Below are positions 1 to 64,000 of a DNA stretch of 64,000 nt, piece after piece. The translations under genes and the position numbers were made by a program. Under the pieces are notes generated by a model. It was not told where the DNA came from. It worked only from the letters and a program-made list of their open reading frames with translations, and searched no databases. The stretch comes from Candidatus Methylaffinis lahnbergensis. GTDB lineage: Bacteria; Pseudomonadota; Alphaproteobacteria; Rhizobiales; Beijerinckiaceae. Location of the stretch: the NCBI GenBank assembly GCA_002890675.1, contig PEFW01000001.1:39610-103609 (forward strand), read 5' to 3'. How positions within the stretch are numbered: the first letter of the stretch is position 1; each line of letters begins with the position of its first letter.

Positions 1-747
1 CGTCCGCGCAGCGCCCGCCCCTTTACGGTGGACGACGTGCAACGGCTCGACAAGCTGCGTCCATGGCTCGCGCACGCATTCCGGCGGTCTCCGTCCGGCG
101 ATCCGCGCAAAGAGGATGGGACTCCAATAGCCACAGCAGGAGCAACCGTACTGAGCGGTCAGGTGATCTTGACGTCTGACGGGATGATCGTCTACCAGAC
201 CACCGGTGTCGATCTTCTACTCAGAATTCTCACGGGAGAGCCGAGCGATTATACGCGCCACGTGCCAGTCCGCGATAAGCTGCCCGCACCTATACTGAAG
301 CTTCTCGGGCAGATCACCGGCGCCGCGAACGGCACCTCCAACACGCCGCCGCGCATGCGGATTTCGTCTGCTTATGGCGTTCCGACGCTCGAAGCGAAAT
401 GGCTCGTGCCAGCGGGCACACTTGCCGAGGACGCCGCGAGGGATCCGAAAGCCTGTCTCATTTCAGTGACAATCGAACGCCACGAACACGCCATCGCCCA
501 TGCGGCGCGCGTGCTGCGGGAAAGCGGCGCGACGCCGGCCCAGGTGAAAGTCGGCATTCAACTTGCTTTGGGCAAGACCAAGCCAGTGATCGCGGTCGAA
601 CTCGGAATCCATCTCTCTTCGATCGTGGATGTGACCAAAAAGCTTTATCAGAATCTCGATGTTCACAATTCCGCCGAGCTAGCCACAAAAATCTGGCTGA
701 ACCAAAAACAAGACGAGGTGCGCCAAAGTTTGCGGCGCGCGGAGTAA
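1..747 (+). CDS. LuxR-family HTH transcriptional regulator, 5' end outside window
   Basis: Frame is open from base 1 (RPRSARPFTVDD...). The C-terminus TPAQVKVGIQLALGKTKPVIAVELGIHLSSIVDVTKKLYQNLDVHNSAEL fits the LuxR HTH pattern. Confidence 0.7.
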   Translation, partial: RPRSARPFTVDDVQRLDKLRPWLAHAFRRSPSGDPRKEDGTPIATAGATVLSGQVILTSDGMIVYQTTGVDLLLRILTGEPSDYTRHVPVRDKLPAPILKLLGQITGAANGTSNTPPRMRISSAYGVPTLEAKWLVPAGTLAEDAARDPKACLISVTIERHEHAIAHAARVLRESGATPAQVKVGIQLALGKTKPVIAVELGIHLSSIVDVTKKLYQNLDVHNSAELATKIWLNQKQDEVRQSLRRAE

Positions 748-848
748 ACCGCGCGCTTCTTGCGCCTCTTGTCCGGCGCTCGGTAGAGCCACAATGGTTT
801 AAGTTATCAAAAAAAGCGCCATCGGCGCTTGCGACAAAAATGTGCGGG

Positions 849-1042
849 ATGGCGCCGAAAGCATCAGTTGATCCATCCTTAAACGCTTCAGGGCGGCGTT
901 GGATAAAATTTATGGCAGCCGCCTCGATCGCGTGGTGCTGTTTGGCTCGCACGCGCGCGGCGAGGCACGCCCGGATTCCGATTACGACGGAAAAAGTCTT
1001 CAGGCTGCCCCGCTGTCGGGCGCCGCGAGCAAAGCTGCCTGA
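849..1042 (+). pseudogene. Minimal nucleotidyltransferase (MNT, pol-beta superfamily) fragment, frameshifted and truncated
   Basis: ATG849 gives MAPKASVDP. A 1-nt shift at about 875 gives ILKRFRAALDKIYGSRLDRVVLFGSHARGEARPDSDYD (GS...DxD motif). Similarity stops at about 990, next to the prfA stop. Confidence 0.75.
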
Positions 1043-2091
1043 TGCTGAGTGACGAGGGCGTCGATCACTTCGTCCAGCGCTTCGCCGGTCATGACCTTGT
1101 CAAGCTTGTAGAGAGTCAAATGGATCCGGTGGTCGGTGAGCCGTCCTTGCGGAAAATTATAGGTGCGGATGCGTTCGGAGCGATCGCCGGACCCGACCTG
1201 GGCACGCCGGTCCGCGGCGCGCTCGGCGTCGCGTTTTTGGCGTTGCGTGTCGTAGATCCGGGAACGCAAGAGCATCATGGCGCGGGCGCGGTTCTTGTGC
1301 TGCGAACGCTCGTCCTGCACGAAGACGATGGTGCCCGTCGGCAAATGGGTGATGCGGACCGCGGATTCGGTCTTGTTGACATGCTGGCCGCCGGCGCCTT
1401 GCGCGCGCATTGTATCGATCCTCAGGTCCGCTTCGTTGATATCGACATCGACATCCTCGGCTTCGGGCAAGACCGCGACGGTTGCCGCCGAGGTATGCAC
1501 GCGCCCCTGGGTCTCGGTTTCCGGCACGCGTTGCACCCGATGCACGCCGGATTCGAATTTCAAACGCGCGAAGACGCCGCGTCCCGCGATCTCGGCCACG
1601 ATTTCCTTGTAGCCTCCCGACGTTCCTTCGCTCGCCGACAAAATCTCGACGCGCCAGCCTTTCAATTCGGCGTAGCGATGATACATGCGAAAAAGGCCGC
1701 CGGCGAAAAGTGCCGCCTCGTCGCCGCCGGTCCCAGCGCGAATTTCGAGAATGGCGTTTTTTTCATCCGCGACGTCCTTTGGCAGAAGCGCGATCTTCAG
1801 CTCCTGTTGGAGATCGAAAAGCCTTGCGCGGACCGCCCTGAATTCTTCCTCGGCAAGGCCGCGCAGCTCGGCGCCGGTCGCGGGATCGGCCAGCAAGGCT
1901 TCGAGTCCGGCGGCTTCCTCGGCTTGGCCGCGAAAATCCTGAATGGCCTTAGCGACATTCTCGATGCCGGCGAGCTCGCGCGACAAGGCCACGAATGCCG
2001 CGGGCTCGAGCGCCCCGGCGAGGCGCTCCTGGATTTCCGCATGACGGCGCAAGATGAGATCGAGCTGGTCTTGCGACAATATATTCAACAC
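1000..2091 (-). CDS. prfA: Peptide chain release factor 1
   Basis: [15 protein letters not shown] (GGQ motif), [16 protein letters not shown] (PxT region), [13 protein letters not shown]; 363 aa. Confidence 0.97.
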
Positions 2092-2311
2092 GACGGTCTC
2101 TCGGGTCTGGCGCCAAAAATGCGGCGAAAAGCAAAACGGAGGATGCCGGCCAGAGGCTCATTTGCCGTAAAGATCATGCGAAGACCAAGACGTCAAAGCA
2201 TGACCGGAAAGCCAAGGGTCCGGATCTTGTTCCGTGGTCCACATTTATGGGGCAACCAGTGACGCGGCCCGGCAGCTTCCAAGCCGGCAGGAAAGCGCGC
2301 GAAGCGCGGCA

Positions 2312-2346
2312 TTGGTAAATATTTGGTTTGGTAAATATTTGGTAAA
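2312..2346. repeat. Perfect 16-bp tandem duplication TTGGTAAATATTTGGT x2, three TGGTAAA units in total
   Basis: 2312-2327 and 2328-2343 are identical. The repeat lies in the divergent intergenic region between prfA and the DUF4011 gene. Confidence 0.8.
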
Positions 2347-2502
2347 GAATCTCGCGAAGAACTTAGCAATAAAGGTTATCACGTGATCATTGCGCATTGA
2401 GCGTTGTCAACTGACGCAATACGACATACGTCTTCCGTGCTCACAAATCAGACATTTGCGGGGGCGGCTTTACGGCGGCCTCCGGGCAAAAGGAAGACGT
2501 AC

Positions 2503-5500
2503 ATGGGGAAAGTTACTTCGATCCGGACAGCAAGGAGACAGACCGCAAACGGCCGGGCCGGAACCCCTATCGAAAAACTGCTCGCGGGAGCCAGGCTCAA
2601 GTTAATTGAAACCGGGAACCGCAATCGCCTCATTCATACCCCGCGGGGCGCCAAGCGGTCGCGCGCGCTTACCATCACCGGCAATGCATCGGATCAGGTC
2701 TTCGCGAATCTCGTTCGCGAAAACAAACCGCTGCGGGTTCTCGCGGCCGAGGAAATCGCGAACATCCAGGGCAACGCGGCGACACCGGAAACGCCGCGTA
2801 TGGTCACCCCGGGGACAAGCGGCCGGAGCGGTTTGCGGACATCACTCCCACCCGAGCTTTTGCATAAGCGGCTGCATGTGATGCACCGCGACGCGAAGAC
2901 CGCCGAGGAGGAGCGCGGCGTCAATATCCTCTTTCTCGCTTTTGGTTTCCTGCGCTGGTACGAGAACGAAGAATCCGACATGCCGCGCGACGCGCCGCTG
3001 ATTCTGCTCCCGGTCTCCTTAGTTCGCGATGCCAAGCGCGCGAGCTTCGATCTGAAGATCCGCGAGGACGCCATCGCCACCAATCGGGCCTTGCAGGAGC
3101 GGCTGCGTGGCGATTTCGGCATCGCCCTGCCCGATGTTGCGGAAATCGAAGATTGGCGGCCATCGAGCTACTTCGACGCAGTCGCCCATGCGGTTGCCGC
3201 CAAACGGCGATGGTCGATCGACGCCAATGCCATCGAGCTTGGCTTTTACTCCTTCGCGAAGCTAGTGATGATGCGCGATCTTGAACCCGGCAATTGGCCG
3301 AACAATGCGCTGGTCTCGCATCCGCTCTTGCGCGGACTTCTTGGCAAAGGATTCGCGGCCGAGCCTCTGGTCTTGCCCGAGACCGCCCGCCTGGACGAAA
3401 TATTAAGTCCCATTGATCTCATACATGTTGTCGATGCGGACTCCTCGCAGGCGCGGGTGATCGAGACCGTTCGCGCCGGGCACAACCTTGTCGTCCAAGG
3501 TCCGCCTGGAACCGGCAAATCGCAGACGATCACGAATATTATCGCGGCGGCCGTGCATGACGGTCAAACGGTTCTGTTCGTCGCCGAGAAAATGGCCACC
3601 CTCGAAGTTGTTTACGACCGGCTGGACAAGGTGGGCCTCGACGACATCTGCCTCGAACTCCACGACGGTGCTGCAAACAAGCGGCTCGTTGCCGAAAGAC
3701 TGGATCGCACTTTGCAAGCGGCCGCCGGCGCATCCGAGACGGACGACTCGGCAAGGCAATTGACTGCGGCGGGTGACCGCCTGAACCATGCCGCAAAACG
3801 CCTCCACGCCGAGATAGGCAACACCACCATGACTCCGTATCGAGCGCTCTCGATCCAAATCGCGGCAGCGCGGCACGGATTTACGCCCGATGCGCGTCTT
3901 GTCGAGGAGGCGGCGCTTTGGACAGGAAAGGAATTCGCCGAAAAAGCGCGGCTGATCCAACGGCTCGCCGGCCTTACGGAGAGCGTTGGCCCGCTGAACA
4001 GCAACGTGTACGTCGGCGTGCGGCGGCGGAGCACTTTGCAACCAGCGGATTTCGAGCGCCAAATTCCTAAGCTGCAAGCGCTCGCCGCCAAAGTGGCGGC
4101 GCTCAATGCCTACGCAGCCATGGTTACGAATTATTTCGGTCTCGCCCCCGATCCAACCTTGGCCGGCGTCAAGACTCTGATCTCGATCTTCCGCGCCATA
4201 TCGAATTTGCCGCCGGGCGCCGAAAACATTGCCGCCAAGATCGCCACCTCCCCATCGCCGTGCCGCATCGGAGCTGCCGCCGCGCCCGGCGCGCAATGGC
4301 TGGAACAGCAAGCGCCCTACCTCCACACTTTCCATCCGGCGGCCTGGAACGGTTTTGTTGCCGAGCTTCGCGCTCCGCTCACCCGAGGCGCGGCGTTCTG
4401 GCTCGCCCGGGCGGGCAAAGCCAACCGGAAAGCGGCGGGTTCGCTCGCGAGCCTGTTGGCGGTGCCGTTGCCGAAGCAGCCGGCCGAGCGGTTCGCGCTC
4501 CTCGACGCAGTCCTCGCGAGCCAGGCGTTGGCTCGCAAATTTGCCGCCGAGGCCGACGTCCTGGCGAGCCTTCTGGGCGATGTCTGGCAAGAAAAAAGAA
4601 CGGTCATTCGCCTGATCCACGAAGTTGCCAGGATGGCCGGGGAGCTGGCCGCCTTCGATCCGCGTCTCAACGCCGAGCGCGTCATCGGCATGGCCCGCGA
4701 CGTCACCGCCGAGGCACATCGCGATTATCTCGAAACCAGCCTCAACGAGGTGGTCAACGCCTTCGCCGATACAATAAAATTTCTCGACCTCGACCTTGCG
4801 CTGATTTTTCAAACCGATTGCATCGCAACGATCGATCTCAATCGTCTGAGCGCGTGGGCGGCCGGGTGGGCCACGAGCCACGTTCGTTGCGACGAATGGG
4901 CAAGGCTCGTCAAAGCCGATCGAGAGCTGCGCGTGGCCGGACCTGCCTGGATCGCCAGCGCTCTTGGCTCGGGAGAGCTCGATCCCAAGAATGCCGATGT
5001 CGGACTCGAAACCGCTTTTGCCGAAGCCTGCTGGAAAAAGGCGATCGCGGCCGACCCCGAACTCGCCACCTTCGATGGCGACCGACACGGCGAGCTTGTC
5101 GCGCAATTCGTCGAGATCGAGAAATGGTCGCGCGCGGCCGCGGTGTGCAGCGTTCGCGCGAGGCATCAGGCGGCGATCCCGCGCGGCGCCCTAGGCGAAA
5201 TGCGTGTGATACGCGGCGAAATCGGCCGCAAGCGCGCTCACATGCCGTTGCGCAAGCTGATGAAGGCGGCGGGTGGCACGATCCAGAAAATAAAGCCGGT
5301 TTTTCTCATGAGCCCGGTCTCGGTCGCACAATTCCTGCCGCCAGGTTCGGTTGATTTCGATCTCCTCGTGATCGACGAGGCAAGTCAACTGCGCCCGGAG
5401 GACGCCTTGGGTCTTGTCGCGCGCTGCCGCCGGATCGTCGTCGTAGGCGACAACAAACTGCTGCCGCCGGCGAGGTTTTTCGACCGAATGATCGCCAATG

Positions 5501-5790
5501 AGGCCGATTCCGGAAACGGCAAGGAGACCACGACCCAGCATAAGGAGAGTGCCGTCCCAATTACCGATCTCGACAGCATTCTTTCCTTGTGCGAGTCGCG
5601 TGGCCTCGAAAGCCGGACGCTAAGTTGGCACTACCCGGTCGTGGCATCCGTCCCGACAGAAGTCTCCAACATCGAATTTTAAAATAGTCGTCTGATTATG
5701 CCGCCCGCGCCGGAGACCCGCGCGGAAACAGCGCTTCTTCTTCGCCGCGTTCCGGTCACCCATGACCGGGTCGGCAAGCGGACCATTTAA
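2503..5790 (+). pseudogene. DUF4011-domain SF1 (UPF1/DNA2-like) helicase, C-terminally truncated
   Basis: DUF4011-like EEERGVNILFLAFGFLRWYE...APLILLPV, Walker A GPPGTGKSQT, Walker B DEASQ. The ORF stops at 5682 (EF-TAA) and helicase-like sequence continues in frame (NSRLIMPPAP...RRVP...DRVGKRT) to a second stop at 5790. Likely start is ATG2503. Confidence 0.8.
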
Positions 5791-5870
5791 TTCAAGAGGC
5801 CGATTTCTGGTTCGCGCCGGGCATTCGCAGGACAAAATGAGGCGGCTTTTTGTCGCAGTAATGCCGGCAT

Positions 5871-6289
5871 CTACTCACCTAACAAATGGAGCACGATCTC
5901 CCGCCGGTGCGGCGCGCGGCGATGCTCGAACAGATAGATGCCCTGCCAGGTCCCAAGAACCATCCGCCCCGAGGCGACCGGAATGGCAAGCTGCGTTTGC
6001 GATAGCGCGGCCCTAATATGCGCGGGCATGTCGTCCAAACCTTCGGTTTTGTGGACATAGCGCTTGTTGTCTTCGGGCGCGATTTCCTCGAAAAAATTTT
6101 CCAAATCCGTTTGGACGTCGGGATCGGCGTTCTCCTGAATCAGCAGCGAAGCCGAGGTGTGGCGGCAAAAACCGTCAAGAGGCCGGTCGAAACATTTTGC
6201 GCGCGAAGCCAGCGGGATACCTCGGCGCCGATCTCGACCAAACCTTTGCCGCCGGTTTGAATGTGCAGGCTATGCAACGCTTGGCGCAT
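5871..6289 (-). pseudogene. yjbQ: YjbQ/UPF0047 family protein with a -1 frameshift in a T run
   Basis: MRQALHSLHIQTGGKGLVEI...TGLLTV, frameshift, then CRHTSASLLIQENADPDV...DDMPAHIRAAL...LGTWQGIYLFEHR. There are 5 T at 6167-6171 where 6 would keep the frame. Confidence 0.8.
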
Positions 6290-6604
6290 CGAAAAGGCCG
6301 CAGGCTGGAAGCGGTGGCGATGAGGCCGGCCGCGAATTTACCCCAATTTGAATTCGCGTGGGCCGCCACTTTTATGTTCTATTTCGTCCCGCGCGAAGTC
6401 CGCTGCCGCGCCAAGCTTTGCGGCAAAAATGCCGCACCGCCACAAGACGCGCGAAAAAATCGCGTTGAGGCCGCTACCTTTCCTTCACTTTCCCGCGTTT
6501 GCGCGTAACATGGCGTGACCTTGGGACCGGGCCACATCGCCGTTTGCGGCGCGGCAAAGCCGGGTGCCGCGCCGGTGTGGCAACCAGGCGGGAGGAGTGC
6601 GACG

Positions 6605-7078
6605 ATGATCGGCAGAAGCGGTTTTGACGGGACTGGTTTTCCGCCGCAGCTTTTTGTCCCGGCCGATCTTCCGGCGGGAGCGCTCGCGGGGGTTCGCACG
6701 CGGCGGATCGTGGCACTTTTTTTCGATCTGATTTTCGTCTTCATACTTTCCGTTTCGCTGTGGCTCGCGCTCGCCGTTTTGACCTTCGGGCTTTCGCTCT
6801 TGATCCTGCCGCCGCTGTTTCCAATCGTAGCGTTTTTTTACAATGGACTGACGATTTCGGGCTATCGGATGGCGACGCCGGGCATGCGGGCGATGGACCT
6901 CGAAGTGCGTCTAACCGACGGCACGAGGGTGCCATTCCTCAATGCCGCGGTGCAGGCGGTGCTTTTTTATGTGAGCACGATGTTCCCGCCGGTATTGCTC
7001 GTCTCGCTCGTGAGCGCGAACAAAAGGTGTCTGCACGATATGCTTGCCGGCGTCATCGTCACCCGGCGGTTTATGTGA
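6605..7078 (+). CDS. RDD family membrane protein
   Basis: GVRTRRIVALFFD, TPGMRAMDLEVR and RCLHDMLAG motifs, hydrophobic segments, GGAGG before ATG6605. Confidence 0.85.
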   Translation: MIGRSGFDGTGFPPQLFVPADLPAGALAGVRTRRIVALFFDLIFVFILSVSLWLALAVLTFGLSLLILPPLFPIVAFFYNGLTISGYRMATPGMRAMDLEVRLTDGTRVPFLNAAVQAVLFYVSTMFPPVLLVSLVSANKRCLHDMLAGVIVTRRFM

Positions 7079-7146
7079 GGGCTGGAATTTTCAGTCGATG
7101 TTTTCGGAAGGCCAACTTCTGAAAGCCAAAAAGAGGGCCGGCGAGA

Positions 7147-7893
7147 TTGACGCGAGAATTGCGCGACGCACCGCAGTTTTACCTTACCTCGCCTTCGGCG
7201 TGCCCGTATTTGCCGGGCCGGCAGGAGCGCAAGGTCTTCACCCATTTGATCGGCCGCCGCGCCGCGGCGCTGAACGACCAGCTTACGCAATCGGGATTCC
7301 GGCGTTCGCAGACAATTGCTTACCGCCCGGCCTGCGAAAAATGCCGCGCCTGCGTGTCGGTCCGCGTCAAGACCAATGAATTCCGCTGGTCGCGGAATTT
7401 CCGCCGGGTCGTCGAAATCAATCGCGACCTCGCCGGAACCGTGGTGCGGGCCGAGCCCACCTCCGAACAATACGCACTTTTCCGCCGCTATCTCGACGCG
7501 CGGCATGGCGACGGCGGCATGGCCGACATGACGGCCAGCGATTATTCGACGATGATCGAGGACAGCCATGTCGAAACCCGTCTCATCGAATATCGCCTTT
7601 CCCAGGTCAGTGCCGTGGCGGCGTGCGAGCGGCCGCTCGTTGCCGCCTGCCTGACCGATCTCCTCGGCGACGGTCTGTCGATGGTTTATTCCTTCTACGT
7701 TCCGGGCGAACAGAACCGTTCGTTCGGCACCTACATGATCCTCGATCATATCGAACGCGCGCGCCGTCTCGGCCTGCCGCATGTCTATCTCGGCTACTGG
7801 GTCGCGGGCTCCCGGAAAATGGCCTATAAGGCGCGTTTCCTGCCGCAAGAGCGGCTAGGCATGAACGGCTGGGAGCGGGTGGATTGGATTTAG
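7147..7893 (+). CDS. ate: Arginyltransferase-family protein (bacterial Asp/Glu leucyltransferase, Bpt-like)
   Basis: [63 protein letters not shown]. Confidence 0.92.
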
Positions 7894-7909
7894 CGGGCGG
7901 CGCCTCGCT

Positions 7910-10159
7910 TCATCCAAACCGGTTGTTCTTCGGGAATCCTTTGGGCGGCAGGCGCCCGGCTTCAGCGCGATTGCCCATCCAATCTCGCATATCGCTTGCG
8001 CCGACGCCAAATGTCCGCCCGGCGGAGTCTTTCCAGGTCAAGCCCTGGTCAAGATAAAAAACCTTGGCATCGCTGAGCCCGCCATCCCGGTATTTTTGCA
8101 GCCGGACGCCCTTGCCGCGTGCCATCTCCGGCAATTGCGCGAGTGGAAATATGAGAAGCTTGCGGTTTTCGCCGATCACCGACACATGATCGCCCTCTGC
8201 AGGGACGATGAGCGCGGCCGTTACGGGCTTCTCCACGTTAAACAGCAGTTTGCCTTTGCGCGTACCGCCAACCATCTCATCCTGATTTGCTATGAACCCG
8301 CGGCCATCGCTCGCCGCCACCAGCATCTTCTGACCTCGCGCGTAGGGAAACACGGCGGCGATCGTCTCGCTTTCCTCAATATCGGCCATCAGACGGACGG
8401 GTTCGCCCTGGCCGCGCCCGCCCGGCAATTTCGCTGCGTCGAGTGTGAAAATCCTTCCATCGCTCACGAGAACGAGGATTTTCGACGTGGTCTCGGCGAA
8501 AAACGACACGGCCAATCTGTCGCCGCCTTTGAACTGCACCCCGGCCAAATCCGTGACTTGGCCCTTGAGCGCCCTGATCCAGCCCTTCTCGGAAACCACG
8601 ATCGTCACCGGTTCGCGCTCGATCATCGCTCCGGCGATATCGGCATCGGCGATATCGGGCGGTTGGCCAAAACTCGTGCGGCGGCGGCCGATCTTTGTTT
8701 CGGGACCGTATTTCTTCTTGAGCTCGCGAATTTGCGCGGCGACCAATCTCCATTGCTTGGCTTCATCGCCAAGCAAAGCCTCGATCTCGCGCTTTTCCTT
8801 AGCAAGATCGTCGCTTTCGCGGCGCAGCTGCATTTCTTCAAGCCGGCGCAAGCCGCGTAGCCTTGTGTCGAGAACGTAAGTCGCCTGCACATCGGAAAGG
8901 TCGAAGATTGTCTGCAACTCTTGCTTTGGATCGTCGGCCTCGCGAATGATCCCGATCACCGCGTCGAGGTTCAAAAAGACGACGAGCATTCCAGTGACGA
9001 GTTCGAGCCGGTGCACGATCGCGGCCTGCCGGTGCCGCGCGCGGCGCAGAAGAACCTCGCGACGATGGTCGAGCCATTGCCGCAAGGTTTCCTTGAAGGA
9101 GACCACGCGGGGCACGACGCCATCGGCGAGCAGGTTCATATTCAGCGGAATCCGGCTCTCCAGCTCGGTCAATCTAAAGAGCTGTTCCATCATCATTGCA
9201 GGATCGACCGCGCGGGCGCGTGGCTCGATGACGACCCTTATATCCTCGGCGGATTCGTCGCGGACATCAGCGACCGCCGGCAGCTTCTTGTCGGCCAACA
9301 GCTCGGCGATCTTTTCGATGAGCTTCGACTTCTGCACCATGTATGGAATTTCGGTGACGACGGCGGCCCAGGCACCGCGGCTTCCCTCCTCCTTCGACCA
9401 GCGCGCCCGCAGCCGGAACGAGCCGCGCCCGCTCTCGTAAGCCTCGGCGATCGCTTGCCCAGATTCGACAAGGATTCCGCCGGTCGGGAAATCCGGCCCC
9501 GGCGCAAAACCTAGCAATTGCGCGGTCGTGGCATTCTTGTGGGCGATCAGATAAAGCGCCGCGTCGCAGAGTTCGGCGAGATTATGCGGCGGGATGGACG
9601 TTGCCATGCCAACCGCGATGCCTTGTGCGCCGTTGGCAAGCAGGTTCGGCAGCGCGGCGGGCAGGACAATTGGCTCTTTCTGGTCGCCTGAATAATTCTC
9701 GCGGAACTCGACGGCGTCCTCGTCGATGCCATCGAGCAAGAGCCCGGCGACATCGGTCATCCGCGCTTCGGTGTAGCGATAGGCGGCGGCGCCGTCGCCG
9801 TCGATATTGCCGAAATTGCCCTGGCCGTCGACGAGCGGATAGCGCGAGGAAAAATCCTGGGCGAGGCGGACGAGAGCGTCATAGATCGCCTGATCGCCAT
9901 GCGGGTGGAAAGAGCCCATCACGTCGCCGACGATTTTCGCGCATTTCTTGAAAGCGGCGCCCGGATCGAGGCGCAAAATATGCATGCCGTAGAGGATGCG
10001 CCGGTGCACGGGTTTGAGCCCGTCGCGGGCGTCGGGCAGGGCCCGCCCCATGATGGTCGAAAGCGCATACTGGAGGTAACGCTCCTCGAGCGCCTCCTGC
10101 AGATTGACGTCTTCTGCGCTCCCGCTTTGAGGCGGCGGCGGCGAGAGATTTTTTCCCAT
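7910..10159 (-). CDS. parC: DNA topoisomerase IV subunit A
   Basis: [41 protein letters not shown] (catalytic Tyr), C-terminal [11 protein letters not shown]10159 is the likely start. Confidence 0.96.
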
Positions 10160-10318
10160 GGGTCGAGGCCTAAACGACGCCCAGAAGCGAATCAAATTCC
10201 GCGTTTGCTCTTTCGAGACTTATGCACGGATTTGCGCGCGCGGACTCGGGTGCTTTTCGAGCGGCTGTAGCAGGACAGGCGTGGTTGCATCGGCGCCGTT
10301 CCAGAAGCGATCGGACAC

Positions 10319-11218
10319 TCAAGAGAGCCCCAGATATTGCAGAATCCAATCCTTCACGACCTCGCCGCCCATTTTCGTTCCCGACGACGCGATTTTACTT
10401 GCGGCAGACTTCAGCCAATCGCCTGTGCGTTGTCCGAGGGACGGGGAAGCGTCATGTTGCGCGACTGCGTCGTGGTCTAAAGCAGCCTTCAATTCCGTGA
10501 TGTCTGGCTCTGCAATGCCGAAGCTCTTGAGGGCGGCTTCCAGCGCAGGGAAGTTGTTCTTTGCGATGATGATGTTGCCGACCTGCTTTACATCGTGGGC
10601 ATGGCCCCCAATGACGACGTTCCCGCCATAGATGTTCATCACGTATTGATCGACTTTCTCATTGGGAAGAGCAGAGAAGTTGTCGCTTACAAGCCCGAGT
10701 TCCTTCTGTATTTGGAGCGCGAAACGTAGTGTCCTATTTCTGACCGTGTCAATGAGAGCGATGAGGTTTGACGGCGCGATTTCCTGCCATGCTCTAAGCA
10801 ATACGTGGCCGTCAATGAACTTGTGTTGATAGAAGGCGGTCAAGTCTGGCGGCCATTCGATTCCAATGATCGGTTCTTTGGTTGTCCCGTGTTGAGGGGG
10901 AACGTAGGCGGCTATGGGTTGTGTCAAAATCGCGGTTTCGGCGAAATGCCTATGCTCCTTCTGTAGAAGTGAAGGGGGAAGCGGCTGATCATTTATTTGT
11001 CTCACCATACCGACGAAAAACCCCTTCGCTATTACCGGAACCTTTCGGTAGTCAGGGACGTCGTCGGTATGCGCATAACCGTTTAATTCACTTCCGACCC
11101 AAGCTTTGAGTTTGGCGTTGTCCAGGCTGTAGGCCAGGACGAGACACCTTCGCAGGAGTGTCGCAATCGGGCTATTGTCATCCACAGCAAGTTGAATGAT
11201 TTCGTCAATGAGTGGCAC
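10319..11218 (-). CDS. AbiTii-domain protein (candidate phage defence)
   Basis: N-terminus IATLLRRCLVLAYSLDNAKLKAWVGSELNGY...VPDYRKV matches the AbiTii pattern as I recall it. The DNA is more AT-rich than parC. Confidence 0.72.
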   Translation of the reverse strand: MPLIDEIIQLAVDDNSPIATLLRRCLVLAYSLDNAKLKAWVGSELNGYAHTDDVPDYRKVPVIAKGFFVGMVRQINDQPLPPSLLQKEHRHFAETAILTQPIAAYVPPQHGTTKEPIIGIEWPPDLTAFYQHKFIDGHVLLRAWQEIAPSNLIALIDTVRNRTLRFALQIQKELGLVSDNFSALPNEKVDQYVMNIYGGNVVIGGHAHDVKQVGNIIIAKNNFPALEAALKSFGIAEPDITELKAALDHDAVAQHDASPSLGQRTGDWLKSAASKIASSGTKMGGEVVKDWILQYLGLS

Positions 11219-11375
11219 AGTACATACCCGTGCATCAGATTTGTGTTTGTCGGGACGGTCTAGAAATCGTGCGAGGGAAGACGTTGTGAGCGCGCGCTAC
11301 TCCGCGCTAGCTTTTTTGCCGCGCGGGACCGTGGATAAGGCCGGGCGCACATTGCGACCGGCCCTATCTCCGCGT

Positions 11376-11564
11376 CTACTCATCGCCTTTGTGGTGGGCA
11401 GGCTTAACTAACGTCCAGTTTCGACCAGCTACGTCCGTGGGAGGCAGCGGCTTGCCGCGCGTCGAATCCGCCTGCTCGTTCGTCCGGCCACCGCGTGGCC
11501 CGACCTGCTCATAAATGCCAGAGCGCGGCGCACGAGTACCGGGCGGTAAGGTAGTTCTTGACAT
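11376..11564 (-). CDS. YjzC-like small protein
   Basis: PGTRAPRSGIYEQVGPRGG...STRGKPLPPT matches the YjzC-family pattern; 62 aa. Confidence 0.75.
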   Translation of the reverse strand: MSRTTLPPGTRAPRSGIYEQVGPRGGRTNEQADSTRGKPLPPTDVAGRNWTLVKPAHHKGDE

Positions 11565-11804
11565 AACAATTCTTCCTTTTGCTATCGCATGAACCCGAGA
11601 ACTACGAACAGTGCATCGACCTTACAGCCACGCCGCTCCGAGCGTATTGCATTCTCGTTCTTGCCAAAAATAAGAGATGCTCGGACGAGAGTCCCGCGGT
11701 TTTCCTAGATATTGCGCCATCTGGACCAATTCCGCGCTATATCTTGCGGTTTTCGTCGCCCTCGTGGTCGGCGACCGCGGACCTTACAGAAAACGGCGAG
11801 TTGA

Positions 11805-12164
11805 TCAGTTACAGAAGGTTTGATTCCCATATCGGGAACACGTAGCCGTGCCTCCGTCCGGAGAGTTCAAATAAGTAGTATTCCCATAGGTGGTCGCGGT
11901 CGATCCGTCGGGCCCATAAGTCGTATTTCCGTAAGTCGAATACGCGCCATTCGGCCCATACGTCTGATTACCATAGGTCGAATAGACACCCTCTGGCGTG
12001 TAAAGTTGATTTCCATATCGGGATTGGGGCCCGTCTGGCCCATATGTATTATTTCCGTAGGTAGAGTAGGTGCCTGGGCCGGTGTAGACCGTCTGCGATT
12101 GGACGGCATGCACCGTTACTGAAAGCAGCATGAACGACATTACAAGTGCTAAAATGAGCTTCAT
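11805..12164 (-). CDS. Small secreted protein with six YGN(T/Q)xY-GPxG repeats
   Basis: Signal-peptide-like MKLILALVMSFMLLSVTVHA, then about 14-aa repeats such as YSTYGNNTYGPDG and YSTYGNQTYGPNG, ending CSRYGNQTFCN. Confidence 0.75.
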   Translation of the reverse strand: MKLILALVMSFMLLSVTVHAVQSQTVYTGPGTYSTYGNNTYGPDGPQSRYGNQLYTPEGVYSTYGNQTYGPNGAYSTYGNTTYGPDGSTATTYGNTTYLNSPDGGTATCSRYGNQTFCN

Positions 12165-12226
12165 CGTGCGCCCCGGCAAATCGCTTCAATTCGACAATCA
12201 TAGCACAAAGATGATCTTAAGTCACC

Positions 12227-14320
12227 CTACGTTCGCCGAGCGGTTCTCCGCCCCTCAAAAAGCCACGCCGCACTGACGCTTCCCAACAGCGCGGCAAGGC
12301 CCAAAAAGCCGATCGCAAGCGGCAGCACGCCCACGCCCTTCACTTCGCTCGCCCCAATGCGCTTGATCGCGGCATAACCGGCACCGCCATAGACTGGACT
12401 ATCCCCAATCGCGACAAGACGCGGCAGGGAGATATCGCTGTTTTCCGCCTTGCCGATCCGGCGCACCGTGCCTCCTGTCGCTTCCGCGATGGGTTTTAGT
12501 CTATCCGGCGTCGAGACAACTTCCTGGAATTCGCGCGGATTCTCCGGCCCGACATTGGCGAGGACGGATAGATTTCCATCGCTCAAGCGGTAGAGCCCTG
12601 CTTCAGCGGCATCGACGCTCGCGCGGGAAATGCCCGGCTCGGCCGGCGTCAAGCTCACCCTTTCTTCCGCACCCGAAGGCGAGGTGACAGTCACAGGCGG
12701 GACATCGGCCTTCAGGCTCTGGCGTTCGATTTCTATGGCGTGCCCGCGCACATTGGCGCGCAAGGCCTCCTCTTCCAGTTCCGGCTCCTTCATCAGCCAA
12801 TGCGCGAGCCTGCGCAAAAGATCGAGGTGCGGGCCGCCGCCTTCAAAACCGCGCGCCCAGAGCCACATCTGATCGGTGAGGAGAAGTGCCACCCGGCCCT
12901 TGCCCTCGCGCGAGAGAACGAGCAGCGGCTTTCCGCCGGCGCCGGACAAAATGCTGGTGCCATGCATGACCTCGGCATTGACTTGGCGGAACCATTCGCT
13001 CCAGGCGGGTGGCTTTTGATCGGCGCCTGGCAAGCCGCGGGTCACCGGATGTTTGGCGCCATCTTCGGTGATCGAGGCGCGGAAGGCGTGCTCGGTCAGG
13101 CTGCCGTCCGGGCGCGCCGGCGCGATTCGCCCCAACGGCGAGTAATAGAGCCCTTCGGGGCGAGCGAAATCTGGACCCGCCGCGAGCATCAGCGCGCCGC
13201 CTTCGCGGACATAGTGGACGATGTTATCGAAATAAAGCAAGGGCAGGACGCTCTGATTCGAATAGCGGTCGAAGACGATGAGGTCGAATTCCTTGATCTT
13301 CCGGCCGAAGAGATCGGCGGTCGGAAAGGCGATCAGCGATAATTCGTCGATTGGTGTTCCATCCTGCTTTTCCGGCGGCCGCAAAATGGTGAAATGCACG
13401 AGATCGACATTGGCGTCGGATTTGAGAAGGTTGCGCCACATGCGCTCGCCCGCGTGCGGTTCCCCCGAAACGAGCAAAACCTTCAATTTGTCGCGCACGC
13501 CCTCGATCGTCAGCACCGCCTTGTTGTTGATCGCGGTCAGTTCGTCCGGCAAGGCCTCGACCTCGAGCTCGACGACATTTGGGCCGCCGTGTTCGATTTT
13601 GACCGGCACGCGAAGGCGTTCGCCGGGCGTCGCGACGATAGTTGCAACAGGATTGCCGTCGCGGCGAACTTTTAGCACGACAGGGTCGCTGGTGGCGGCA
13701 GTGTCCAACACCCGCAACTCGATCGTTTGGTCCTTGCCGACAATCCCGAAGCGCGGCGCCTCTAGCAGCTCGATCCGCCGGTCGCGCTCGCCTTCATGCC
13801 CAGTGATGAGCGCGTGCAGCGGCGCCTTGAAGCCGAGCGCGCTCACGTCCGCTGGAACATCGTCGACGACCCCATCGGTGATCATGAAGACGCCGCCGAG
13901 GCGTTCCAACGGCACATCGGCGAGCCCAGCGTTCAATGCCGTAAACAGCCTGGTGCCGTCGGCTTCGCTATCGCTGCGCCCGCTCTCGATGACGCGGACT
14001 TCGACATTGCCGAGCGCGTCGAGGCTTTTCTCAAGTTTTTCGCTGGCCTTTTCCGTCTGCGCGGGACGTTCGGCGATCGTCTGGCTGCCGCTTTGATCGA
14101 CGACTACGGCCACGACGTCTTTCAAAGGGTTGCGCTCCTCACGCACCAGGGCGGGGCCGGTCATGGCCAACAGCAGCAAGCCCAGGCCAAGCGCGCGGAG
14201 AAAACTCCCGCGTCCGCGTGCATAAAAGCCCAAACCAATGAGGCCAAGCGCGAGCACCCCCAGTCCGAGCAAAACCGGCCAGGGCAGAAGCGGAGAAAAC
14301 GAGAGATTGAACTGGCTCAT
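12227..14320 (-). CDS. Conserved alphaproteobacterial membrane protein with a glutamine-amidotransferase-like domain (usually in MoxR/DUF58/DUF4159 operons)
   Basis: N- and C-terminal TM segments; VLLVSGEPHAGERMWRNLLKSDANVDLVHFTILRPPEKQDGTP...LSLIAFP; 697 aa. Confidence 0.8.
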   Translation of the reverse strand: MSQFNLSFSPLLPWPVLLGLGVLALGLIGLGFYARGRGSFLRALGLGLLLLAMTGPALVREERNPLKDVVAVVVDQSGSQTIAERPAQTEKASEKLEKSLDALGNVEVRVIESGRSDSEADGTRLFTALNAGLADVPLERLGGVFMITDGVVDDVPADVSALGFKAPLHALITGHEGERDRRIELLEAPRFGIVGKDQTIELRVLDTAATSDPVVLKVRRDGNPVATIVATPGERLRVPVKIEHGGPNVVELEVEALPDELTAINNKAVLTIEGVRDKLKVLLVSGEPHAGERMWRNLLKSDANVDLVHFTILRPPEKQDGTPIDELSLIAFPTADLFGRKIKEFDLIVFDRYSNQSVLPLLYFDNIVHYVREGGALMLAAGPDFARPEGLYYSPLGRIAPARPDGSLTEHAFRASITEDGAKHPVTRGLPGADQKPPAWSEWFRQVNAEVMHGTSILSGAGGKPLLVLSREGKGRVALLLTDQMWLWARGFEGGGPHLDLLRRLAHWLMKEPELEEEALRANVRGHAIEIERQSLKADVPPVTVTSPSGAEERVSLTPAEPGISRASVDAAEAGLYRLSDGNLSVLANVGPENPREFQEVVSTPDRLKPIAEATGGTVRRIGKAENSDISLPRLVAIGDSPVYGGAGYAAIKRIGASEVKGVGVLPLAIGFLGLAALLGSVSAAWLFEGRRTARRT

Positions 14321-14504
14321 TCAGCCTCGAAAGCTTGCAGGTCCATTCGGCGATAGCTGATACCGTGGACTTTTACACCTAGCACCGATTTCGGCAACGC
14401 CCCGGTGGCGTCTCAGTTTGAATCTCTGCTTCCGACCTAGAGCAGAAGTCCGATCTGCGGCCGCTGTGCGCCAGGAAGAGACATTCCGAGTGGGTCGATC
14501 TCGG

Positions 14505-14580
14505 TTATTCGATCACCTCGTCGGCGCGTGCGAGCAGCATCGGCGGCACCTTAAGCCCGAGCGCGCCAATGACGCGATCC
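14505..14580 (-). pseudogene. 3' remnant of an ABC transporter substrate-binding protein gene
   Basis: ALGLKVPPMLLARADEVIE* is the stereotyped C-terminus of this family. No upstream body is present. Confidence 0.65.
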
Positions 14581-14783
14581 CGGTGCGGAGTTGAACGGCT
14601 CCCGTCGCCGAAGTTGGGGAACTTCCTCCCTGTCACGCTGCAAGTGGAGACCTGTTGGCTCGCACGCGGCGGCCCGAAGCGGCGCGCGCCGCAGCGAGAT
14701 CGGGTTTTACGAGGACACGGACACATGCATCGGCGTTTCCATTATCTCGCGACGCAATATCTCCGGCCGAAAATTATCAAACC

Positions 14784-15197
14784 TCAGTTCCCAAATGGGA
14801 TCGTCAGGTCCGTCTCGTTCGTGTCCACGACGAACACCGCGAGGAGCTTGGCCGGCTGCGTCTTGCTGGCATTGGCGCTGACGCCGTGGCGGTCCCCGGG
14901 CAGCTCGGAGAAGCTCTGTCCGGCCTTGTAGATCGTCACCGGTCCGTCGTTCTGACTGCGGATCGCCCCTTCAAGAACGGTCGCGTAGATGAAGGCGGAT
15001 TTGGGATGCAGGTGGCCAGGCGAGTAACCGCCCGGGCCATATCCGACGAGCACACCCTTGATGCTCTTGCCGGGGACGTTCGGCAGCTCGTGCTGGTAGA
15101 CGAGGGTCACCTTGGCGTTCTTCTCCTTCGGCGCATCCGCGAGGACGCTGCAGAACGGCAGGGTGGCGACAAGCAGCGAACAGAGGATGCGTTTCAT
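14784..15197 (-). CDS. Cupin-domain protein with signal peptide
   Basis: HELPNVPGKSIKGVLV.YGPGG.SPGHLHPKSAFIYATVLEG...GQSFSELPGDRHGVSAN. Confidence 0.88.
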   Translation of the reverse strand: MKRILCSLLVATLPFCSVLADAPKEKNAKVTLVYQHELPNVPGKSIKGVLVGYGPGGYSPGHLHPKSAFIYATVLEGAIRSQNDGPVTIYKAGQSFSELPGDRHGVSANASKTQPAKLLAVFVVDTNETDLTIPFGN

Positions 15198-15228
15198 GGA
15201 GCCCTATCCTTCGGTTGGCGGTTGCGGA

Positions 15229-15984
15229 TCAGGCTCCTGCCTGTGAGCGGCGGAGCCATTCGTCGAAACCGATGCGGCCGCGGCGCGCTTCGCCCAACGG
15301 TACGAGCGAGCGCTCCTCGACCCGGCCGCCCCAGTATCGGGCCTCAGGGTCGCTCACGACCTCACGCGGGTCGCCGACCGCCTTCAGATAGCGGGCGATG
15401 ATTTCGTTGAACGGCGCTCGTTCCGGGCCGGCGATCTCGACGATGCCGCTTCGCGGCGCCGCGAACGCCACATCGGCAACGATGGCAGCAACGTCGTCCG
15501 CCGCGATGGGTTGGAACAGGCCGGGAGAGAGCCTGATCATGTTTCCATCCGCACTTGTAGCGGCGATGGTACCGAGGAATTCCAGAAACTGGGTCGCGCG
15601 GATGATGGTGTAGGGGATGCCGGAGGCCTCGATCAGTTTCTCTTGGGCGACCTTGGCGCGGAAGTAGCCGTTGTCGGGCGTCCGGTCGGTTCCGACGATG
15701 GATAGCGCGACATGGTGCCGGACGCCCGCTGCGGCCTCCGCCGCGAGAAGGTTGCGGCCGGAGGTCTCGAAGAATTCCAGCACCGCCTTGTCTTCAAATG
15801 AGGGCGAATTGGCGAGGTCGATCACCACCTGCGCGCCGGCCATGGCCTCTTTGAGCCCCTCGCCGGTGATGGTGTTGATGCCGCTTTTGGGCGAGGCGGC
15901 GACGACCTCGTGGCCGCCCTGGCGCAGAATGGCGACGGTCTTCGAGCCGATCAGGCCGGTGCCGCCGATCACGACGATCTTCAT
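15229..15984 (-). CDS. NAD(P)-binding atypical SDR / NmrA-like oxidoreductase
   Basis: MKIVVIGGTGLIG Rossmann motif, GYFRAKVAQEKLI, IIRATQFLEF. Confidence 0.9.
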   Translation of the reverse strand: MKIVVIGGTGLIGSKTVAILRQGGHEVVAASPKSGINTITGEGLKEAMAGAQVVIDLANSPSFEDKAVLEFFETSGRNLLAAEAAAGVRHHVALSIVGTDRTPDNGYFRAKVAQEKLIEASGIPYTIIRATQFLEFLGTIAATSADGNMIRLSPGLFQPIAADDVAAIVADVAFAAPRSGIVEIAGPERAPFNEIIARYLKAVGDPREVVSDPEARYWGGRVEERSLVPLGEARRGRIGFDEWLRRSQAGA

Positions 15985-16250
15985 GGTTGACCCTCCCTTG
16001 TCGATGACTGGAGATCCTTAATGACCGGCGAACTTTAAATGGGGTTCGAAAAGTGGGTTCAAATGCTAATGAGAAAAAATATCCGGTCGCCCCTTCGCAC
16101 TCGACACCAGCATAACATGCCGCGCGGCTTTCTCAGACGGCGTCGACTGGTCAGCAATACTGATCGATTTGTGAGAGGCACCCGGATGGCTCATGTCCGA
16201 GTGGGGTCCCTTCTGGTAATCGAAGGGAGCCGGGATGTCGGCTTCCCACC

Positions 16251-16470
16251 GATGCTGTTGAAAAACTCTGTTTTCGGCGATGAGCCATAATTTGTAGAGC
16301 CGTGGGCTGGAGAATCGAAAAAAGATTTGGGGGGACGCGGAAGTTGACGTTGAAGTAGCAGGCGACCACCGTAGCCGCATTGTGGTTGGCATTGAGCACC
16401 GATTTTCGCTCAGAATGTCATTTGGACGAAATTTTACTGCAATCCGTTTTCGGAGTTTTTCAACAGTATC
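16251..16470. mobile_element. 220-bp MITE-like element with 18-bp terminal inverted repeats (IS1182-like ends)
   Basis: GATGCTGTTGAAAAACTC (16251-16268) and GAGTTTTTCAACAGTATC (16453-16470) are 17/18 complementary. CACC flanks both sides. No transposase. Confidence 0.7.
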
Positions 16471-16564
16471 CACCCATTGCTGGAATTCAAACTAGGGCGA
16501 TGTTCCCTTACTTGACGGATACGCCCGTTCATGTTTAAGGTTGTTCCGACAGGCCGGCGCTATA

Positions 16565-17419
16565 TTATGTGTAGTAATTCAATTTAGTATCTGGAGCCAT
16601 GAAGAATTGCGCCTCAGCAAAGTTCCACTCGCAACAAAATCCAGTCTCCCGTTGCTCTTCCAACATATCCAAATACGTGATCTTTCCGTAGAGAAAAATA
16701 TATCCTTCGCCGTCCATCGCGTCGTTAATATCGCACTCAGTTCCATCGAAAAAGATAGGATTACTCCACGGGCTACCGCTTCCAATGGCGTTCCCGCTTG
16801 GGATTTTGATGCTGTCCGGTTCCATCTCCGGCAAGTACCTATTTCGCCAATAATGGCACTTACCGTTGATCCCATTGACTATCGCCGGAGTTCGTCCAAA
16901 ATTCCTGAATACGAGCGCAATTTGTTTGTTGCGGATTCCCCCCTCCCTAAGGGCTACGTTGCGCTCCCTAAGCAATTCATAATCAATGAACACGTAAGCG
17001 CGCTCGATATTGCGAAGAGAATCAGCGGATTGCTTGGCAGCTTCGGCAGCGGCGTTAGCGGCTCTAGCCGCTTTGTTGGTGACGCAGACGGTAAAGCACA
17101 ACGCGATGGCTTGAAGAATACCAACGAAGACCAAGAGACTGTTAAAAATCAGGGACCGCCCATTTTCCGCCGCCTGATTCTCGCTATTTTTCTTGAGTTC
17201 AGCGGTTATGGCATCTGTGTTTGGGGGGTTCTGCATTTCGATGATAAGCGGCGCGGCTGGCGTTCCACGTTCATGATCGGTGGCTGTTTGATCGTGATCA
17301 GCGGGCTTTTGCTGATTTGGGCTAGCGACTTTTCCAGCACCTGGACTTGGTCGCTTTGATGCCGAACTTTCTGGAATTGAGATCAAGATCGCGGCAAGAA
17401 GTGCGATTGCTTTCAACAT
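16565..17419 (-). CDS. Uncharacterised exported/membrane-anchored protein (IS passenger)
   Basis: Signal-like N-terminus, one TM segment, AANAAAEAAKQSAD coiled region, then ERAYVF...FRNFGRTPA...YGKITYLD. Its ATG overlaps the transposase stop. Confidence 0.75.
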   Translation of the reverse strand: MLKAIALLAAILISIPESSASKRPSPGAGKVASPNQQKPADHDQTATDHERGTPAAPLIIEMQNPPNTDAITAELKKNSENQAAENGRSLIFNSLLVFVGILQAIALCFTVCVTNKAARAANAAAEAAKQSADSLRNIERAYVFIDYELLRERNVALREGGIRNKQIALVFRNFGRTPAIVNGINGKCHYWRNRYLPEMEPDSIKIPSGNAIGSGSPWSNPIFFDGTECDINDAMDGEGYIFLYGKITYLDMLEEQRETGFCCEWNFAEAQFFMAPDTKLNYYT

Positions 17420-18330
17420 CCCTTGATCGCCGTTCCAAAGATATCTGCGTTCCCCCGGTTATTATAACGGAAATGGAATTCTGCAACATAGAGAGGCATG
17501 TATTTCCGGCTAATTTTATGGAACGCACCGATCACGCCACGCTTGAAGATCGACCAGAACCCTTCAATGGTTTGAGTGTGAATTGCGCCGACGACATACT
17601 GACCTCGCGCATGGTCAATAGTCGCGTGTGGGTAATCCATATCGAGCGGATTGTAGCCAGGATATTGATCAGTGCAAAGCAAGCTGACTTTGTGCGAGAC
17701 CGCTTCGCGGACGAAGGCGGTGAGAGTAGCGGAATTCACGTTCGCAACCACGCGAGCAACCACGTTGCCCTTGCGGCTGACAGCGCCGACGATTGGAGTT
17801 TTGCCGGAACCTACGCCGCCGGTTCCACCGCCACCGCCGCGCTTATCCCAATGCCTGTTTTTGGCCAAGCCGCCAACGAAAGTTTCATCAACTTCGACAA
17901 TGCCGCCGAGTTTATCGATGTCTTCCATCAATGCGACGCGGACGCGGTGACACATATACCAGGCCGTTTTCAGCGAACCGAAACCCATATAGTGCCAAAC
18001 CTGGCGAGCGCTTATTCCCTTTTTGCTGGTCAGCATCAAATGAATGACGCGAAACCAATCGCGGAGCGGCTTGTTCGTGTTCTCAAAAATAGTGCCGGTA
18101 AGATGAGAGAAACGATATGCGCCTCCTTGTCGGCAATCGGGACACTCCCAATGCCATTTACGGGTTTTGAGGTCATAAGTCCGCTCGCTGCCGCAACGCG
18201 GACAGCGGATGCCCTCCGGCCAGCGTTTGCCGATGAAGTAAGCACAGCAAGCGTCTTCGTTCGGAAATATTGCCTCGAATTGGGCAATGCTCATTTGGTG
18301 GATTTGCGGGGGCTGTTTTGCGCGCGCCAT
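17413..18330 (-). CDS. IS1595-family DDE transposase
   Basis: Zn ribbon CPRCG...ECPDC, VEVDETFVGG, LCTDQYPGY, HTQTIEGFWSIFKR, YVAEFHFRYNNR. AAGGAGA precedes ATG18330, which lies inside the IR. Confidence 0.93.
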   Translation of the reverse strand: MARAKQPPQIHQMSIAQFEAIFPNEDACCAYFIGKRWPEGIRCPRCGSERTYDLKTRKWHWECPDCRQGGAYRFSHLTGTIFENTNKPLRDWFRVIHLMLTSKKGISARQVWHYMGFGSLKTAWYMCHRVRVALMEDIDKLGGIVEVDETFVGGLAKNRHWDKRGGGGGTGGVGSGKTPIVGAVSRKGNVVARVVANVNSATLTAFVREAVSHKVSLLCTDQYPGYNPLDMDYPHATIDHARGQYVVGAIHTQTIEGFWSIFKRGVIGAFHKISRKYMPLYVAEFHFRYNNRGNADIFGTAIKGC

Positions 18331-18534
18331 AACGATCTCTCCTTTATTGGAAAGACCGTAGCATGAAAAATTCAATCCGTCAAGTAAGGGAACATCTAGG
18401 ACATTACCCAACGTCCGGCTTAATGGCGGCACTCATGATCGCTCTTCATGCGGAAAAAGCGTCCAGCGAAAATCGAACGCCGCCAACTCGCCAAAAGCTC
18501 GGCGCCGGACTAAAAAGGCTGGCAAAGGTGGCCC

Positions 18535-19824
18535 ATGTCTCACTCAACTGCCGATACGCAAGCCGACATTCTCGTTGCGGGCGCCGGCGCCGCCGGTCTC
18601 TCCGCCGCGCTCGCTCTCGCGCAGGCGGGATTTTCGGTTGTCTGCGTTGGTCATGTCGATACGCGCGCCAACGGGCGGACTGTCGCGCTTTTCGAGGCCT
18701 CGCTGCGCTTTTATAAGGCGCTTGGCGTATGGCCGCGTTTTCGCGGCAAGACCGCGCCGCTGGCAAGGATCGCCATGATCGACGCCACAGGCGCGCGGCT
18801 TCCAGTGCCTTCGGTTTCCTTCGCCGCGGCCGAGATCGGCCTTGCGGCCTTCGGCGAGAATATCGAGAATAATGTGCTCGTCGAGGGCCTTGCCGAAATC
18901 GCGGCCGGGACCAAAAACCTCGTTCTGCACGAAGACATGATCGACGACATAAGATTTTGCGAGGATTGGGTCCATGCCACGCTCGCCAACGGCCAGCGTG
19001 TCACGGCAAAACTCGCCGCCGCCGCCGACGGGCGTGGGTCGATTGCCAGAACCAAGGCGGGGATCGGCACGCGCGTCTGGACCTATCCGCAAATTGCGTT
19101 CACGGCTCTCCTTTCGCACCCAAAGCCGCACCGGAATATCTCGACGGAGTTCCACGCGCGATCGGGTCCCTGCACTCTCGTTCCGCTTCGCCCGGCCGAA
19201 GGTAAGCCGAACCGGTCGAGCCTCGTCTGGCTGATGTCCCCAGAGGCGGCGGAGCGCCGCCGTGCGCTTGCGAACTCCGAACTGGCGCACGAAATCGAGG
19301 ATCAAGTCGATTCACTTCTCGGCAAAATCGAGATCGATGGACCGGGCGGCTTTTTCCCCATGGCGGGGATGAGCGCCAATCGTCTTGTTGGCCATCGCAT
19401 CGCGCTAGTTGGCGAAGCCGCGCACATCTTTCCGCCGCTCGCCGCGCAAGGCCTAAACCTCAGTCTGCGCGACAGCGCGGCTCTCGCCGAAGTTTTGGGA
19501 AACGCGCGCGTGCTTGGGCACGACATCGGCGCCGTGCAGACGCTGAAAACCTATGCCAGCGCGCGCCGGAGCGACATTTTTTTGCGCACGAACGGGGTCG
19601 ACATCCTCAATCGCTTCCTGCTTTCAAATCTTTTTCCGATCGATTTTTTGCGTGGCGCCGGGCTGTTTGCGTTCTCGATGATCGGCCCGTTGCGCCGCGC
19701 GCTCATGCGCGAAGGCGTTCTCACGCACGGGACCTTGCCGCGCCTCATGCAAGAGCGCCCAGCGCGGCGCTTCACGCTTTTCTCGCGCGGCGAGGCGTCA
19801 ACCGGCATGTCCCCGCGTAGGTGA
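18535..19824 (+). CDS. UbiH/UbiF/COQ6-family FAD-dependent hydroxylase
   Basis: VAGAGAAGLSAALAL, AAADGRGS, LVGEAAHIFPPLAAQGLNLSLRD. Confidence 0.9.
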   Translation: MSHSTADTQADILVAGAGAAGLSAALALAQAGFSVVCVGHVDTRANGRTVALFEASLRFYKALGVWPRFRGKTAPLARIAMIDATGARLPVPSVSFAAAEIGLAAFGENIENNVLVEGLAEIAAGTKNLVLHEDMIDDIRFCEDWVHATLANGQRVTAKLAAAADGRGSIARTKAGIGTRVWTYPQIAFTALLSHPKPHRNISTEFHARSGPCTLVPLRPAEGKPNRSSLVWLMSPEAAERRRALANSELAHEIEDQVDSLLGKIEIDGPGGFFPMAGMSANRLVGHRIALVGEAAHIFPPLAAQGLNLSLRDSAALAEVLGNARVLGHDIGAVQTLKTYASARRSDIFLRTNGVDILNRFLLSNLFPIDFLRGAGLFAFSMIGPLRRALMREGVLTHGTLPRLMQERPARRFTLFSRGEASTGMSPRR

Positions 19825-19849
19825 GCACGGGAATCGAGGAATATTTGCT

Positions 19850-20626
19850 GTGAAAATCGCGACGTGGAACGTCAATTCCGTGCGCCAGCGGACCGAACAT
19901 CTTCTGCGCTATCTCCGCGACGCCAAGCCGGATGTCCTCTGTCTGCAAGAGCTAAAATGCGTCGACGCGGTGTTTCCTCATTTGGATGTCGAGGCGGAAG
20001 GTTATAATGCCGCCGTGCACGGGCAAAAAGGTTTTAATGGCGTGGCGATTCTCGCCAAGGCGCCGGTCGAGGTCACGCGGGGGCTTCCCGGCGACCCGGA
20101 TGACGAGCAGGCGCGCTATATCGAGGCGGTCGTCCCTAACGGCGAGGGCATTGTCCGCGTCGCCTCGATCTATCTGCCGAACGGCAACCCGCCGCAAACC
20201 GAAAAATACGCCTATAAGCTCGCCTTCATGGATCGCCTCATCGCGCACGTAAGAAATCTTTTGGCGCTGGAGGAGCCACTCGTTCTCGCCGGAGACTACA
20301 ATGTGATTCCAACCGCCAACGACGCCGCCGATCCCGCCGCCTGGGAGGGCGACGCGCTGTTTTTGCCGCAGACGCGGGGGCGCTTCCGGCGCCTCCTCAA
20401 TCTGGGGCTTATCGACGCCCTGCGGGCGACGACGGACGACGCCTCGCTTTATACATTTTGGGATTATCAGGCGGGCGCTTGGCAACGCAACAAAGGCATC
20501 CGCATCGATCATCTCCTGCTCTCGCCGCGGGCGGCGGACCGGCTGGTCGAGGTTGCCATCGACAAGGAAAGGCGCGGCGAGGAAAGACCCTCGGATCATG
20601 TGCCGGTCGAAATCATTTTGGCGTGA
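19850..20626 (+). CDS. xth: Exodeoxyribonuclease III
   Basis: MKIATWNVNSV, LQELK, AGDYNV, RIDHLLLS, SDHVPV. Confidence 0.95.
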   Translation: MKIATWNVNSVRQRTEHLLRYLRDAKPDVLCLQELKCVDAVFPHLDVEAEGYNAAVHGQKGFNGVAILAKAPVEVTRGLPGDPDDEQARYIEAVVPNGEGIVRVASIYLPNGNPPQTEKYAYKLAFMDRLIAHVRNLLALEEPLVLAGDYNVIPTANDAADPAAWEGDALFLPQTRGRFRRLLNLGLIDALRATTDDASLYTFWDYQAGAWQRNKGIRIDHLLLSPRAADRLVEVAIDKERRGEERPSDHVPVEIILA

Positions 20627-20651
20627 CCGCCGCTCAATTCGAGCCGGGGCG

Positions 20652-21083
20652 CTATTTTAGCGAGGCCCAAAGAAAAAGCACAGTCGCGGTGGCGCCAAGC
20701 ATGCTCCGCACCGCGTGCAATCTGCCCCATTTCTGGATCAGCTCGCGGCTTTTCGGGCCTGCATTTTGCGGTTCGATTTCCATCAAGAGCTTATTCGTCG
20801 GCAAGATGGCAATGAGCGTGAATGGCCAGTTGGCAAGGAGCACGAAGGCTCCCGCGACCCAACGCCAGTCCATTCCGGCGTGCGCGGCGATGACACCAAG
20901 GAGAAAGCCGATGATGGCCAAGGACGCTTGCATCGCAAAGCCGCGATTATAGGCGGGTTTCCATTCAGCGAGGAGGGCCCGGTCGTCAAGCATGAGGCGG
21001 GCAGGCTGTTCCGCCACATTGACGTAGACAGCGGCGCCGGTGAATAGAGCGGCGGCGATGAGTGCGAGTTGTCCTGCGAGCAT
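20652..21083 (-). CDS. DUF1772 (anthrone oxygenase-like) membrane protein
   Basis: AALFTGAAVYVNVAEQPAR...WKPAYNRGFAMQASL...NWPFTLIAILPTN...WGRLHAVRS. Start is ATG21083. Confidence 0.85.
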   Translation of the reverse strand: MLAGQLALIAAALFTGAAVYVNVAEQPARLMLDDRALLAEWKPAYNRGFAMQASLAIIGFLLGVIAAHAGMDWRWVAGAFVLLANWPFTLIAILPTNKLLMEIEPQNAGPKSRELIQKWGRLHAVRSMLGATATVLFLWASLK

Positions 21084-21262
21084 GCTTTTGCATCCTTTCG
21101 TTCTTCCAACTTGCAATTCGCCCGCGAAATCCTCGCGAACGGGAAAATGTTGCTTCTCTTTCGTTCCATTGTAAGGCATGGGAATAAATAAGCAGACAGG
21201 CAAGTCTCCTCCTTAGCAACTGAGCAAAGCCTAGTCCTTCGGAACACGCGCCCCTTTTGACG

Positions 21263-21778
21263 ATGACCTCCTCGAATGAACATTTTGCGGCGGTGGTCAT
21301 GCCTCACCTCGACGACGCCTACGCGCTGGCCCGTTGGCTTACCGGCAACAGCGCCGACGCGGAAGATATTGTCCAGGAAGCCTGTTTGCGGGCGCTGCGA
21401 GGTCTCGATCGCTACGCCGGCGGAAACGCCCGCGCTTGGCTTCTGGCCATCACGCGAAACGCGGCCTTCACCTGGCTCGCGCGGAATAGGCCGAAAGCGC
21501 TGCTGGCAACCGAGGACATCGAAGCCCTGGCGCCGGCGGATGGAGCGGCGACGCCGGAAGAAGCCTTGATTGCCAAGGCCGATGCCGCGGCAATTGAGCG
21601 CGCGATCGCCGCCTTGCCGCCGCCTTTCAAGGAAACCCTCGTGCTGCGCGACATTAATGATCTAAGCTACCGTGAGATCGCCGAAATAACCGGCGTGCCC
21701 TTGGGCACGGTGATGTCGCGCCTCGCCCGCGCGCGCGATCTCCTCAAGGCGGCTTTGGGGAGGCCAGAGGCAAAATGA
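21263..21778 (+). CDS. ECF sigma-70 factor
   Basis: Region 2 AEDIVQEACLRA...AWLLAITRN; region 4 LSYREIAEITGVPLGTVMSRLARAR. Confidence 0.92.
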   Translation: MTSSNEHFAAVVMPHLDDAYALARWLTGNSADAEDIVQEACLRALRGLDRYAGGNARAWLLAITRNAAFTWLARNRPKALLATEDIEALAPADGAATPEEALIAKADAAAIERAIAALPPPFKETLVLRDINDLSYREIAEITGVPLGTVMSRLARARDLLKAALGRPEAK

Positions 21779-22539
21779 GCCCAGGCAACGAAACTCTTCT
21801 CACCCAGGCGGCGCTCGACGGCGAGCTCGACGCCGCCGGTATGCTCGATTTCGAAAATCGATTGGCCGCAAACGCTTCCCTTGCCGCCGAATACGGCCGC
21901 CTGAAAACGCTGCGCGAGGTCATGCGCCGGGAACTCGTTAAGCCGGTGGCGCCGCCAGCGTTGCGCCAGCGCATCGCCGCGATGGCCGCGCCCTCCATCG
22001 CGCCGCGGGCGGCCCCGCCTTGGCGGGCCATGGCGGCATCGTTCATCCTGGCCGCGGGTCTCGGCAGCGCTTCGACATGGCTCGCGCTGCGCCCGGCGAT
22101 CGAGGACACCAATCTTGCCGGCACGCTCATCGCCGATCATAAACGCGGTCTTCTTTCTGGCCAGCCCACCGACGTCGCATCTTCCGATCGCCACACGGTC
22201 AAGCCGTGGTTTGCGACTCGTTTCGCGCTGGCCCCAAAAGTGATCGATTTGGGGCCTCAAGGCTTTCCCCTCGCCGGAGGCCGGATAGACGTCATCGCCG
22301 GCGCACCCGCGCCCGTCCTGGTCTATCGGCACAGCGAGCATTTCATCAGCCTGACCTCCCTGCCCGCGCGGGGCTCGCCCCCGCCTCAGGCGTTTGTCGT
22401 TGACGGCTATTCCGTTCAGGTCTGGCGTACTGGCGGCACCGAATACTGGGCTATCTCGGACATCGACCCCGCCGAACTTGCAAATTTCCGCCAGCTTTTC
22501 GACGCCGCCGCCAAAAGCGGTCCGGAGAAGACCGGTTGA
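21775..22539 (+). CDS. Transmembrane anti-sigma factor
   Basis: ATGA overlap with the sigma gene; LDGELD N-terminus, one TM segment, SSDRHTVKPWF...GGRIDVI periplasmic domain. Confidence 0.88.
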   Translation: MSPGNETLLTQAALDGELDAAGMLDFENRLAANASLAAEYGRLKTLREVMRRELVKPVAPPALRQRIAAMAAPSIAPRAAPPWRAMAASFILAAGLGSASTWLALRPAIEDTNLAGTLIADHKRGLLSGQPTDVASSDRHTVKPWFATRFALAPKVIDLGPQGFPLAGGRIDVIAGAPAPVLVYRHSEHFISLTSLPARGSPPPQAFVVDGYSVQVWRTGGTEYWAISDIDPAELANFRQLFDAAAKSGPEKTG

Positions 22540-22666
22540 GACCCGTGCCGTTGCATATCCTTGCGCCCGAACCTGGTTCGCTGCCCGTCCGGTAGAGCGG
22601 CCGGGCGCCCACGCCGGGGTCGGCCGGGGGCGCGAAAAAGTGAGCGGCTTTCTAGAAACCCTATAA

Positions 22667-22780
22667 TGTAAAAGATTGGATTTGATAGCTCGGTCAATGT
22701 CAGGTTGTTTCGCCATTCATCTCATGGCGGGTTGCGATTTCTTGCGACAGTGACTGAAATCTCAAATCCAGATTTTTACA
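22667..22780. mobile_element. 114-bp MITE with TGT...ACA termini and a 7-bp target-site duplication
   Basis: TGTAAAAGATTGGATTTGA (22667-22685) and TCAAATCCAGATTTTTACA (22762-22780) are 16/19 complementary. CCTATAA occurs at 22660-22666 and 22781-22787. Confidence 0.8.
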
Positions 22781-22781
22781 C

Positions 22782-23543
22782 CTATAAAAGCGGCCTATTG
22801 CCACTCCCCAAAGGCCGGCTTTGCGAGGCGTCCTCGCGCCGCAGCTTCCGCGCCACCTTGAAAACGTTAACGGCGAAGAGAGAGACGAAAACGCTTCCCG
22901 CGCCGCAAAACACGAGATCGTAGGGCGAGAACGTCTCGCCTGCGATCGCAATCCTCGAATCGCCGGCAAAATACATCCAACAATTGAGGCCGATCAAGCC
23001 GGCGCGAAGCTCCGTTGGCCCGAGCGCCAGAAACGATAACTGAAACCTTTGCGAGACGTGGTTGTACAAAAACACGTACATGCAGAGCATGAAATAGCCG
23101 AGCAGCGCAAACAAAGCTACGTCCAACCGGATATAGACGGAAAGCCCGGCGCCGGCCATGATCGCCAAGTTGCAGAGCGCATCGACGGAATGATCGAGAA
23201 AATAGCCGTAGCGCGGCCGCTCTATCCGGCGGTAGCGGGCGAGGCTTCCGTCGAGCGAATCGCCGAGCCAGTGGATGACGAAGCCGAGCGTCGCCAGCCA
23301 GAAAAACGCCGGATGCATGCGGGTCGCCGCGTAGCCTGCAAACACCAGCGCGGCGCCGCAAGCGCCAAATCCGGTGAGCTTGTCCGGGGTGACGGCGCGC
23401 GGCATATGCAGGCAAAGCCAGTCGAGGAAATCGCGCTCGTGGCGGGCGAGAATATTGTCTTGAACGCGCGAGACTGCCGGCGGCGGCCTTAGCGCCAGTT
23501 GGGCTTCTTGAACGAGAGCAAGGCGTTGCACCACTCCCCCCAC
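22782..23543 (-). CDS. CDP-alcohol phosphatidyltransferase family protein (start codon uncertain, GTG 23543 or 23531)
   Basis: DSLDGSLARYRRIERPRYGYFLDHSVD fits the DxxDGxxAR...GxxxDxxxD signature; multiple TM segments. Confidence 0.88.
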   Translation of the reverse strand: MGGVVQRLALVQEAQLALRPPPAVSRVQDNILARHERDFLDWLCLHMPRAVTPDKLTGFGACGAALVFAGYAATRMHPAFFWLATLGFVIHWLGDSLDGSLARYRRIERPRYGYFLDHSVDALCNLAIMAGAGLSVYIRLDVALFALLGYFMLCMYVFLYNHVSQRFQLSFLALGPTELRAGLIGLNCWMYFAGDSRIAIAGETFSPYDLVFCGAGSVFVSLFAVNVFKVARKLRREDASQSRPLGSGNRPLL

Positions 23544-24278
23544 GCATTACGGATTATCAATAACTCTGCGCGCCCATGTTTAACGTATATTTATCTTGTG
23601 GCAACCCAATACGATTGCCGGAGAATGTGGCAAAAAAACGCAAAGACCGGCGTGGCCGGCGCGAATTCTTGTGGAACATGCTGCAATTTTTTCATTTTGC
23701 GCGATTCCTTTTCCATCACATGATTGCCTTTGTCGGGATAGCACATTCCCGCGATTCCGGGGTGGATCGAGCAGGCCATGCGACCCCAAGCGCTCCCCCG
23801 CGATGCGCGATTGACTTATCGCACGTGATAATCAAATTCAGGTTTTGCATGACCGCCGCGGTATCGACGAAAGCATCCGCGCCGGCGTCGAATACCTCGC
23901 CAGGCACGATCAATCCTGGCAAGAACTCATCCTGCGCGAAAGCGTCCATCATTTCTATGCTGACGAGTCGCACGCCGTCCGTCCGAGCGAGATTCGTGAA
24001 GCAAAGCGAGAGGGACCGAACGTGCCGGGTCGGGCTTGCACGTTCGGATTGCCGGGCAGCCAAATGCCGCCTGATGACAATGCCGCTTCCCTTGGGCTAT
24101 CAATCCTTGATTCACGAACGGTATGGATCGTTATCAGCGAAACTTCGCACAAACTTGCTTAGCCGCACCCAAAGGTTCGCTTCGTCCCCCTTCGCTGTGT
24201 ATCAAGGGTGCCACGCTGCAGTTCGCGCGCGCGAATACTAACTTTAGGACGGCCCGTGTGCCTCTCGATGGCAAGCCA

Positions 24279-24788
24279 ATGGCGGATCTTTCCCTCACGC
24301 TCAGCCCGCAAACGCCAGCCGACCTCGCGGCTATCGAAAAGCTCGACGAGCGCGCTTTTGGGCCAGGCCGGTTCGCCCGTTCGGCCTACAGGCTGCGCGA
24401 AGGGAGCGAGCCGGACTACGCCTTGTCCTTCGTCGGGAGGGTCGGCACATTGCTTGTCGGCGCCAACCGGATGACGCCAATTTTCTGCGCCAACCGGCCT
24501 GCGCTGCTGCTTGGCCCGCTGACGGTCGATCCGCCATTTCGCGCGGGCGGAATCGGCGAAGAGCTGGTGATGAAATCGCTGGACGCCGCGCGGGCGGCTG
24601 GGCACGGATTGGTTTTGCTCGTCGGCGACATGTCCTATTATGGCCGGATGGGATTCGCGCCGGTGCCGCCGGGCAGGCTCGTGTTCGCGGGACCCGTCGA
24701 TCCGGAGCGCCTGCTCTATTGCGAACTCGTCGAGGGCGCCTTCGAAGGCGTGCAGGGAAAGGTGCGGCGGGCGCCACTCAGAAAGTGA
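24279..24788 (+). CDS. GNAT N-acetyltransferase (YhbS-like)
   Basis: FGPGRFARSAYRLREG, LLLGPLTVDP.FRAGGIG, VLLVGDMSYYGRMGF. Confidence 0.88.
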   Translation: MADLSLTLSPQTPADLAAIEKLDERAFGPGRFARSAYRLREGSEPDYALSFVGRVGTLLVGANRMTPIFCANRPALLLGPLTVDPPFRAGGIGEELVMKSLDAARAAGHGLVLLVGDMSYYGRMGFAPVPPGRLVFAGPVDPERLLYCELVEGAFEGVQGKVRRAPLRK

Positions 24789-24949
24789 AAACGGGCGCGC
24801 CCAGACGGCCGCAACCGGGACTTGCGGCCGCGCCCTTGGCGCGCACCATTTGGTTGAGTTGAGCTTGAAACTATGCATCACTAGCGCAGAACAATGCTTG
24901 AGTCAGAAAAAAGGGATGCGACAGTGAGAATCGGCGGCGCGGCGGGGAA

Positions 24950-25400
24950 TGAATCCGAAACCGGGCTCGCACCGGTCGAACCGAAGAGTCTGATCGGTAT
25001 CGTTGGCAACAACGCTCATCAAAGGAAGAATTCGCTTATCAGTTTCCCAACCTATGAACTGACAATCGTCGAGTTCGACGATCAAGGCCGTTGCCAAGAA
25101 TGTGCGCACATGCTTTCCTTTGGGGAACGCTTTTTCTCTGGTCACGGAAATATGGAAAGATCGGCATGAACGGCAGGCCATTCTTCACACGATCGGTCAT
25201 ATTTCCTGGCTGAAAACCCACGATCTTTCGGCCGAATCCGGTGCCGGTGAGGCCACCGATTATAAACTTTGGCCTCCGGCTCCGGGCAAGATGAGCACAA
25301 CTCCATTCTGGGTTGTTCAAGCGACACCTGATGTGATTGATGGCCACAGGTATCTTCAAACCCCGGTTCATGACCTTCGTCGCGGATCTCGTGTTCGCCC
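24950..25400 (+). pseudogene. Internally deleted remnant of a probable alpha/beta-hydrolase-like gene
   Basis: YELTIVEFDDQGRC in one frame and LHTIGHISWLKTH...PFWVVQATPDVIDGH in another resemble the two ends of one family; the middle is missing. Family assignment is from memory only. Confidence 0.35.
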
Positions 25401-25509
25401 ACGCCGACCAAACCGCCGGACGAGAGGCGAATTTGCAATTTCACCAGGGCGCGTACGGACTGGCGCCTGCTTCACCCTGAGCCGCACTTATTTTTGCTGA
25501 TTGCTTACG

Positions 25510-25761
25510 TATCGACTCTATCGAGGCTCCGGCGCACCCCGTGCCCCCCGCCGCTTCTGCCTTCAGCCAGTTATGCAGCGTCTGATCGAAAGATCAACGT
25601 CTTGGCCATGGACGAGACATCATGCCCTTCAAGAACAAGCCGCACCGCCTCCTCTTTGAATTCCAGCGTGTACCGTGCCCAAACCAATCCCGTCATCTGA
25701 AACCCTCCAAGGCCGATCCGACACAATCAGCCTTGGGGGATGTTTTTCGGGAGCAGGATCA
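25510..25761 (-). mobile_element. IS3-family left end and frameshifted orfA remnant
   Basis: Terminus TGATCCTGCTCCC at 25761, GGAGG plus ATG25696, ARYTLEFKEEAVRLV, then QTLHNWLK in a shifted frame. No orfB. Confidence 0.75.
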
Positions 25762-25782
25762 AGATCGTACTTGTCCAGTCCA

Positions 25783-26298
25783 TCATTCCCAAAGCGAGGC
25801 TCCCGCATCCCGGCCCGCGAGAAGCCAATAAACCGAACCGGAAATCAGGCCGGCAACGAAGAAAACAAGGGCAAACCGCAATTCCACAAAGTTGTAGTCC
25901 GTCGCTCTTGGCAGATGCAATGCCGCGCGAACGACCCATGGCGCGGAGGCGGCGGCGGCGGCGGTGGCGCCGGCATACCAGGAAAGCGCGCGCACTCTAG
26001 CAACCTCGCCGAGCGAGGCCACGGCAAGGACGGGAACGGCGCAGACCATCATGACCGCCTTCCAGACGAGGTGGATCAGCGCGGCCAAAACGTCGCCATT
26101 GAGCCCGTCAGCGATATCCGCATCGGCAAGCAGCCAAACGGCAAACTGGATCAGAGCAAAACCCGCCGCGCGCGTCACCGGATCGGCGAGCGCTACGGCC
26201 GGCAAAAAGACGAGTCCGGCGCCAATCGCGACCGCGCGAAGATCACGCCGATCGCTCTTCGCGGCCAAACCATGCGGACCTTTCGTTCGATCAGCCAA
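25783..26298 (-). CDS. Hypothetical multi-TM membrane protein
   Basis: 171-aa ORF with about 4 hydrophobic helices; no recognised family. Confidence 0.6.
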   Translation of the reverse strand: MADRTKGPHGLAAKSDRRDLRAVAIGAGLVFLPAVALADPVTRAAGFALIQFAVWLLADADIADGLNGDVLAALIHLVWKAVMMVCAVPVLAVASLGEVARVRALSWYAGATAAAAASAPWVVRAALHLPRATDYNFVELRFALVFFVAGLISGSVYWLLAGRDAGASLWE

Positions 26299-26472
26299 CT
26301 CTGTCCGGCGCCTTTCGCGGCGCGGGCATTTCGAGGCATTTTTTTTGAATTGTATCTCTCAGGTGGAATTTTGTCGATATTTGCTAAAAGTGCGAGACTA
26401 TATGTTTGCACTGGGGATCTCGCGCTGTGCCCGCGACGAGCCGGTCAGGAATGAGGACGGGTTGAAGTCGCC

Positions 26473-26688
26473 ATGTATATCATCGCCCGCAACATCTCAG
26501 GCCCGCGCTTGCGTTGCGAAGCCTTGATGGTCGATAAGAAAACTTTCACGCCGTGGCCTCCGGTCACGGAGGACGGCTGGCGGCGGGCCTATAAATTCCG
26601 CGACCGGCTGATGGCCGAGGTGGTGCGTCTCGAACTCGACCCCCTGGGGGAAGAACTCAAGGTCATCGAGGCGGTTTATATCCGCTGA
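26473..26688 (+). CDS. Hypothetical small protein
   Basis: 71-aa ATG ORF with no overlap, convergent on msrB with a 13-bp gap. Confidence 0.5.
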   Translation: MYIIARNISGPRLRCEALMVDKKTFTPWPPVTEDGWRRAYKFRDRLMAEVVRLELDPLGEELKVIEAVYIR

Positions 26689-26701
26689 TCGCCCGCGCGC
26701 T

Positions 26702-27103
26702 TCACTCGGGAAGAAACTTCATCGCGACGCCATTGATGCAATAGCGCAAATACGTCGGCGGCGGCCCGTCTGGAAAGACGTGGCCGAGATGGCTGCCGCA
26801 GCGGCTGCAATGCACCTCGGTGCGTACCATACCATGGCTCCGATCCCCGCTGTTCTCGATGGCGCCTTCGCAGGGATCGTTAAAACTCGGCCAGCCCGTG
26901 CCGCTATCGAATTTTTTGCTCGACACGAAAAGGCGCTGGCCGCATCCGGCGCAGACAAATACGCCTGGCCGCTTTTCATGATTGAGGGCGCAGCTGCCCG
27001 GCGTCTCGGTGCCATGCCCGCGCATGATCCGATATTGTTCGGGAGTGAGAAGCCGCCGCCATTCTTCATCTGTATGGGTTACGTCAAACGCCTTGCTCTG
27101 CAT
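26702..27103 (-). CDS. msrB: Peptide-methionine (R)-S-oxide reductase
   Basis: KFDSGTGWPSF, RTEVHCSRCGSHLGHVFPDGPPPT.LRYCING; two CxxC Zn motifs. Confidence 0.96.
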   Translation of the reverse strand: MQSKAFDVTHTDEEWRRLLTPEQYRIMRGHGTETPGSCALNHEKRPGVFVCAGCGQRLFVSSKKFDSGTGWPSFNDPCEGAIENSGDRSHGMVRTEVHCSRCGSHLGHVFPDGPPPTYLRYCINGVAMKFLPE

Positions 27104-27138
27104 GGTCACTCGTTCTCGTGGAGTTCGCGAATCAAGCC

Positions 27139-29652
<2,514 letters not shown>

Positions 29653-29943
29653 TCAATTATAACCCGTATGGAATTGAAGGTCATATTTTTTAATCTATTT
29701 TCGAGCATTTCCAGGCGGTTTAGGGCGCTATGCACACGTGCTTTTTGGTCGCTGTCGGGCGGACCCGCAAAGGCCGCGGCGGCCAGATTTGCCGCGCCGC
29801 GATCCCCCATCGACGAGGCGGCTCTTTGGACAGCAACCGCCACGTCCAGCCAGCGAACCGGACGCGGCTCTTCGGTCGAGACCCTGCGCGGAGCGAAGCA
29901 TCCAAGCCGTAAACCGTGCCGCCTTTTGCAAATCGGATGGCTC

Positions 29944-32541
29944 TCAGGCAGCTAACCCGGCCACGGCCCTGCCGGCAATCAGAAGGCCATTCTTGTCGGC
30001 GCCGACGACGACCTTCTCGCCGTCGTGGATTTCGCCCGCCAAGATCAATTCGGCCAAGGGATCCTGCACGTTCTTCTGGATCACCCGCTTCAAGGGCCGC
30101 GCGCCATAGGCTGGATCATAGCCCTTGGCCGCAAGCCACGCGCGGGCCTCGGCCTTTAGCTCGAGCGTGATCTTGCGATCCTCCAGGAGTTTGCCCAGCC
30201 GCCCGAACTGAATATCGACGATGGCGCCCATATCGTCGCGGTGTAGCCGGTGGAACAGGATGATTTCGTCGACGCGGTTCAAGAACTCCGGCCGGAAATG
30301 CGCGCGCACCATTTGCATCACTTCCGAATGGACGGCGGACGAATCCTCGCCCTCCTTTTGCAGCACGAGCAAATCGGCGCCAAGATTGGATGTCATGACG
30401 ATCAGAACGTTGCGGAAATCGACCGTGCGCCCCTGCCCGTCGGTCAGTCGGCCGTCGTCGAGAACTTGCAGCAAGACGTTGAAGACGTCTGGATGGGCCT
30501 TCTCGATTTCGTCGAAGAGAACGACCTGATAGGGCCTGCGGCGCACCGCCTCCGTCAAGGCGCCCCCTTCCTCGTAGCCGACATAGCCGGGCGGCGCGCC
30601 AATCAGACGGGCGACCGAATGTTTCTCCATATATTCCGACATGTCGATGCGCACGAGCGCGGCGTCATCGTCGAAAAGGAAGGCGGCGAGCGCCTTGGTG
30701 AGCTCGGTCTTGCCGACACCTGTCGGCCCCAGGAACATGAAGGAGCCAATTGGGCGATTGGGATCCTGCAGCCCCGCCCGCGCCCGCCGCACCGCGGTCG
30801 AGACCGCCTTGACCGCTTCCGCCTGGCCGACGACGCGGCGGCTAAGCGCGTCCTCCATTTTCAACAGCTTGTCGCGTTCGCCCTCCAGCATTTTGTCGAC
30901 GGGAATGCCGGTCCAGCGCGAGACCACCTGCGCGACGTGATTGGGAGTCACCGCTTCGTCCACGAGAACGCCGCCGCGTTCGGCCTCGGTGGCGGCGAGC
31001 CTTTTTTCGAGACCGGGAATGACGCCGTAAGTGAGTTCGCCGGCGCGCTGATATTCGCCGCGCCGTTGGACCTGAGTAAGTTCGTTGCGGGCACCCTCGA
31101 GCTGCTCCTTGAGTTTCTGTTCCGAGCCGAGTTTGTCCTTCTCGGCGTGCCAACGCGCGGTCAACGAGGCGGATTTCTCCTCAAGCCCGGCAAGTTCGAC
31201 ACTGAGCTTTTCCAGGCGCTCCTTCGAGGCGGAATCGGTCTCCTTTTTCAAGGCCTCCTGCTCGATCTTGAGCTGAATGATCCGGCGGTCGAGTTCGTCG
31301 AGCTTTTCCGGCTTCGAGTCGATTTGCATGCGCAAGCGGGAGCTCGCTTCATCAATGAGATCGATTGCCTTGTCAGGCAGGAACCGGTCGGCGATATAGC
31401 GGTGCGACAGCGTCGCGGCGGCGACGATCGCGGCATCAAGGATGCGCACACCATGGTGCAATTCGTATCTTTCCTTGAGACCGCGCAGGATCGAGATGGT
31501 GTCGGCGACGCTCGGCTCGGAGACGAACACCGACTGGAAGCGGCGCGCCAGCGCGGCATCCTTTTCGACATGCTTGCGATATTCGTCTAGCGTGGTCGCG
31601 CCGATGCAATGGAGCTCGCCCCGCGCGAGCGCCGGTTTCAAAAGGTTCGACGCGTCCATCGCGCCATCCGCCTTGCCCGCGCCAACGAGCGTGTGCATCT
31701 CGTCGATGAATAAAATAATTCCGCCCGCGGCGGCGATAATTTCATTTAAGACCGCCTTCAGCCGCTCTTCAAACTCGCCGCGATATTTCGCTCCCGCGAT
31801 GAGCGAGCCCATGTCGAGCGCGAGAAGCTTCTTGTCGCGCAGGCTTTCCGGCACATCGCCATTGACGATCCGCAGCGCAAGGCCTTCGACGATCGCGGTC
31901 TTGCCGACACCAGGCTCGCCGATCAGAACCGGATTATTCTTCGTGCGCCGCGACAATACCTGAATGGTTCGCCGGATTTCTTCGTCGCGGCCGATCACCG
32001 GATCGAGTTTTCCCGCCCGCGCGGCATCGGTCAGATCGCGCGCGTATTTCTTCAAGGCATCGTAGGCGTTTTCGGCGGTCGGATTGTCGGCGGTGCGGCC
32101 CTTGCGGAGATCCTCGATCGCGGCGTTGAGAGTCTGCGGCGTGACGCCTGCCCGGTCGAGGATCTTGGCCGCGTCCGTGCCTTTCTCCATGGCAAGCGCA
32201 AGCAACAGCCGCTCGACCGTGACATACGAGTCGCCCGCCTTTTGCGCGATCTTCTCGGAATTGTCGAAAACGCGCGCCGTCGCGGGGGCAAGATACAATT
32301 GCCCCGCGGCAGAACCTTGCACCTTCGGCAATTTGGCAAGCGCGAGCTCGGTGTCGCGCAGCGCGTCGCGCGAGCGCCCCCCCGCCCTGTCGATGAGGCC
32401 AGCGCTAAGCCCTTCCTCGTCGTCGAGAAGAACCTTCAAAACATGTTCGGGCGTAAATTGCTGGTGCCCTTCACGGGTAGCGAGAGACTGGGCGCTTTGA
32501 ACGAAGCCCCGCGCCCTTTCGGTGTATTTTTCAAGATTCAT
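29944..32541 (-). CDS. clpB: ATP-dependent chaperone ClpB
   Basis: MNLEKYTER start, GEPGVGKT and GPTGVGKT Walker A motifs, coiled-coil middle domain, GARPLKR; 865 aa from ATG32541. Confidence 0.97.
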
Positions 32542-32939
32542 GGCTGATCTACCCTGCCCGCTACATCGCCCCGTAGCGGCGAATTGCGTGGCGCAACTGA
32601 ACCGAGCCCTTTCCGGCGGCGTTAGAAGAAAATGTAGGAGCGAAATGCGTGCGCGGTAGAGCCGATCGCAGGGAAAAGATTCGTTGATCTGAGGCGCGCA
32701 AGTGAGATGGGGATGAAGGCGGCAAGTTGACGTGCAAGGGAAATTCGCGCTCTCGCCGTGGTCAAACAAATTTCAGCCGAACATTCTCACCAGCGGCAGA
32801 CGCGCCGCGGCCCCAAGGCGTTGGCCGGAATCAGCAGCGGCGGCCAACCGGCCCCCAATTGCGCCGGCAGCCGCCCCCCATAAGGGCCGCGCGCCCGGCA
32901 AATCAAGGCAAACAACCAAACTAACAACGGGCCCGTGGC

Positions 32940-33887
32940 TTAATCCTGGACCGGATCATTGGCATTCGCCGCTTCGCCACTGTGCGGCCCGGCTGCCCCC
33001 GTTTCCGCCTTGCCCCCGCGCCTACGAGTGGGACGCGGATGAAAGCCGGTGGCCGCATCGTTCGTCTCTAGCGGACCGGCGAGCAAGGGGGAAAGTGCCT
33101 CGACGGGCGGCGCGGCGTCATGGGCTTCGGCTGGGACGCGAACCGGGGCAGTGATGAACGCCGGAAGGACGTTGCCTTCGACGGCCTCGGCCATTTGGGG
33201 CTCGGCGCGCGGATCGACCCGGATCGGGCCTTCATTGCGAAAATCGCGCGGACTCCGTCCACGGTTGCCGCGACTCTCCTGATCGCGGCCGCGCCCATTG
33301 CGTTCTTGATAGGGCCGCTGCTCCTGATACGGTTTTTCCGGGTAGGCTTGATATTTCCTGTCCCGGTAATTCCTGTCTTGAAAAGGGCGCTCCGGCCGCG
33401 GAACACGGTCCGGCCGGGTGAAATCCTGGTTGTCCCCATTGCCATGGAAAGACCGCTCCGGATTGGGCTGCGCGGGGCCGGGCTGAGATTGTGGCGGGAT
33501 GCTTGGCTGCGGCGGAGCAAGGCGCTCGACAGGGGAAGCGAATCGGTCAGGCATGCCGCCGAAATCGCTGTCGTCGTCGGCCTCTTCCACATTGGCTTCG
33601 CCAGGCTGACCCTGATAGACGCCGGGTCCTTGTTGTTGGACTTGCTGCGCCGCCGCGATCAGCCGAAAATAATGTTCGGCATGCTGGAGATAGCTCTCCG
33701 CCATGACTGGATCGCCAGAAGTTTGCGCGTCGCGCGCCAACTGGAGGTATTTTTCGCCGATGTGGTGGGCCGTTCCACGAATTTTCACATCGGGGCCGCT
33801 CGATTCATAGGATCTCGTCAGAGGATTCGGTCCCTTGCGATTGTTGGGGCGGCCGCGCATGCGTTTGTTATTCTGTCCAGGTCTCAT
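32940..33887 (-). CDS. DUF4167-domain protein
   Basis: RSYESSGPDVKIRGTAHHIGEKYLQLARDA..SGD.VMAESYLQHAEHYFR followed by a low-complexity tail; usual position between prmC and clpB. Confidence 0.9.
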   Translation of the reverse strand: MRPGQNNKRMRGRPNNRKGPNPLTRSYESSGPDVKIRGTAHHIGEKYLQLARDAQTSGDPVMAESYLQHAEHYFRLIAAAQQVQQQGPGVYQGQPGEANVEEADDDSDFGGMPDRFASPVERLAPPQPSIPPQSQPGPAQPNPERSFHGNGDNQDFTRPDRVPRPERPFQDRNYRDRKYQAYPEKPYQEQRPYQERNGRGRDQESRGNRGRSPRDFRNEGPIRVDPRAEPQMAEAVEGNVLPAFITAPVRVPAEAHDAAPPVEALSPLLAGPLETNDAATGFHPRPTRRRGGKAETGAAGPHSGEAANANDPVQD

Positions 33888-34336
33888 CGATGATCCTTGG
33901 GTGGCACAGTAATTACGCTTCGCGCGCAGCCGGACCGGCGTGCGTTCACGGTCCTTACCGAACCCCTTATTTTCACAGCACGTAGGCGCGAGCGGATATA
34001 AGGCTCTCCAGCCGGTGGCGACTGTGCTCACGGAACCGCCGTGGCACCGGTCTTCGACCCTTGTTGATAGAGTCTCAGAGTCTGGGGACATTGATCCCGG
34101 TTGCGCCGGGCATCGCGGCATAGCTCGAAGCGGAGATCGTCTTGCTGTCAGCACGCCGGGCTTTTCGTTCGGACGTTCGCGCGGACCGAGGACCTCAACG
34201 CCAATCGCAACCATGCAACATGAGCGAAAACCAATCCTTGGAAAGAAACCTAGTCGCTTTCGCGGCAAACGCCAAGAGCTTTTGCGAAAATATATCTCTT
34301 GCGATGTTTAGCGTGACCAATTTGTCACGCCAGGGC

Positions 34337-35236
34337 TCACTGGCCAGGACAAGCCAAAACCACACGCAGGCATCCGTCGAGGTCAAGTCTAACCTCGACC
34401 GGCGCGCCGAATGCGCCGGTCAAGAGCGATTCGACGGCCCCATGTTGGCCTACCCCCACTTCCAACGCGATCAAACCGCCTGGCGCGAGCAAAAAATCCC
34501 GCGAAGCCGGGATGATATCGCGATAGGCCGCCAAACCGTCTTCGCCGCCATCCAAAGCCAAACGCGGATCGTGATCGTGAACCTCCGGCGCTAGACGGGC
34601 GATTTCGCCGCGCACGACATAGGGCGGATTGGAAACGATCACATCGAAAGGACCGCGCAAGGCCCGGGACCAATCGCCGCAAACGATGAGACCGCGTCGG
34701 GCGAGCCCCAAGGTGGCGAGATTTTTTCGCGCGATCGCGCAGGCGCCAGGCGAAATATCGACGCCAATACCGGAAGATCCGGGCAGGCTCTGCAACAGCG
34801 AGCAAAGGATTGCGCCGGACCCCGTCCCAAGGTCGAGAATCCGCCAGCTTGCGCGCGGCGACCGGGCCGCATGTTCGAGGACCGCTTCGATGAGCGTCTC
34901 GGTGGCGTGACGCGGATCGAAAACGGCGGGGCCGATCTCGATCCGCGCCCGCCAAAAATCCCGATGGCCGATGATTCGCGACACCGGCTCGCGCTTCAAT
35001 CGCCGCGCCGCGAAAGATGTTACTAATGCGGCGCCAAGACCAAGCGGACAATCGGCGTTGGAAACGAGATCCGCGTGATCGATACCGAGCGCCGCGCAGA
35101 GAAGCACGCAGGCATCGATTTGCGCCGACTCTATGCCGCCTTTCGCCAAGGCCCGCGCGAGCGAGCGCCGCGCCGCGCCGCGCGCCATCGCCGCTTCGAA
35201 ACAGGGCGGATGCGTTATCGCAATCTCTTCCCTCAC
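34337..35236 (-). CDS. prmC: Release factor glutamine methyltransferase (HemK)
   Basis: EPVSRIIG, DPRHATETL, ILDLGTGSGAI, VSNPPYV, LALDGGEDGL. Confidence 0.93.
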   Translation of the reverse strand: MREEIAITHPPCFEAAMARGAARRSLARALAKGGIESAQIDACVLLCAALGIDHADLVSNADCPLGLGAALVTSFAARRLKREPVSRIIGHRDFWRARIEIGPAVFDPRHATETLIEAVLEHAARSPRASWRILDLGTGSGAILCSLLQSLPGSSGIGVDISPGACAIARKNLATLGLARRGLIVCGDWSRALRGPFDVIVSNPPYVVRGEIARLAPEVHDHDPRLALDGGEDGLAAYRDIIPASRDFLLAPGGLIALEVGVGQHGAVESLLTGAFGAPVEVRLDLDGCLRVVLACPGQ

Positions 35237-37152
35237 GGCGCGGACTGGCTTGCGGCATCGAGCAGAATCCTGGTCAGCCGCGCGGCGAAATGCGGCGCGT
35301 CGGCAGGCTTTTCACCTTCCATCAGCCGCGCCTCGTCGAAAAGGAGCCAGACGATATCCTCGAATTTTTCCTTGTCCGCGGCGCCAATTCGCGCGGCCAG
35401 GGCGCGAATCAGCGGATGCGCGGGATTGATTTCGAGCACCGGTTTCGACGCCGGGCCGAGGCGGCCGCTTTCGGCGAGCATCCGTTCGAGACGGCGGTCC
35501 GGCCCACGATCCGAGGCGACGAGACAAGCAGGGCTTGACGACAGCCTGTCGGAAGCGCGGACGGCCTCGACCGCCTCGCCCAACACCTGTTTCATGAGCG
35601 CGTAAAGGGTCGCGAGACCGGCCGCCGGGGGTGCCTCTTCCGCCGCGCCAGCGTCCGGTTTCTCCTTGAGCGGAATTGAGTTTATATCGGCCGTGCCCTG
35701 GGTCACCGACTTGAAAGGCTTGCCATCGAAGCCGGCCGCTGTCGCCACCCAGAAGGCGTCGACCGGATCCGGCAACAGCAAAACTTCGATGCCTCTCGCC
35801 CGGAATCCTTCAAGCTGCGGACTAGCGGACAGCTGGGCTAGATCCTCACCGAGAAGATAATAGATCGCCGTCTGGTTCGTTTGCAGGCCTTCCATGTAGT
35901 CCTTGAGGCTACGGCCGCCAGCTGGATACGCCGAGGTCGCAAAGCGCGCCAAGCCGAACAAGGCGTCGCGTTTTTCGGGGTCCTCGTAAAGCCCTTCCTT
36001 CAGGACGCTCCCAAAGTGCCCCCAGATCTTCGCGAATTTTTCCTTGTCGCTTTCGGCAAGCTTAATCAGTTCCTGAAGGACGCGGTTGGTCACGGCTTTC
36101 TTGATGGAGGCGAATACCGGGCTTTCCTGAATTGTTTCACGTGAAACATTCAGCGGAAGATCGGCCGAATCGATCACCAGGCGCACAAAGCGCAGCCATC
36201 TCGGCACAACCTCGGCGTCTTCCTTGATCAGCACATGGCGGACATAGAGCTTGGCCCGGCCCGGACGCGAGGGATCGAACAGATCGAACGGTCGCGATCC
36301 TGGCACAAACGCCAAAACCGTGTAGTCGTGGCGCCCTTCCGCGTGCCAGTGCATCGTTAATGCCGGTTCGTCGAAAACACCGCCAAGACTTTGATAAAAA
36401 TCGGTATAATCTTTGTGTTCGATCGCCGCCTTCGGTTTGGTCCAAAGCGCCGTGCCGTCGGTTAAGCGGCGCGCGCCCTTCTCTTCGACAAGTTCGATCG
36501 GCACAGCGAGCGCGCTCGAATGTTCGTGCACGAGCCGCTCAATCCGGCCTGGCTCAAGGTAATTCTTGGACTCTTCGTTCAGGTGGAGAACGACCCGCGT
36601 ACCTTGGATCGGGGCCTCGCCTTGGGCCAGCGGTTGGATAGAAAAAGTGCCTCTACCATCCGAACTCCAATGGAAGGCTTCCGTCGAACCCGCTCGGCGC
36701 GTAAAAACATCGACGCGGGCGGCGACCATGAAGGCCGAATAGAATCCGATCCCGAACTGGCCGATCAGAGCAAGTTTTTCGCGCGCGTCCGCGCCCGCCG
36801 CCTCTTCGCCGCCATTGCCGAACCGGTCCAGAAAGGCGCGGGTTCCGGAGCGCGCGATTGTGCCAAGATGATCGGTGAGGTCTTGCTGCGACATGCCGAT
36901 CCCATTGTCCTCGATGGCGAGGGTTTGGGCGTCCGCGTCGATCGAAATCCGGATCGCGAACGGCGAAGATGCCAGTGCCGGATCGGCGAGCGCCTCGTAA
37001 CGCAATTGCTCGCAGGCGTCGGCGGCATTGGAAAGGAGTTCGCGCAAAAAGATGTCCCGATCGGAATAGACCGAATGCACCATCAGGTGCAGCAATTTGG
37101 CGACATCCGCTTGAAAAGCTTGGCTTTGGCCCGCCGCGTCCGGCATTGTCAC
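35233..37152 (-). CDS. htpG: Molecular chaperone HtpG (Hsp90)
   Basis: FLRELLSNAADA, DNGIGM, GTIARSGT, IGQFGIGFYSAFMVA, LPLNVSRE, LEINPAHPLI. GGAGG precedes GTG37152. Confidence 0.96.
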   Translation of the reverse strand: MTMPDAAGQSQAFQADVAKLLHLMVHSVYSDRDIFLRELLSNAADACEQLRYEALADPALASSPFAIRISIDADAQTLAIEDNGIGMSQQDLTDHLGTIARSGTRAFLDRFGNGGEEAAGADAREKLALIGQFGIGFYSAFMVAARVDVFTRRAGSTEAFHWSSDGRGTFSIQPLAQGEAPIQGTRVVLHLNEESKNYLEPGRIERLVHEHSSALAVPIELVEEKGARRLTDGTALWTKPKAAIEHKDYTDFYQSLGGVFDEPALTMHWHAEGRHDYTVLAFVPGSRPFDLFDPSRPGRAKLYVRHVLIKEDAEVVPRWLRFVRLVIDSADLPLNVSRETIQESPVFASIKKAVTNRVLQELIKLAESDKEKFAKIWGHFGSVLKEGLYEDPEKRDALFGLARFATSAYPAGGRSLKDYMEGLQTNQTAIYYLLGEDLAQLSASPQLEGFRARGIEVLLLPDPVDAFWVATAAGFDGKPFKSVTQGTADINSIPLKEKPDAGAAEEAPPAAGLATLYALMKQVLGEAVEAVRASDRLSSSPACLVASDRGPDRRLERMLAESGRLGPASKPVLEINPAHPLIRALAARIGAADKEKFEDIVWLLFDEARLMEGEKPADAPHFAARLTRILLDAASQSAP

Positions 37153-37883
37153 GTGGCCTCCTCTCCGGTCGTAATTGAATTTCACGAATTTGGCGGCCCC
37201 TCGCGCGGATTGTGCAACCCGCGCGCCCCCCTCGCAGCGCGGATATTGCCTTTGCGCCCGGCGGATGCAAGGTCTTCGCGCTAACCGAATTCGCTCCTTT
37301 GTTTTTCGCGCGGACAAAACGCCGCCGAAACCAGGCGTCGAGGCGGCGTGCATGCTAGCCGTCCCCGCACCTACAAGCGACGATAAAGGTTGAGATAAAG
37401 CTAGGAGGCCACAGTCACGAGCGGCACGGAACCGGCCGGAGATAACCGCGCGGCGAACCTCGCTTGGAAGCGCAAGGAGGGGCGCTTATGCGGTGTTCGC
37501 GGCGACCGGCCTCGTTTTGAAACGCGGCCACAACCTTCGCCGCGTAATTGCTGCCCTGGACACGCGGCTGAAGCTGGTTTCGGAATGACGCGGCAGAGAT
37601 GTCTCCTTTGCCTGAAACCGCTCCAACTTCGCCGATCTTCGACATCAAGAGACACGCGGATACGATGGCGCTCGAAGTCGCAAAAGCAAGGTGAGATGGC
37701 CGTGGATTCCGCGAATCGTCATTGCGGGCGCAGAGGCGCAAAATCTTGTTGTCTAATCGCGCCAACCGCGACCGGCCTTAGCCTCCCGCCAGCGCGCGGC
37801 AACGAATCGATGACGCGCGGCGGAATGCGAATCCCGTGCGCAGCCAGGAAACGAAAGGAAAGCTCGGTCTGAAAGGAAACACA

Positions 37884-38591
37884 ATGTCGAAGAAAACCGC
37901 GGCAGTGATACGGCATGTTCATTTCGAGGATCTTGGCACCTTCGCGGAGCCCCTCGCGCGCGCGGGCTATGATTTCCAATATTTCGACGCCGGTGTTCAT
38001 GGCCTCCCGGCGCGCGATCCGGCCGCAACCAGTCTTCTCATCGTGCTCGGCGCGCCGGTTGGCGTTTACGAGGAAGACAAATATCCGTTTCTTCGCGACG
38101 AAATCGCTCTTCTCACGGCCCGCCTCAGTGCCGGCCAGCCGACTTTCGGCATCTGCCTTGGCGCCCAGCTCGTCGCCCGCGCGCTCGGCGCAAGAGTTTA
38201 TCCGTCTGGTATCAGGGAGATCGGCTGGGGGCCGGTCGATCTGACCGATGCGGCCAGCACCACGCCGCTTCGGCATCTGGCGGGCACGACCGTGCTGCAT
38301 TGGCACGGCGACACCTTCGATCTGCCGCAAAGCGCCGTCCATCTCGCCTCGACCGCGATGTGCCGCAACCAGGCCTTTTCCTCTGGTTCCAATATACTCT
38401 GCGTGCAATTCCATCCCGAGGTCGAGCCAACCGCCGGGATCGAACCATGGCTCGTCGGCCACGCGGCGGAACTTGGCTCGGCTCGCATCGATCCGCGCCA
38501 ATTGCGTGACGGCGCCAAGGCCGCCGGACCCTCATTGCCCGCCAAGGCGCGTAAAATGTTTGCCGAATGGCTGGAGGGGCTGCGGTCATGA
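37884..38591 (+). CDS. Stand-alone class I glutamine amidotransferase
   Basis: FEDLG, GICLGAQL (catalytic Cys), WHGDTFDLP, VQFHPEV (His-x-Glu). Confidence 0.9.
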   Translation: MSKKTAAVIRHVHFEDLGTFAEPLARAGYDFQYFDAGVHGLPARDPAATSLLIVLGAPVGVYEEDKYPFLRDEIALLTARLSAGQPTFGICLGAQLVARALGARVYPSGIREIGWGPVDLTDAASTTPLRHLAGTTVLHWHGDTFDLPQSAVHLASTAMCRNQAFSSGSNILCVQFHPEVEPTAGIEPWLVGHAAELGSARIDPRQLRDGAKAAGPSLPAKARKMFAEWLEGLRS

Positions 38592-38613
38592 CGGCGAGGG
38601 ACGCGGCGACCTC

Positions 38614-39510
38614 ATGACGGTCATTTCGATTCAGTCGCAAGTGGTGCACGGCCATGTTGGAAACAGCGCGGCGGTCTTCCCGCTGCAAGCCTGCGGCATC
38701 GAGGTCACGGCGGTGCCGACGGCGCTTTTGAGCAACCATCCGCATTATTCTTCCATGCGTGGGGAGGTGCTCGACGTAAAATTGGTGCGCGATCTGCTCA
38801 GGGGCGTGGAAGAACGCGGTCTCGTCGACACCTGCAAGGTCTTGATCTCCGGCTATTTGGGCTCGCCGGAAATTGCCGCCGCCGTGATCGATTTCGTCCG
38901 CCGGGCGAAGGCGCGAAACCCAAAACTGCTCTATCTATGCGATCCGGTCATGGGCGACGCCGGTCCCGGCGTTTACGTGGAAGAAGACTTGCGCGCCCTG
39001 TTTTGCGAAGGCCTTGTCCCATTGGCGGATATTATTACGCCGAATCAATTTGAACTGGAGCAACTGGCAGGGCGCGCGCCTGCGACGCTCGAAGGCATTG
39101 TCGCGGCCGCCCGCGGAATTGGGCCATCGACGGTTGCCGTGACGGGCGTGCAGCTCCAAGACGCATCGCCCCAGATCGTTCAGACCTTGGCGATCGAGCC
39201 ACGGGCCGGTTGGATAGTCTCCACTCCCAGGATTTCCTGCCATCCCTCGGGGACCGGAGATCTCTTCACCGCGCTTTTCGCCGCCGCGTTGGTGCAAGGC
39301 CTCGCAACCGGAGCGGCACTGGGCCGCGCCGTCTCCGGCGTCTACGGCGTTGTCGAGGAAACGGAGCGGCGGCAGTCCTATGAGATGGCACTCATCGCTT
39401 CGGCGGAGCGCATGTTACGTCCCCATCCCCTCTTTGAGGCGTCCGGCACCCCCGCGCGGGCGGATGCCGGCACGTTTCCGGCGGAGCCCGCCGCGTCCTC
39501 ACAACAATGA
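38614..39510 (+). CDS. pdxY: Pyridoxal/pyridoxamine kinase
   Basis: ISIQSQVVHGHVGNSAAVFPLQ, CDPVMGD, TPNQFELE, SGTGDLFTA. Confidence 0.9.
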   Translation: MTVISIQSQVVHGHVGNSAAVFPLQACGIEVTAVPTALLSNHPHYSSMRGEVLDVKLVRDLLRGVEERGLVDTCKVLISGYLGSPEIAAAVIDFVRRAKARNPKLLYLCDPVMGDAGPGVYVEEDLRALFCEGLVPLADIITPNQFELEQLAGRAPATLEGIVAAARGIGPSTVAVTGVQLQDASPQIVQTLAIEPRAGWIVSTPRISCHPSGTGDLFTALFAAALVQGLATGAALGRAVSGVYGVVEETERRQSYEMALIASAERMLRPHPLFEASGTPARADAGTFPAEPAASSQQ

Positions 39511-39629
39511 TGCGCTGCGCCCGTCCTCAGCAGGAACGGGCATCGGTTCCGGCTCTTTAAGAGTTCGCTAGCGCTTTGATCTTCGCAAGCTCCGCGTGCT
39601 TATCACGCCACTGGTGCGATCTTGTTCTA

Positions 39630-39980
39630 TCAATAATCATAGGCGGGGGTTTCGAACTCGAAGATGGGCTGTGGGCGGCCTGGAACTTCGAGCGGCCAGG
39701 GCAGCCGGTCGTTTCCGAACTCCGACTTCAAGTAATTCTGATCCGGCGTCCGGTTGAAGATCGTATTGGCCGTCACGTAATTCGACAGGCTGCCGACGGG
39801 AACCATCGGGCCGGGATCGAGGAAACTGCGCCGGTTGACGGTGAGCGGCGGACGTTCGTCATTATACGGCTCCGCTACCCGCGTGTGATGGCGGTGCCGC
39901 GTGGTTTGCGCGTTGGCGGCGGCAGTGAACGCGGCCAAGGCGGCGGCGGCCAGAACGATCGATAACTTATTGTGAAACAT
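39630..39980 (-). CDS. Hypothetical secreted protein
   Basis: Ala-rich signal peptide ending AANA; mature part PLTVNRRSFLDPGPMVPVG. Confidence 0.7.
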   Translation of the reverse strand: MFHNKLSIVLAAAALAAFTAAANAQTTRHRHHTRVAEPYNDERPPLTVNRRSFLDPGPMVPVGSLSNYVTANTIFNRTPDQNYLKSEFGNDRLPWPLEVPGRPQPIFEFETPAYDY

Positions 39981-40300
39981 TTCGAAACTCCTCGGGTTCC
40001 TTAGCCTAAACGCAATGACCCTGGTTTGGTTGCACCCCGCGCATTGTTGCCTCTATTAAAGTTGAGTTTACCTTAAACCGGTTACCCAATCGCACATTCC
40101 AATGGGCATGATTTTCTAGAGATGATCGACGAGAGTGATCCACGCAAAGCAGTAGTAACCGTGTGTGAACTTTTGGCGCGACAGCGGCTTGTTCAAGTCC
40201 GCGGCTAGATCGGGAACCAGCCGCCGCCAGCCGGCGCATCGAAGGGCAGCCGCAAAAGCTCGCTCAGAGGGCACCGCGATAGGAATCGCGGCTCCCAGGC

Positions 40301-41188
40301 CTAGACGATTTCACGGGCGAGAGCGAAAGCGTCACGGAAATCGATCGCGAGGTGGGTGGATGAAGTCGCTAAGCGCCGGAATAATCCCGATTCCGTCTTG
40401 TATTTCACATCGCCGATGGCGAGTGGCCCGATTCCGAGGATGCCCCCCGGCAGTTCGACACCATTGTCCATGAGCAGGAGACCCTCAATTCCCGCCGGGG
40501 GTACCGCATTGACGTCAGCCGCAATAACGAGCGATTTAGCCGAGGCGAGCGCCGCCGCCGACAAGACTTGCACGCCTGCGGCCGCGGCGCAAAACACGAT
40601 CTCGGCGCCAACCAGCACCTCCAACAGCTTCACTGGCGTGCTTGCATCGACAGCATGCACGGCAACGCCAAACCTCTTTTTGATATCGTTAGCCTTGGCC
40701 TGGACGCGTTCTGGTCCATCATGGCCGGCGAGCGTCACATCGGCGCATTCCAGCGCGGCGATGACACCGGAGGCGTAACCAACGACACCAGTCGCACCGA
40801 AGATCACGATCTTCATATCGACGAGCGCCCGGCCTTTTTTTTGCTTCAGTATTTTCTCCACGCAGGCCACCATCGCGGCAGCCGTTGTGAACGACCCGGC
40901 GGGATCGGCGAAAGAGGAAATCTCGAATGGCTTCAAAAGGGTCGCCTTTAGCTGCTCCATCATGTCGAGAGCGAGGCCGGCATCCTTTCCACCGAAGAAA
41001 ATGCATGTACGAGCCGCGTCTCGCGGGGAACGCGAAAACATGGCATCCTGAATTAATGGCGTGATTTCGTCGAGCGTGACGCTCCCGTACGATGTGACTG
41101 AATCGAATCCGGCGTCGAGCGCCATATTCACGTCGAAAGGGCTCATGTGCTTCATCGAACTGAGCATGTGCAAAATGTTTTTGGCCAC
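40301..41188 (-). CDS. mtdB: NAD(P)-dependent methylene-tetrahydromethanopterin dehydrogenase
   Basis: ILHMLSSMKHMSPFDVNMALDAG, FADPAGSFTTAAAMV, VIFGATGVVG, DVNAVPPAGI, IGPLAIGDVKY; 295 aa from GTG41188. The N-terminus is closer to MtdB than MtdA by my recall. Confidence 0.85.
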   Translation of the reverse strand: MAKNILHMLSSMKHMSPFDVNMALDAGFDSVTSYGSVTLDEITPLIQDAMFSRSPRDAARTCIFFGGKDAGLALDMMEQLKATLLKPFEISSFADPAGSFTTAAAMVACVEKILKQKKGRALVDMKIVIFGATGVVGYASGVIAALECADVTLAGHDGPERVQAKANDIKKRFGVAVHAVDASTPVKLLEVLVGAEIVFCAAAAGVQVLSAAALASAKSLVIAADVNAVPPAGIEGLLLMDNGVELPGGILGIGPLAIGDVKYKTESGLFRRLATSSTHLAIDFRDAFALAREIV

Positions 41189-41485
41189 CCATTTTCTCTT
41201 ATTTAAAGGACATCCACCGGATACCGGCCTTGTTGCCGCCGAGCTTTCCACTTTCGACGGATTTTGACAATACAAAACCCTCGGATTTTGTTGTGGTCCA
41301 GACGCGCCTCTCGCTTGGTTTTGGATCGAACGAAAAGCAATCGAGCGCCTGATGCCTCACTTGCCTACTTGCTGGCGTGGAACGCCCAACCCGTTGCGGC
41401 TTTCTCCAACATCGCCTATGCAATGAGCCGGTTATGCGGCGGGGTGCTCGCCGAAATACAACCCGATTTGTGGACGGAGCAGAAG

Positions 41486-42520
41486 ATGGATTTCAAGCTT
41501 GCCGTTGTTGGCGCGACCGGAAACGTCGGGCGCGAAATGCTCGATATTCTCGCCGAGCACCGGTTTCCGGCCGCTGAGGTCGTGGCGCTTGCCTCGCCCC
41601 GCTCGATCGGCACGGAGGTCTCTTTCGGCGACAAGATTTTGAAATGCAAAGCCCTCGAAAACTTCGATTTCAGCGGAACGGATATCTGCCTGATGTCGGC
41701 GGGCGGCACTGTCTCGAAGGAATGGGCGCCGAAAATCGCCGGCCAAGGCTGCGTCGTCATCGATAATTCTTCCGCCTGGCGCTACGATTCCGACGTGCCT
41801 CTGATCGTACCAGAGGTGAACGCCGAGGCGATCGCGGGTTTCGCCAAGCGCAACATTATTGCAAATCCGAATTGTTCGACGGCCCAGCTCGTCGTCGCCT
41901 TGAAGCCGCTGCATGACAAGGCGACCATCCGTAGGGTCGTCGTTGCGACCTATCAATCGGTGTCCGGCGCCGGCAAAGAGGCCATGGACGAGCTTTTTTC
42001 CCAGACCCGCGCGATCTTCGTGTCGGATTCTGTCACGACCAAGAAATTCCCCAAGCGTATCGCCTTCAACGTGATCCCCGAGATCGACGTGTTCATGGAG
42101 GATGGATACACCAAGGAGGAATGGAAGATGATGGCGGAGACGAAGAAGATCCTCGACCCCAAGATCAAGCTCACCGCGACCTGCGTGCGGGTGCCGGTCT
42201 TCATCGGCCATGCCGAAGCGGTCAACATCGAGTTCGCCAACCCAATCAGCGCCGATGAGGCACGTGAGATCCTGCGGGAAGCCCCCGGCTGTCTGGTGAT
42301 CGATAAGCACGAGCCCGGCGGCTCGATCACGCCGCATGAGGCGGCGGGCGAGGACGCGACCTATATCTCCCGCATCCGCGAGGATGCGACGGTTGAGAAC
42401 GGTCTCTCGCTTTGGTGCGTCGCCGACAATCTCCGCAAGGGCGCGGCGCTGAACGCGGTTCAGATCGCCGAGGTTTTGGTTAATCGCAAATTGATCGCGC
42501 CGAAGAAAAAAGCCGCGTGA
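41486..42520 (+). CDS. asd: Aspartate-semialdehyde dehydrogenase
   Basis: VVGATGNVG, VIDNSSAWR, IIANPNCST, QSVSGAG, DNLRKGAALNAVQIAE. Confidence 0.97.
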   Translation: MDFKLAVVGATGNVGREMLDILAEHRFPAAEVVALASPRSIGTEVSFGDKILKCKALENFDFSGTDICLMSAGGTVSKEWAPKIAGQGCVVIDNSSAWRYDSDVPLIVPEVNAEAIAGFAKRNIIANPNCSTAQLVVALKPLHDKATIRRVVVATYQSVSGAGKEAMDELFSQTRAIFVSDSVTTKKFPKRIAFNVIPEIDVFMEDGYTKEEWKMMAETKKILDPKIKLTATCVRVPVFIGHAEAVNIEFANPISADEAREILREAPGCLVIDKHEPGGSITPHEAAGEDATYISRIREDATVENGLSLWCVADNLRKGAALNAVQIAEVLVNRKLIAPKKKAA

Positions 42521-42587
42521 GCGGCTGTCGCAGGGTCAAAAGCGGGCTATTTTTCAAATTCTGGTGGAAACGCCCTGCCCGGCCGCG

Positions 42588-42812
42588 TCAGGACGAAGGC
42601 TCTGTTTTGCCGGAGCCAGAACGCTCCTCGAACCACGCCTCTATCTCCACCAGCGGCACGGACTCTTCATCCGGCCCGTCGATGCCCACCACTTCGTTGT
42701 CCCCTTGCGCCAAATTCCAAGCCTCTTCGAGGGCTTCCTCCTCTGTCGCCAATTCGCGGGACAGCATTTCGTGCTTCAATTCGTCATCGATATACCGAAC
42801 GAACCATCCCAT
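42588..42812 (-). CDS. Hypothetical small acidic protein
   Basis: 74-aa ORF MGWFVRYIDDELK...EEEALEEAW with GGAG upstream. Confidence 0.6.
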   Translation of the reverse strand: MGWFVRYIDDELKHEMLSRELATEEEALEEAWNLAQGDNEVVGIDGPDEESVPLVEIEAWFEERSGSGKTEPSS

Positions 42813-42879
42813 CTTCGCAACTCCCATTCTGATATTTAGCCGACCCCGCTGTCATGTTTCAAAAGGTTGTTAGGGTTAA

Positions 42880-43160
42880 GGGATTGTTGTAGCGGCGCCG
42901 GTAAAGACAATGTTCCCGGCGAGGATAACCAAATAAGGCTTATCGAGCGTCCCAAATGCCGCGCGGCCGGACAGCCAGCCGTCGAGATTTGCCACGGCAA
43001 CGACGCGCGGGTCAATGGCGCCGGCCTCCGCCGTCGCAACCCGCCCCCAAAGGAAAAGCCAATCCGTCCGCGCAAGTCCGCGTTGGCGTAGGTATTGAGC
43101 CGGTCGATCGCCGTTAATGCTTTTTTGGCTTGGCGAAGGACTCTGCGATCGCCGACCCGC
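42880..43160 (-). pseudogene. Alpha/beta-hydrolase (PAF-acetylhydrolase-like) fragment
   Basis: RGRIGFSFGG nucleophile elbow, frameshift, then VATAEAGAIDPRVVAVANLDGW...LDKPYL. No start codon. Confidence 0.55.
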
Positions 43161-43209
43161 AAAGTGGGGTTGAATGCTTCGGCTGACGAAAGAGAACACT
43201 TCTAACGTG

Positions 43210-43265
43210 ATACGATAGAAACGGCGATTGTAGCGAAACACGAATTCATTGAGATCGGTGCCGAG
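43210..43265 (-). mobile_element. IS1595-family transposase C-terminal scrap
   Basis: DLNEFVFRYNRRFY, the family's terminal (Y)LxEFxFR(Y/F)NRR motif. Confidence 0.6.
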
Positions 43266-43404
43266 GTTCCATCTTGCCAAACAGGCCAAAACGAGCGAAT
43301 GCTACAAGCTCCCAGCGATCTGGCGAATGCCAGCTCCGGGTTCGGGTCTGGGCAAGCTTCGCGGATCGTTTTTCAACCGCTTTGCCTCGGTTGGGCCTAA
43401 ATCG

Positions 43405-45114
43405 ATGGAATCCCGGTACGCACTATTTGCCTTGTATGCGCTCGGCGCGGCTGTGCTGGCGGCGTCTCTCGCGAAATTGAAGGCGAAGCTGGAGTTGACG
43501 AAGGCGACGCAGTGGTCGCTGGCAGGGAACGTCTGGATCGCGCGACGGATAGCGTCGCTTATCCCGTTCTACGATTATGATGAAGAGCAGTTCTTCCGCA
43601 CGGACAGTCCGCCGGACGAGATCGCCGCGCGCCGCCGCGCCGGATTCATGCGCCTCTCCAATCTCTGCCGTGAACAATTCGCAAAGACGGACCAGTTCAC
43701 GGCCGAGGTCAAGGACAGCATTTCCGACCTTCAATTCACCGAAGCCTATCGGGCGCCGTTCCAATTCCGCCGCTTGGTCCGCGAATACCTCGACGCCGGC
43801 GCGGTCGTCCTGTCGTCGTCCGGAGTGACTCTCACCGATCTGGACGGCAATTGCTTCTACGATCTGACCGGCTCCTACGGCGTCAACGTCTTCGGCAATG
43901 ATTTCTACAAGGAGTGCATAGAACGGGGCTGTCAACGCGTGCGCGAACTCGGCCCGGTCCTCGGCAGCTATCATCCGGCGATCGCCTACAACGTCAAACG
44001 TCTCAAAGAGATTTCCGGACAGGATGAAGTGTCGTTTCACATGTCCGGAACGGAGGCGGTCATGCAGGCGGTGCGGCTCGCGCGCTACCACACCCGCCGG
44101 TCTCATCTGGTGCGGTTCTGCGGCGCCTATCACGGATGGTGGGGCGACGTCCAACCGGGCGTCGGCAACCCCGTGCCGGCGCATGAAACCTATACTTTGA
44201 AAGAGATGTCCCGCGACACGTTGCGCGTGCTGCGCAGTCGCCGCGACATTGCGTGCGTCCTTGTCAATCCGTTGCAGGCGCTCCATCCGAATGCGGCCGC
44301 GCCTTCGGATTCCTCGCTGGTCGATGGCGCCCGAAGCTCCCACTTCGACAAAGAAGCGTATCGTGTTTGGCTGCAGCGCCTGCGCGCGGTCTGCACAGAG
44401 CGCAAGATAGTGCTGATTTTCGACGAGGTCTTCAGCGGCTTCCGCCTCGCGCTCGGCGGGGCGCAAGAATATTTCGGCGTTCGAGCCGACATTGTCACGT
44501 ACGGGAAGACTCTCGCGGGCGGCCTCCCGATAGGAGTGGTCTGCGGCCGCAGGGACCTGATGAAGCGCTACCGCGACGATCGCCCGGTGGATGTCTGCTT
44601 TGCCCGCGGGACTTTCAACTCCCATCCCTATGTCATGGGGACTATGCACGAGTTCTTGGAGCGGATCGATAGCCCGAAAATCCGTGAGTTGTACCTTAAT
44701 GTGGATCCGGTGTGGAATGGCCGGGCGGACCGGTTCAACCAGCGCATGCACGACGAGGGCCTACCCGTGCAGATAGCTAATATTTCGTCTATTTGGAGTG
44801 TCTTTTTCACGCAGCCGTCGCGATACAACTGGATGTTTCAATACTACCTGCGCGCCGAAGGATTGGCGCTGAGTTGGACTGGAACGGGGCGCGTCATCTT
44901 CAGTTTGAATTACACGGATGCCGACTTCGAAGCAGTCACGAATCGCTACATGGCCGCTGGCAAGGCAATGCAGCAGGACGGTTGGTGGTGGTCCGATCCC
45001 TTGGCGACCAACAAATCAATCAAGCGCCATATACAGCGCGAGATGATCGCCCACCGTTTCATAAGGAATCTTCATCGCTCCGGCGACCGGTCGATGCCAG
45101 AGTCGCAATCCTAG
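43405..45114 (+). CDS. Class III PLP aminotransferase (GSA-aminomutase-like) with an N-terminal hydrophobic extension
   Basis: FYDLTGSYGVN, SFHMSGTEAVMQAVRLAR, YHGWW, LIFDEVFSGFR, IVTYGKTLAGGLP (PLP Lys), GTFNSHP; 569 aa. Confidence 0.88.
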   Translation: MESRYALFALYALGAAVLAASLAKLKAKLELTKATQWSLAGNVWIARRIASLIPFYDYDEEQFFRTDSPPDEIAARRRAGFMRLSNLCREQFAKTDQFTAEVKDSISDLQFTEAYRAPFQFRRLVREYLDAGAVVLSSSGVTLTDLDGNCFYDLTGSYGVNVFGNDFYKECIERGCQRVRELGPVLGSYHPAIAYNVKRLKEISGQDEVSFHMSGTEAVMQAVRLARYHTRRSHLVRFCGAYHGWWGDVQPGVGNPVPAHETYTLKEMSRDTLRVLRSRRDIACVLVNPLQALHPNAAAPSDSSLVDGARSSHFDKEAYRVWLQRLRAVCTERKIVLIFDEVFSGFRLALGGAQEYFGVRADIVTYGKTLAGGLPIGVVCGRRDLMKRYRDDRPVDVCFARGTFNSHPYVMGTMHEFLERIDSPKIRELYLNVDPVWNGRADRFNQRMHDEGLPVQIANISSIWSVFFTQPSRYNWMFQYYLRAEGLALSWTGTGRVIFSLNYTDADFEAVTNRYMAAGKAMQQDGWWWSDPLATNKSIKRHIQREMIAHRFIRNLHRSGDRSMPESQS

Positions 45115-45129
45115 CCGCATAAATGCCGT

Positions 45130-47760
45130 TCAGGTGTCATGGAGTCGATGCCTGTCGGAAGACTGGAGCATGTTCGTCAAAGCCCGCGAGGTTCCGCTCC
45201 GGACTATGTGGTCGCGCTCCGCATCCACTTGGTCGAGCAAAGACCGCAGATGTTCGGCGGTCCGGTCAGCCCCCTCGCCTTGGAACAGATCCACGTGCCA
45301 GCCGGGGACCCGGTGAACGAAAAACCTGCCCTTGACGAGATCGGACCAGCCCATCTTCGGGTCGGCAAAACGGGTCACGACATGGTCGCTTTGCAACACC
45401 ACCACGTTGCCAACCGATGCCGATGCCTGGTAGCGGAAGCACGCTTCTTCGAGATTGGACAGGAACCACTGGTTGGCCCAGTCATCAATGACCAGCTTCG
45501 CCTGGTTGAGCTTTGCCCGGCTGATGAGGTACAGTGCGGCGGCCAAGTCCATAATCCTGCTCTGGCGCACCAGTTTGTAGGATACAAGAAACTCCACCAG
45601 CGTCTGCTTACCGCTTAAAAGGAGTCCGCATTTATGCTCAAGTGAGTGCAACCGGTTGGACCAGCGGAACAGATAACGCCGGACGAACGGAAGGCGGCGC
45701 TTGCTATAGCCTGGCAGCCAGCTGTCGGCCATCACGACCAGTGGAACCGACTCTCCGGCCTGTCTCAATTGCTGCGCCGCTACATAGGCGATGACTCCCG
45801 CTACACAAAATCCAAATAGGATATAGGGACCGTGCGGCCGCGCCTCGCGGATAAGGCGCACATAATCGGCCGCGATCTCCTCCATGTCGCGGCGGGGCAA
45901 TTCACGAGGATTGCTCGGATCAAACAGCTGAACGCCAAGAAACGGCCGATCCGTTCCAATCCTTCGCGCGAGATTATAATAGATCATCGTATTGTTGATG
46001 GAGATAATTGGCGTCTTGTCGCCGCGCGGTTGAATCTCGACAATGCTCCATGGTTCCAGCGGCGTTTCGATCCTGAACACATGGGCTGTGAACTCTCGCA
46101 CGGTCGGCGCCTGAAAAAGGGTCATGACATTGATTTTGACGCCAAAGGTGCTCGCGACCTTGGTCATGAGCCGCATGGCCATCAAAGAATGCCCGCCGAG
46201 CTCGAAGAAATTCGACGTGAGGTCAATTTCCGGTACTTGAAGGACATCCCGCCAGATCGCCATCATCCTTGTTTCGGCATCGGCCGGCTTTGCGCGAGAC
46301 AATGGACTTGGCGCCGGGGGAGAGAACATGTTTGCAGCCAAATCGCCGCCAGTTTGGCACGGCTCACTCCTATCTCGAACAGGCTGCGCAAAGGTGGACA
46401 ATCTTGCCTTGGGATTGAAAATGGCGAGCTCGAAACATGTCATCAGGAATTCGAGCATGCCTTCGACCGTTGTTCTTTCGTAGAGGCCGGTGTTGAATTC
46501 CACCGCCAGCCGCCAGCCGCTTGGCCAATGGACCAAGAAGAAATTGAGATCGTAGAGCGAGCCAGCGGACAGCGAAGGTTGTCCCGTGAGTTCGAAGCCG
46601 CCGTAACTTCTGTGTTCCATGACATCGCGCAACACATTGAAATCGATACAGATCAGCGGCGTGCGTTTGGGATCGCGCGGGGGATTGAGAAGTTCGACCA
46701 ATCTGTGGAACGGCATGTGGGGGTGGATCAATGCCTCTTGAATTGTTCCGTTCACCCGGGCCAGGAATTCCTCGAAGGTTGGGTCTTTCGACGCATCGAA
46801 CCTCAGCACCAGATTATTGAGAAAGACACCGATCATGTTCTCAAGATCCGGATCGTCGCGTCCGGCGATCTGGGTCCCGAATATGACGTCCGTGCGGCCG
46901 CTGTAGCGGTGCAGCATCGCCGCAGTCACGGCGCAGCCAAAACTGAACAATGTAAGATTGTGCTTGCGCGCGGCTTCTTCCAATTTGTCGCCGAGCGCCA
47001 ACGGCATCATGACCGCGAGAATCTCTCCGCCGTGGTTTGGTTGAGAGGGGCGCTCACGATCTGGACAAATTTCGAAATATGGCGCTCCCGCCAGCTTGTT
47101 TTTCCAATAAGCGGTCTCCGCCTCAAAGCTGCTGCTGGCGAAATATTCCTTCTGCCAGAGGCAATAGTCGCCATATTGCAGCGGCGGCTCCGGAAGATCG
47201 TGAGGTCGCTTGGCGTCGAGCGCCGCGGCGATTGTGCCAAACTCATGGGCGAGATTACGAATCGACCAGCCATCGAAGACAATCTGATGGACAGTCACGA
47301 GCAAGACCCCATGATCGGCGGACAGGCGCAGCAAGGTCGCCCGGATCAGCGGCAATTGTCCAATGTCGAACGGCACGTGCGCCTCGCGGCGGCCCAACGC
47401 AATGGCTTCATCGGGCCGCTTTTCCTCGGGAATGACGGTCAAATCGACAACGGACAAATGGAAATCGAGGTGGCTGGCTACCTCCTGCATGGGTTCGCCG
47501 TCCTTATCGATGAACCTCGTGCGCAGGATCTCGTGACGGTCGACGATCGTCTGAAAGGCTTGTTCGATCGTCGAAGCGTCGAATCTCCCCTTGAGCTCCC
47601 AACGCAGGGCGATGTTGAGAACCGAACCTCCGGGGTTTAGCGCATGGATGAACCAGCATCGCTGCTGCGACGACGACAAGGGAAATAACAGTTCTTCACG
47701 CGGCTTCGTCTCCGAACCAGGCAAGCTAGGAACGCCCTCCATAATCATCTCGATTGTCAT
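45130..47760 (-). CDS. NRPS terminal protein: non-canonical C - T - Cys-type TE, no A domain
   Basis: C motifs LSSSQQRCW, RHEILRT, VHQIVFDG; T motif FFELGGHSL; TE motifs PYILFGFCVAG, VMADSW, VPGWH. Confidence 0.9.
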   Translation of the reverse strand: MTIEMIMEGVPSLPGSETKPREELLFPLSSSQQRCWFIHALNPGGSVLNIALRWELKGRFDASTIEQAFQTIVDRHEILRTRFIDKDGEPMQEVASHLDFHLSVVDLTVIPEEKRPDEAIALGRREAHVPFDIGQLPLIRATLLRLSADHGVLLVTVHQIVFDGWSIRNLAHEFGTIAAALDAKRPHDLPEPPLQYGDYCLWQKEYFASSSFEAETAYWKNKLAGAPYFEICPDRERPSQPNHGGEILAVMMPLALGDKLEEAARKHNLTLFSFGCAVTAAMLHRYSGRTDVIFGTQIAGRDDPDLENMIGVFLNNLVLRFDASKDPTFEEFLARVNGTIQEALIHPHMPFHRLVELLNPPRDPKRTPLICIDFNVLRDVMEHRSYGGFELTGQPSLSAGSLYDLNFFLVHWPSGWRLAVEFNTGLYERTTVEGMLEFLMTCFELAIFNPKARLSTFAQPVRDRSEPCQTGGDLAANMFSPPAPSPLSRAKPADAETRMMAIWRDVLQVPEIDLTSNFFELGGHSLMAMRLMTKVASTFGVKINVMTLFQAPTVREFTAHVFRIETPLEPWSIVEIQPRGDKTPIISINNTMIYYNLARRIGTDRPFLGVQLFDPSNPRELPRRDMEEIAADYVRLIREARPHGPYILFGFCVAGVIAYVAAQQLRQAGESVPLVVMADSWLPGYSKRRLPFVRRYLFRWSNRLHSLEHKCGLLLSGKQTLVEFLVSYKLVRQSRIMDLAAALYLISRAKLNQAKLVIDDWANQWFLSNLEEACFRYQASASVGNVVVLQSDHVVTRFADPKMGWSDLVKGRFFVHRVPGWHVDLFQGEGADRTAEHLRSLLDQVDAERDHIVRSGTSRALTNMLQSSDRHRLHDT

Positions 47761-50700
47761 CTCGATGCACCCGAGCGGCGCCTGAAACTTTGCAATGAAG
47801 GCGCCGTATTGACTGGCGCGAGCATCGATTCCTCCGGCAGGTCATTCGCGGCCCGCGCCAATTCGGCGATAGTCGGATGCCGCATCAGCTGGGCCGCACC
47901 GAGGTCGAGGCCCTGTTCCCGCATCCGCGCCGCGATGCGGAACAGGTCGATGGAATCCGCCCCTAGCGCGAAAAAATTATCGTGTATGCCAATCTCGCTA
48001 GTTCGCAGAACTTCGCCCCAAATCGCGGCGAGCTTGGCTTCGAGGGGTGTCTGGGGTGGCGCAATGACTCGCTCCGGTAACGCCTGTGCGGGATCGGGTC
48101 GCGGCAGCGCCTTGCGGTCGATCTTGCCGTTCTGTGTACGGGGTAGCGCGTCGAGACGCAAGATCTGCGCTGGGACCATGTAATCCGGCAATTCCTCGCG
48201 CAATTTCGTTCGCAGCCCGCCCACGCTCTCGATGGTGCCATCGGGCGCCGCGATATAGCCGACTAGATCGTCGCCGTGCAAACCGGCGGCCGTTTCCGGG
48301 CGGCCGGAAACGCGCCGCAGCGCATCTTCGACATCGCCAAGTTCAATGCGAAAACCGCGCAACTTGATTTGGCTATCGGCGCGTCCGAGCAGTTCGAAGC
48401 GCCCGTTCGCTAGATAGCGTGCGCGATCGCCAGTGCGATAGAGGCGCCCGTTCGTGCCGCTGGAAAACGGATTTTCCGTGAAGCTTTGCTTGGTGAGCGC
48501 TTGATTTTTATGATATCCTCGCGCTAGTCCCGCGCCGGCGATGCAAAGCTCTCCAGCGGCCCCGATTGCCGCCGTATTTCCCGCCGCGTCAAGGATATAC
48601 ATCCTTGTGTTCGCGATCGGACGGCCGAAATCGATAGCGCCGCCGTTTTGCCGTTCCGCCAGCGACCAGATCGTCGTTTCGGTCGGTCCGTACATGTTCC
48701 ACAGTTCGCCCGATCCGAGATCCTGGGCGAGTTTCCGGTCGAGCGTCTCGCCGCCGCACAGGATTTTGAGCCCCTTCGGATTGAGCCCCGCTTCCAGCAA
48801 TAGCCGCCATAGGGCCGGGGTGGCCTGCATCATCGTCGTCCCTGTGCGGATGATCAGCGCGGCGAGGGAAAACGGGTCCATGACATCGGCCCGGCTCGCG
48901 ATCGCGAGCTCGGCGCCGGCCGTCAGCGGCAGGAAGATTTCAAGAGCGGCAATGTCGAAGCATGGCGTCGTTACGGCGAGGAAGACATCGGCGGCGCCAA
49001 TGCCGGGCGACTGCCGCATCGCGGTCAGGAGGTTCACGACCGGGCGATGCTCGATATCGATGCCCTTTGGCCGGCCCGTCGAACCGGAGGTGAAGATGCG
49101 ATAAGCGAGATCTTCCTGGCGGACGCGCGGAAGAGGCGGCAGTTGTTCTTCGCCCAAGTCCGCGCTGGTTTCTCCAATGCCGATGCAAACCGGGATTGCC
49201 GCCTTGATGCCGTCCTCGAGCGTTGCCGACGTCAAAGCGATCCTAACATCGGCCTCGGAGACGATCGCGTGGATGCGCGCGGGCGGATAGATCGGATCGA
49301 GCGGAACATAGGCGCCGCCCGCCTTGAGGACGGCGAGCATGGCGACAACCAGCTCCGCCGAGCGGTCGAGATAAATCGCGACCGGCGTTTCGCGGGCGAC
49401 CCCGGCGGAAAGCAAGCGCCACGCCACACGATCCGCGCGCATGATAAGTTCGCGATAGGTGAGGGTAGTGTCTTCGAAGCGGACCGCGACGGCGTCTGGA
49501 GTAGCCGCCGCCTGCAAATCGATCAACTCGTGAATGGCGAATTCCGGGATGGGATAATCCGGCCCCGCAAGAGCGGAGCGCAGCGTGTTCTCCTCCGCCC
49601 GCGTCAGCATAGGCAGCCGCAAGGCCTCCCTGTCCATGTCGCCGGCGACGGCTTCGAGCAGCGTCCGGTAATGGCCGATCCAACGCGCGATGGTCGAGCT
49701 GTCGAACAGATCTGTGCTGTAATCGCAATCAATGATAAGGCCGCTGTCTTCCGCGACGACATTGAAGAACAAATCGAAATTCACAAAACGCTTGGGATTG
49801 GCGTCGGTCGAGACGGCGAGATCCTGGAAGGGAAGATTTTGCCCGATCCGCTCCAAATTGAACTGCGCTTCGATCAAGGGGAGCCGGTTGATCTCCCGCG
49901 GAATGTCGAGCGCCCGGACGAGGGACCCGAAAGTGTAGCTTTGATGATCGGCCGCATCGAGAAGAAGCTGCTGGGTCTTGCGCGCGGCTTCGAGGAAAGT
50001 GACGCCGTTTGGGAACTCGCCTCGCAACGGCAGGAAGTTGACGCAATGGCCAACAAGAGGCCCTTCGCCGTGCAAACTCTGCCCCGCGGTCGGAATGCCG
50101 GCGACGACGCCGGTTTGTCCGCTCAAGCGGGCAAGCAGCAATTGATAGGCGGTCAACAGCACGGCAAACAAGGTACAGCCATTGCGTGCGGCCGCTTGCT
50201 TCACGCGTTCGTACAGGGAAGCGTCGATTGTCCCGCGCAGCGTATCCCCGCGAAAGCTCTTAAGCGCCGGGCGCGGACGATCGAGCGGCAGGGCCAAGGG
50301 CTCCGGCGGTTGCGCGAATTGTTGCAGCCAATAGGCCTCCGCCTCCGGCTGCACCGCGCCGTGCCGTGCTGCATAGTCGACGAAGCTGTGGGCTTGCGGC
50401 AGGCTTGCGGCGGCTCCGCTCCGGCGGGCCGAATAGAGCGCCCCAAGTTCTTCCAAAAGGATGTTCATCGACCAGCCATCGCAGACGATGTGATGGGCGG
50501 TCAAGATCAGCATATGGCGGTCTTGACCATGGTCCGGCACCAAGGTGAAGCGAATGAGCGGTCCATTGACCAAATCGAAGGGAGTCGAGGCCTCGTTTTC
50601 GATGACATCGGCAAGATGGGTATCAGGAGGCTCCCCCTCGCCGCGCGCGATGGTGAAGGCTAGCGGTGCCGCGGGCATCACGGTAAAGCCATCGCCTACC

Positions 50701-53700
50701 GGCGCGAATCGGATGCGAAGCGCTTCGTGGCGCTGCACCAAATCGCGCGCCGCTTTCCGCAGCGCGTGGGTGTCGAGTTTGCCACGCAAATCGAGAGTAA
50801 CCGATTCGTTGAAGGCGCACGAAGCGGCGTCACCGAGTTGGGCGCTGAGCCAAATTTCCATTTGGCTTTCGGTCAACTGGCCTTGGCGCGCTCCGGCTGA
50901 ATCCGCCGTCCGTCCGAACAAGCCCGCGGCCATCATCTGTGCCGAGGCCGCATCGAAAACCGCGACGATTTTCGCGAGATCGGCATCGTCGTGGGCGGTC
51001 GTCAGGAAACACGGGAAGCCTTCCCGGATATGAATGCCCTGTTCGCGCATCAGGTAATAAAAGAGCGATGCGAAATGATATTCGGCGGGGAATTTGACGA
51101 AGAAGATCGAGCCGAAATGATGAATTTCGGCCGGCATGCCGTGGCGCTCGAAGACGGCGTCAAGGTCGTCCACGAGACGTCCGGTACGCTCGGACAAATT
51201 TTCCAGCAGGCTTGGCCCGGCTGCTTTTAGATGCTTCAAAACCGCGGCGGTGGCGGCGAGGGTCAGCGGGTGGCGCACGAACGTGCCGGCGAAGAAGGTC
51301 ACTCCAACGGTCGGATAGGAATCGTCGCCATATTGCCACATGCCGCCGTCGAGAGCGTCCATGAACGCGGCCTTGCCGGCCAAGATGCCGATGGGCATGC
51401 CGCCGCCGGCCACCTTGCCGTAGGTGACAAGATCGGCGCGGATGCCGAACAAGGCTTGTACGCCGCCAGGATGGACGCGGAAGCCAGTAACGATTTCGTC
51501 AAAGATTAAGGCGGTCCCCGCCTTCGCGGTCAGGTCGCGCAACGCCTCCAAGAATTGCCGGGGACGGAAGCCCGGCCGCCGGCTCTGCACGGGTTCGACG
51601 AGGACCGCCGCCAATTCATGGACGTGCTGTTCGAGCCAGGCGAGGCTCTCGGGAGTTGCATAGTCCAGGACGGTGATGTTGGCGATGGATTCGGCCGGAA
51701 TACCCGGAGCGATTGGAAATACCCGCGCAACCCCCTCGCGAACGCCGCCGCGCGCCAAAACTTCGTCGAATTGGCCGTGGTAATCGCCGGCGAAATAGAC
51801 GATGCGGTTGCGTCCGGTCACCGTTCGCGCGATCCGCATCGCCGCCATCACTGCTTCTGATCCGGTGTTGCAAAAGGTCATCCGCTCATTGCCCGTGAGA
51901 TCGCAAAGGAGCTTCGCGACCTCGCCGGCGAGAGGTGTTTGCGGACCCAATTCAAAGCCCTGGTCGATTTGCGCGATGAGCGCTTCACGAACGAATTCGG
52001 GTGCGTGGCCGAAGGCAGTCTGACCAAAGCCGTTCAAGAGATCGATATAAATGTTGCCATCGACATCCCAAAGTTTCGAGCCTTCGGAGCGGACGGTGAC
52101 GATCGGGTAAACGATCTCCTTCCATTCTGGATCGAATCCCGAGGCGACCCGGGGATCGGCAAGGACCGCGCGCGATGCCTGGGTCATGTCCTTGGAACCG
52201 CGCGTGCGCGTTGTGTAGCGTTCGATCAGATCGGCGACGAAACGGCGTTGCCCCGCGTCGAGACCGCCATCGCGCGCTTGCGAGAATGGCTTGAAGGGGC
52301 CAAAGGCCTCGCCGGGTTTTTTCTCCAGAAGCGACTTTGCTTGAAGCGGCGCAGCTGCTTGCGGGGGTTGCCGGACGGCTGGGGCCGCGGCAGCGGCCGC
52401 GGTGACCAAAGGTGCCGCGCCGGCAATCTGCCGCAAGGTATCGAGCTGCCGGTTTATGAGGTCGCTCATGCTGGCGAGCTGCGCCGCCATGACTTGCTCG
52501 ATCCCTTGTCCCGGCAAGGATGCAGCCGCAAAACGGGGTGCGGGGCTTGCGGCTGAAGGAGGCAGAGTGGAACCGGCGTCCACCTGGCTTGTCGCGGCCA
52601 TGGCGGGCTCCGGCTCAAATTCCGTCGCCGTTTGGTTCAGATGCTCGGCCACCGCATCGACCGTTCCAAGTTCGCCCATCATCTGGCGGAAGCTGACGGC
52701 GACATTGAAGCGGGTCTTGATCGCTTGGCTTGCCTGCGTGAGGAACAATGAATCGAAGCCAAGTTCGAGGAAACTTGTCCCGCGCGGCGCGATCGCTACA
52801 TCGATGCCCGAAAGATTTTCGAGCAAAGCCGCCAGTTCGGCCCGGATCGCTGCTTGGCGGTCGGGCATCTCGGGTTGTTGCGCAATTTGGGCAGTGGGGG
52901 TCGGCTGCAATGTTTCGTTCGCCATGGCGGTAATGTGACTTCCTTCAAAAGAAATGACCGCAGCGGGGCTGGCGCTTGTGGAATCTATAAAATAGCGCTT
53001 GCGCTGGAGAGGATAAGTAGGGAGAACGACTCGCCGTCGCGGTGCACCCTCGTGCAACGCATGCCAAACTGGCGCTGCGCCAGCGGCCCACAAGCGCCCG
53101 AGCGTATCGAGAAAGACCGCGTCTGAGTCGCGTTCCTCGGACGCGTCGGGGAGCGACGCGCCGATCAGAGGCGCCCCGCGCATCGCGCCGTTTTGCCGGG
53201 CGAGGCTTGTGAGCGTCCGCCCTGGGCCGACCTCGATCAGGATTGGCGATAATTGTTCGGCGAGGCAGGCGAGTGCCGCGGCGTAGCGCACCGTCTCGCG
53301 GCAATGCCGCGCCCAATAAAGCGGGTCCGTCGCCTGACCGGCCGTTATCCACGTTCCCGACATGGTGGAGACGTAAGGAATGCTGGGGGGCTTGAGAGGA
53401 ATCCGCGCCAAGATCTCTGCTAGCGGTTCGATCACCGGATCGACCATCGCCGAATGAAATGCATGCGAGGTCCGCAACCGCCGCCAGCCGACGCCGCGGG
53501 CGGTTAGCTTCGCCTCGAAGGCGTCGATTGCTGGATGCGGCCCGGAAACAACGCAGACGGCACTGGCGTTGACCGCCGCGATCGAGAGATCGCCGGGCAG
53601 GCAGGCCTTAAGTTCGGGCTCCGCCAGCATGACCGCGAGCATCGCTCCTTCCGGCAGCTCCTGCATCATGGCGCCACGCGCGGCGACTACCTCCAAGGCA

Positions 53701-55637
53701 TCTTCGAGCCGCATCACGCCAGCGAGCGTCGCGGCGACGAATTCGCCGACGCTGTGGCCTAGCATGGCGGCGGGCTCAAACCCAAGACTTCGCCATAACG
53801 CCGCGACGGAGAAGTTGACGCTGAACAGAGCTGGTTGCGCGAGCGCGGTCGCCTGAAGTCGCGGCCCAACCTCCAGAGGCTCGCCGAAAAGGACCTTGCG
53901 CAGGTCGAGGCCAAGCATAGGTTCCAGAATCGAAGCACATTGGTCGATCGTGCGCGCGACAACCGGATAACGCTGGTAAAGGCCCTGACCCATGCCAGGA
54001 TATTGCGCGCCCTGGCCAGGAAACAGGAATGCAAGCTTTGGCGGGGACGCGGCCGCCGTCTCGGCTTTGCCGGAGCCGCCGAGCCTCTCGATCAAGCCGC
54101 GCCTGTCCTTGACGACAGCGGCGAACCGCCTGGCGAAACCGCGCCTCCCGGTTTGCAAGGTGAAGGCGATGTCGCCGATGCTCTGTTCCGCGTGCGCTTC
54201 GACATGTGCCGCGAGGCGGCCGCGGGCTTCCGCCAAGGCATTGTCGTCGCGGGCCGACAGGACAACGAGATGCGCGGCCTCGGCATCGGGGACGGCAGCG
54301 GCGGCGTCCGGGAGCGGCGCTTCCTCGACGATCAGATGGACATTGGTTCCGCCTACGCCCGCGGCATTGACGCCTGCAATGCGCGGTTTGGCGCCGCGCG
54401 GCCAAGGCCGCAACTCGGCATTGACGAAGAACGGGCTCTCCTCAAGGCCGAGTTTCGGGTTTGGGGTCTTGAAATGAAGCGTCGCAGGCAGGCATTCATG
54501 TTCGAGCGCAAGAATGGTTTTGATTAACGCGGCGGCGCCGGACGCGATATCGAGATGGCCGATGTTCGTTTTAACCGTGCCGATCGCGCAAAATCCCTTG
54601 CGATCGGTGGTCGCGCCAAACGCCTTGGCGAGGCCGGCGATTTCAATCGGATCGCCAAGCGGGGTCGCGGTGCCGTGGCACTCCACATAGGAAATGCAGT
54701 CGGCGCTGATATCCGCCACGGCATGGGCGAGGGCGATTGCCTTGGCCTGGCCATCGCTGCTCGGGGCCGTATAGCCGACTTTCCTGGCCCCGTCGTTGTT
54801 GACGGCGCCGCCCCGAATGACCGCGCGGATCGGGTCGCCGTCGGCCAAGGCGGCGTCGAGACGCTTCAACAGAACCACGCCGGCGCCGCTGCCGAAAACC
54901 GTCCCCGCCGCTTCGGCGTCGAAGGTGCGGCAATGACCATCCGGCGAAACCATGCCGCCTTCCTGATAGAGATAGCCGCGCTTCTGCGGGAAGGTGATCG
55001 ATACGCCACCCGCAAGCGCCATATCGGCGCGATAATCGAGAAGGCATTGGCACGCTTCCGCGACGGCAAGAAGCGAGGTCGAACACGCCGATTGCACGGT
55101 AAAGGCGGGACCCCGCAGATCGAGCTTGTAAGCGGTCCGCGTCGCGAGGAAATCCGCTCCATTGCCGACGAGCGTCGGAAATTCGCCGACTTGATAATTG
55201 CCGGTCATATTTTCGAGCCGCTGCCGGTCGTTCAGCAAATTGTAGAGAAGGTAGGTGTTGAAGCTGCTCCCGGCGTAGACCGCGATCTCCCCGGGAAAAA
55301 CAGCCGGGTCGTAACCGGCGCTTTCCAGAGCCTCCCAGGCGATTTCGAGAAAGACTCTTTGTTGTGGGTCGGTCAGCTCCGCCTCGCGCGGCAGGAAGTT
55401 GAAGAAGCCGGCGTCAAACAGCTCGACTCCCTCCAAAATCGATCTTGCGCGCACATAGCCAGGCTGGTTTTGCACCGAACGGCCGTAGGCGTCTTCCAGC
55501 TCTTCCGGAGGAAAATGGGTGATGGACTCCACGCCGCGCCGGAGATTGTCCCAAAATGCCTCGAGCGATGGCGCGCCGGGGAAGCGGCCGGCCATGCCGA
55601 TCACGGCTATCGCGGGAAGGGTATCTTGGGCGGACAT
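47757..55637 (-). CDS. Hybrid PKS-NRPS: KS-AT-ACP-AMT-C-A-T (2626 aa)
   Basis: KS QSACSTSL / HGTATPLGDPIE / NIGHL; AT GHSVGE and HAFHS; ACP LGFDSL; AMT FDEIVTGFR / TYGKVAGGG; C HHIVCDGWS; A FTSGSTGRPKG, YGPTE, YRTGD, NGKIDRK; T LGADSI. ATG55637 overlaps the upstream TGA. Confidence 0.95.
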   Translation of the reverse strand: MSAQDTLPAIAVIGMAGRFPGAPSLEAFWDNLRRGVESITHFPPEELEDAYGRSVQNQPGYVRARSILEGVELFDAGFFNFLPREAELTDPQQRVFLEIAWEALESAGYDPAVFPGEIAVYAGSSFNTYLLYNLLNDRQRLENMTGNYQVGEFPTLVGNGADFLATRTAYKLDLRGPAFTVQSACSTSLLAVAEACQCLLDYRADMALAGGVSITFPQKRGYLYQEGGMVSPDGHCRTFDAEAAGTVFGSGAGVVLLKRLDAALADGDPIRAVIRGGAVNNDGARKVGYTAPSSDGQAKAIALAHAVADISADCISYVECHGTATPLGDPIEIAGLAKAFGATTDRKGFCAIGTVKTNIGHLDIASGAAALIKTILALEHECLPATLHFKTPNPKLGLEESPFFVNAELRPWPRGAKPRIAGVNAAGVGGTNVHLIVEEAPLPDAAAAVPDAEAAHLVVLSARDDNALAEARGRLAAHVEAHAEQSIGDIAFTLQTGRRGFARRFAAVVKDRRGLIERLGGSGKAETAAASPPKLAFLFPGQGAQYPGMGQGLYQRYPVVARTIDQCASILEPMLGLDLRKVLFGEPLEVGPRLQATALAQPALFSVNFSVAALWRSLGFEPAAMLGHSVGEFVAATLAGVMRLEDALEVVAARGAMMQELPEGAMLAVMLAEPELKACLPGDLSIAAVNASAVCVVSGPHPAIDAFEAKLTARGVGWRRLRTSHAFHSAMVDPVIEPLAEILARIPLKPPSIPYVSTMSGTWITAGQATDPLYWARHCRETVRYAAALACLAEQLSPILIEVGPGRTLTSLARQNGAMRGAPLIGASLPDASEERDSDAVFLDTLGRLWAAGAAPVWHALHEGAPRRRVVLPTYPLQRKRYFIDSTSASPAAVISFEGSHITAMANETLQPTPTAQIAQQPEMPDRQAAIRAELAALLENLSGIDVAIAPRGTSFLELGFDSLFLTQASQAIKTRFNVAVSFRQMMGELGTVDAVAEHLNQTATEFEPEPAMAATSQVDAGSTLPPSAASPAPRFAAASLPGQGIEQVMAAQLASMSDLINRQLDTLRQIAGAAPLVTAAAAAAPAVRQPPQAAAPLQAKSLLEKKPGEAFGPFKPFSQARDGGLDAGQRRFVADLIERYTTRTRGSKDMTQASRAVLADPRVASGFDPEWKEIVYPIVTVRSEGSKLWDVDGNIYIDLLNGFGQTAFGHAPEFVREALIAQIDQGFELGPQTPLAGEVAKLLCDLTGNERMTFCNTGSEAVMAAMRIARTVTGRNRIVYFAGDYHGQFDEVLARGGVREGVARVFPIAPGIPAESIANITVLDYATPESLAWLEQHVHELAAVLVEPVQSRRPGFRPRQFLEALRDLTAKAGTALIFDEIVTGFRVHPGGVQALFGIRADLVTYGKVAGGGMPIGILAGKAAFMDALDGGMWQYGDDSYPTVGVTFFAGTFVRHPLTLAATAAVLKHLKAAGPSLLENLSERTGRLVDDLDAVFERHGMPAEIHHFGSIFFVKFPAEYHFASLFYYLMREQGIHIREGFPCFLTTAHDDADLAKIVAVFDAASAQMMAAGLFGRTADSAGARQGQLTESQMEIWLSAQLGDAASCAFNESVTLDLRGKLDTHALRKAARDLVQRHEALRIRFAPVGDGFTVMPAAPLAFTIARGEGEPPDTHLADVIENEASTPFDLVNGPLIRFTLVPDHGQDRHMLILTAHHIVCDGWSMNILLEELGALYSARRSGAAASLPQAHSFVDYAARHGAVQPEAEAYWLQQFAQPPEPLALPLDRPRPALKSFRGDTLRGTIDASLYERVKQAAARNGCTLFAVLLTAYQLLLARLSGQTGVVAGIPTAGQSLHGEGPLVGHCVNFLPLRGEFPNGVTFLEAARKTQQLLLDAADHQSYTFGSLVRALDIPREINRLPLIEAQFNLERIGQNLPFQDLAVSTDANPKRFVNFDLFFNVVAEDSGLIIDCDYSTDLFDSSTIARWIGHYRTLLEAVAGDMDREALRLPMLTRAEENTLRSALAGPDYPIPEFAIHELIDLQAAATPDAVAVRFEDTTLTYRELIMRADRVAWRLLSAGVARETPVAIYLDRSAELVVAMLAVLKAGGAYVPLDPIYPPARIHAIVSEADVRIALTSATLEDGIKAAIPVCIGIGETSADLGEEQLPPLPRVRQEDLAYRIFTSGSTGRPKGIDIEHRPVVNLLTAMRQSPGIGAADVFLAVTTPCFDIAALEIFLPLTAGAELAIASRADVMDPFSLAALIIRTGTTMMQATPALWRLLLEAGLNPKGLKILCGGETLDRKLAQDLGSGELWNMYGPTETTIWSLAERQNGGAIDFGRPIANTRMYILDAAGNTAAIGAAGELCIAGAGLARGYHKNQALTKQSFTENPFSSGTNGRLYRTGDRARYLANGRFELLGRADSQIKLRGFRIELGDVEDALRRVSGRPETAAGLHGDDLVGYIAAPDGTIESVGGLRTKLREELPDYMVPAQILRLDALPRTQNGKIDRKALPRPDPAQALPERVIAPPQTPLEAKLAAIWGEVLRTSEIGIHDNFFALGADSIDLFRIAARMREQGLDLGAAQLMRHPTIAELARAANDLPEESMLAPVNTAPSLQSFRRRSGASR

Positions 55638-57523
55638 CAATTGCCTGTGGCTGGGTTTGGGTGGACGCTGGGCGAGCGGGCGCGGTTCACGCGCGCGCGC
55701 CGTTGGCGGGCCGCATTCGCCGCGACACCAGCGGTGGCGTCGCCCCTTTGCGCGCCCGATAGCCGGCCATGCAGAAGCCGGATCGTCGGCAGATCGAATA
55801 AATCCTGGATCGAAATCTGACCCGGGAAAAGCCGCTCGATGTCGGCATGCACGCCAAGGAGCTGGAGCGAGCCGCCGCCGAGGTCGAAAAAGTTTTGGTC
55901 GACATCGACGGTTTCCAGCTGAAGGTGACGGCGCCACAAATCGATCAGCATGGCCTCGACCGGGGTGGTGAACTGGGTGTTCGAAGGGTTTTGTGCCCGC
56001 GCATCCGCTGCCTGGCGACTGAGGGCGAGGCGGTCGATCTTACCCGTCGAGGTTAGCGGAAAAGCATCGACCGTCTCCAGCCGCGCCGGGATCATGTGCG
56101 GCGGCAAATAGCGGTTGGCGGCCTCACGCAAGGCGGCGCTGGAAAGGGAAGCGCCAGGGAGCGGAACAACGAAGGCGACCAGATGTTTGGCGCCATTCGT
56201 CAAGGCGCAAGCGACGACGGCAATGTCGGTGACCGGGAGGTGGCGCCGCAGCACGTTTTCGACATGCTCGGGCTCGATCCTGCGGCCGTTCACCTTGATC
56301 TGATTGTCCATCCGTCCGAGAAAATGCAGCAAGCCTGTCTCGTCGCGCCGGACGAGATCGCCGGTGCGATAGAGCCGTTGCGGAGGATCTTGCGCGTTAG
56401 GGTCCGCGATGAATTTTTGTTGCGTGAGATCGGGGGCGTTAAGATAACCGAGCGCCAGCCCCCCTCCCCCGACATAGAGCTGCCCCGCCAAGCCTTCGGG
56501 GACGGGGCGCATTTCGTCATCGAGAATCCGCAAAATCGTGCCCGCGATGGGCCGACCGATGGGGACCGCCGCATCGGCCGGCAAATCCGGCGGCGCGGTG
56601 AAGGTCGTGGTGAAGGTCGTGTTCTCGGTTGGCCCGTAAACCGAGATGAAATGACCCGATTTAAGGAGCTGCGCCGCCTTGGCGACATGCGCCGGAGACA
56701 TGACATCGCCGCCCGAGACTAGATAGCGAAGCTCGCGCAGAGGAGCGGGACGCTGGTCGATCATAAGGTTGAAGAGGCCGCTGGTTAGAAACAGGGTCGT
56801 TACGCCTTGTTCCTTGATCGCGGCGGCGATCGCGTCGAGGCTGAGCAAGCCTGCTTCTGGAATCACCAGCTCGGCGCCATTGAGCAGCGCGCCCCAAATT
56901 TCGAAAATCGATGCGTCGAACGTCAAGGGCGATGCTTGCAGGAAGATTTGATCGTCCGAAAACCGCATATAGCCGGGATTTTTGACCAGCCGGACAATGG
57001 CGCGATGCGGGATAACGACGCCTTTCGGCTCCCCCGTGGAGCCGGAGGTGAACATGACGCAGGCGGGGTCCGAGCCCGCGACTTTCGCGGCCTCGCCGCG
57101 GCGGCCGGCGTGCCCCGCCAATGGCGCGGCGTCAACATCGATCACCGGCACCGCCCCGGTGAGTTGGGGAAAGCGCTTCAACGTTGCACCGTTCGATATG
57201 ACACACGACAATTTGTGCCGCTCTATGATATCGAGAATGCCTTGTGGCGGGCTGCTCGGGTCGAGCGGCACGAACGCCCCGCCTGCTTTCAAAACCGCCA
57301 GGAAGGATGTGATGGTGGATAAGGAGCGGTCGAGGAGGATGCCGGCGAGCGCGCCTTTTTCAATTTCAGCGGCGGTGAGCCGGTCGCGGAGGGCATCGGT
57401 CCGGGCGTCGAGGCCGGCGTAGGTCAACCGTTGCGTGCCACTCCTGAGGGCGAAAAACCCAGGTGTTTCCGTGGTCTGAATTTGAAACCATTGGGGCACG
57501 TTGTCGAAATCGTTTCGGAACAT
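55637..57523 (-). CDS. NRPS loading didomain A-T
   Basis: LTYAGLD, MFTSGSTGEPKGV, FDASIFE, YGPTENT, YRTGD, TGKIDR; T motif FFDLGGGSL. GAGG precedes ATG57523. Confidence 0.93.
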   Translation of the reverse strand: MFRNDFDNVPQWFQIQTTETPGFFALRSGTQRLTYAGLDARTDALRDRLTAAEIEKGALAGILLDRSLSTITSFLAVLKAGGAFVPLDPSSPPQGILDIIERHKLSCVISNGATLKRFPQLTGAVPVIDVDAAPLAGHAGRRGEAAKVAGSDPACVMFTSGSTGEPKGVVIPHRAIVRLVKNPGYMRFSDDQIFLQASPLTFDASIFEIWGALLNGAELVIPEAGLLSLDAIAAAIKEQGVTTLFLTSGLFNLMIDQRPAPLRELRYLVSGGDVMSPAHVAKAAQLLKSGHFISVYGPTENTTFTTTFTAPPDLPADAAVPIGRPIAGTILRILDDEMRPVPEGLAGQLYVGGGGLALGYLNAPDLTQQKFIADPNAQDPPQRLYRTGDLVRRDETGLLHFLGRMDNQIKVNGRRIEPEHVENVLRRHLPVTDIAVVACALTNGAKHLVAFVVPLPGASLSSAALREAANRYLPPHMIPARLETVDAFPLTSTGKIDRLALSRQAADARAQNPSNTQFTTPVEAMLIDLWRRHLQLETVDVDQNFFDLGGGSLQLLGVHADIERLFPGQISIQDLFDLPTIRLLHGRLSGAQRGDATAGVAANAARQRRARVNRARSPSVHPNPATGN

Positions 57524-57630
57524 CGAATCGCCTCAAAAATACGCCGCCTTCAAAAAACGATTGTCATCCTACACTAAGGCAGGAGGTTCTTGTACCCTCA
57601 AATGGGCTAGGAGGTCACGAAAATTGACTG

Positions 57631-57663
57631 TTAATTTCATTAATACTTTTAATGTATGGTTAA
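57631..57663 (-). promoter_or_regulatory. CtrA-type box TTAA-N7-TTAA within four phased TTAA half-sites, in the AT-rich NRPS promoter
   Basis: TTAA at 57631, 57640, 57649 and 57660. The minus strand of 57649-57663 reads TTAACCATACATTAA. Confidence 0.6.
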
Positions 57664-57790
57664 TTTCAATACTCATTTCAATATTTATCGCGTTAGAATT
57701 GAGGCTAGTATTGCGGTTTTTTATTTTTTAGAAGTTATGAATCTATATAAAAGTCAAGATGGAAATATATTTTATATATGCTATTATTAG

Positions 57791-58109
57791 GTAGCACATC
57801 AAATGTCCGCTTCTGAGTTTTCTGTTTCTCTGTGGGCGGCGTTGGCAAGCGATCGATGATCCTTTCCGCCCCAAGCGCCGCAAAAGCGTCGCGCAACCGG
57901 CGAAAATGTCGTTCGCTCATCCCTCAGCTCTGCGCTTGACGGAACCTTTGGCCAGCTCCCCCAATAGCTCGGACGCATCCACGCCGCTCAGCCGTATCGC
58001 CCGATGCACCGAAATCACATCCGTAATCAAGGACATGCGAACCTCCGGCGTCATCCGATCCTCCGGTCCAAAACCGGATGCCACCTAACCCGGACATATC
58101 ATTTGCTAC
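57791..58109 (-). mobile_element. Internally deleted IS (IS481-related / IS1202-type) retaining both IRs and an HTH fragment
   Basis: GTAGCACATCAAATGTCCG (57791-57809) and CGGACATATCATTTGCTAC (58091-58109) are 16/19 complementary. Inside: ASELLG...MSERHFRRLRDAFAALGAERIIDR. Confidence 0.7.
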
Positions 58110-58276
58110 GGATAAGCCGCCGGATGGTTCACAATCGTGACGGCATGAATTAAAGTCAAGCGTGTCAAGCCGTCATTCCGCCTGAAACGGGCCAATACCT
58201 TCGCATGAATCGGGCCAGTAGCGGCTAGAATGTTTCAAATAGACAGGAACCTTTCGTGGCGCTGGCGATAGAATCA

Positions 58277-58789
58277 ATGAAAACAACGGGCGCGCGGCGC
58301 CTTTGCGAGCTGACTCTCGCCAGTATCTGGCTCTTGGCGAGCGGCCCGGGCGCCGTTTGCCAAGGCGTCGTGAAATCCAAGCATGGCGATTGGGAACTGC
58401 GCTGCGAGACGCCGCCTGGCGCCGCAAAGGAGCAATGCGCGCTCTTGCAGAGCGTTGCCGCCGAAGATAAGCCAAACATCAATCTGACGGTTATCGTTCT
58501 CAAGACAGCGGATGGGAAGAGCCGCCTTTTGCGGGTCATTGCGCCGCTTGGGGTGCTGCTTCCTTCCGGATTGGGGCTTAAGATCGACGATACCGATGTT
58601 GGACGCGCTGGTTTCGTCCGCTGTCTTCCGACCGGATGCGTAGCCGAGGTGGTCATGGAGGAAAAATTGATCGACCAAATGAAAACCGGCCAGAAGGCCG
58701 TCTTCATCATTTTTCAGACTCCGGAAGAAGGAACCGGCATACCGCTAGCCCTGGCCGGGTTTAAGGAAGGGTACGATGCCTTGCCGTGA
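58277..58789 (+). CDS. Invasion-associated locus B (IalB) family protein
   Basis: HGDWELRCETP...EQCALLQSV, APLGVLLPSGLGLKID, FVRCLPTGC. Confidence 0.9.
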   Translation: MKTTGARRLCELTLASIWLLASGPGAVCQGVVKSKHGDWELRCETPPGAAKEQCALLQSVAAEDKPNINLTVIVLKTADGKSRLLRVIAPLGVLLPSGLGLKIDDTDVGRAGFVRCLPTGCVAEVVMEEKLIDQMKTGQKAVFIIFQTPEEGTGIPLALAGFKEGYDALP

Positions 58790-58829
58790 ATTCGGCCAAA
58801 ATTCGAGGTGGCGGCCAGTGCCGATCCGC

Positions 58830-59453
58830 ATGGCAAAATCCATCCTGGCCGCGCCGGTAGTGTTGGGACTGGCTGGCTGCGGCGGCCATCTTGGCACTTT
58901 CTTCGACACGCCCGAACCCCAAGGGGGCAACTCTCAGGTGCTCGCTATGTTGCTGGGATTTAAAAGGAACGACGCTCCGGCGGCGCCTGGAACACAGGTT
59001 CGGCATATTTTCTGCCCCGAAGTCCTTATTCTCGAAGGCACCGCGGCAAGCCAGGCTTATGCCGGAACGCCCCCTTCAAGCGCCAATCTCCGCTATCAGT
59101 ACGCGCTCACCGATACCGCGCGGGAATGCTCGCTTGATGGCGATCAACTCGCGATCAAAATTGGTGTCGCGGGCAGAGTGCTGCTCGGACCCAAGGGCAG
59201 CCCCGGCGGTTTTAGCGTGCCGGTGCGCATGGCCGTTCTTCACGAACGCGATAATCAGCCTATCGTAAGCAAGCTTTATCGCGCCACGGTGACGGTGGCC
59301 GCCAGCGAGACCCAAGCGGACTTCACCATCGTCTCCGAACCGCTCCGCGTGCCCTTCGTCCAGGACCACGCCGAAGACGAATATACGATAAAGGTTGGCA
59401 TCGACGAAGGCGCGGGCACCGATAAGCCCGCCGGCAAAGGTGCCAAACCTTGA
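58830..59453 (+). CDS. Conserved Hyphomicrobiales lipoprotein
   Basis: Lipobox LGLAGC; CPEVLILEGTA...LRYQYALTDTARECS...GVAGRVLLGP. Confidence 0.75.
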   Translation: MAKSILAAPVVLGLAGCGGHLGTFFDTPEPQGGNSQVLAMLLGFKRNDAPAAPGTQVRHIFCPEVLILEGTAASQAYAGTPPSSANLRYQYALTDTARECSLDGDQLAIKIGVAGRVLLGPKGSPGGFSVPVRMAVLHERDNQPIVSKLYRATVTVAASETQADFTIVSEPLRVPFVQDHAEDEYTIKVGIDEGAGTDKPAGKGAKP

Positions 59454-59511
59454 CCGCGCGTGACGCTAACCATCCGGTCGCCTGTGGCGGTGCGAACTTA
59501 CGCTAAGCGCA

Positions 59512-59539
59512 TTGACAAAAAGGCCTCGCTCACTAACTC
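59512..59539 (+). promoter_or_regulatory. Probable sigma70 promoter of the gcv leader
   Basis: TTGACA (59512-59517), 16 nt, TAACTC, immediately upstream of the riboswitch. Confidence 0.55.
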
Positions 59540-59552
59540 TTAAAGCGTCAGA

Positions 59553-59772
59553 TCAGAAGACCCCGGCGGAAGAGACTGGCTCGCGCACGATGTGCCGAGC
59601 TGGCGCCGAAGGCGCAACCGCCCCGGAAACGCTCAGGCCCACGGACCGCTCGGGGATGACACTCTGGAAAGCGATTTTCCATTTCTAAATGGAAGATCCA
59701 CCGAAGGAGGTAACTTCGCGCGAAATTATTATCGAGCGAGGGAAATCTTTCAGGTTCCGGGACAGAGGGGGC
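59553..59772 (+). ncRNA. Tandem glycine riboswitch
   Basis: Aptamer 1: CGGAAGAGA...CGCCGAAGGCGCAA...CGCTCAGG. Aptamer 2: CTCTGGAAAG...CACCGAAGGAG...CTTTCAGG...GACAGAGG. Directly upstream of gcvT. Confidence 0.92.
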
Positions 59773-59833
59773 GAGGTGCGGGGATTTTAGGCCGCCGCGC
59801 GCACGCCGCTATTTTGTCCGGCCGGGTGTTTTG

Positions 59834-61000
59834 ATGTCTGAGTGCCAAGCCACCGCCGTTGCCGATGCCGATCGCGATCTCGCCTGCACGCCGCTTTACG
59901 ATTTGCATCGCTCGCTCGGCGCCCGCATGACCGGTTTTGCCGGCTATGCCATGCCCGTGCAGTATCCCTCGGGCATTATCAGCGAACATCTTCATACACG
60001 GGCGCGGGCGGGGCTGTTCGATGTGTCGCACATGGGTCAGGCGATTCTTGCCGGACCGCATGCCGCGCGCCGTCTGGAGAAGCTGGTGCCAGGCGACATC
60101 GCCGCACTTGCACCGGGGCAGATGCGCTACGCCCAATTCCTCGACGCGCATGGCCATATTCTCGACGATCTGATGGTGACACGGCTCGATGACGTAGGCG
60201 GGCGCGAGCGCTTGTTTCTAGTGGTTAACGCCGCCACCAAAAGAGCCGATTTCGCCCATCTGGCCGCCGAGCTGCCGGATTGCGCGCTGACCGTTCTCGA
60301 GGACCGCGCCTTGCTCGCCTTGCAAGGACCGAAGGCCGCGGAGGTCTTGCGCCGGCACGTTTCGTCCGCCGCGGCCGAAAGCATTGCGGTGATGCCATTC
60401 ATGGCCGTCAAAAGCTTCGTTCGGGAGGGCAACGCACTCAACATTTCGCGCTCCGGCTATACCGGAGAGGACGGTTTCGAGATTTCGATTCCGGCGACGG
60501 CCGCCTCTGTTTTTGCAGAAGAACTGCTTGCCGAGGCGGATGTTCGCCCGATTGGCCTCGGCGCCCGCGATTCGCTCAGGCTTGAGGCAGGCCTCTGCCT
60601 TTATGGGCATGACATCGATCGCACAACCGATCCGATAGAAGCGGGGCTCACATGGTCGATCTCGAAACGCCGCCGTGCCGAGGGCGGGTTTGTTGGCTAT
60701 GAGCACGTGAAGCGGGCGATCGATCATGGTCCGTCGCGCTTGCGCGTGGGGTTTATGCTCGCCGGCAAGGCGCCCGCGCGAGAAGGCTCGGAGATCGTGA
60801 CGCTTGACGGTCAAACCATCGGACGGGTTACGTCGGGGGGCTTCGCGCCGAGCCTCGGGCGACCGGTCGCGATGGGCTATGCCGATACCGCTTACGCCGC
60901 GCCCGGCACCCAAGTTTGCTTGATCGCGCGCGGCAAGCCGCTTGCCGCAAAAATCGTGTCTCTGCCCTTTGTACCGCACCACTACTTTAGGGGAGCTTGA
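59834..61000 (+). CDS. gcvT: Glycine cleavage system aminomethyltransferase T
   Basis: FAGYAMPVQY, GLFDVSHMGQ, RSGYTGEDGFEI, GLGARDSLRLEAGLCLYG. Confidence 0.97.
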   Translation: MSECQATAVADADRDLACTPLYDLHRSLGARMTGFAGYAMPVQYPSGIISEHLHTRARAGLFDVSHMGQAILAGPHAARRLEKLVPGDIAALAPGQMRYAQFLDAHGHILDDLMVTRLDDVGGRERLFLVVNAATKRADFAHLAAELPDCALTVLEDRALLALQGPKAAEVLRRHVSSAAAESIAVMPFMAVKSFVREGNALNISRSGYTGEDGFEISIPATAASVFAEELLAEADVRPIGLGARDSLRLEAGLCLYGHDIDRTTDPIEAGLTWSISKRRRAEGGFVGYEHVKRAIDHGPSRLRVGFMLAGKAPAREGSEIVTLDGQTIGRVTSGGFAPSLGRPVAMGYADTAYAAPGTQVCLIARGKPLAAKIVSLPFVPHHYFRGA

Positions 61001-61374
61001 TGACCACGCGCTACACCAAAAGCCATGAATATGTCCGCGTCGAAGCCGAGACGGGCGTCGTCGGGATCACCGATTATGCGCAAGCCCAATTGGGCGATGT
61101 TGTTTTTGTCGAACTCCCGCCGGCCGGCCAGAACGTGTCGAAGGGCGCCGGGGTCGCCACCGTCGAAAGCGTCAAGGCAGCAAGCGAAGTCAACGCGCCA
61201 GTGTCGGGCGAAGTCGTAGAGGTCAATAGCGCGCTTGCCGATTCGCCTGGCCTCGTCAACGAGGATCCTACCGGCAAGGGCTGGTTTCTCAAAATCAAGC
61301 TGAGCGATGCCGTCGAACTCGAAAGCCTGATGGACGAGGATACCTATCGCGAGTTTCTGAAGGCCGTTTCCTAG
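61000..61374 (+). CDS. gcvH: Glycine cleavage system H protein
   Basis: GITDYAQAQLGDVVFVELP, VESVKAASEV (lipoyl Lys); TGATG overlap with gcvT. Confidence 0.97.
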   Translation: MTTRYTKSHEYVRVEAETGVVGITDYAQAQLGDVVFVELPPAGQNVSKGAGVATVESVKAASEVNAPVSGEVVEVNSALADSPGLVNEDPTGKGWFLKIKLSDAVELESLMDEDTYREFLKAVS

Positions 61375-61466
61375 CGATGACAGTTTGAACTTGAATCGCG
61401 CGCGGTCCAACCGAAGTTCCTGCCTTATGCGGGCGCCGCGTCGCACCACGATCGAGAGAAGCAAAG

Positions 61467-62813
61467 ATGCGTTATCTTCCGCTAAACGACGAGGACCGCG
61501 CCGATATGCTGGCGCGCATCGGCGTCAGCCACATCGACGCGCTTTTCGCCGATATTCCGAAGGCCAAGCGGCTCGAACAGGATCTCGATCTGCCCTCGCG
61601 AAAAACCGAGATGGAGGTGGAGCGCGTGCTCTCTCGGCTTGCGGCAAAAAATGTCGCGGCGGGCTCGGTGCCGTTTTTTGTGGGAGCCGGAGCCTACAAG
61701 CATCATGTTCCAGCAACCGTCGATCATCTGATCCAACGCTCCGAGTTTCTCACCAGCTATACGCCCTATCAGCCCGAGATCTCACAAGGCACATTGCAAA
61801 CCATTTTCGAATTTCAGACCCAGGTCGCGGGTTTGACCTCGATGGATGCCGCCAATGCGTCGATGTATGACGGATCGACCGCGACAGTCGAGGCCGTGGC
61901 GATGGCGCATCGGATCACCAAACGCCGCAAGGCCATATTATCGGGCGGCCTTCATCCGCATTATGCCGAGGTGGTAGGCACCTATTCGGCGATGAGTGGG
62001 GACGCCGTCGTGGTGCTTCCGCCCGACCTTTTCGCGGCCGAGAACCTGGCTGGCGTTGTCGGTGATGAAACGTCCTGTGTCGTGGTGCAAAACCCGGATT
62101 TTTTCGGCAATCTCCGCGATCTTTCTGGAGCCGCCGCGACGTGCCACGCGAAGGGCGCGCTTTTGATCGCGGTGTTCACCGAGGTTGTCTCGCTTGGTCT
62201 CGTCAAGCCGCCGGGAGCGATGGGCGCCGATATTGTCGCTGGCGAAGGCCAGTCCATCGGCAATCGCCTGAATTTTGGTGGTCCCTATGTCGGGCTCTTC
62301 GCCACTAAATCAAAATATTTGCGCCAGATGCCGGGGCGCCTCTGCGGCGAAACGGTGGATGCCTCGGGACGGCGTGGCTTCGTTTTGACGCTTTCGACGC
62401 GCGAGCAGCATATCAGGCGCGACAAGGCAACCTCGAACATCTGCACCAATTCCGGTCTCGCGAGTCTTGCATTTTCGATTCATCTGACCCTCCTTGGCGA
62501 CGCGGGACTACGCCGTCTCGCGCGCGTCAATCACGCCAATGCGGTCGCTCTCGCCGACAGGCTTGCGGCGGTGAAAGGCGTCAAAGTGCTGAACGAGACA
62601 TTTTTCAACGAATTTACGATCAAGATCGCGGGCGACGCCGCCGAGGTGGTCCGTCGCATGGCGGAACAGGGCGTGCTCGGCGGCGTCCCCGTGTCGCGGT
62701 TGTTGCCGGACAAGGGATTGGACGATCTCATTCTCGCTGCCTCGACGGAAATCAACACGGATGCCGATCGCGTGATTTACACGAAAACCTTGCAAGGCAA
62801 CCTGTCATGCTGA
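61467..62813 (+). CDS. gcvPA: Glycine dehydrogenase (decarboxylating) subunit 1
   Basis: [42 protein letters not shown]. Confidence 0.96.
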
Positions 62814-64000
62814 TGCAACAAAAGTTCGACCCGCAAGCGGTCGGGTCCGAGGCTCCGGTTGCGAAAACCTTCACCGGCAATCGCGGTCTCGAAACCGAGG
62901 AAGGGCTGATCTTCGAAACCGGGCGTCCGGAGAATACCGGCGTCGATCTCGACGAGCCCTTGCCATTCAAACATCGGCTCGGCTCACTTGAGCGGCAAGA
63001 ACCGGCCGGCCTTCCGGGCTTGAGCGAGCCGGAGTCTATGCGCCATTACGTGCGGCTGTCGCGGCTGAATTATGCGATCGACGCCGGGATTTATCCGCTT
63101 GGCTCCTGCACGATGAAGCATAATCCCCGCCTCAACGAGGCGATGGCGCGCCTGCCAGGCTTTGCCGATATTCATCCCTTGCAACCGCAATCCACCGTGC
63201 AAGGCGCGCTTGAACTTATTGCCGAACTCGCGCACTGGCTGATGGTCATGACCGGGATGGACGCCGTCGCCATGTCGCCTAGAGCAGGCGCGCATGGCGA
63301 GGCCTGCGGCATGATGGCGATCAAGGCCGCGATCGCGGCGAAGGGGGAGGATCAAGCCCGCAAAATCGTTCTCGTGCCGGAGTCGGCGCATGGCACCAAT
63401 CCGGCCTCGGCGGCGGTCGCTGGATTCGAGGTACGTACAGTCCCCGCGCGCCCCGACGGCACGCTTGACCCGGCCGAGGTCATGCGCAGGCTTGGGCCGG
63501 ATGCCGCCGCGATCATGCTGACCAATCCCAACACTTGCGGGCTGTTCGAGAAGGATGTGGTCGAGCTCGCCGCCTTGGTCCACGAGGCCGGGGCCTATTT
63601 CTATTGCGACGGGGCGAATTTCAACGCGATCATGGGCAAGACGCGTCCGGGCGATCTCGGCGTCGATGCGATGCATATCAATCTCCACAAGACCTTCTCG
63701 ACGCCGCATGGCGGCGGCGGACCGGGCGCCGGACCAGTCGTCCTCTCGTCGCGGCTTGCGCCTTTCGCGCCGGTGCCGTTCCTGCGCCGGGACAAGGGCG
63801 GCTTTCATCTCGTCGAGCATAAAAGCGAGGCCCCGGATTCATTCGGCCGGATCGCGGCCTTCCATGGCCAGATGGGCATGTTCGTGCGCGCCTTTGCCTA
63901 TATGCTCTCGCATGGCGCCGATGGCTTGCGGCAGGCCGCCGAGGATGCCGTGTTGAATGCGAATTATGTTCGCGCATGCCTCAAGGATCTCATGTCCGGA
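62807..64000 (+). CDS. gcvPB: Glycine dehydrogenase subunit 2, 3' end outside window (missing from the ORF track)
   Basis: ATG62807 is open to the window end: [49 protein letters not shown] (PLP Lys). Confidence 0.95.

Follow-up and report, generated by a model that had tools for sequence, protein, structure and literature searches.

A hybrid NRPS-PKS gene cluster of Candidatus Methylaffinis lahnbergensis with a predicted diaminoacyl-glycine route

Three minus-strand genes (g1, g2 and g3) of Candidatus Methylaffinis lahnbergensis, a Methylocella-like soil bacterium, encode a compact hybrid NRPS-PKS line. We regard it, with a probability of roughly 55%, as a functional line, maintained by selection, from a widespread orphan family that follows a diaminoacyl-glycine route and ends in a non-elongating third protein. 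The genes lie in the window, i.e., the whole stretch of 64,000 nucleotides that was analysed. We infer, as the best-supported reading, a core in which an amino-acid starter is extended with malonate, beta-aminated and coupled to glycine. Taken alone, the cluster of the window is an ordinary orphan cluster, real and intact. The unpublished genome G019 supports none of the claims made below.

Gene organization and proposed assembly line

The ORF check gave three intact genes at 57523-55637 (g1), 55637-47757 (g2) and 47760-45130 (g3), with 12.4 kb of unbroken reading frames and complete catalytic residues. The genes are coupled, as an earlier note on this DNA had described: in TGATG (55639-55635) the A at 55637 belongs both to the stop codon of g1 and to the start codon of g2, and g2 and g3 overlap by ATGA (47760-47757). 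The order A-T / KS-AT-ACP-AMT-C-A-T / C-T-TE was confirmed by Pfam on all three proteins (E-values of 1e-10 to 1e-85), and NCBIfam contained no specific family for any of them, all matches being far under the cut-off. A GTG frame reaching 55937 was considered as the start of g2 and is unlikely, because the full-length homologues are 2615-2645 aa long. The AT-rich, non-coding leader 5' of g1 (57524-57830, minus strand) is presumed to be the operon promoter region; the scan of the minus strand for a sigma-70 consensus was negative, and the terminator scan gave nothing usable.

The product of g1 (55637-57523, 628 aa) is a stand-alone loading protein A1-T1 with Pfam AMP-binding and PP-binding domains. 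Its A domain extends over approximately aa 14-495 (57484-56039) and T1 over aa 526-584 (55948-55772, Ser552), and the protein ends in a C-terminal tail of about 40 aa. The Stachelhaus positions of both A domains were read from motif anchors and checked against an HMMER alignment to LgrA, and by these means the reported codes DAFFVGVTFK (A1) and DILQLGMIWK (A2) were reproduced. A1 possesses D203 and K495, equivalent to Asp235 and Lys517, and is therefore an alpha-amino-acid activating domain; together with the code, these residues support its description as an amino-acid domain of aliphatic type. The best PDB matches of g1 are also amino-acid A domains (LgrA and others). DAFWLGGTFK and DALWLGGTFK, both taken here as Val-type, are the prevailing A1 codes in 80 related loci, and the window has its own DAFFVGVTFK. 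The specificity of A1 was judged by eye from known codes.

The second gene, g2 (47757-55637, 2626 aa), encodes KS-AT-ACP-AMT-C1-A2-T2, matched by the Pfam families ketoacyl-synt, Acyl_transf_1, PP-binding, Aminotran_3, Condensation, AMP-binding and PP-binding, respectively. All the catalytic motifs that had been named as intact for KS, AT, AMT and C1 were found: Cys185, His321 and His361 in KS (55613-54471), GHSVG (Ser629) and HAFH (725-728) in AT (54029-53184), Asp1380 and Lys1408 in AMT (52106-51021), and HHIVCDG (1715-1721) in C1 (50879-49581). The two carrier domains are ACP (about 52850-52653, Ser963) and T2 (48035-47850, Ser2562), and A2 lies at 49517-48123. The catalytic residues of g2 are invariant in 107 homologues, including the Schiff-base Lys1408 and the PLP-binding Asp1380 of AMT. 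The glycine code of A2 is kept in about 100 of the 107 family members (DILQLGMIWK in 82, with 16 more differing at one position). The closest solved relative of AMT is the aminotransferase domain of MycA (6KFM, E 1.5e-125; HemL, about 1e-57). The closest solved matches of the KS-AT region are 8XJU and 8XJY (E 6e-230 to 6e-235), a PKS whose complex with a peptide synthetase has also been solved (8XJZ), and this peptide synthetase is the second-best PDB match of g1.

Based on these results, the colinear logic proposed earlier holds up to the second carrier domain (an amino-acid A1, a MycA-like AMT and a Gly-coded A2), and we suggest the following pathway, in which the steps from A1 to C1 were drawn from domain colinearity and the precedents of MycA and colibactin. 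An L-amino acid with a branched aliphatic side chain (Val/Ile type) would be activated by A1 and loaded on T1. KS would then take over the aminoacyl group and condense it with the malonyl unit that the AT, of the HAFH type, has placed on ACP; the result would be a gamma-amino-beta-ketoacyl-ACP. The AMT, a PLP domain of the MycA type, is predicted to convert the beta-keto group to an amine, yielding 3,4-diaminoacyl-ACP, and C1 would join this unit to Gly on T2. The third protein would add no residue, and its C2, in which the catalytic His is missing, would do no more than hand over or present the chain. Finally, the AB3403-like Cys-Asp-His thioesterase may free 3,4-diaminoacyl-glycine, either linear (predicted [M+H]+ 218.150 for Val and 232.166 for Ile) or as a small lactam (200.139 and 214.155, respectively). 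It should be noted that the free alpha-amine beside the beta-keto thioester could lactamise before amination to a tetramic-acid-type shunt product, which counts against this explanation.

The terminal protein without an adenylation domain

The third gene, g3 (45130-47760, 876 aa), encodes a protein with Pfam Condensation, PP-binding and Thioesterase domains, i.e., C2 (47685-46393), T3 (46263-46078, Ser525) and TE (about 45987-45271; Cys652, Asp679 and His822). No AMP-binding match was found in it by Pfam, so it has no cognate A domain. The motif of C2 is HQIVFDG, where Gln159 replaces the second His of the HHxxxDG motif of a canonical elongating C domain. With the A domain missing, Gln at the catalytic-His position and a Cys thioesterase, g3 is not the ordinary C-T-TE ending for which it had been taken. 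The AF2 model of g3 has a mean pLDDT of 78.6. A search for g3 among representatives of the whole library returned only giant multi-C NRPSs, with no orthologues among them.

Among 105 A-less homologues, the variable position of C2 is occupied by Q in 77, E in 17, H in 10 and R in one, and the first His, Asp and Gly of C2, the Ser of T3 and the Cys of TE (Cys652) are invariant. Where the third protein of relatives does contain A-domain sequence, this is intact, dead or a remnant. All nine loci with an intact Gly-coded A3 (a C-A-T-TE third protein with all core motifs) have HH, and the code of this A3 is the same Gly code as that of A2. HQ is found at all five loci with an A-sized insert devoid of motifs A3, A8 and A10 (four of them also without A7). 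HQ was never seen with a functional A3 domain, and in the gammaproteobacterial clade it always accompanies a dead one. In the Paraburkholderia relatives the motif is HS and the carrier Ser is absent, but the Cys thioesterase is retained; therefore, release without a third residue is possible in the family. Since HH goes with an intact A3 and HQ with a dead or deleted one, we read g3 as a non-elongating release module, a role that was thus deduced from co-variation in relatives.

The same observations bear on a tenable, if somewhat unlikely, explanation in which the third module elongates. A2 (or A1) would load Gly in trans on T3, and C2 would make the peptide bond in spite of its HQ motif, leading to a diaminoacyl-Gly-Gly (or -Gly-Val/Ile) tripeptide, with [M+H]+ of 275.171 or 289.187 expected for Gly-Gly. 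A takeover by A2 is possible, as the intact A3 of relatives shares its Gly code, and some C domains tolerate the loss of the second His. The confinement of the variable position to Q/E/H, which is not random, and the invariant T3 Ser indicate that C2 and T3 are under selection, and such selection would also fit an active C2 with a trans-loaded T3. The invariance of the first His, Asp and Gly of C2, as well as the swapping of H, Q and E inside one 100/100-supported clade, points in the same direction. However, elongation is at odds with the consistent absence of HQ alongside a functional A3 and with the Cys thioesterase kept by the Paraburkholderia HS relatives, which have no carrier Ser.

A more speculative and unlikely version of the non-elongating reading is that the HQ C domain, T3 and Cys-TE constitute an undescribed non-elongating NRPS module, a peptide equivalent of the KS0 module. 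Here, the His-less C domain would shift the finished chain from T2 onto T3, whose thiol is bare, and TE would close the vicinal-diamine dipeptide to a small N-heterocycle, e.g., 1,4-diazepane-2,5-dione. If this were true, it would represent a new natural-product scaffold from hundreds of soil bacteria.

Distribution, genomic neighbourhood and maintenance of the cluster

The same core was found at at least 563 loci in species-representative genomes from several phyla. The family, defined from 80 loci as A-T / KS-AT-ACP-AMT-C-A(Gly)-T / ...TE, occurs very commonly among soil bacteria of the Acidobacteriota, the Alpha-, Beta- and Gammaproteobacteria, the Eremiobacterota and other groups. The window has a g2 orthologue with the Gly code, an amino-acid A-T protein before it and a TE-bearing protein after it. 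Hence, the line, which the earlier note called a minimal architecture, is no rarity and belongs to a very large family of orphan clusters. Like the earlier note, which recognised no characterised product, we found none for this architecture in the literature searched, nor one for any family member.

The class-III aminotransferase gene abutting g3 (43405-45114, 569/621 aa) was rejected as a cluster member: it is missing from this position in G017, G004, G021, L027 and L011, and similar genes occur in congeners without the cluster (G010, G022 and G007). The upstream orf161 and orf225 were likewise set aside, as they adjoin gcvT in genomes without the cluster. The 1375-aa C-A-T-TE protein of M. 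silvestris BL2, considered as an ancestor-like cluster partner, is encoded by a gene that stands alone. A nearby Sfp-type PPTase is one of the accessory features of the family; here such an enzyme is present only elsewhere in the genome (contig C157), not near the cluster, and it fits a functional line.

A membrane-anchored PAF-AH/PETase-like alpha/beta hydrolase is an accessory gene at 27 of the 80 family loci and is intact after g3 in the relatives L020, L021, L027 and L011. In the window it survives as a frameshifted remnant of about 100 of some 430 residues (42897-43195, minus strand), detected as two tblastn pieces in different frames with 56-72% identity to the L020 and L027 hydrolases. 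The accessory hydrolase being a pseudogene here, the pathway may be altered. A quite improbable alternative goes further and holds that the cluster is decaying in this lineage, with the hydrolase lost, a foreign gene wedged 3' of g3 and no product or only shunt products made. This would agree with the similarly frameshifted hydrolase of G021, with the absence of the cluster from the same site in the congeners G016, G012 and G010, and with the faster evolution of g3 than of g2 (dN/dS versus congeners of 0.23-0.40 for g3 and 0.21-0.25 for g1 and g2). Nevertheless, the reading frames are uninterrupted over the 12.4 kb, all the catalytic residues are intact and translational coupling is kept. Moreover, comparison with several species that have likewise lost the hydrolase gives a dN/dS of about 0.2, and a value of this size indicates that the cluster genes are maintained.

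If the predicted diaminoacyl-glycine route holds, the family makes beta,gamma-diamino (3-amino-deoxystatine-like) acids; in the literature searched, the 3-amino-deoxystatine-type unit appears only as a synthetic building block of protease inhibitors, with no example as a natural product. One solved product would annotate hundreds of clusters. In addition, the terminal modules form a series that starts with HH beside an intact A3, passes to HQ where A3 is dead and to HQ or HE where it is deleted, and ends with HS and no carrier Ser; the series offers a natural experiment in how an NRPS module stops elongating and keeps its release function.

Comparison with known systems

The best solved match of T3-TE is AB3403, a termination module of Acinetobacter baumannii (4ZXH/4ZXI, E 5e-23). 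TE aligns with 4ZXH Cys on Cys, the nucleophile in GWCFGG of AB3403 falling on GFCVAG of g3, and in both proteins the triad Asp follows beta6. Based on sequence alignment only, Asp679, located 27 residues after Cys652 in VVMAD, is at beta6 'position I', where AB3403 and domains of the SrfTE type also have it. AB3403 itself comprises the whole of C-A-T-TE, with an active A domain and an uncharacterised product of its own, whereas g3 has no A domain. Formation of a strained four-membered ring (beta-lactam type) through the beta-amino group, as by SulM and ObiF, would suit the Cys nucleophile common to these enzymes and the beta-amino acyl unit of the chain but is very improbable, because the carbonyl of that unit is already spent in the amide bond with glycine, SulM and ObiF have their triad Asp in the loop after beta7, position II (PMC11298585), and TE matches AB3403 best rather than ObiF.

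Judging by neighbouring entry codes and PMC13691573, 8XJU, 8XJY and 8XJZ are probably ClbI/ClbH of colibactin, ClbI being of the HAFH type and having a docking tail for ClbH-T (PMC13691573). In that system, an NRPS aminoacyl-S-T primes a KS-AT(HAFH)-ACP module, as proposed here, but there is no AMT at the ClbH-ClbI step and the pathway is far larger.

The block KS-AT-ACP-AMT-C-A-T is shared with MycA/ItuA, the A subunits of the mycosubtilin and iturin synthetases of Bacillus, and MycA AMT (6KFM/6KFR/6KFU) is the solved structure nearest to that of g2. MycA and, presumably, g2 aminate the ACP-bound beta-ketoacyl chain at the beta position before NRPS condensation. MycA is primed by a fatty acid via an acyl-ligase and ACP and feeds a heptapeptide lipopeptide line. 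Here, by contrast, an alpha-amino acid carried by a separate A-T protein would serve as starter, and no modules occur beyond the Gly-coded A2 and the A-less g3; with such a starter in place of a fatty acid, a vicinal diamine would arise from the amination. Further AMT lines are those of carenaemin and flavipulchrin, with fatty-acid or unknown priming and other architectures. McyE of microcystin, compared by domain order, and NdaF have the same KS-AT-ACP-AMT-C-A-T order. McyE receives the Adda polyketide chain from upstream PKS modules, activates D-Glu and has an extra terminal C domain, whereas here the upstream gene is A-T only with an amino-acid starter, g2 ends in T2 and the A code is that of Gly.

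Statine-type units, such as isostatine in didemnin, tubuvaline and dolaisoleuine, are made from an amino acid and malonate, and a KR reduces the beta-keto group to a hydroxyl. These lines have the same first two steps as those proposed here, namely a Val/Ile-type aminoacyl starter and one malonate joined by a hybrid KS, but in g2 an aminotransferase domain stands in place of the KR.

Gene layout and predicted assembly line

The window is part of contig C1 in a draft genome of 3.7 Mb, and the nearest database relatives carry the labels Methylocella sp. or Beijerinckiaceae. Positions 45130-57523 are filled by three long minus-strand frames. According to Pfam, g1 (55637-57523, 628 aa) encodes AMP-binding, AMP-binding_C and PP-binding domains; g2 (47757-55637, 2626 aa) encodes KS, AT, PP-binding, Aminotran_3, Condensation, AMP-binding and a second PP-binding domain; and g3 (45130-47760, 876 aa) encodes Condensation, PP-binding and Thioesterase domains. 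A single A belongs to both the stop codon of g1 and the start codon of g2 (TGATG, 55639-55635), and the g2 stop overlaps the g3 start (ATGA, 47760-47757). The open reading frames, overlaps and domain order described in an earlier note were all borne out by the frames, these junctions and Pfam. An alternative g2 GTG frame reaching up to 55937 overlaps g1 and is an unlikely start, homologue lengths of 2615-2645 aa giving it no support. Upstream of g1, a very AT-rich stretch (57560-57830) was observed in a region of 60% GC; the sigma-70 consensus was not found on its minus strand.

The catalytic motifs of g2 claimed from the sequence were found intact: KS Cys185, His321 and His361; AT GHSVG (Ser629) and HAFH; aminotransferase (AMT) Asp1380 and Lys1408; and C1 HHIVCDG. 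Together with the carrier serines of the ACP (Ser963) and T2 (Ser2562), these positions are near-invariant, each being kept in 105-107 of the 107 full-length homologues aligned (the exceptions include gaps). Carrier serines were also found in T1 (LGGGS) and T3 (LGGHS). The A-domain specificity codes, read via motif anchors and cross-checked against a HMMER alignment to LgrA, were DAFFVGVTFK (A1) and DILQLGMIWK (A2), reproducing the earlier readings. A1 retains the equivalents of Asp235 and Lys517 and is therefore expected to activate an alpha-amino acid. Compared with published codes, A1 comes closest to the Ile/Val type, and A2 differs by one residue from the Gly code.

The AMT region matched the crystallised aminotransferase domain of the mycosubtilin synthase MycA with E 1.5e-125, glutamate-semialdehyde aminomutases being much weaker matches (~1e-57). 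The best solved matches of the g2 KS-AT were 8XJU/8XJY (E 6e-230 to 6e-235), a polyketide synthase for which a complex with a 'peptide synthetase' has likewise been solved (8XJZ); this synthetase is itself the second-best solved match of g1. The neighbouring entry code 8XJT is ClbC, and both ClbI (HAFH) and a ClbH-T:KS complex are described in PMC13691573. Based on the entry codes and this paper, the two proteins probably correspond to the colibactin enzymes ClbI and ClbH.

The best-supported reading of these comparisons is the colinear route proposed in the earlier note, whose chemistry for g1-g3 is a reasonable prediction. Aminoacyl-T1 would serve as the starter, and the KS would extend it with malonate to a gamma-amino-beta-ketoacyl-ACP. 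Then, the AMT would turn this intermediate into 3,4-diaminoacyl-ACP, and the C1 step would yield 3,4-diaminoacyl-Gly-S-T2. On this reading, g2 is a MycA-type aminating PKS-NRPS module with an amino acid as the primer; the KS of the probable colibactin counterpart is aminoacyl-primed too.

Distribution of the gene family

A profile of the AMT-C1 junction, run against one genome per species, gave at least 563 confirmed loci. They occur, among other taxa, in Acidobacteriota, Bradyrhizobium, Labrys, Paraburkholderia, Nevskia, Solimonas, Eremiobacterota (Vulcanimicrobiota), Binatota and one planctomycete. Among the 80 loci kept, the order was nearly always A-T, a protein of 2600-2750 aa and a TE-bearing protein. 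The Gly code of A2 is nearly universal (107 full-length g2 homologues), and the A1 codes are mainly DAFWLGGTFK or DALWLGGTFK and at times DFWNIGMVHK, a Thr code. No curated NCBIfam model was found for the g1-g3 proteins. The earlier note had recognised no characterised product, and our literature searches likewise found no paper with a product for the family. The cluster belongs to a large orphan family and is not a singular design.

Recurrent neighbours were a membrane-anchored PAF-AH/PETase-like alpha/beta hydrolase (27 loci), a Cupin_8 protein (25 loci), an unknown 287-aa protein (19 loci) and an initiating sugar transferase (13 loci), as well as Sfp-type PPTases and glycosyltransferases. 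In 12 of the 80 loci, a gene for a CmlA-like diiron beta-hydroxylase was located directly upstream of A-T (for example, L009 6393-7976), which suggests a beta-hydroxylated starter in those relatives; this gene is absent from the window. In six Paraburkholderia loci (L092, L099, L101, L103-L105), A-T was observed fused to the front of the KS protein (~3300 aa).

Genomic context and integrity of the cluster

The genes orf161 (58225-58710, minus strand) and orf225 (58776-59453, plus strand), which have no Pfam or NCBIfam match, lie between the operon and gcvT. Together with gcvT/P, they are conserved across the genus whether the cluster is present or not. Three congeners (G016, G012, G010) have no cluster beside these genes, and in a more distant relative (L011, CP024846) the operon is at a different place. 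A further congener locus (L027, OY970154.1; 3603-6530 and 14434-16986) has a g2 89% identical to that of the window, a different, Thr-coded first gene (975 aa, DFWNVGMVHK) and an HE-type g3, so the starter module seems to have been exchanged between congeners. Owing to this absence, relocation and replacement, the operon acts as an accessory, exchangeable unit.

An intact hydrolase gene follows g3 in two congeners (G017, G004) and in the MAG behind L027. In the window genome and in G021, all that is left of it is an internal fragment some 100 residues long, lying here in two frames at 42897-43195 (minus strand). Despite this loss, g1-g3 are under purifying selection, with dN/dS against several species of 0.21-0.25 for g1 and g2 and 0.23-0.40 for g3. 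Between the remnant and g3, the plus strand carries a gene for a class-III aminotransferase (43405-45114; 569 aa with a hydrophobic N-terminus, and a longer frame from 43249), tail to tail with g3 and ending 15 bp from its stop. It was rejected as a pathway gene because it is absent there in all relatives examined and similar genes occur in cluster-less congeners.

Elsewhere in the genome, an Sfp-type PPTase gene was found on contig C157. Homologues of the Cupin_8 and 287-aa proteins, which adjoin the cluster in other phyla, are paired here beside a class-I lysyl-tRNA synthetase gene, a housekeeping context (C164:24076-25979, L106 8077-9980); more Cupin_8 paralogues lie at C1:108700-110900, 5-7 kb past the window end and ~12 kb upstream of g1. 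The genome also contains at least one further type I PKS (2528-aa frame) and one NRPS-like gene (1355-aa frame), at C185:32271-34904 and C112:66355-68052.

The release end

The truly unusual part of the cluster is its release end, which combines a missing A domain, a C domain lacking the catalytic His and an AB3403-like Cys thioesterase. The C2 motif of g3 is HQIVFDG, with Gln in place of the catalytic second His. Among 105 A-less homologues, this position is Q in 77, E in 17, H in 10 and R in 1, and the first His, Asp and Gly of C2, the T3 Ser and the TE Cys are invariant (105/105). The C2 tree places the window within a clade of 20 A-less proteins with 100/100 support, inside which Q, H and E interchange.

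A survey of terminal proteins restricted to context-verified loci gave several variants. Nine loci have C-A-T-TE with an intact Gly-coded A3, every A core motif and HH, while in five gammaproteobacterial loci an A-sized insert lacks the A3, A8 and A10 motifs (A7 too in four of the five) and C2 is HQ. The alphaproteobacterial clade including the window has C-T-TE with HQ, HE or HH, and an AMP-binding_C remnant persists in some members. The C-C-T-TE type belongs to Acidobacteriota; third genes of ~1300-1370 aa with two condensation-family domains and no A were observed in L031, L033, L035 and L053 (Acidobacteriota, Bradyrhizobium, Eremiobacterota), and C-C-A-T-TE in L046 and L070. In Paraburkholderia, the third protein (~770 aa) is C(HSLVMDG)-TE(Cys) alone, with neither a Pfam carrier domain nor a carrier Ser; its thioesterase must therefore act on T2.

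In our reading of these alignments, the catalytic His may be dispensable once T3 holds no aminoacyl acceptor, and C2 would be retained for handing on the chain or for presenting it to the thioesterase. Alternatively, T3 could be loaded in trans by the Gly-specific A2, with the HQ-type C2 still condensing, which we consider unlikely.

For the thioesterase, the nucleophile is Cys, within GFCVAG; the His (PGWH) is present, as is an Asp 27 residues beyond the Cys. Among solved NRPS thioesterases, Cys is used only by SulM, ObiF and AB3403, and the lactam/lactone-forming pair have the Asp shifted to behind beta7 (PMC11298585). In g3, the Asp keeps its usual place, and because of this the enzyme was not grouped with the four-membered-ring formers of the SulM/ObiF type. 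Of the solved structures, AB3403 of Acinetobacter (4ZXH) matches T3-TE best, its GWCFGG aligning with the g3 thioesterase, Cys on Cys. Methylocella silvestris BL2 (CP001280; L012 10001-14128) has a stand-alone 1375-aa C-A-T-TE gene with an HH motif and a C domain 57% identical to C2 of g3. This gene sits among unrelated genes, and AB3403 stands alone in the same way.

What the first reader, a model, noticed from the sequence alone, without database searches (positions are those of the whole stretch)
45130..47760. Terminal NRPS protein with His->Gln C domain, no A domain and a Cys-nucleophile thioesterase
Seen: the C-domain motif is HQIVFDG rather than HHxxxDG, so the catalytic second His is replaced. 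It is followed directly by a T domain (GGHSL) and a TE whose elbow is GFCVAG (Cys instead of Ser), with plausible Asp (ADSW) and His (GWH). The upstream T ends in GADSI, a DSI-type motif that in known NRPSs tends to precede epimerisation-type rather than ordinary C domains. Inference: this protein does not do standard elongation. It may transfer the chain T-to-T, act as a modifying or scaffold C domain, or hand the product to an external acceptor such as an amine, lipid or polysaccharide by transacylation.
Basis: partly seen in the sequence, partly recalled or inferred. Interest (0 to 1): 0.72.

Follow-up and report, generated by a model that had tools for sequence, protein, structure and literature searches.

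The report
A-less NRPS end module, cysteine thioesterase
This gene encodes the intact last module of a small three-gene peptide-polyketide assembly line in a Methylocella-like bacterium; it has no amino-acid-loading domain, Gln in place of the usual catalytic His, and a cysteine release site, all conserved across a large unstudied alphaproteobacterial family, so its exact chemistry is unknown but testable.

Summary
The 876-aa protein (45130-47760, minus strand) is C-T-TE with HQIVFDG, GGHSL and GFCVAG, with Asp679 and His822 completing the TE triad. It is not decay. Among 120 homologues the elbow Cys and the carrier Ser are invariant. The second motif position is Q 84, E 19, H 16, R 1.

C* is as conserved as the KS and aminotransferase domains, and more than the line's canonical C domain. 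The Cys thioesterase is the already crystallised AB3403 type (Asp on beta5), not the ObiF/SulM ring-forming type.

Relatives of the terminal gene form a series: C-A(Gly)-T-TE, C-(A-subdomain relic)-T-TE, C-T-TE and C-TE. The second His is more often lost where no working A domain is present. That trend is suggestive but not significant after phylogenetic control.

My pick (0.4) is a trans-loaded termination module in which Gln stands in for His and Cys-TE releases the product. A non-elongating T-to-T hand-over (0.3) is the main rival.

The scan met this family before on other DNA (e1-3985192, e1-4244509). Interest is moderate.

The parts
45130..47760 (-). Terminal NRPS gene, C*-T3-TE, 876 aa. 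Its start ATG overlaps the stop of the upstream gene (ATGA).
46381..47703 (-). C* condensation-fold domain (aa 20-460). Core motifs C1-C7 are recognisable, and pLDDT is mostly above 85.
   Evidence: Pfam 287 bits; PDB TycC C6 E 4.6e-67; AF2 model; Foldseek
47269..47289 (-). C3 motif HQIVFDG (aa 158-164). Codon 159 is CAG (Gln) where canonical C domains have the second His.
46285..46380 (-). Short disordered C*-T3 linker (about aa 461-492), at the place where relatives carry an A-subdomain relic or a full A domain.
   Evidence: pLDDT below 50 for 463-491; alignment of the insert
46066..46284 (-). T3 carrier domain (aa 493-565). The FFELGGHSL Ser525 codon is 46186-46188, and the Ser is invariant in 120 of 120 homologues.
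45211..46053 (-). Thioesterase domain (aa 570-850) with triad Cys652 (45805-45807, TGT), Asp679 (45724-45726) and His822 (45295-45297).
47757..55637 (-). Upstream hybrid gene KS-AT-ACP-aminotransferase-C2(HHIVCDG)-A2(Gly code DILQLGMIWK)-T2(LGADSI). The true start is the ATG at 55637 (MSAQD...), not the long GTG ORF.
47778..47801 (-). Conserved C-terminal tail of the T2 protein (PSLQSFRR). It is a candidate docking peptide for the terminal protein.
   Evidence: Present in 12 of 14 related operons (divergent in L104) and absent from the one with a complete C-A-T-TE. The docking role is inferred.
55637..57523 (-). Stand-alone A1-T1 (628 aa), code DAFFVGVTFK (Ile/Val-like, alpha-amino acid). Its stop overlaps the next start (TGATG).

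Best explanation
P0001 is the functional, conserved termination module of a three-gene assembly line: A1-T1, then KS-AT-ACP-AMT-C2-A2(Gly)-T2, then C*-T3-TE. The module has lost its own adenylation domain.

Proposed mechanism:
1. The (3,4-diaminoacyl)-Gly chain on T2 enters the donor side of C*.
2. T3 is aminoacylated in trans. A2 (Gly) is the most likely loader, because a related operon has a complete Gly module at this position. A1 is the less likely alternative.
3. C* makes one more peptide bond. Gln159 (Glu or His in relatives) positions the acceptor amine by hydrogen bonding instead of acting as a base.
4. The chain is trans-thioesterified from T3 to Cys652 of an AB3403-type thioesterase.
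5. The chain is released by hydrolysis or, plausibly, by attack of one of its own free amines (lactam formation).

Shown here: the domain set, the motifs, their conservation, the operon, the TE type and the loss of the A domain. Inferred: trans-loading, the role of Gln, and the mode of release.
For: - Domains and motifs are as described.
- T3 Ser is invariant in 120 of 120 homologues, the TE Cys in 118 of 118, and H158/D163/G164 are invariant.
- C* is 55-70% identical between genomes. KS is 60-65%, AMT 60-64%, the canonical C2 47-51% and A2 41-48%, so C* is under strong purifying selection.
- Position 159 takes only Q, E, H or R. Q is ancestral in the 116-row clade. About 7 of 9 observed changes are back to H, against 2/7 expected from codon neighbours (p 0.003). 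The site is constrained, not free.
- An active C domain with HQxxxDM is documented (streptothricin ORF18; review PMC11546977).
- Relatives carry an A-subdomain relic between C and T with the A10 Lys lost, so a complete module was the ancestor.
- The related operon L101 has C(HH)-A(DILQLGMIWK)-T-TE(GWCVGG) at this place.
- Gly is the commonest specificity in front of this TE type, about 19 of 50.
- A-less C-T-TE modules loaded in trans are established, for example SyrE module 9 with SyrB1 (PMC8949500).
- The AF2 model superposes on holo-AB3403, SrfA-C and ObiF1 with TMq 0.54-0.57, against 0.42-0.47 for C domains alone. This is compatible with T3 docked at the acceptor site.
- The genome holds no other C, T or TE of this kind, and only A1, A2 and an unrelated A-T-hexapeptide protein.
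Against: - If T3 still received Gly, there is no obvious reason for His159 to be replaced. Cis-loaded Gly modules of the same TE family keep HH.
- Among 69 representatives, 15 of 16 with a working A domain have His, against 26 of 53 without one.
- C-TE relatives with no carrier domain exist in the same kind of operon (L102, L103, L104 and about 14 representative clusters). There the terminal protein cannot elongate.
- The full-length paralogues nearest to C* have an Ile/Val-like A code, not Gly, so the identity of the loader is uncertain.
- No shuttle enzyme of the SyrC kind is encoded next to the operon.
- Nothing here was tested biochemically.
Confidence: 0.4

Rival explanations
1. Non-elongating hand-over module. 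After loss of the A domain, C* no longer condenses. It holds the T2 and T3 pantetheine arms head to head, so the chain moves from T2 to the free thiol of T3 by thioester exchange. The chain then moves to Cys652 and is released. All transfers are isoenergetic thioester steps. This would be the NRPS counterpart of a non-elongating KS0.
For: - Loss of the second His tracks absence or degeneracy of the A domain: 15 of 16 versus 26 of 53 keep His. Independent pairs go the same way 3.6 times against 0.1.
- Three HQ proteins that still have an A domain carry aberrant codes lacking Lys517.
- The architectures C-a-T-TE, C-T-TE and C-TE recur within one clade pair. Repeated loss of the relic (at least 6 times) and of T (at least 2 times) is easier if the product does not change.
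- The structural residues of the motif (H158, D163, G164) are invariant while the catalytic one is not.
- T3 Ser and the TE Cys are invariant, so the chain does pass through them.
Against: - I know of no characterised C domain that catalyses carrier-to-carrier transfer, and two searches of the held paper library found none.
- Every characterised A-less C-T module is loaded in trans.
- The phylogenetically controlled test is not significant (6 pairs, median p 0.125).
- Half of the A-less relatives keep HH.
- The constraint to Q, H or E would need its own explanation.
Confidence: 0.3
2. C* is an amide synthase for a nucleophile that is not carrier-bound. That nucleophile could be a soluble amine or one of the chain's own amines (cyclising release), as with the HQ-type C domain of streptothricin ORF18. 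T3-TE would then serve another role, such as editing or a second release route.
For: - The only documented HQ-type C domain joins a carrier-bound acyl group to a free amine.
- The predicted chain carries two free amines, from the A1 code plus the aminotransferase domain.
- C-TE relatives that keep HH must use an acceptor that is not on a cis carrier.
Against: - The invariant T3 Ser and TE Cys would be unexplained if C* already released the product.
- No gene for making a special amine is conserved next to the operon. The adjacent 621-aa aminotransferase is absent in M. tundrae.
Confidence: 0.12
3. C* is only a docking scaffold that recruits T2, through the conserved PSLxSFRR tail, to the TE. 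It performs no catalysis.
For: - In C-TE relatives the second position is free: H, A, P, S, N, Q.
- The T2 tail is conserved in 12 of 14 related operons (divergent in L104) and is missing from the only operon with a complete C-A-T-TE; all the operons that have it carry A-less terminal proteins.
Against: - In the clade of this protein the position is restricted to Q, E, H or R, unlike the C-TE clade.
- C* is the best conserved domain of the line.
- T3 would be superfluous, yet its Ser is invariant.
Confidence: 0.1
4. A decaying, non-functional remnant of a termination module.
For: The A domain has been lost and a catalytic His replaced.
Against: - The frame is intact, with 439 homologues at E <= 1e-10.
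- Carrier Ser, TE Cys and the structural C motifs are invariant.
- The gene is translationally coupled to the upstream gene.
- C* is conserved at 55-70% identity.
Confidence: 0.03

Closest known systems
AB3403 of Acinetobacter baumannii (C-A-T-TE termination module, PDB 4ZXH/4ZXI)
   Same: It is the best whole-model Foldseek hit (E 2e-44) and among the best TE profile hits (E 2e-24). Its TE elbow also carries Cys (GGWCFGG), with Asp 27 residues later on beta5 and the His near the C-terminus. Its product is likewise unknown. Its A domain binds glycine (PMC10510592), the commonest specificity in front of this TE type.
   Different: AB3403 has a complete A domain. It is fed by a free-standing adenylating enzyme and carrier protein, not by a PKS-NRPS. 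I did not inspect its C3 motif here. The protein here has no A domain and has HQ.
Syringomycin SyrE module 9 (C-T-TE) with SyrB1 (A-T) and SyrC
   Same: A terminal C-T-TE without an A domain, plus a stand-alone A-T protein encoded upstream. The last module is described as 'split' (PMC8949500).
   Different: Syringomycin needs the shuttle acyltransferase SyrC and a halogenase, and no such genes flank this operon. Here A1-T1 is read colinearly as the PKS starter. From general knowledge, the SyrE TE uses Ser and its C domain is canonical; I did not test this.
Yersiniabactin HMWP1 terminal module (Cy-MT-PCP-TE loaded in trans by the HMWP2 A domain)
   Same: An A-less termination module on a separate protein. 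Its carrier is charged by the A domain of the preceding protein with the same amino acid. This rests on established knowledge and was not tested here.
   Different: It has a cyclisation domain (DxxxxD) rather than a C domain, a Ser thioesterase and a Cys substrate.
Streptothricin ORF18 (C plus PCP, motif HQxxxDM)
   Same: A natural, active C domain with Gln at the second position in an A-less C/PCP protein. Mutating the Gln lowers activity (review PMC11546977).
   Different: Its acceptor is a free aminosugar amine, it has no thioesterase, and its motif ends in DM rather than DG. No detectable close relationship was sought or found.
ObiF / SulM cysteine thioesterases (beta-lactone and beta-lactam forming)
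   Same: A GxCxG nucleophile in an NRPS TE, with an acyl-thioester intermediate (PMC6668435, PMC11298585).
   Different: In those enzymes the Asp sits on beta6 ('position II'), and SulM has a Gln-Cys-Asn motif. Here the Asp is on beta5 at C+27 and the elbow is GFCVAG. The ObiF1 TE gave no sequence hit; only its C domain matched, at 3e-18.
Non-elongating KS0 domains of trans-AT polyketide synthases (functional analogy only)
   Same: A chain-extending domain that has lost a catalytic His yet is conserved and passes the chain on unchanged. This is what the hand-over reading proposes for C*.
   Different: The fold and chemistry differ, because KS0 uses a covalent Cys intermediate. The comparison rests on general knowledge, not on any test here.

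Membership tests
NRPS condensation domain (PF00668) | C-domain fold and core motifs C1-C7 | tested here: met
   Pfam 287 bits over 26-456. PDB TycC C6 at 4.6e-67. Foldseek TMt 0.72-0.90 to C domains. Motifs read in the sequence: SSSQQRCW, RHEILRTRF, YGDYCLW, IGVFLNN, RDPKRTPL.
NRPS condensation domain (PF00668) | HHxxxDG with the second (catalytic) His | tested here: not met
   The motif is HQIVFDG. Position 159 is Q 84, E 19, H 16, R 1 in 120 homologues.
Epimerisation or dual E/C domain | Closer to E domains than to C domains, and preceded by a GGDSI-type carrier specific to that context | tested here: not met
   E domains (TycA, GrsA) score only 1.8e-15 and 6.8e-12 (the GrsA hit lies on T3, not C*), against 1e-66 to 1e-67 for C domains. 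LGADS(I/L) in T2 is lineage-wide, including before a canonical HH C-A-T-TE.
AB3403-type cysteine thioesterase (type I TE) | GxCxG elbow, Asp on beta5 (nucleophile +27), C-terminal His, carrier domain directly upstream | tested here: met
   GFCVAG at 650, D679 at +27 and H822 align with AB3403 GGWCFGG / MIDT / PGDH. 132 of the 144 nearest representatives with the elbow aligned have Cys.
Beta-lactone/beta-lactam forming Cys thioesterases (ObiF, SulM) | Catalytic Asp on beta6 ('position II') | tested here: not met
   The Asp is at the beta5 position, whereas ObiF1 has Gly there and its Asp on beta6 (PMC6668435).
Beta-lactone/beta-lactam forming Cys thioesterases (ObiF, SulM) | Gln-Cys-Asn elbow (SulM) and a beta-hydroxy or beta-amino alpha-amino acid activated by the last module | tested here: not met
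   The elbow is F-C-V. There is no A domain in the module, and the upstream A2 code is Gly.
A-less termination module loaded in trans (SyrE-M9 / HMWP1 kind) | C(or Cy)-T-TE without an A domain, with an intact carrier Ser | tested here: met
A-less termination module loaded in trans (SyrE-M9 / HMWP1 kind) | An A domain elsewhere in the line that charges the orphan carrier | not testable with these tools
   Candidates A1 and A2 exist. The related operon L101 has a cis Gly A domain at this position. Charging itself needs biochemistry.
A-less termination module loaded in trans (SyrE-M9 / HMWP1 kind) | Dedicated shuttle acyltransferase (SyrC/CmaE kind), needed only for the SyrE variant | tested here: not met
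   No such gene flanks the operon here or in M. tundrae.
Glycopeptide X domain (P450-recruiting C-like domain) | Degenerate motif plus partner P450 genes in the cluster | tested here: not met
   There is fold similarity only (4tx2 TMt 0.84). No P450 is in the three-gene operon or its flanks.

The most novel reading that the evidence does not exclude
C* is a non-elongating 'C0' domain. It is a condensation-fold domain kept only to pass the finished chain from the carrier of one protein (T2) to the carrier of the release protein (T3) by thioester exchange. The invariant Cys of the thioesterase then keeps the chain at thioester energy, so one of the chain's own amines can close a lactam. The series C-A-T-TE, C-a-T-TE, C-T-TE, C-TE would be stepwise reductive evolution of a termination module that has stopped adding a residue.
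Probability: 0.3. Interest if true: 0.8.

Novelty: new variant of a known kind. Interest (0 to 1): 0.5.

Why it matters
Each oddity has a precedent: A-less C-T-TE in syringomycin, a Cys thioesterase in AB3403, and HQ in streptothricin ORF18. Here all three are fixed together in a large alphaproteobacterial family whose product nobody has seen. The family spans Methylocella, Methylocapsa, Beijerinckia, Chelatococcus, Ancylobacter, Azorhizobium, Methylobacterium, and MAGs labelled Hyphomonadaceae and Caulobacterales.

Natural variants cover every stage from a complete module to a bare C-TE. This gives a ready-made experiment on two open questions: what the second His of HHxxxDG is for, and whether a C domain can move a chain without extending it. 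The operon has only three genes and occurs in cultivable laboratory strains such as Methylocella silvestris BL2, so the question is directly testable. If the module is simply loaded in trans, the finding is an ordinary though uncharacterised member of a known class.

Tried and rejected
1. The search for related loci on genome contigs with the family alignment. The patterns were generic NRPS motifs, so only unrelated NRPSs at 30-38% identity came back. The scan was wasted. Related operons were instead taken from the genome search handles.
2. Foldseek of the whole model. The list is dominated by C domains and says little about the TE. The TE was placed by a profile search of PDB sequences instead.
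3. Epimerisation or E/C reading from the GADSI carrier motif: rejected.
4. Beta-lactone or beta-lactam type Cys-TE: rejected on Asp position and elbow motif.
5. Decayed copy: rejected.
6. The adjacent 621-aa class III aminotransferase (43249-45114) and the aspartate-semialdehyde dehydrogenase as cluster members. They are not conserved next to the operon in M. tundrae, where a RuBisCO-like gene follows. The flanks here are housekeeping genes.
7. A third NRPS A domain elsewhere in the genome as loader of T3. The only other hit is an A-T-hexapeptide-repeat protein in an unrelated context.
8. Inferring the lost A domain's specificity from the nearest full-length paralogues (DAFFLGITFK, like A1). 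This is weakened because those paralogues are nested inside the A-less clade. Their A-subdomain is only 27-30% identical to most relics, though 47% to one relic. More distant full modules are mostly Gly.
9. The raw 2x2 association of His with a working A domain (p 3e-4 on a near-identical hand count). This overstates the case. With phylogenetically independent pairs only 6 contrasts exist and the sign test gives a median p of 0.125.
10. Literature searches for C-domain-mediated carrier-to-carrier transfer or non-elongating C domains found nothing.
Full report
**What is there.** The minus-strand ORF 45130-47760 encodes an uninterrupted 876-aa protein. Pfam finds three domains and no adenylation domain: Condensation (26-456, 287 bits), PP-binding (500-561) and Thioesterase (592-685).
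- The gene is the last of three translationally coupled genes.
- The first gene is A1-T1 (55637-57523), with specificity code DAFFVGVTFK. This is an Ile/Val-like alpha-amino acid code with Asp235 and Lys517 present.
- The second gene is KS-AT-ACP-aminotransferase-C2(HHIVCDG)-A2-T2 (47757-55637). A2 has the glycine code DILQLGMIWK.
- The third gene is C*-T3-TE.
- The stops and starts overlap as TGATG and ATGA. The long GTG-initiated ORF for the middle gene is therefore an artefact of ORF calling.
- The flanks are housekeeping genes: the glycine cleavage system, aspartate-semialdehyde dehydrogenase, an H4MPT dehydrogenase and HtpG.
- The genome is a 3.7-Mb, 239-contig assembly of a Methylocella-like member of the Beijerinckiaceae. 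It holds no other C or TE of this kind. Its only other NRPS-type A domain is in an A-T-hexapeptide-repeat protein in an unrelated context.

**It is a family, not a damaged copy.**
- A protein search returned 439 homologues at E <= 1e-10. They come from Methylocella, Methylocapsa, Beijerinckia, Chelatococcus, Ancylobacter, Azorhizobium, Xanthobacteraceae, Methylobacterium, and MAGs labelled Hyphomonadaceae and Caulobacterales.
- In an alignment of the best 120, the elbow Cys is present in all 118 sequences that cover it and the carrier Ser in all 120. H158, F162, D163 and G164 are also present in all 120.
- Position 159 is Q 84, E 19, H 16, R 1.
- Domain-by-domain tblastn against eight related operons shows C* at 55-70% identity. 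That equals the KS (60-65%) and the aminotransferase (60-64%). It clearly exceeds the line's canonical C2 (47-51%), A2 (41-48%) and the TE (43-56%).
- A C-domain tree places Q at the base of the 116-row clade. H reappears in about six or seven separate places, E once and R once. Lys, Leu and Pro are never seen although each is one mutation from Gln.
- About 7 of 9 changes going to His, against 2/7 expected, gives p 0.003 (events counted by eye).
- The site is thus constrained to a polar, hydrogen-bonding residue of similar size, but His is not required.

**How the architecture evolved.**
- Homologues fall into length classes. The roughly 850-aa class is C-T-TE like this one.
- The roughly 950-aa class carries about 100 extra residues between C and T. 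These are recognisably the C-terminal subdomain of an adenylation domain (A9- and A10-like motifs) with the catalytic A10 Lys replaced. This relic is conserved at 62% between two lineages, similar to the flanking domains.
- A few 1375-aa proteins are complete C-A-T-TE with HH. The one in M. silvestris BL2 stands alone in the genome, while the same strain also has the three-gene operon.
- M. tundrae has the same three-gene operon with different downstream genes, so the operon is the whole cluster.
- Taking operons from other family members showed that the first two genes are conserved but the terminal gene varies.
- L101 has C(HH)-A(Gly code)-T-TE(GWCVGG), separated from the rest by a PPTase gene.
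- Most operons have C-relic-T-TE.
- This window and Chelatococcus have C-T-TE. In Chelatococcus the terminal gene lies about 23 kb from the operon.
- L102, L103 and L104 have a C-TE protein of 749-800 aa with no carrier domain at all.
- A search of 1.84 billion representative proteins with the TE domain alone confirmed that all these architectures are common: about 14 C-TE, 30 C-T-TE and 19 C-A-T-TE representatives among the best 150.

**The thioesterase.**
- The triad is Cys652, Asp679 and His822, and the Asp lies 27 residues after the nucleophile.
- A profile of the TE against PDB sequences finds AB3403 of A. baumannii (4ZXH) among the top hits. AB3403's elbow reads GGWCFGG, so it is also a Cys enzyme, with the Asp at +27.
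- AB3403 is also the best Foldseek hit for the AlphaFold model (pLDDT 84).
- The two characterised ring-forming Cys thioesterases differ. ObiF1 has Gly at the beta5 position and its Asp on beta6. SulM has the Asp at 'position II' and a Gln-Cys-Asn elbow.
- Among the nearest 50%-identity cluster representatives, 132 of the 144 with the elbow aligned have Cys.
- The Cys nucleophile is therefore the hallmark of a large, partly crystallised but functionally uncharacterised TE clade, not a peculiarity of this gene.
- Glycine is the commonest specificity of the A domain in front of such TEs, about 19 of 50. AB3403 was crystallised with glycine.

**The condensation domain.**
- C* is an ordinary C-type fold. 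The best PDB sequence hits are TycC C6, PvdL, DhbF and Txo1/2 at 1e-63 to 1e-67. E domains score only about 1e-15.
T2 reads LGADS(I/L) in almost all related operons, including L101 where a canonical HH module follows.
- Across 69 representative proteins I scored the second His and the integrity of the A domain (present, with Asp235 and Lys517).
- 15 of 16 proteins with a working A domain have His, against 26 of 53 without one.
- The non-His residues are Q in the relic-bearing clade. In C-TE proteins they are free (A, P, S, N, Q), and D, Y or L occur in scattered C-T-TE proteins.
- Three HQ proteins that still have an A domain carry aberrant codes without Lys517.
- The raw association looks strong (p about 3e-4 on a near-identical count), but relatives are not independent. 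Only six independent contrasts exist. His goes the expected way in 3.6, the other way in 0.1, and the sign test gives a median p of 0.125.
- I therefore treat this as a suggestive trend only.

**Mechanism.**
- The shown parts are the domains, the invariant Ser and Cys, the strong selection on C*, the ancestral loss of the A core, and the AB3403-type triad.
- The predicted chain arriving on T2 is a 3,4-diaminoacyl-Gly thioester. It arises from an amino-acid starter, one malonyl extension, transamination of the beta-keto group, then Gly. This is an inference from domain order and codes.
- Two readings remain close.
- Reading (a): T3 is charged in trans and C* makes one more peptide bond. Q/E/H would position the acceptor amine rather than act as a base. 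A2 is the more likely loader, because L101 has a cis Gly module at this position. A1 is the alternative, because the nearest full-length paralogues have an A1-like code.
- Precedents for (a) are the trans-loaded SyrE module 9, HMWP1 (general knowledge) and the active HQ-type C domain of streptothricin ORF18.
- Reading (b): C* no longer elongates and only passes the chain from T2 to the T3 thiol. The trend between His loss and A loss, the C-TE forms and the repeated loss of relic and carrier favour this. No such activity has been described, and searches found none.
- Given the strong prior from characterised systems, I rate (a) at 0.4 and (b) at 0.3.
- The remainder goes to amide formation with a non-carrier amine, a pure docking role, and decay.
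- In either case the chain then moves isoenergetically to Cys652. With two free amines in the substrate, release by lactam formation is plausible but unproven.

**Comparison and novelty.**
- The protein works like an A-less termination module and carries an AB3403-type Cys thioesterase.
- It fails one defining feature of canonical C domains (the second His). It also fails the defining features of E domains, X domains and the ObiF/SulM thioesterases.
- The combination is conserved in a large unstudied family, so I file it as a new variant of a known kind.
- The scan has flagged the same family before on other DNA (e1-3985192, an HQ form; e1-4244509, an HE form). It has also flagged the AB3403-type Cys thioesterase (e1-918761). 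Those notes agree with what I found independently.

**Limits.**
- Nothing is known about expression or product.
The ten marker residues checked out.
- The trees are quick searches with some long branches.
- The direction of change (loss versus regain of the A domain) is not resolved. The nested C-A-T-TE paralogues could reflect regain or gene conversion between paralogues.

Noticed in passing
window 47778-47801 (-), and T2 ends in L002, L093-L100, L102-L105: The T2-bearing protein ends in a conserved tail P-S/A-L-x-S/A-F-R/K-R. It is present in 12 of 14 related operons and divergent in L104, and every operon that has it carries an A-less terminal protein. It is missing in L101, the only operon with a complete C-A-T-TE. 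It is a candidate docking peptide for the terminal C domain.
   Followed up: partly
TE domains of homologues P0114, P0116, P0118, P0176, P0192, P0226, P0235, P0248, and L099/L100: Where the elbow reads C-V-H-G (His two residues after the Cys), the canonical triad His is missing and the Asp is often Asn or Ser. This holds for 5 of 5 in the 120-homologue set and 8 of 10 among representatives. It looks like relocation of the catalytic His.
   Followed up: partly
950-aa homologues, e.g. L002 11400-11780: The A-subdomain relic between C and T has lost the A10 Lys, yet it is as conserved (62%) as the flanking domains in some lineages. It has been deleted independently at least six times in others. 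Its role, if any, is unknown.
   Followed up: partly
L092 2470-4920 and L105 7607-17424 (Chelatococcus-like genome G146, contig C6): Here the C-T-TE gene lies about 23 kb from the rest of the operon and on the opposite strand, so linkage is not obligatory.
   Followed up: no
L095 4420-7554 (Beijerinckia indica-like genome G055): The first gene of the operon is C-A-T (1119 aa) instead of A-T, which suggests an N-acylated starter in that species.
   Followed up: no
homologues P0083 and P0091 (1386-1390 aa): These are C-C-T-TE variants. An extra N-terminal C-like domain with HSIICDG or HGMISDG precedes the HQ-type C domain.
   Followed up: no
G000 contig C112 64063-68130 (L012 4064-8131, minus strand): A 1355-aa A-T protein with a hexapeptide-repeat (LbH) C-terminal part sits between lgt, a methyltransferase and fabI-like genes. 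It is the only other NRPS-type A domain in the genome.
   Followed up: partly
window 45130-45180 (-): The protein is 16 residues longer at its C-terminus than a 96%-identical homologue (...VRSGTSRALTNMLQSSDRHRLHDT versus ...VRSEASRA), probably through a changed stop.
   Followed up: partly
window 43249-45114 (+): A 621-aa protein with a HemL-like class III aminotransferase core and a long N-terminal extension converges on the TE gene. It is not next to the operon in M. tundrae, so it is probably not part of the cluster.
   Followed up: partly
window 59831-64000 (+): Glycine cleavage genes (gcvT, gcvP subunits) lie just upstream of an operon that incorporates glycine. This is probably coincidence.
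   Followed up: no
L101 14283-15077 (-): In the operon with the complete terminal module, an Sfp/EntD-type phosphopantetheinyl transferase gene is inserted between the PKS-NRPS gene and the C-A-T-TE gene.
   Followed up: no
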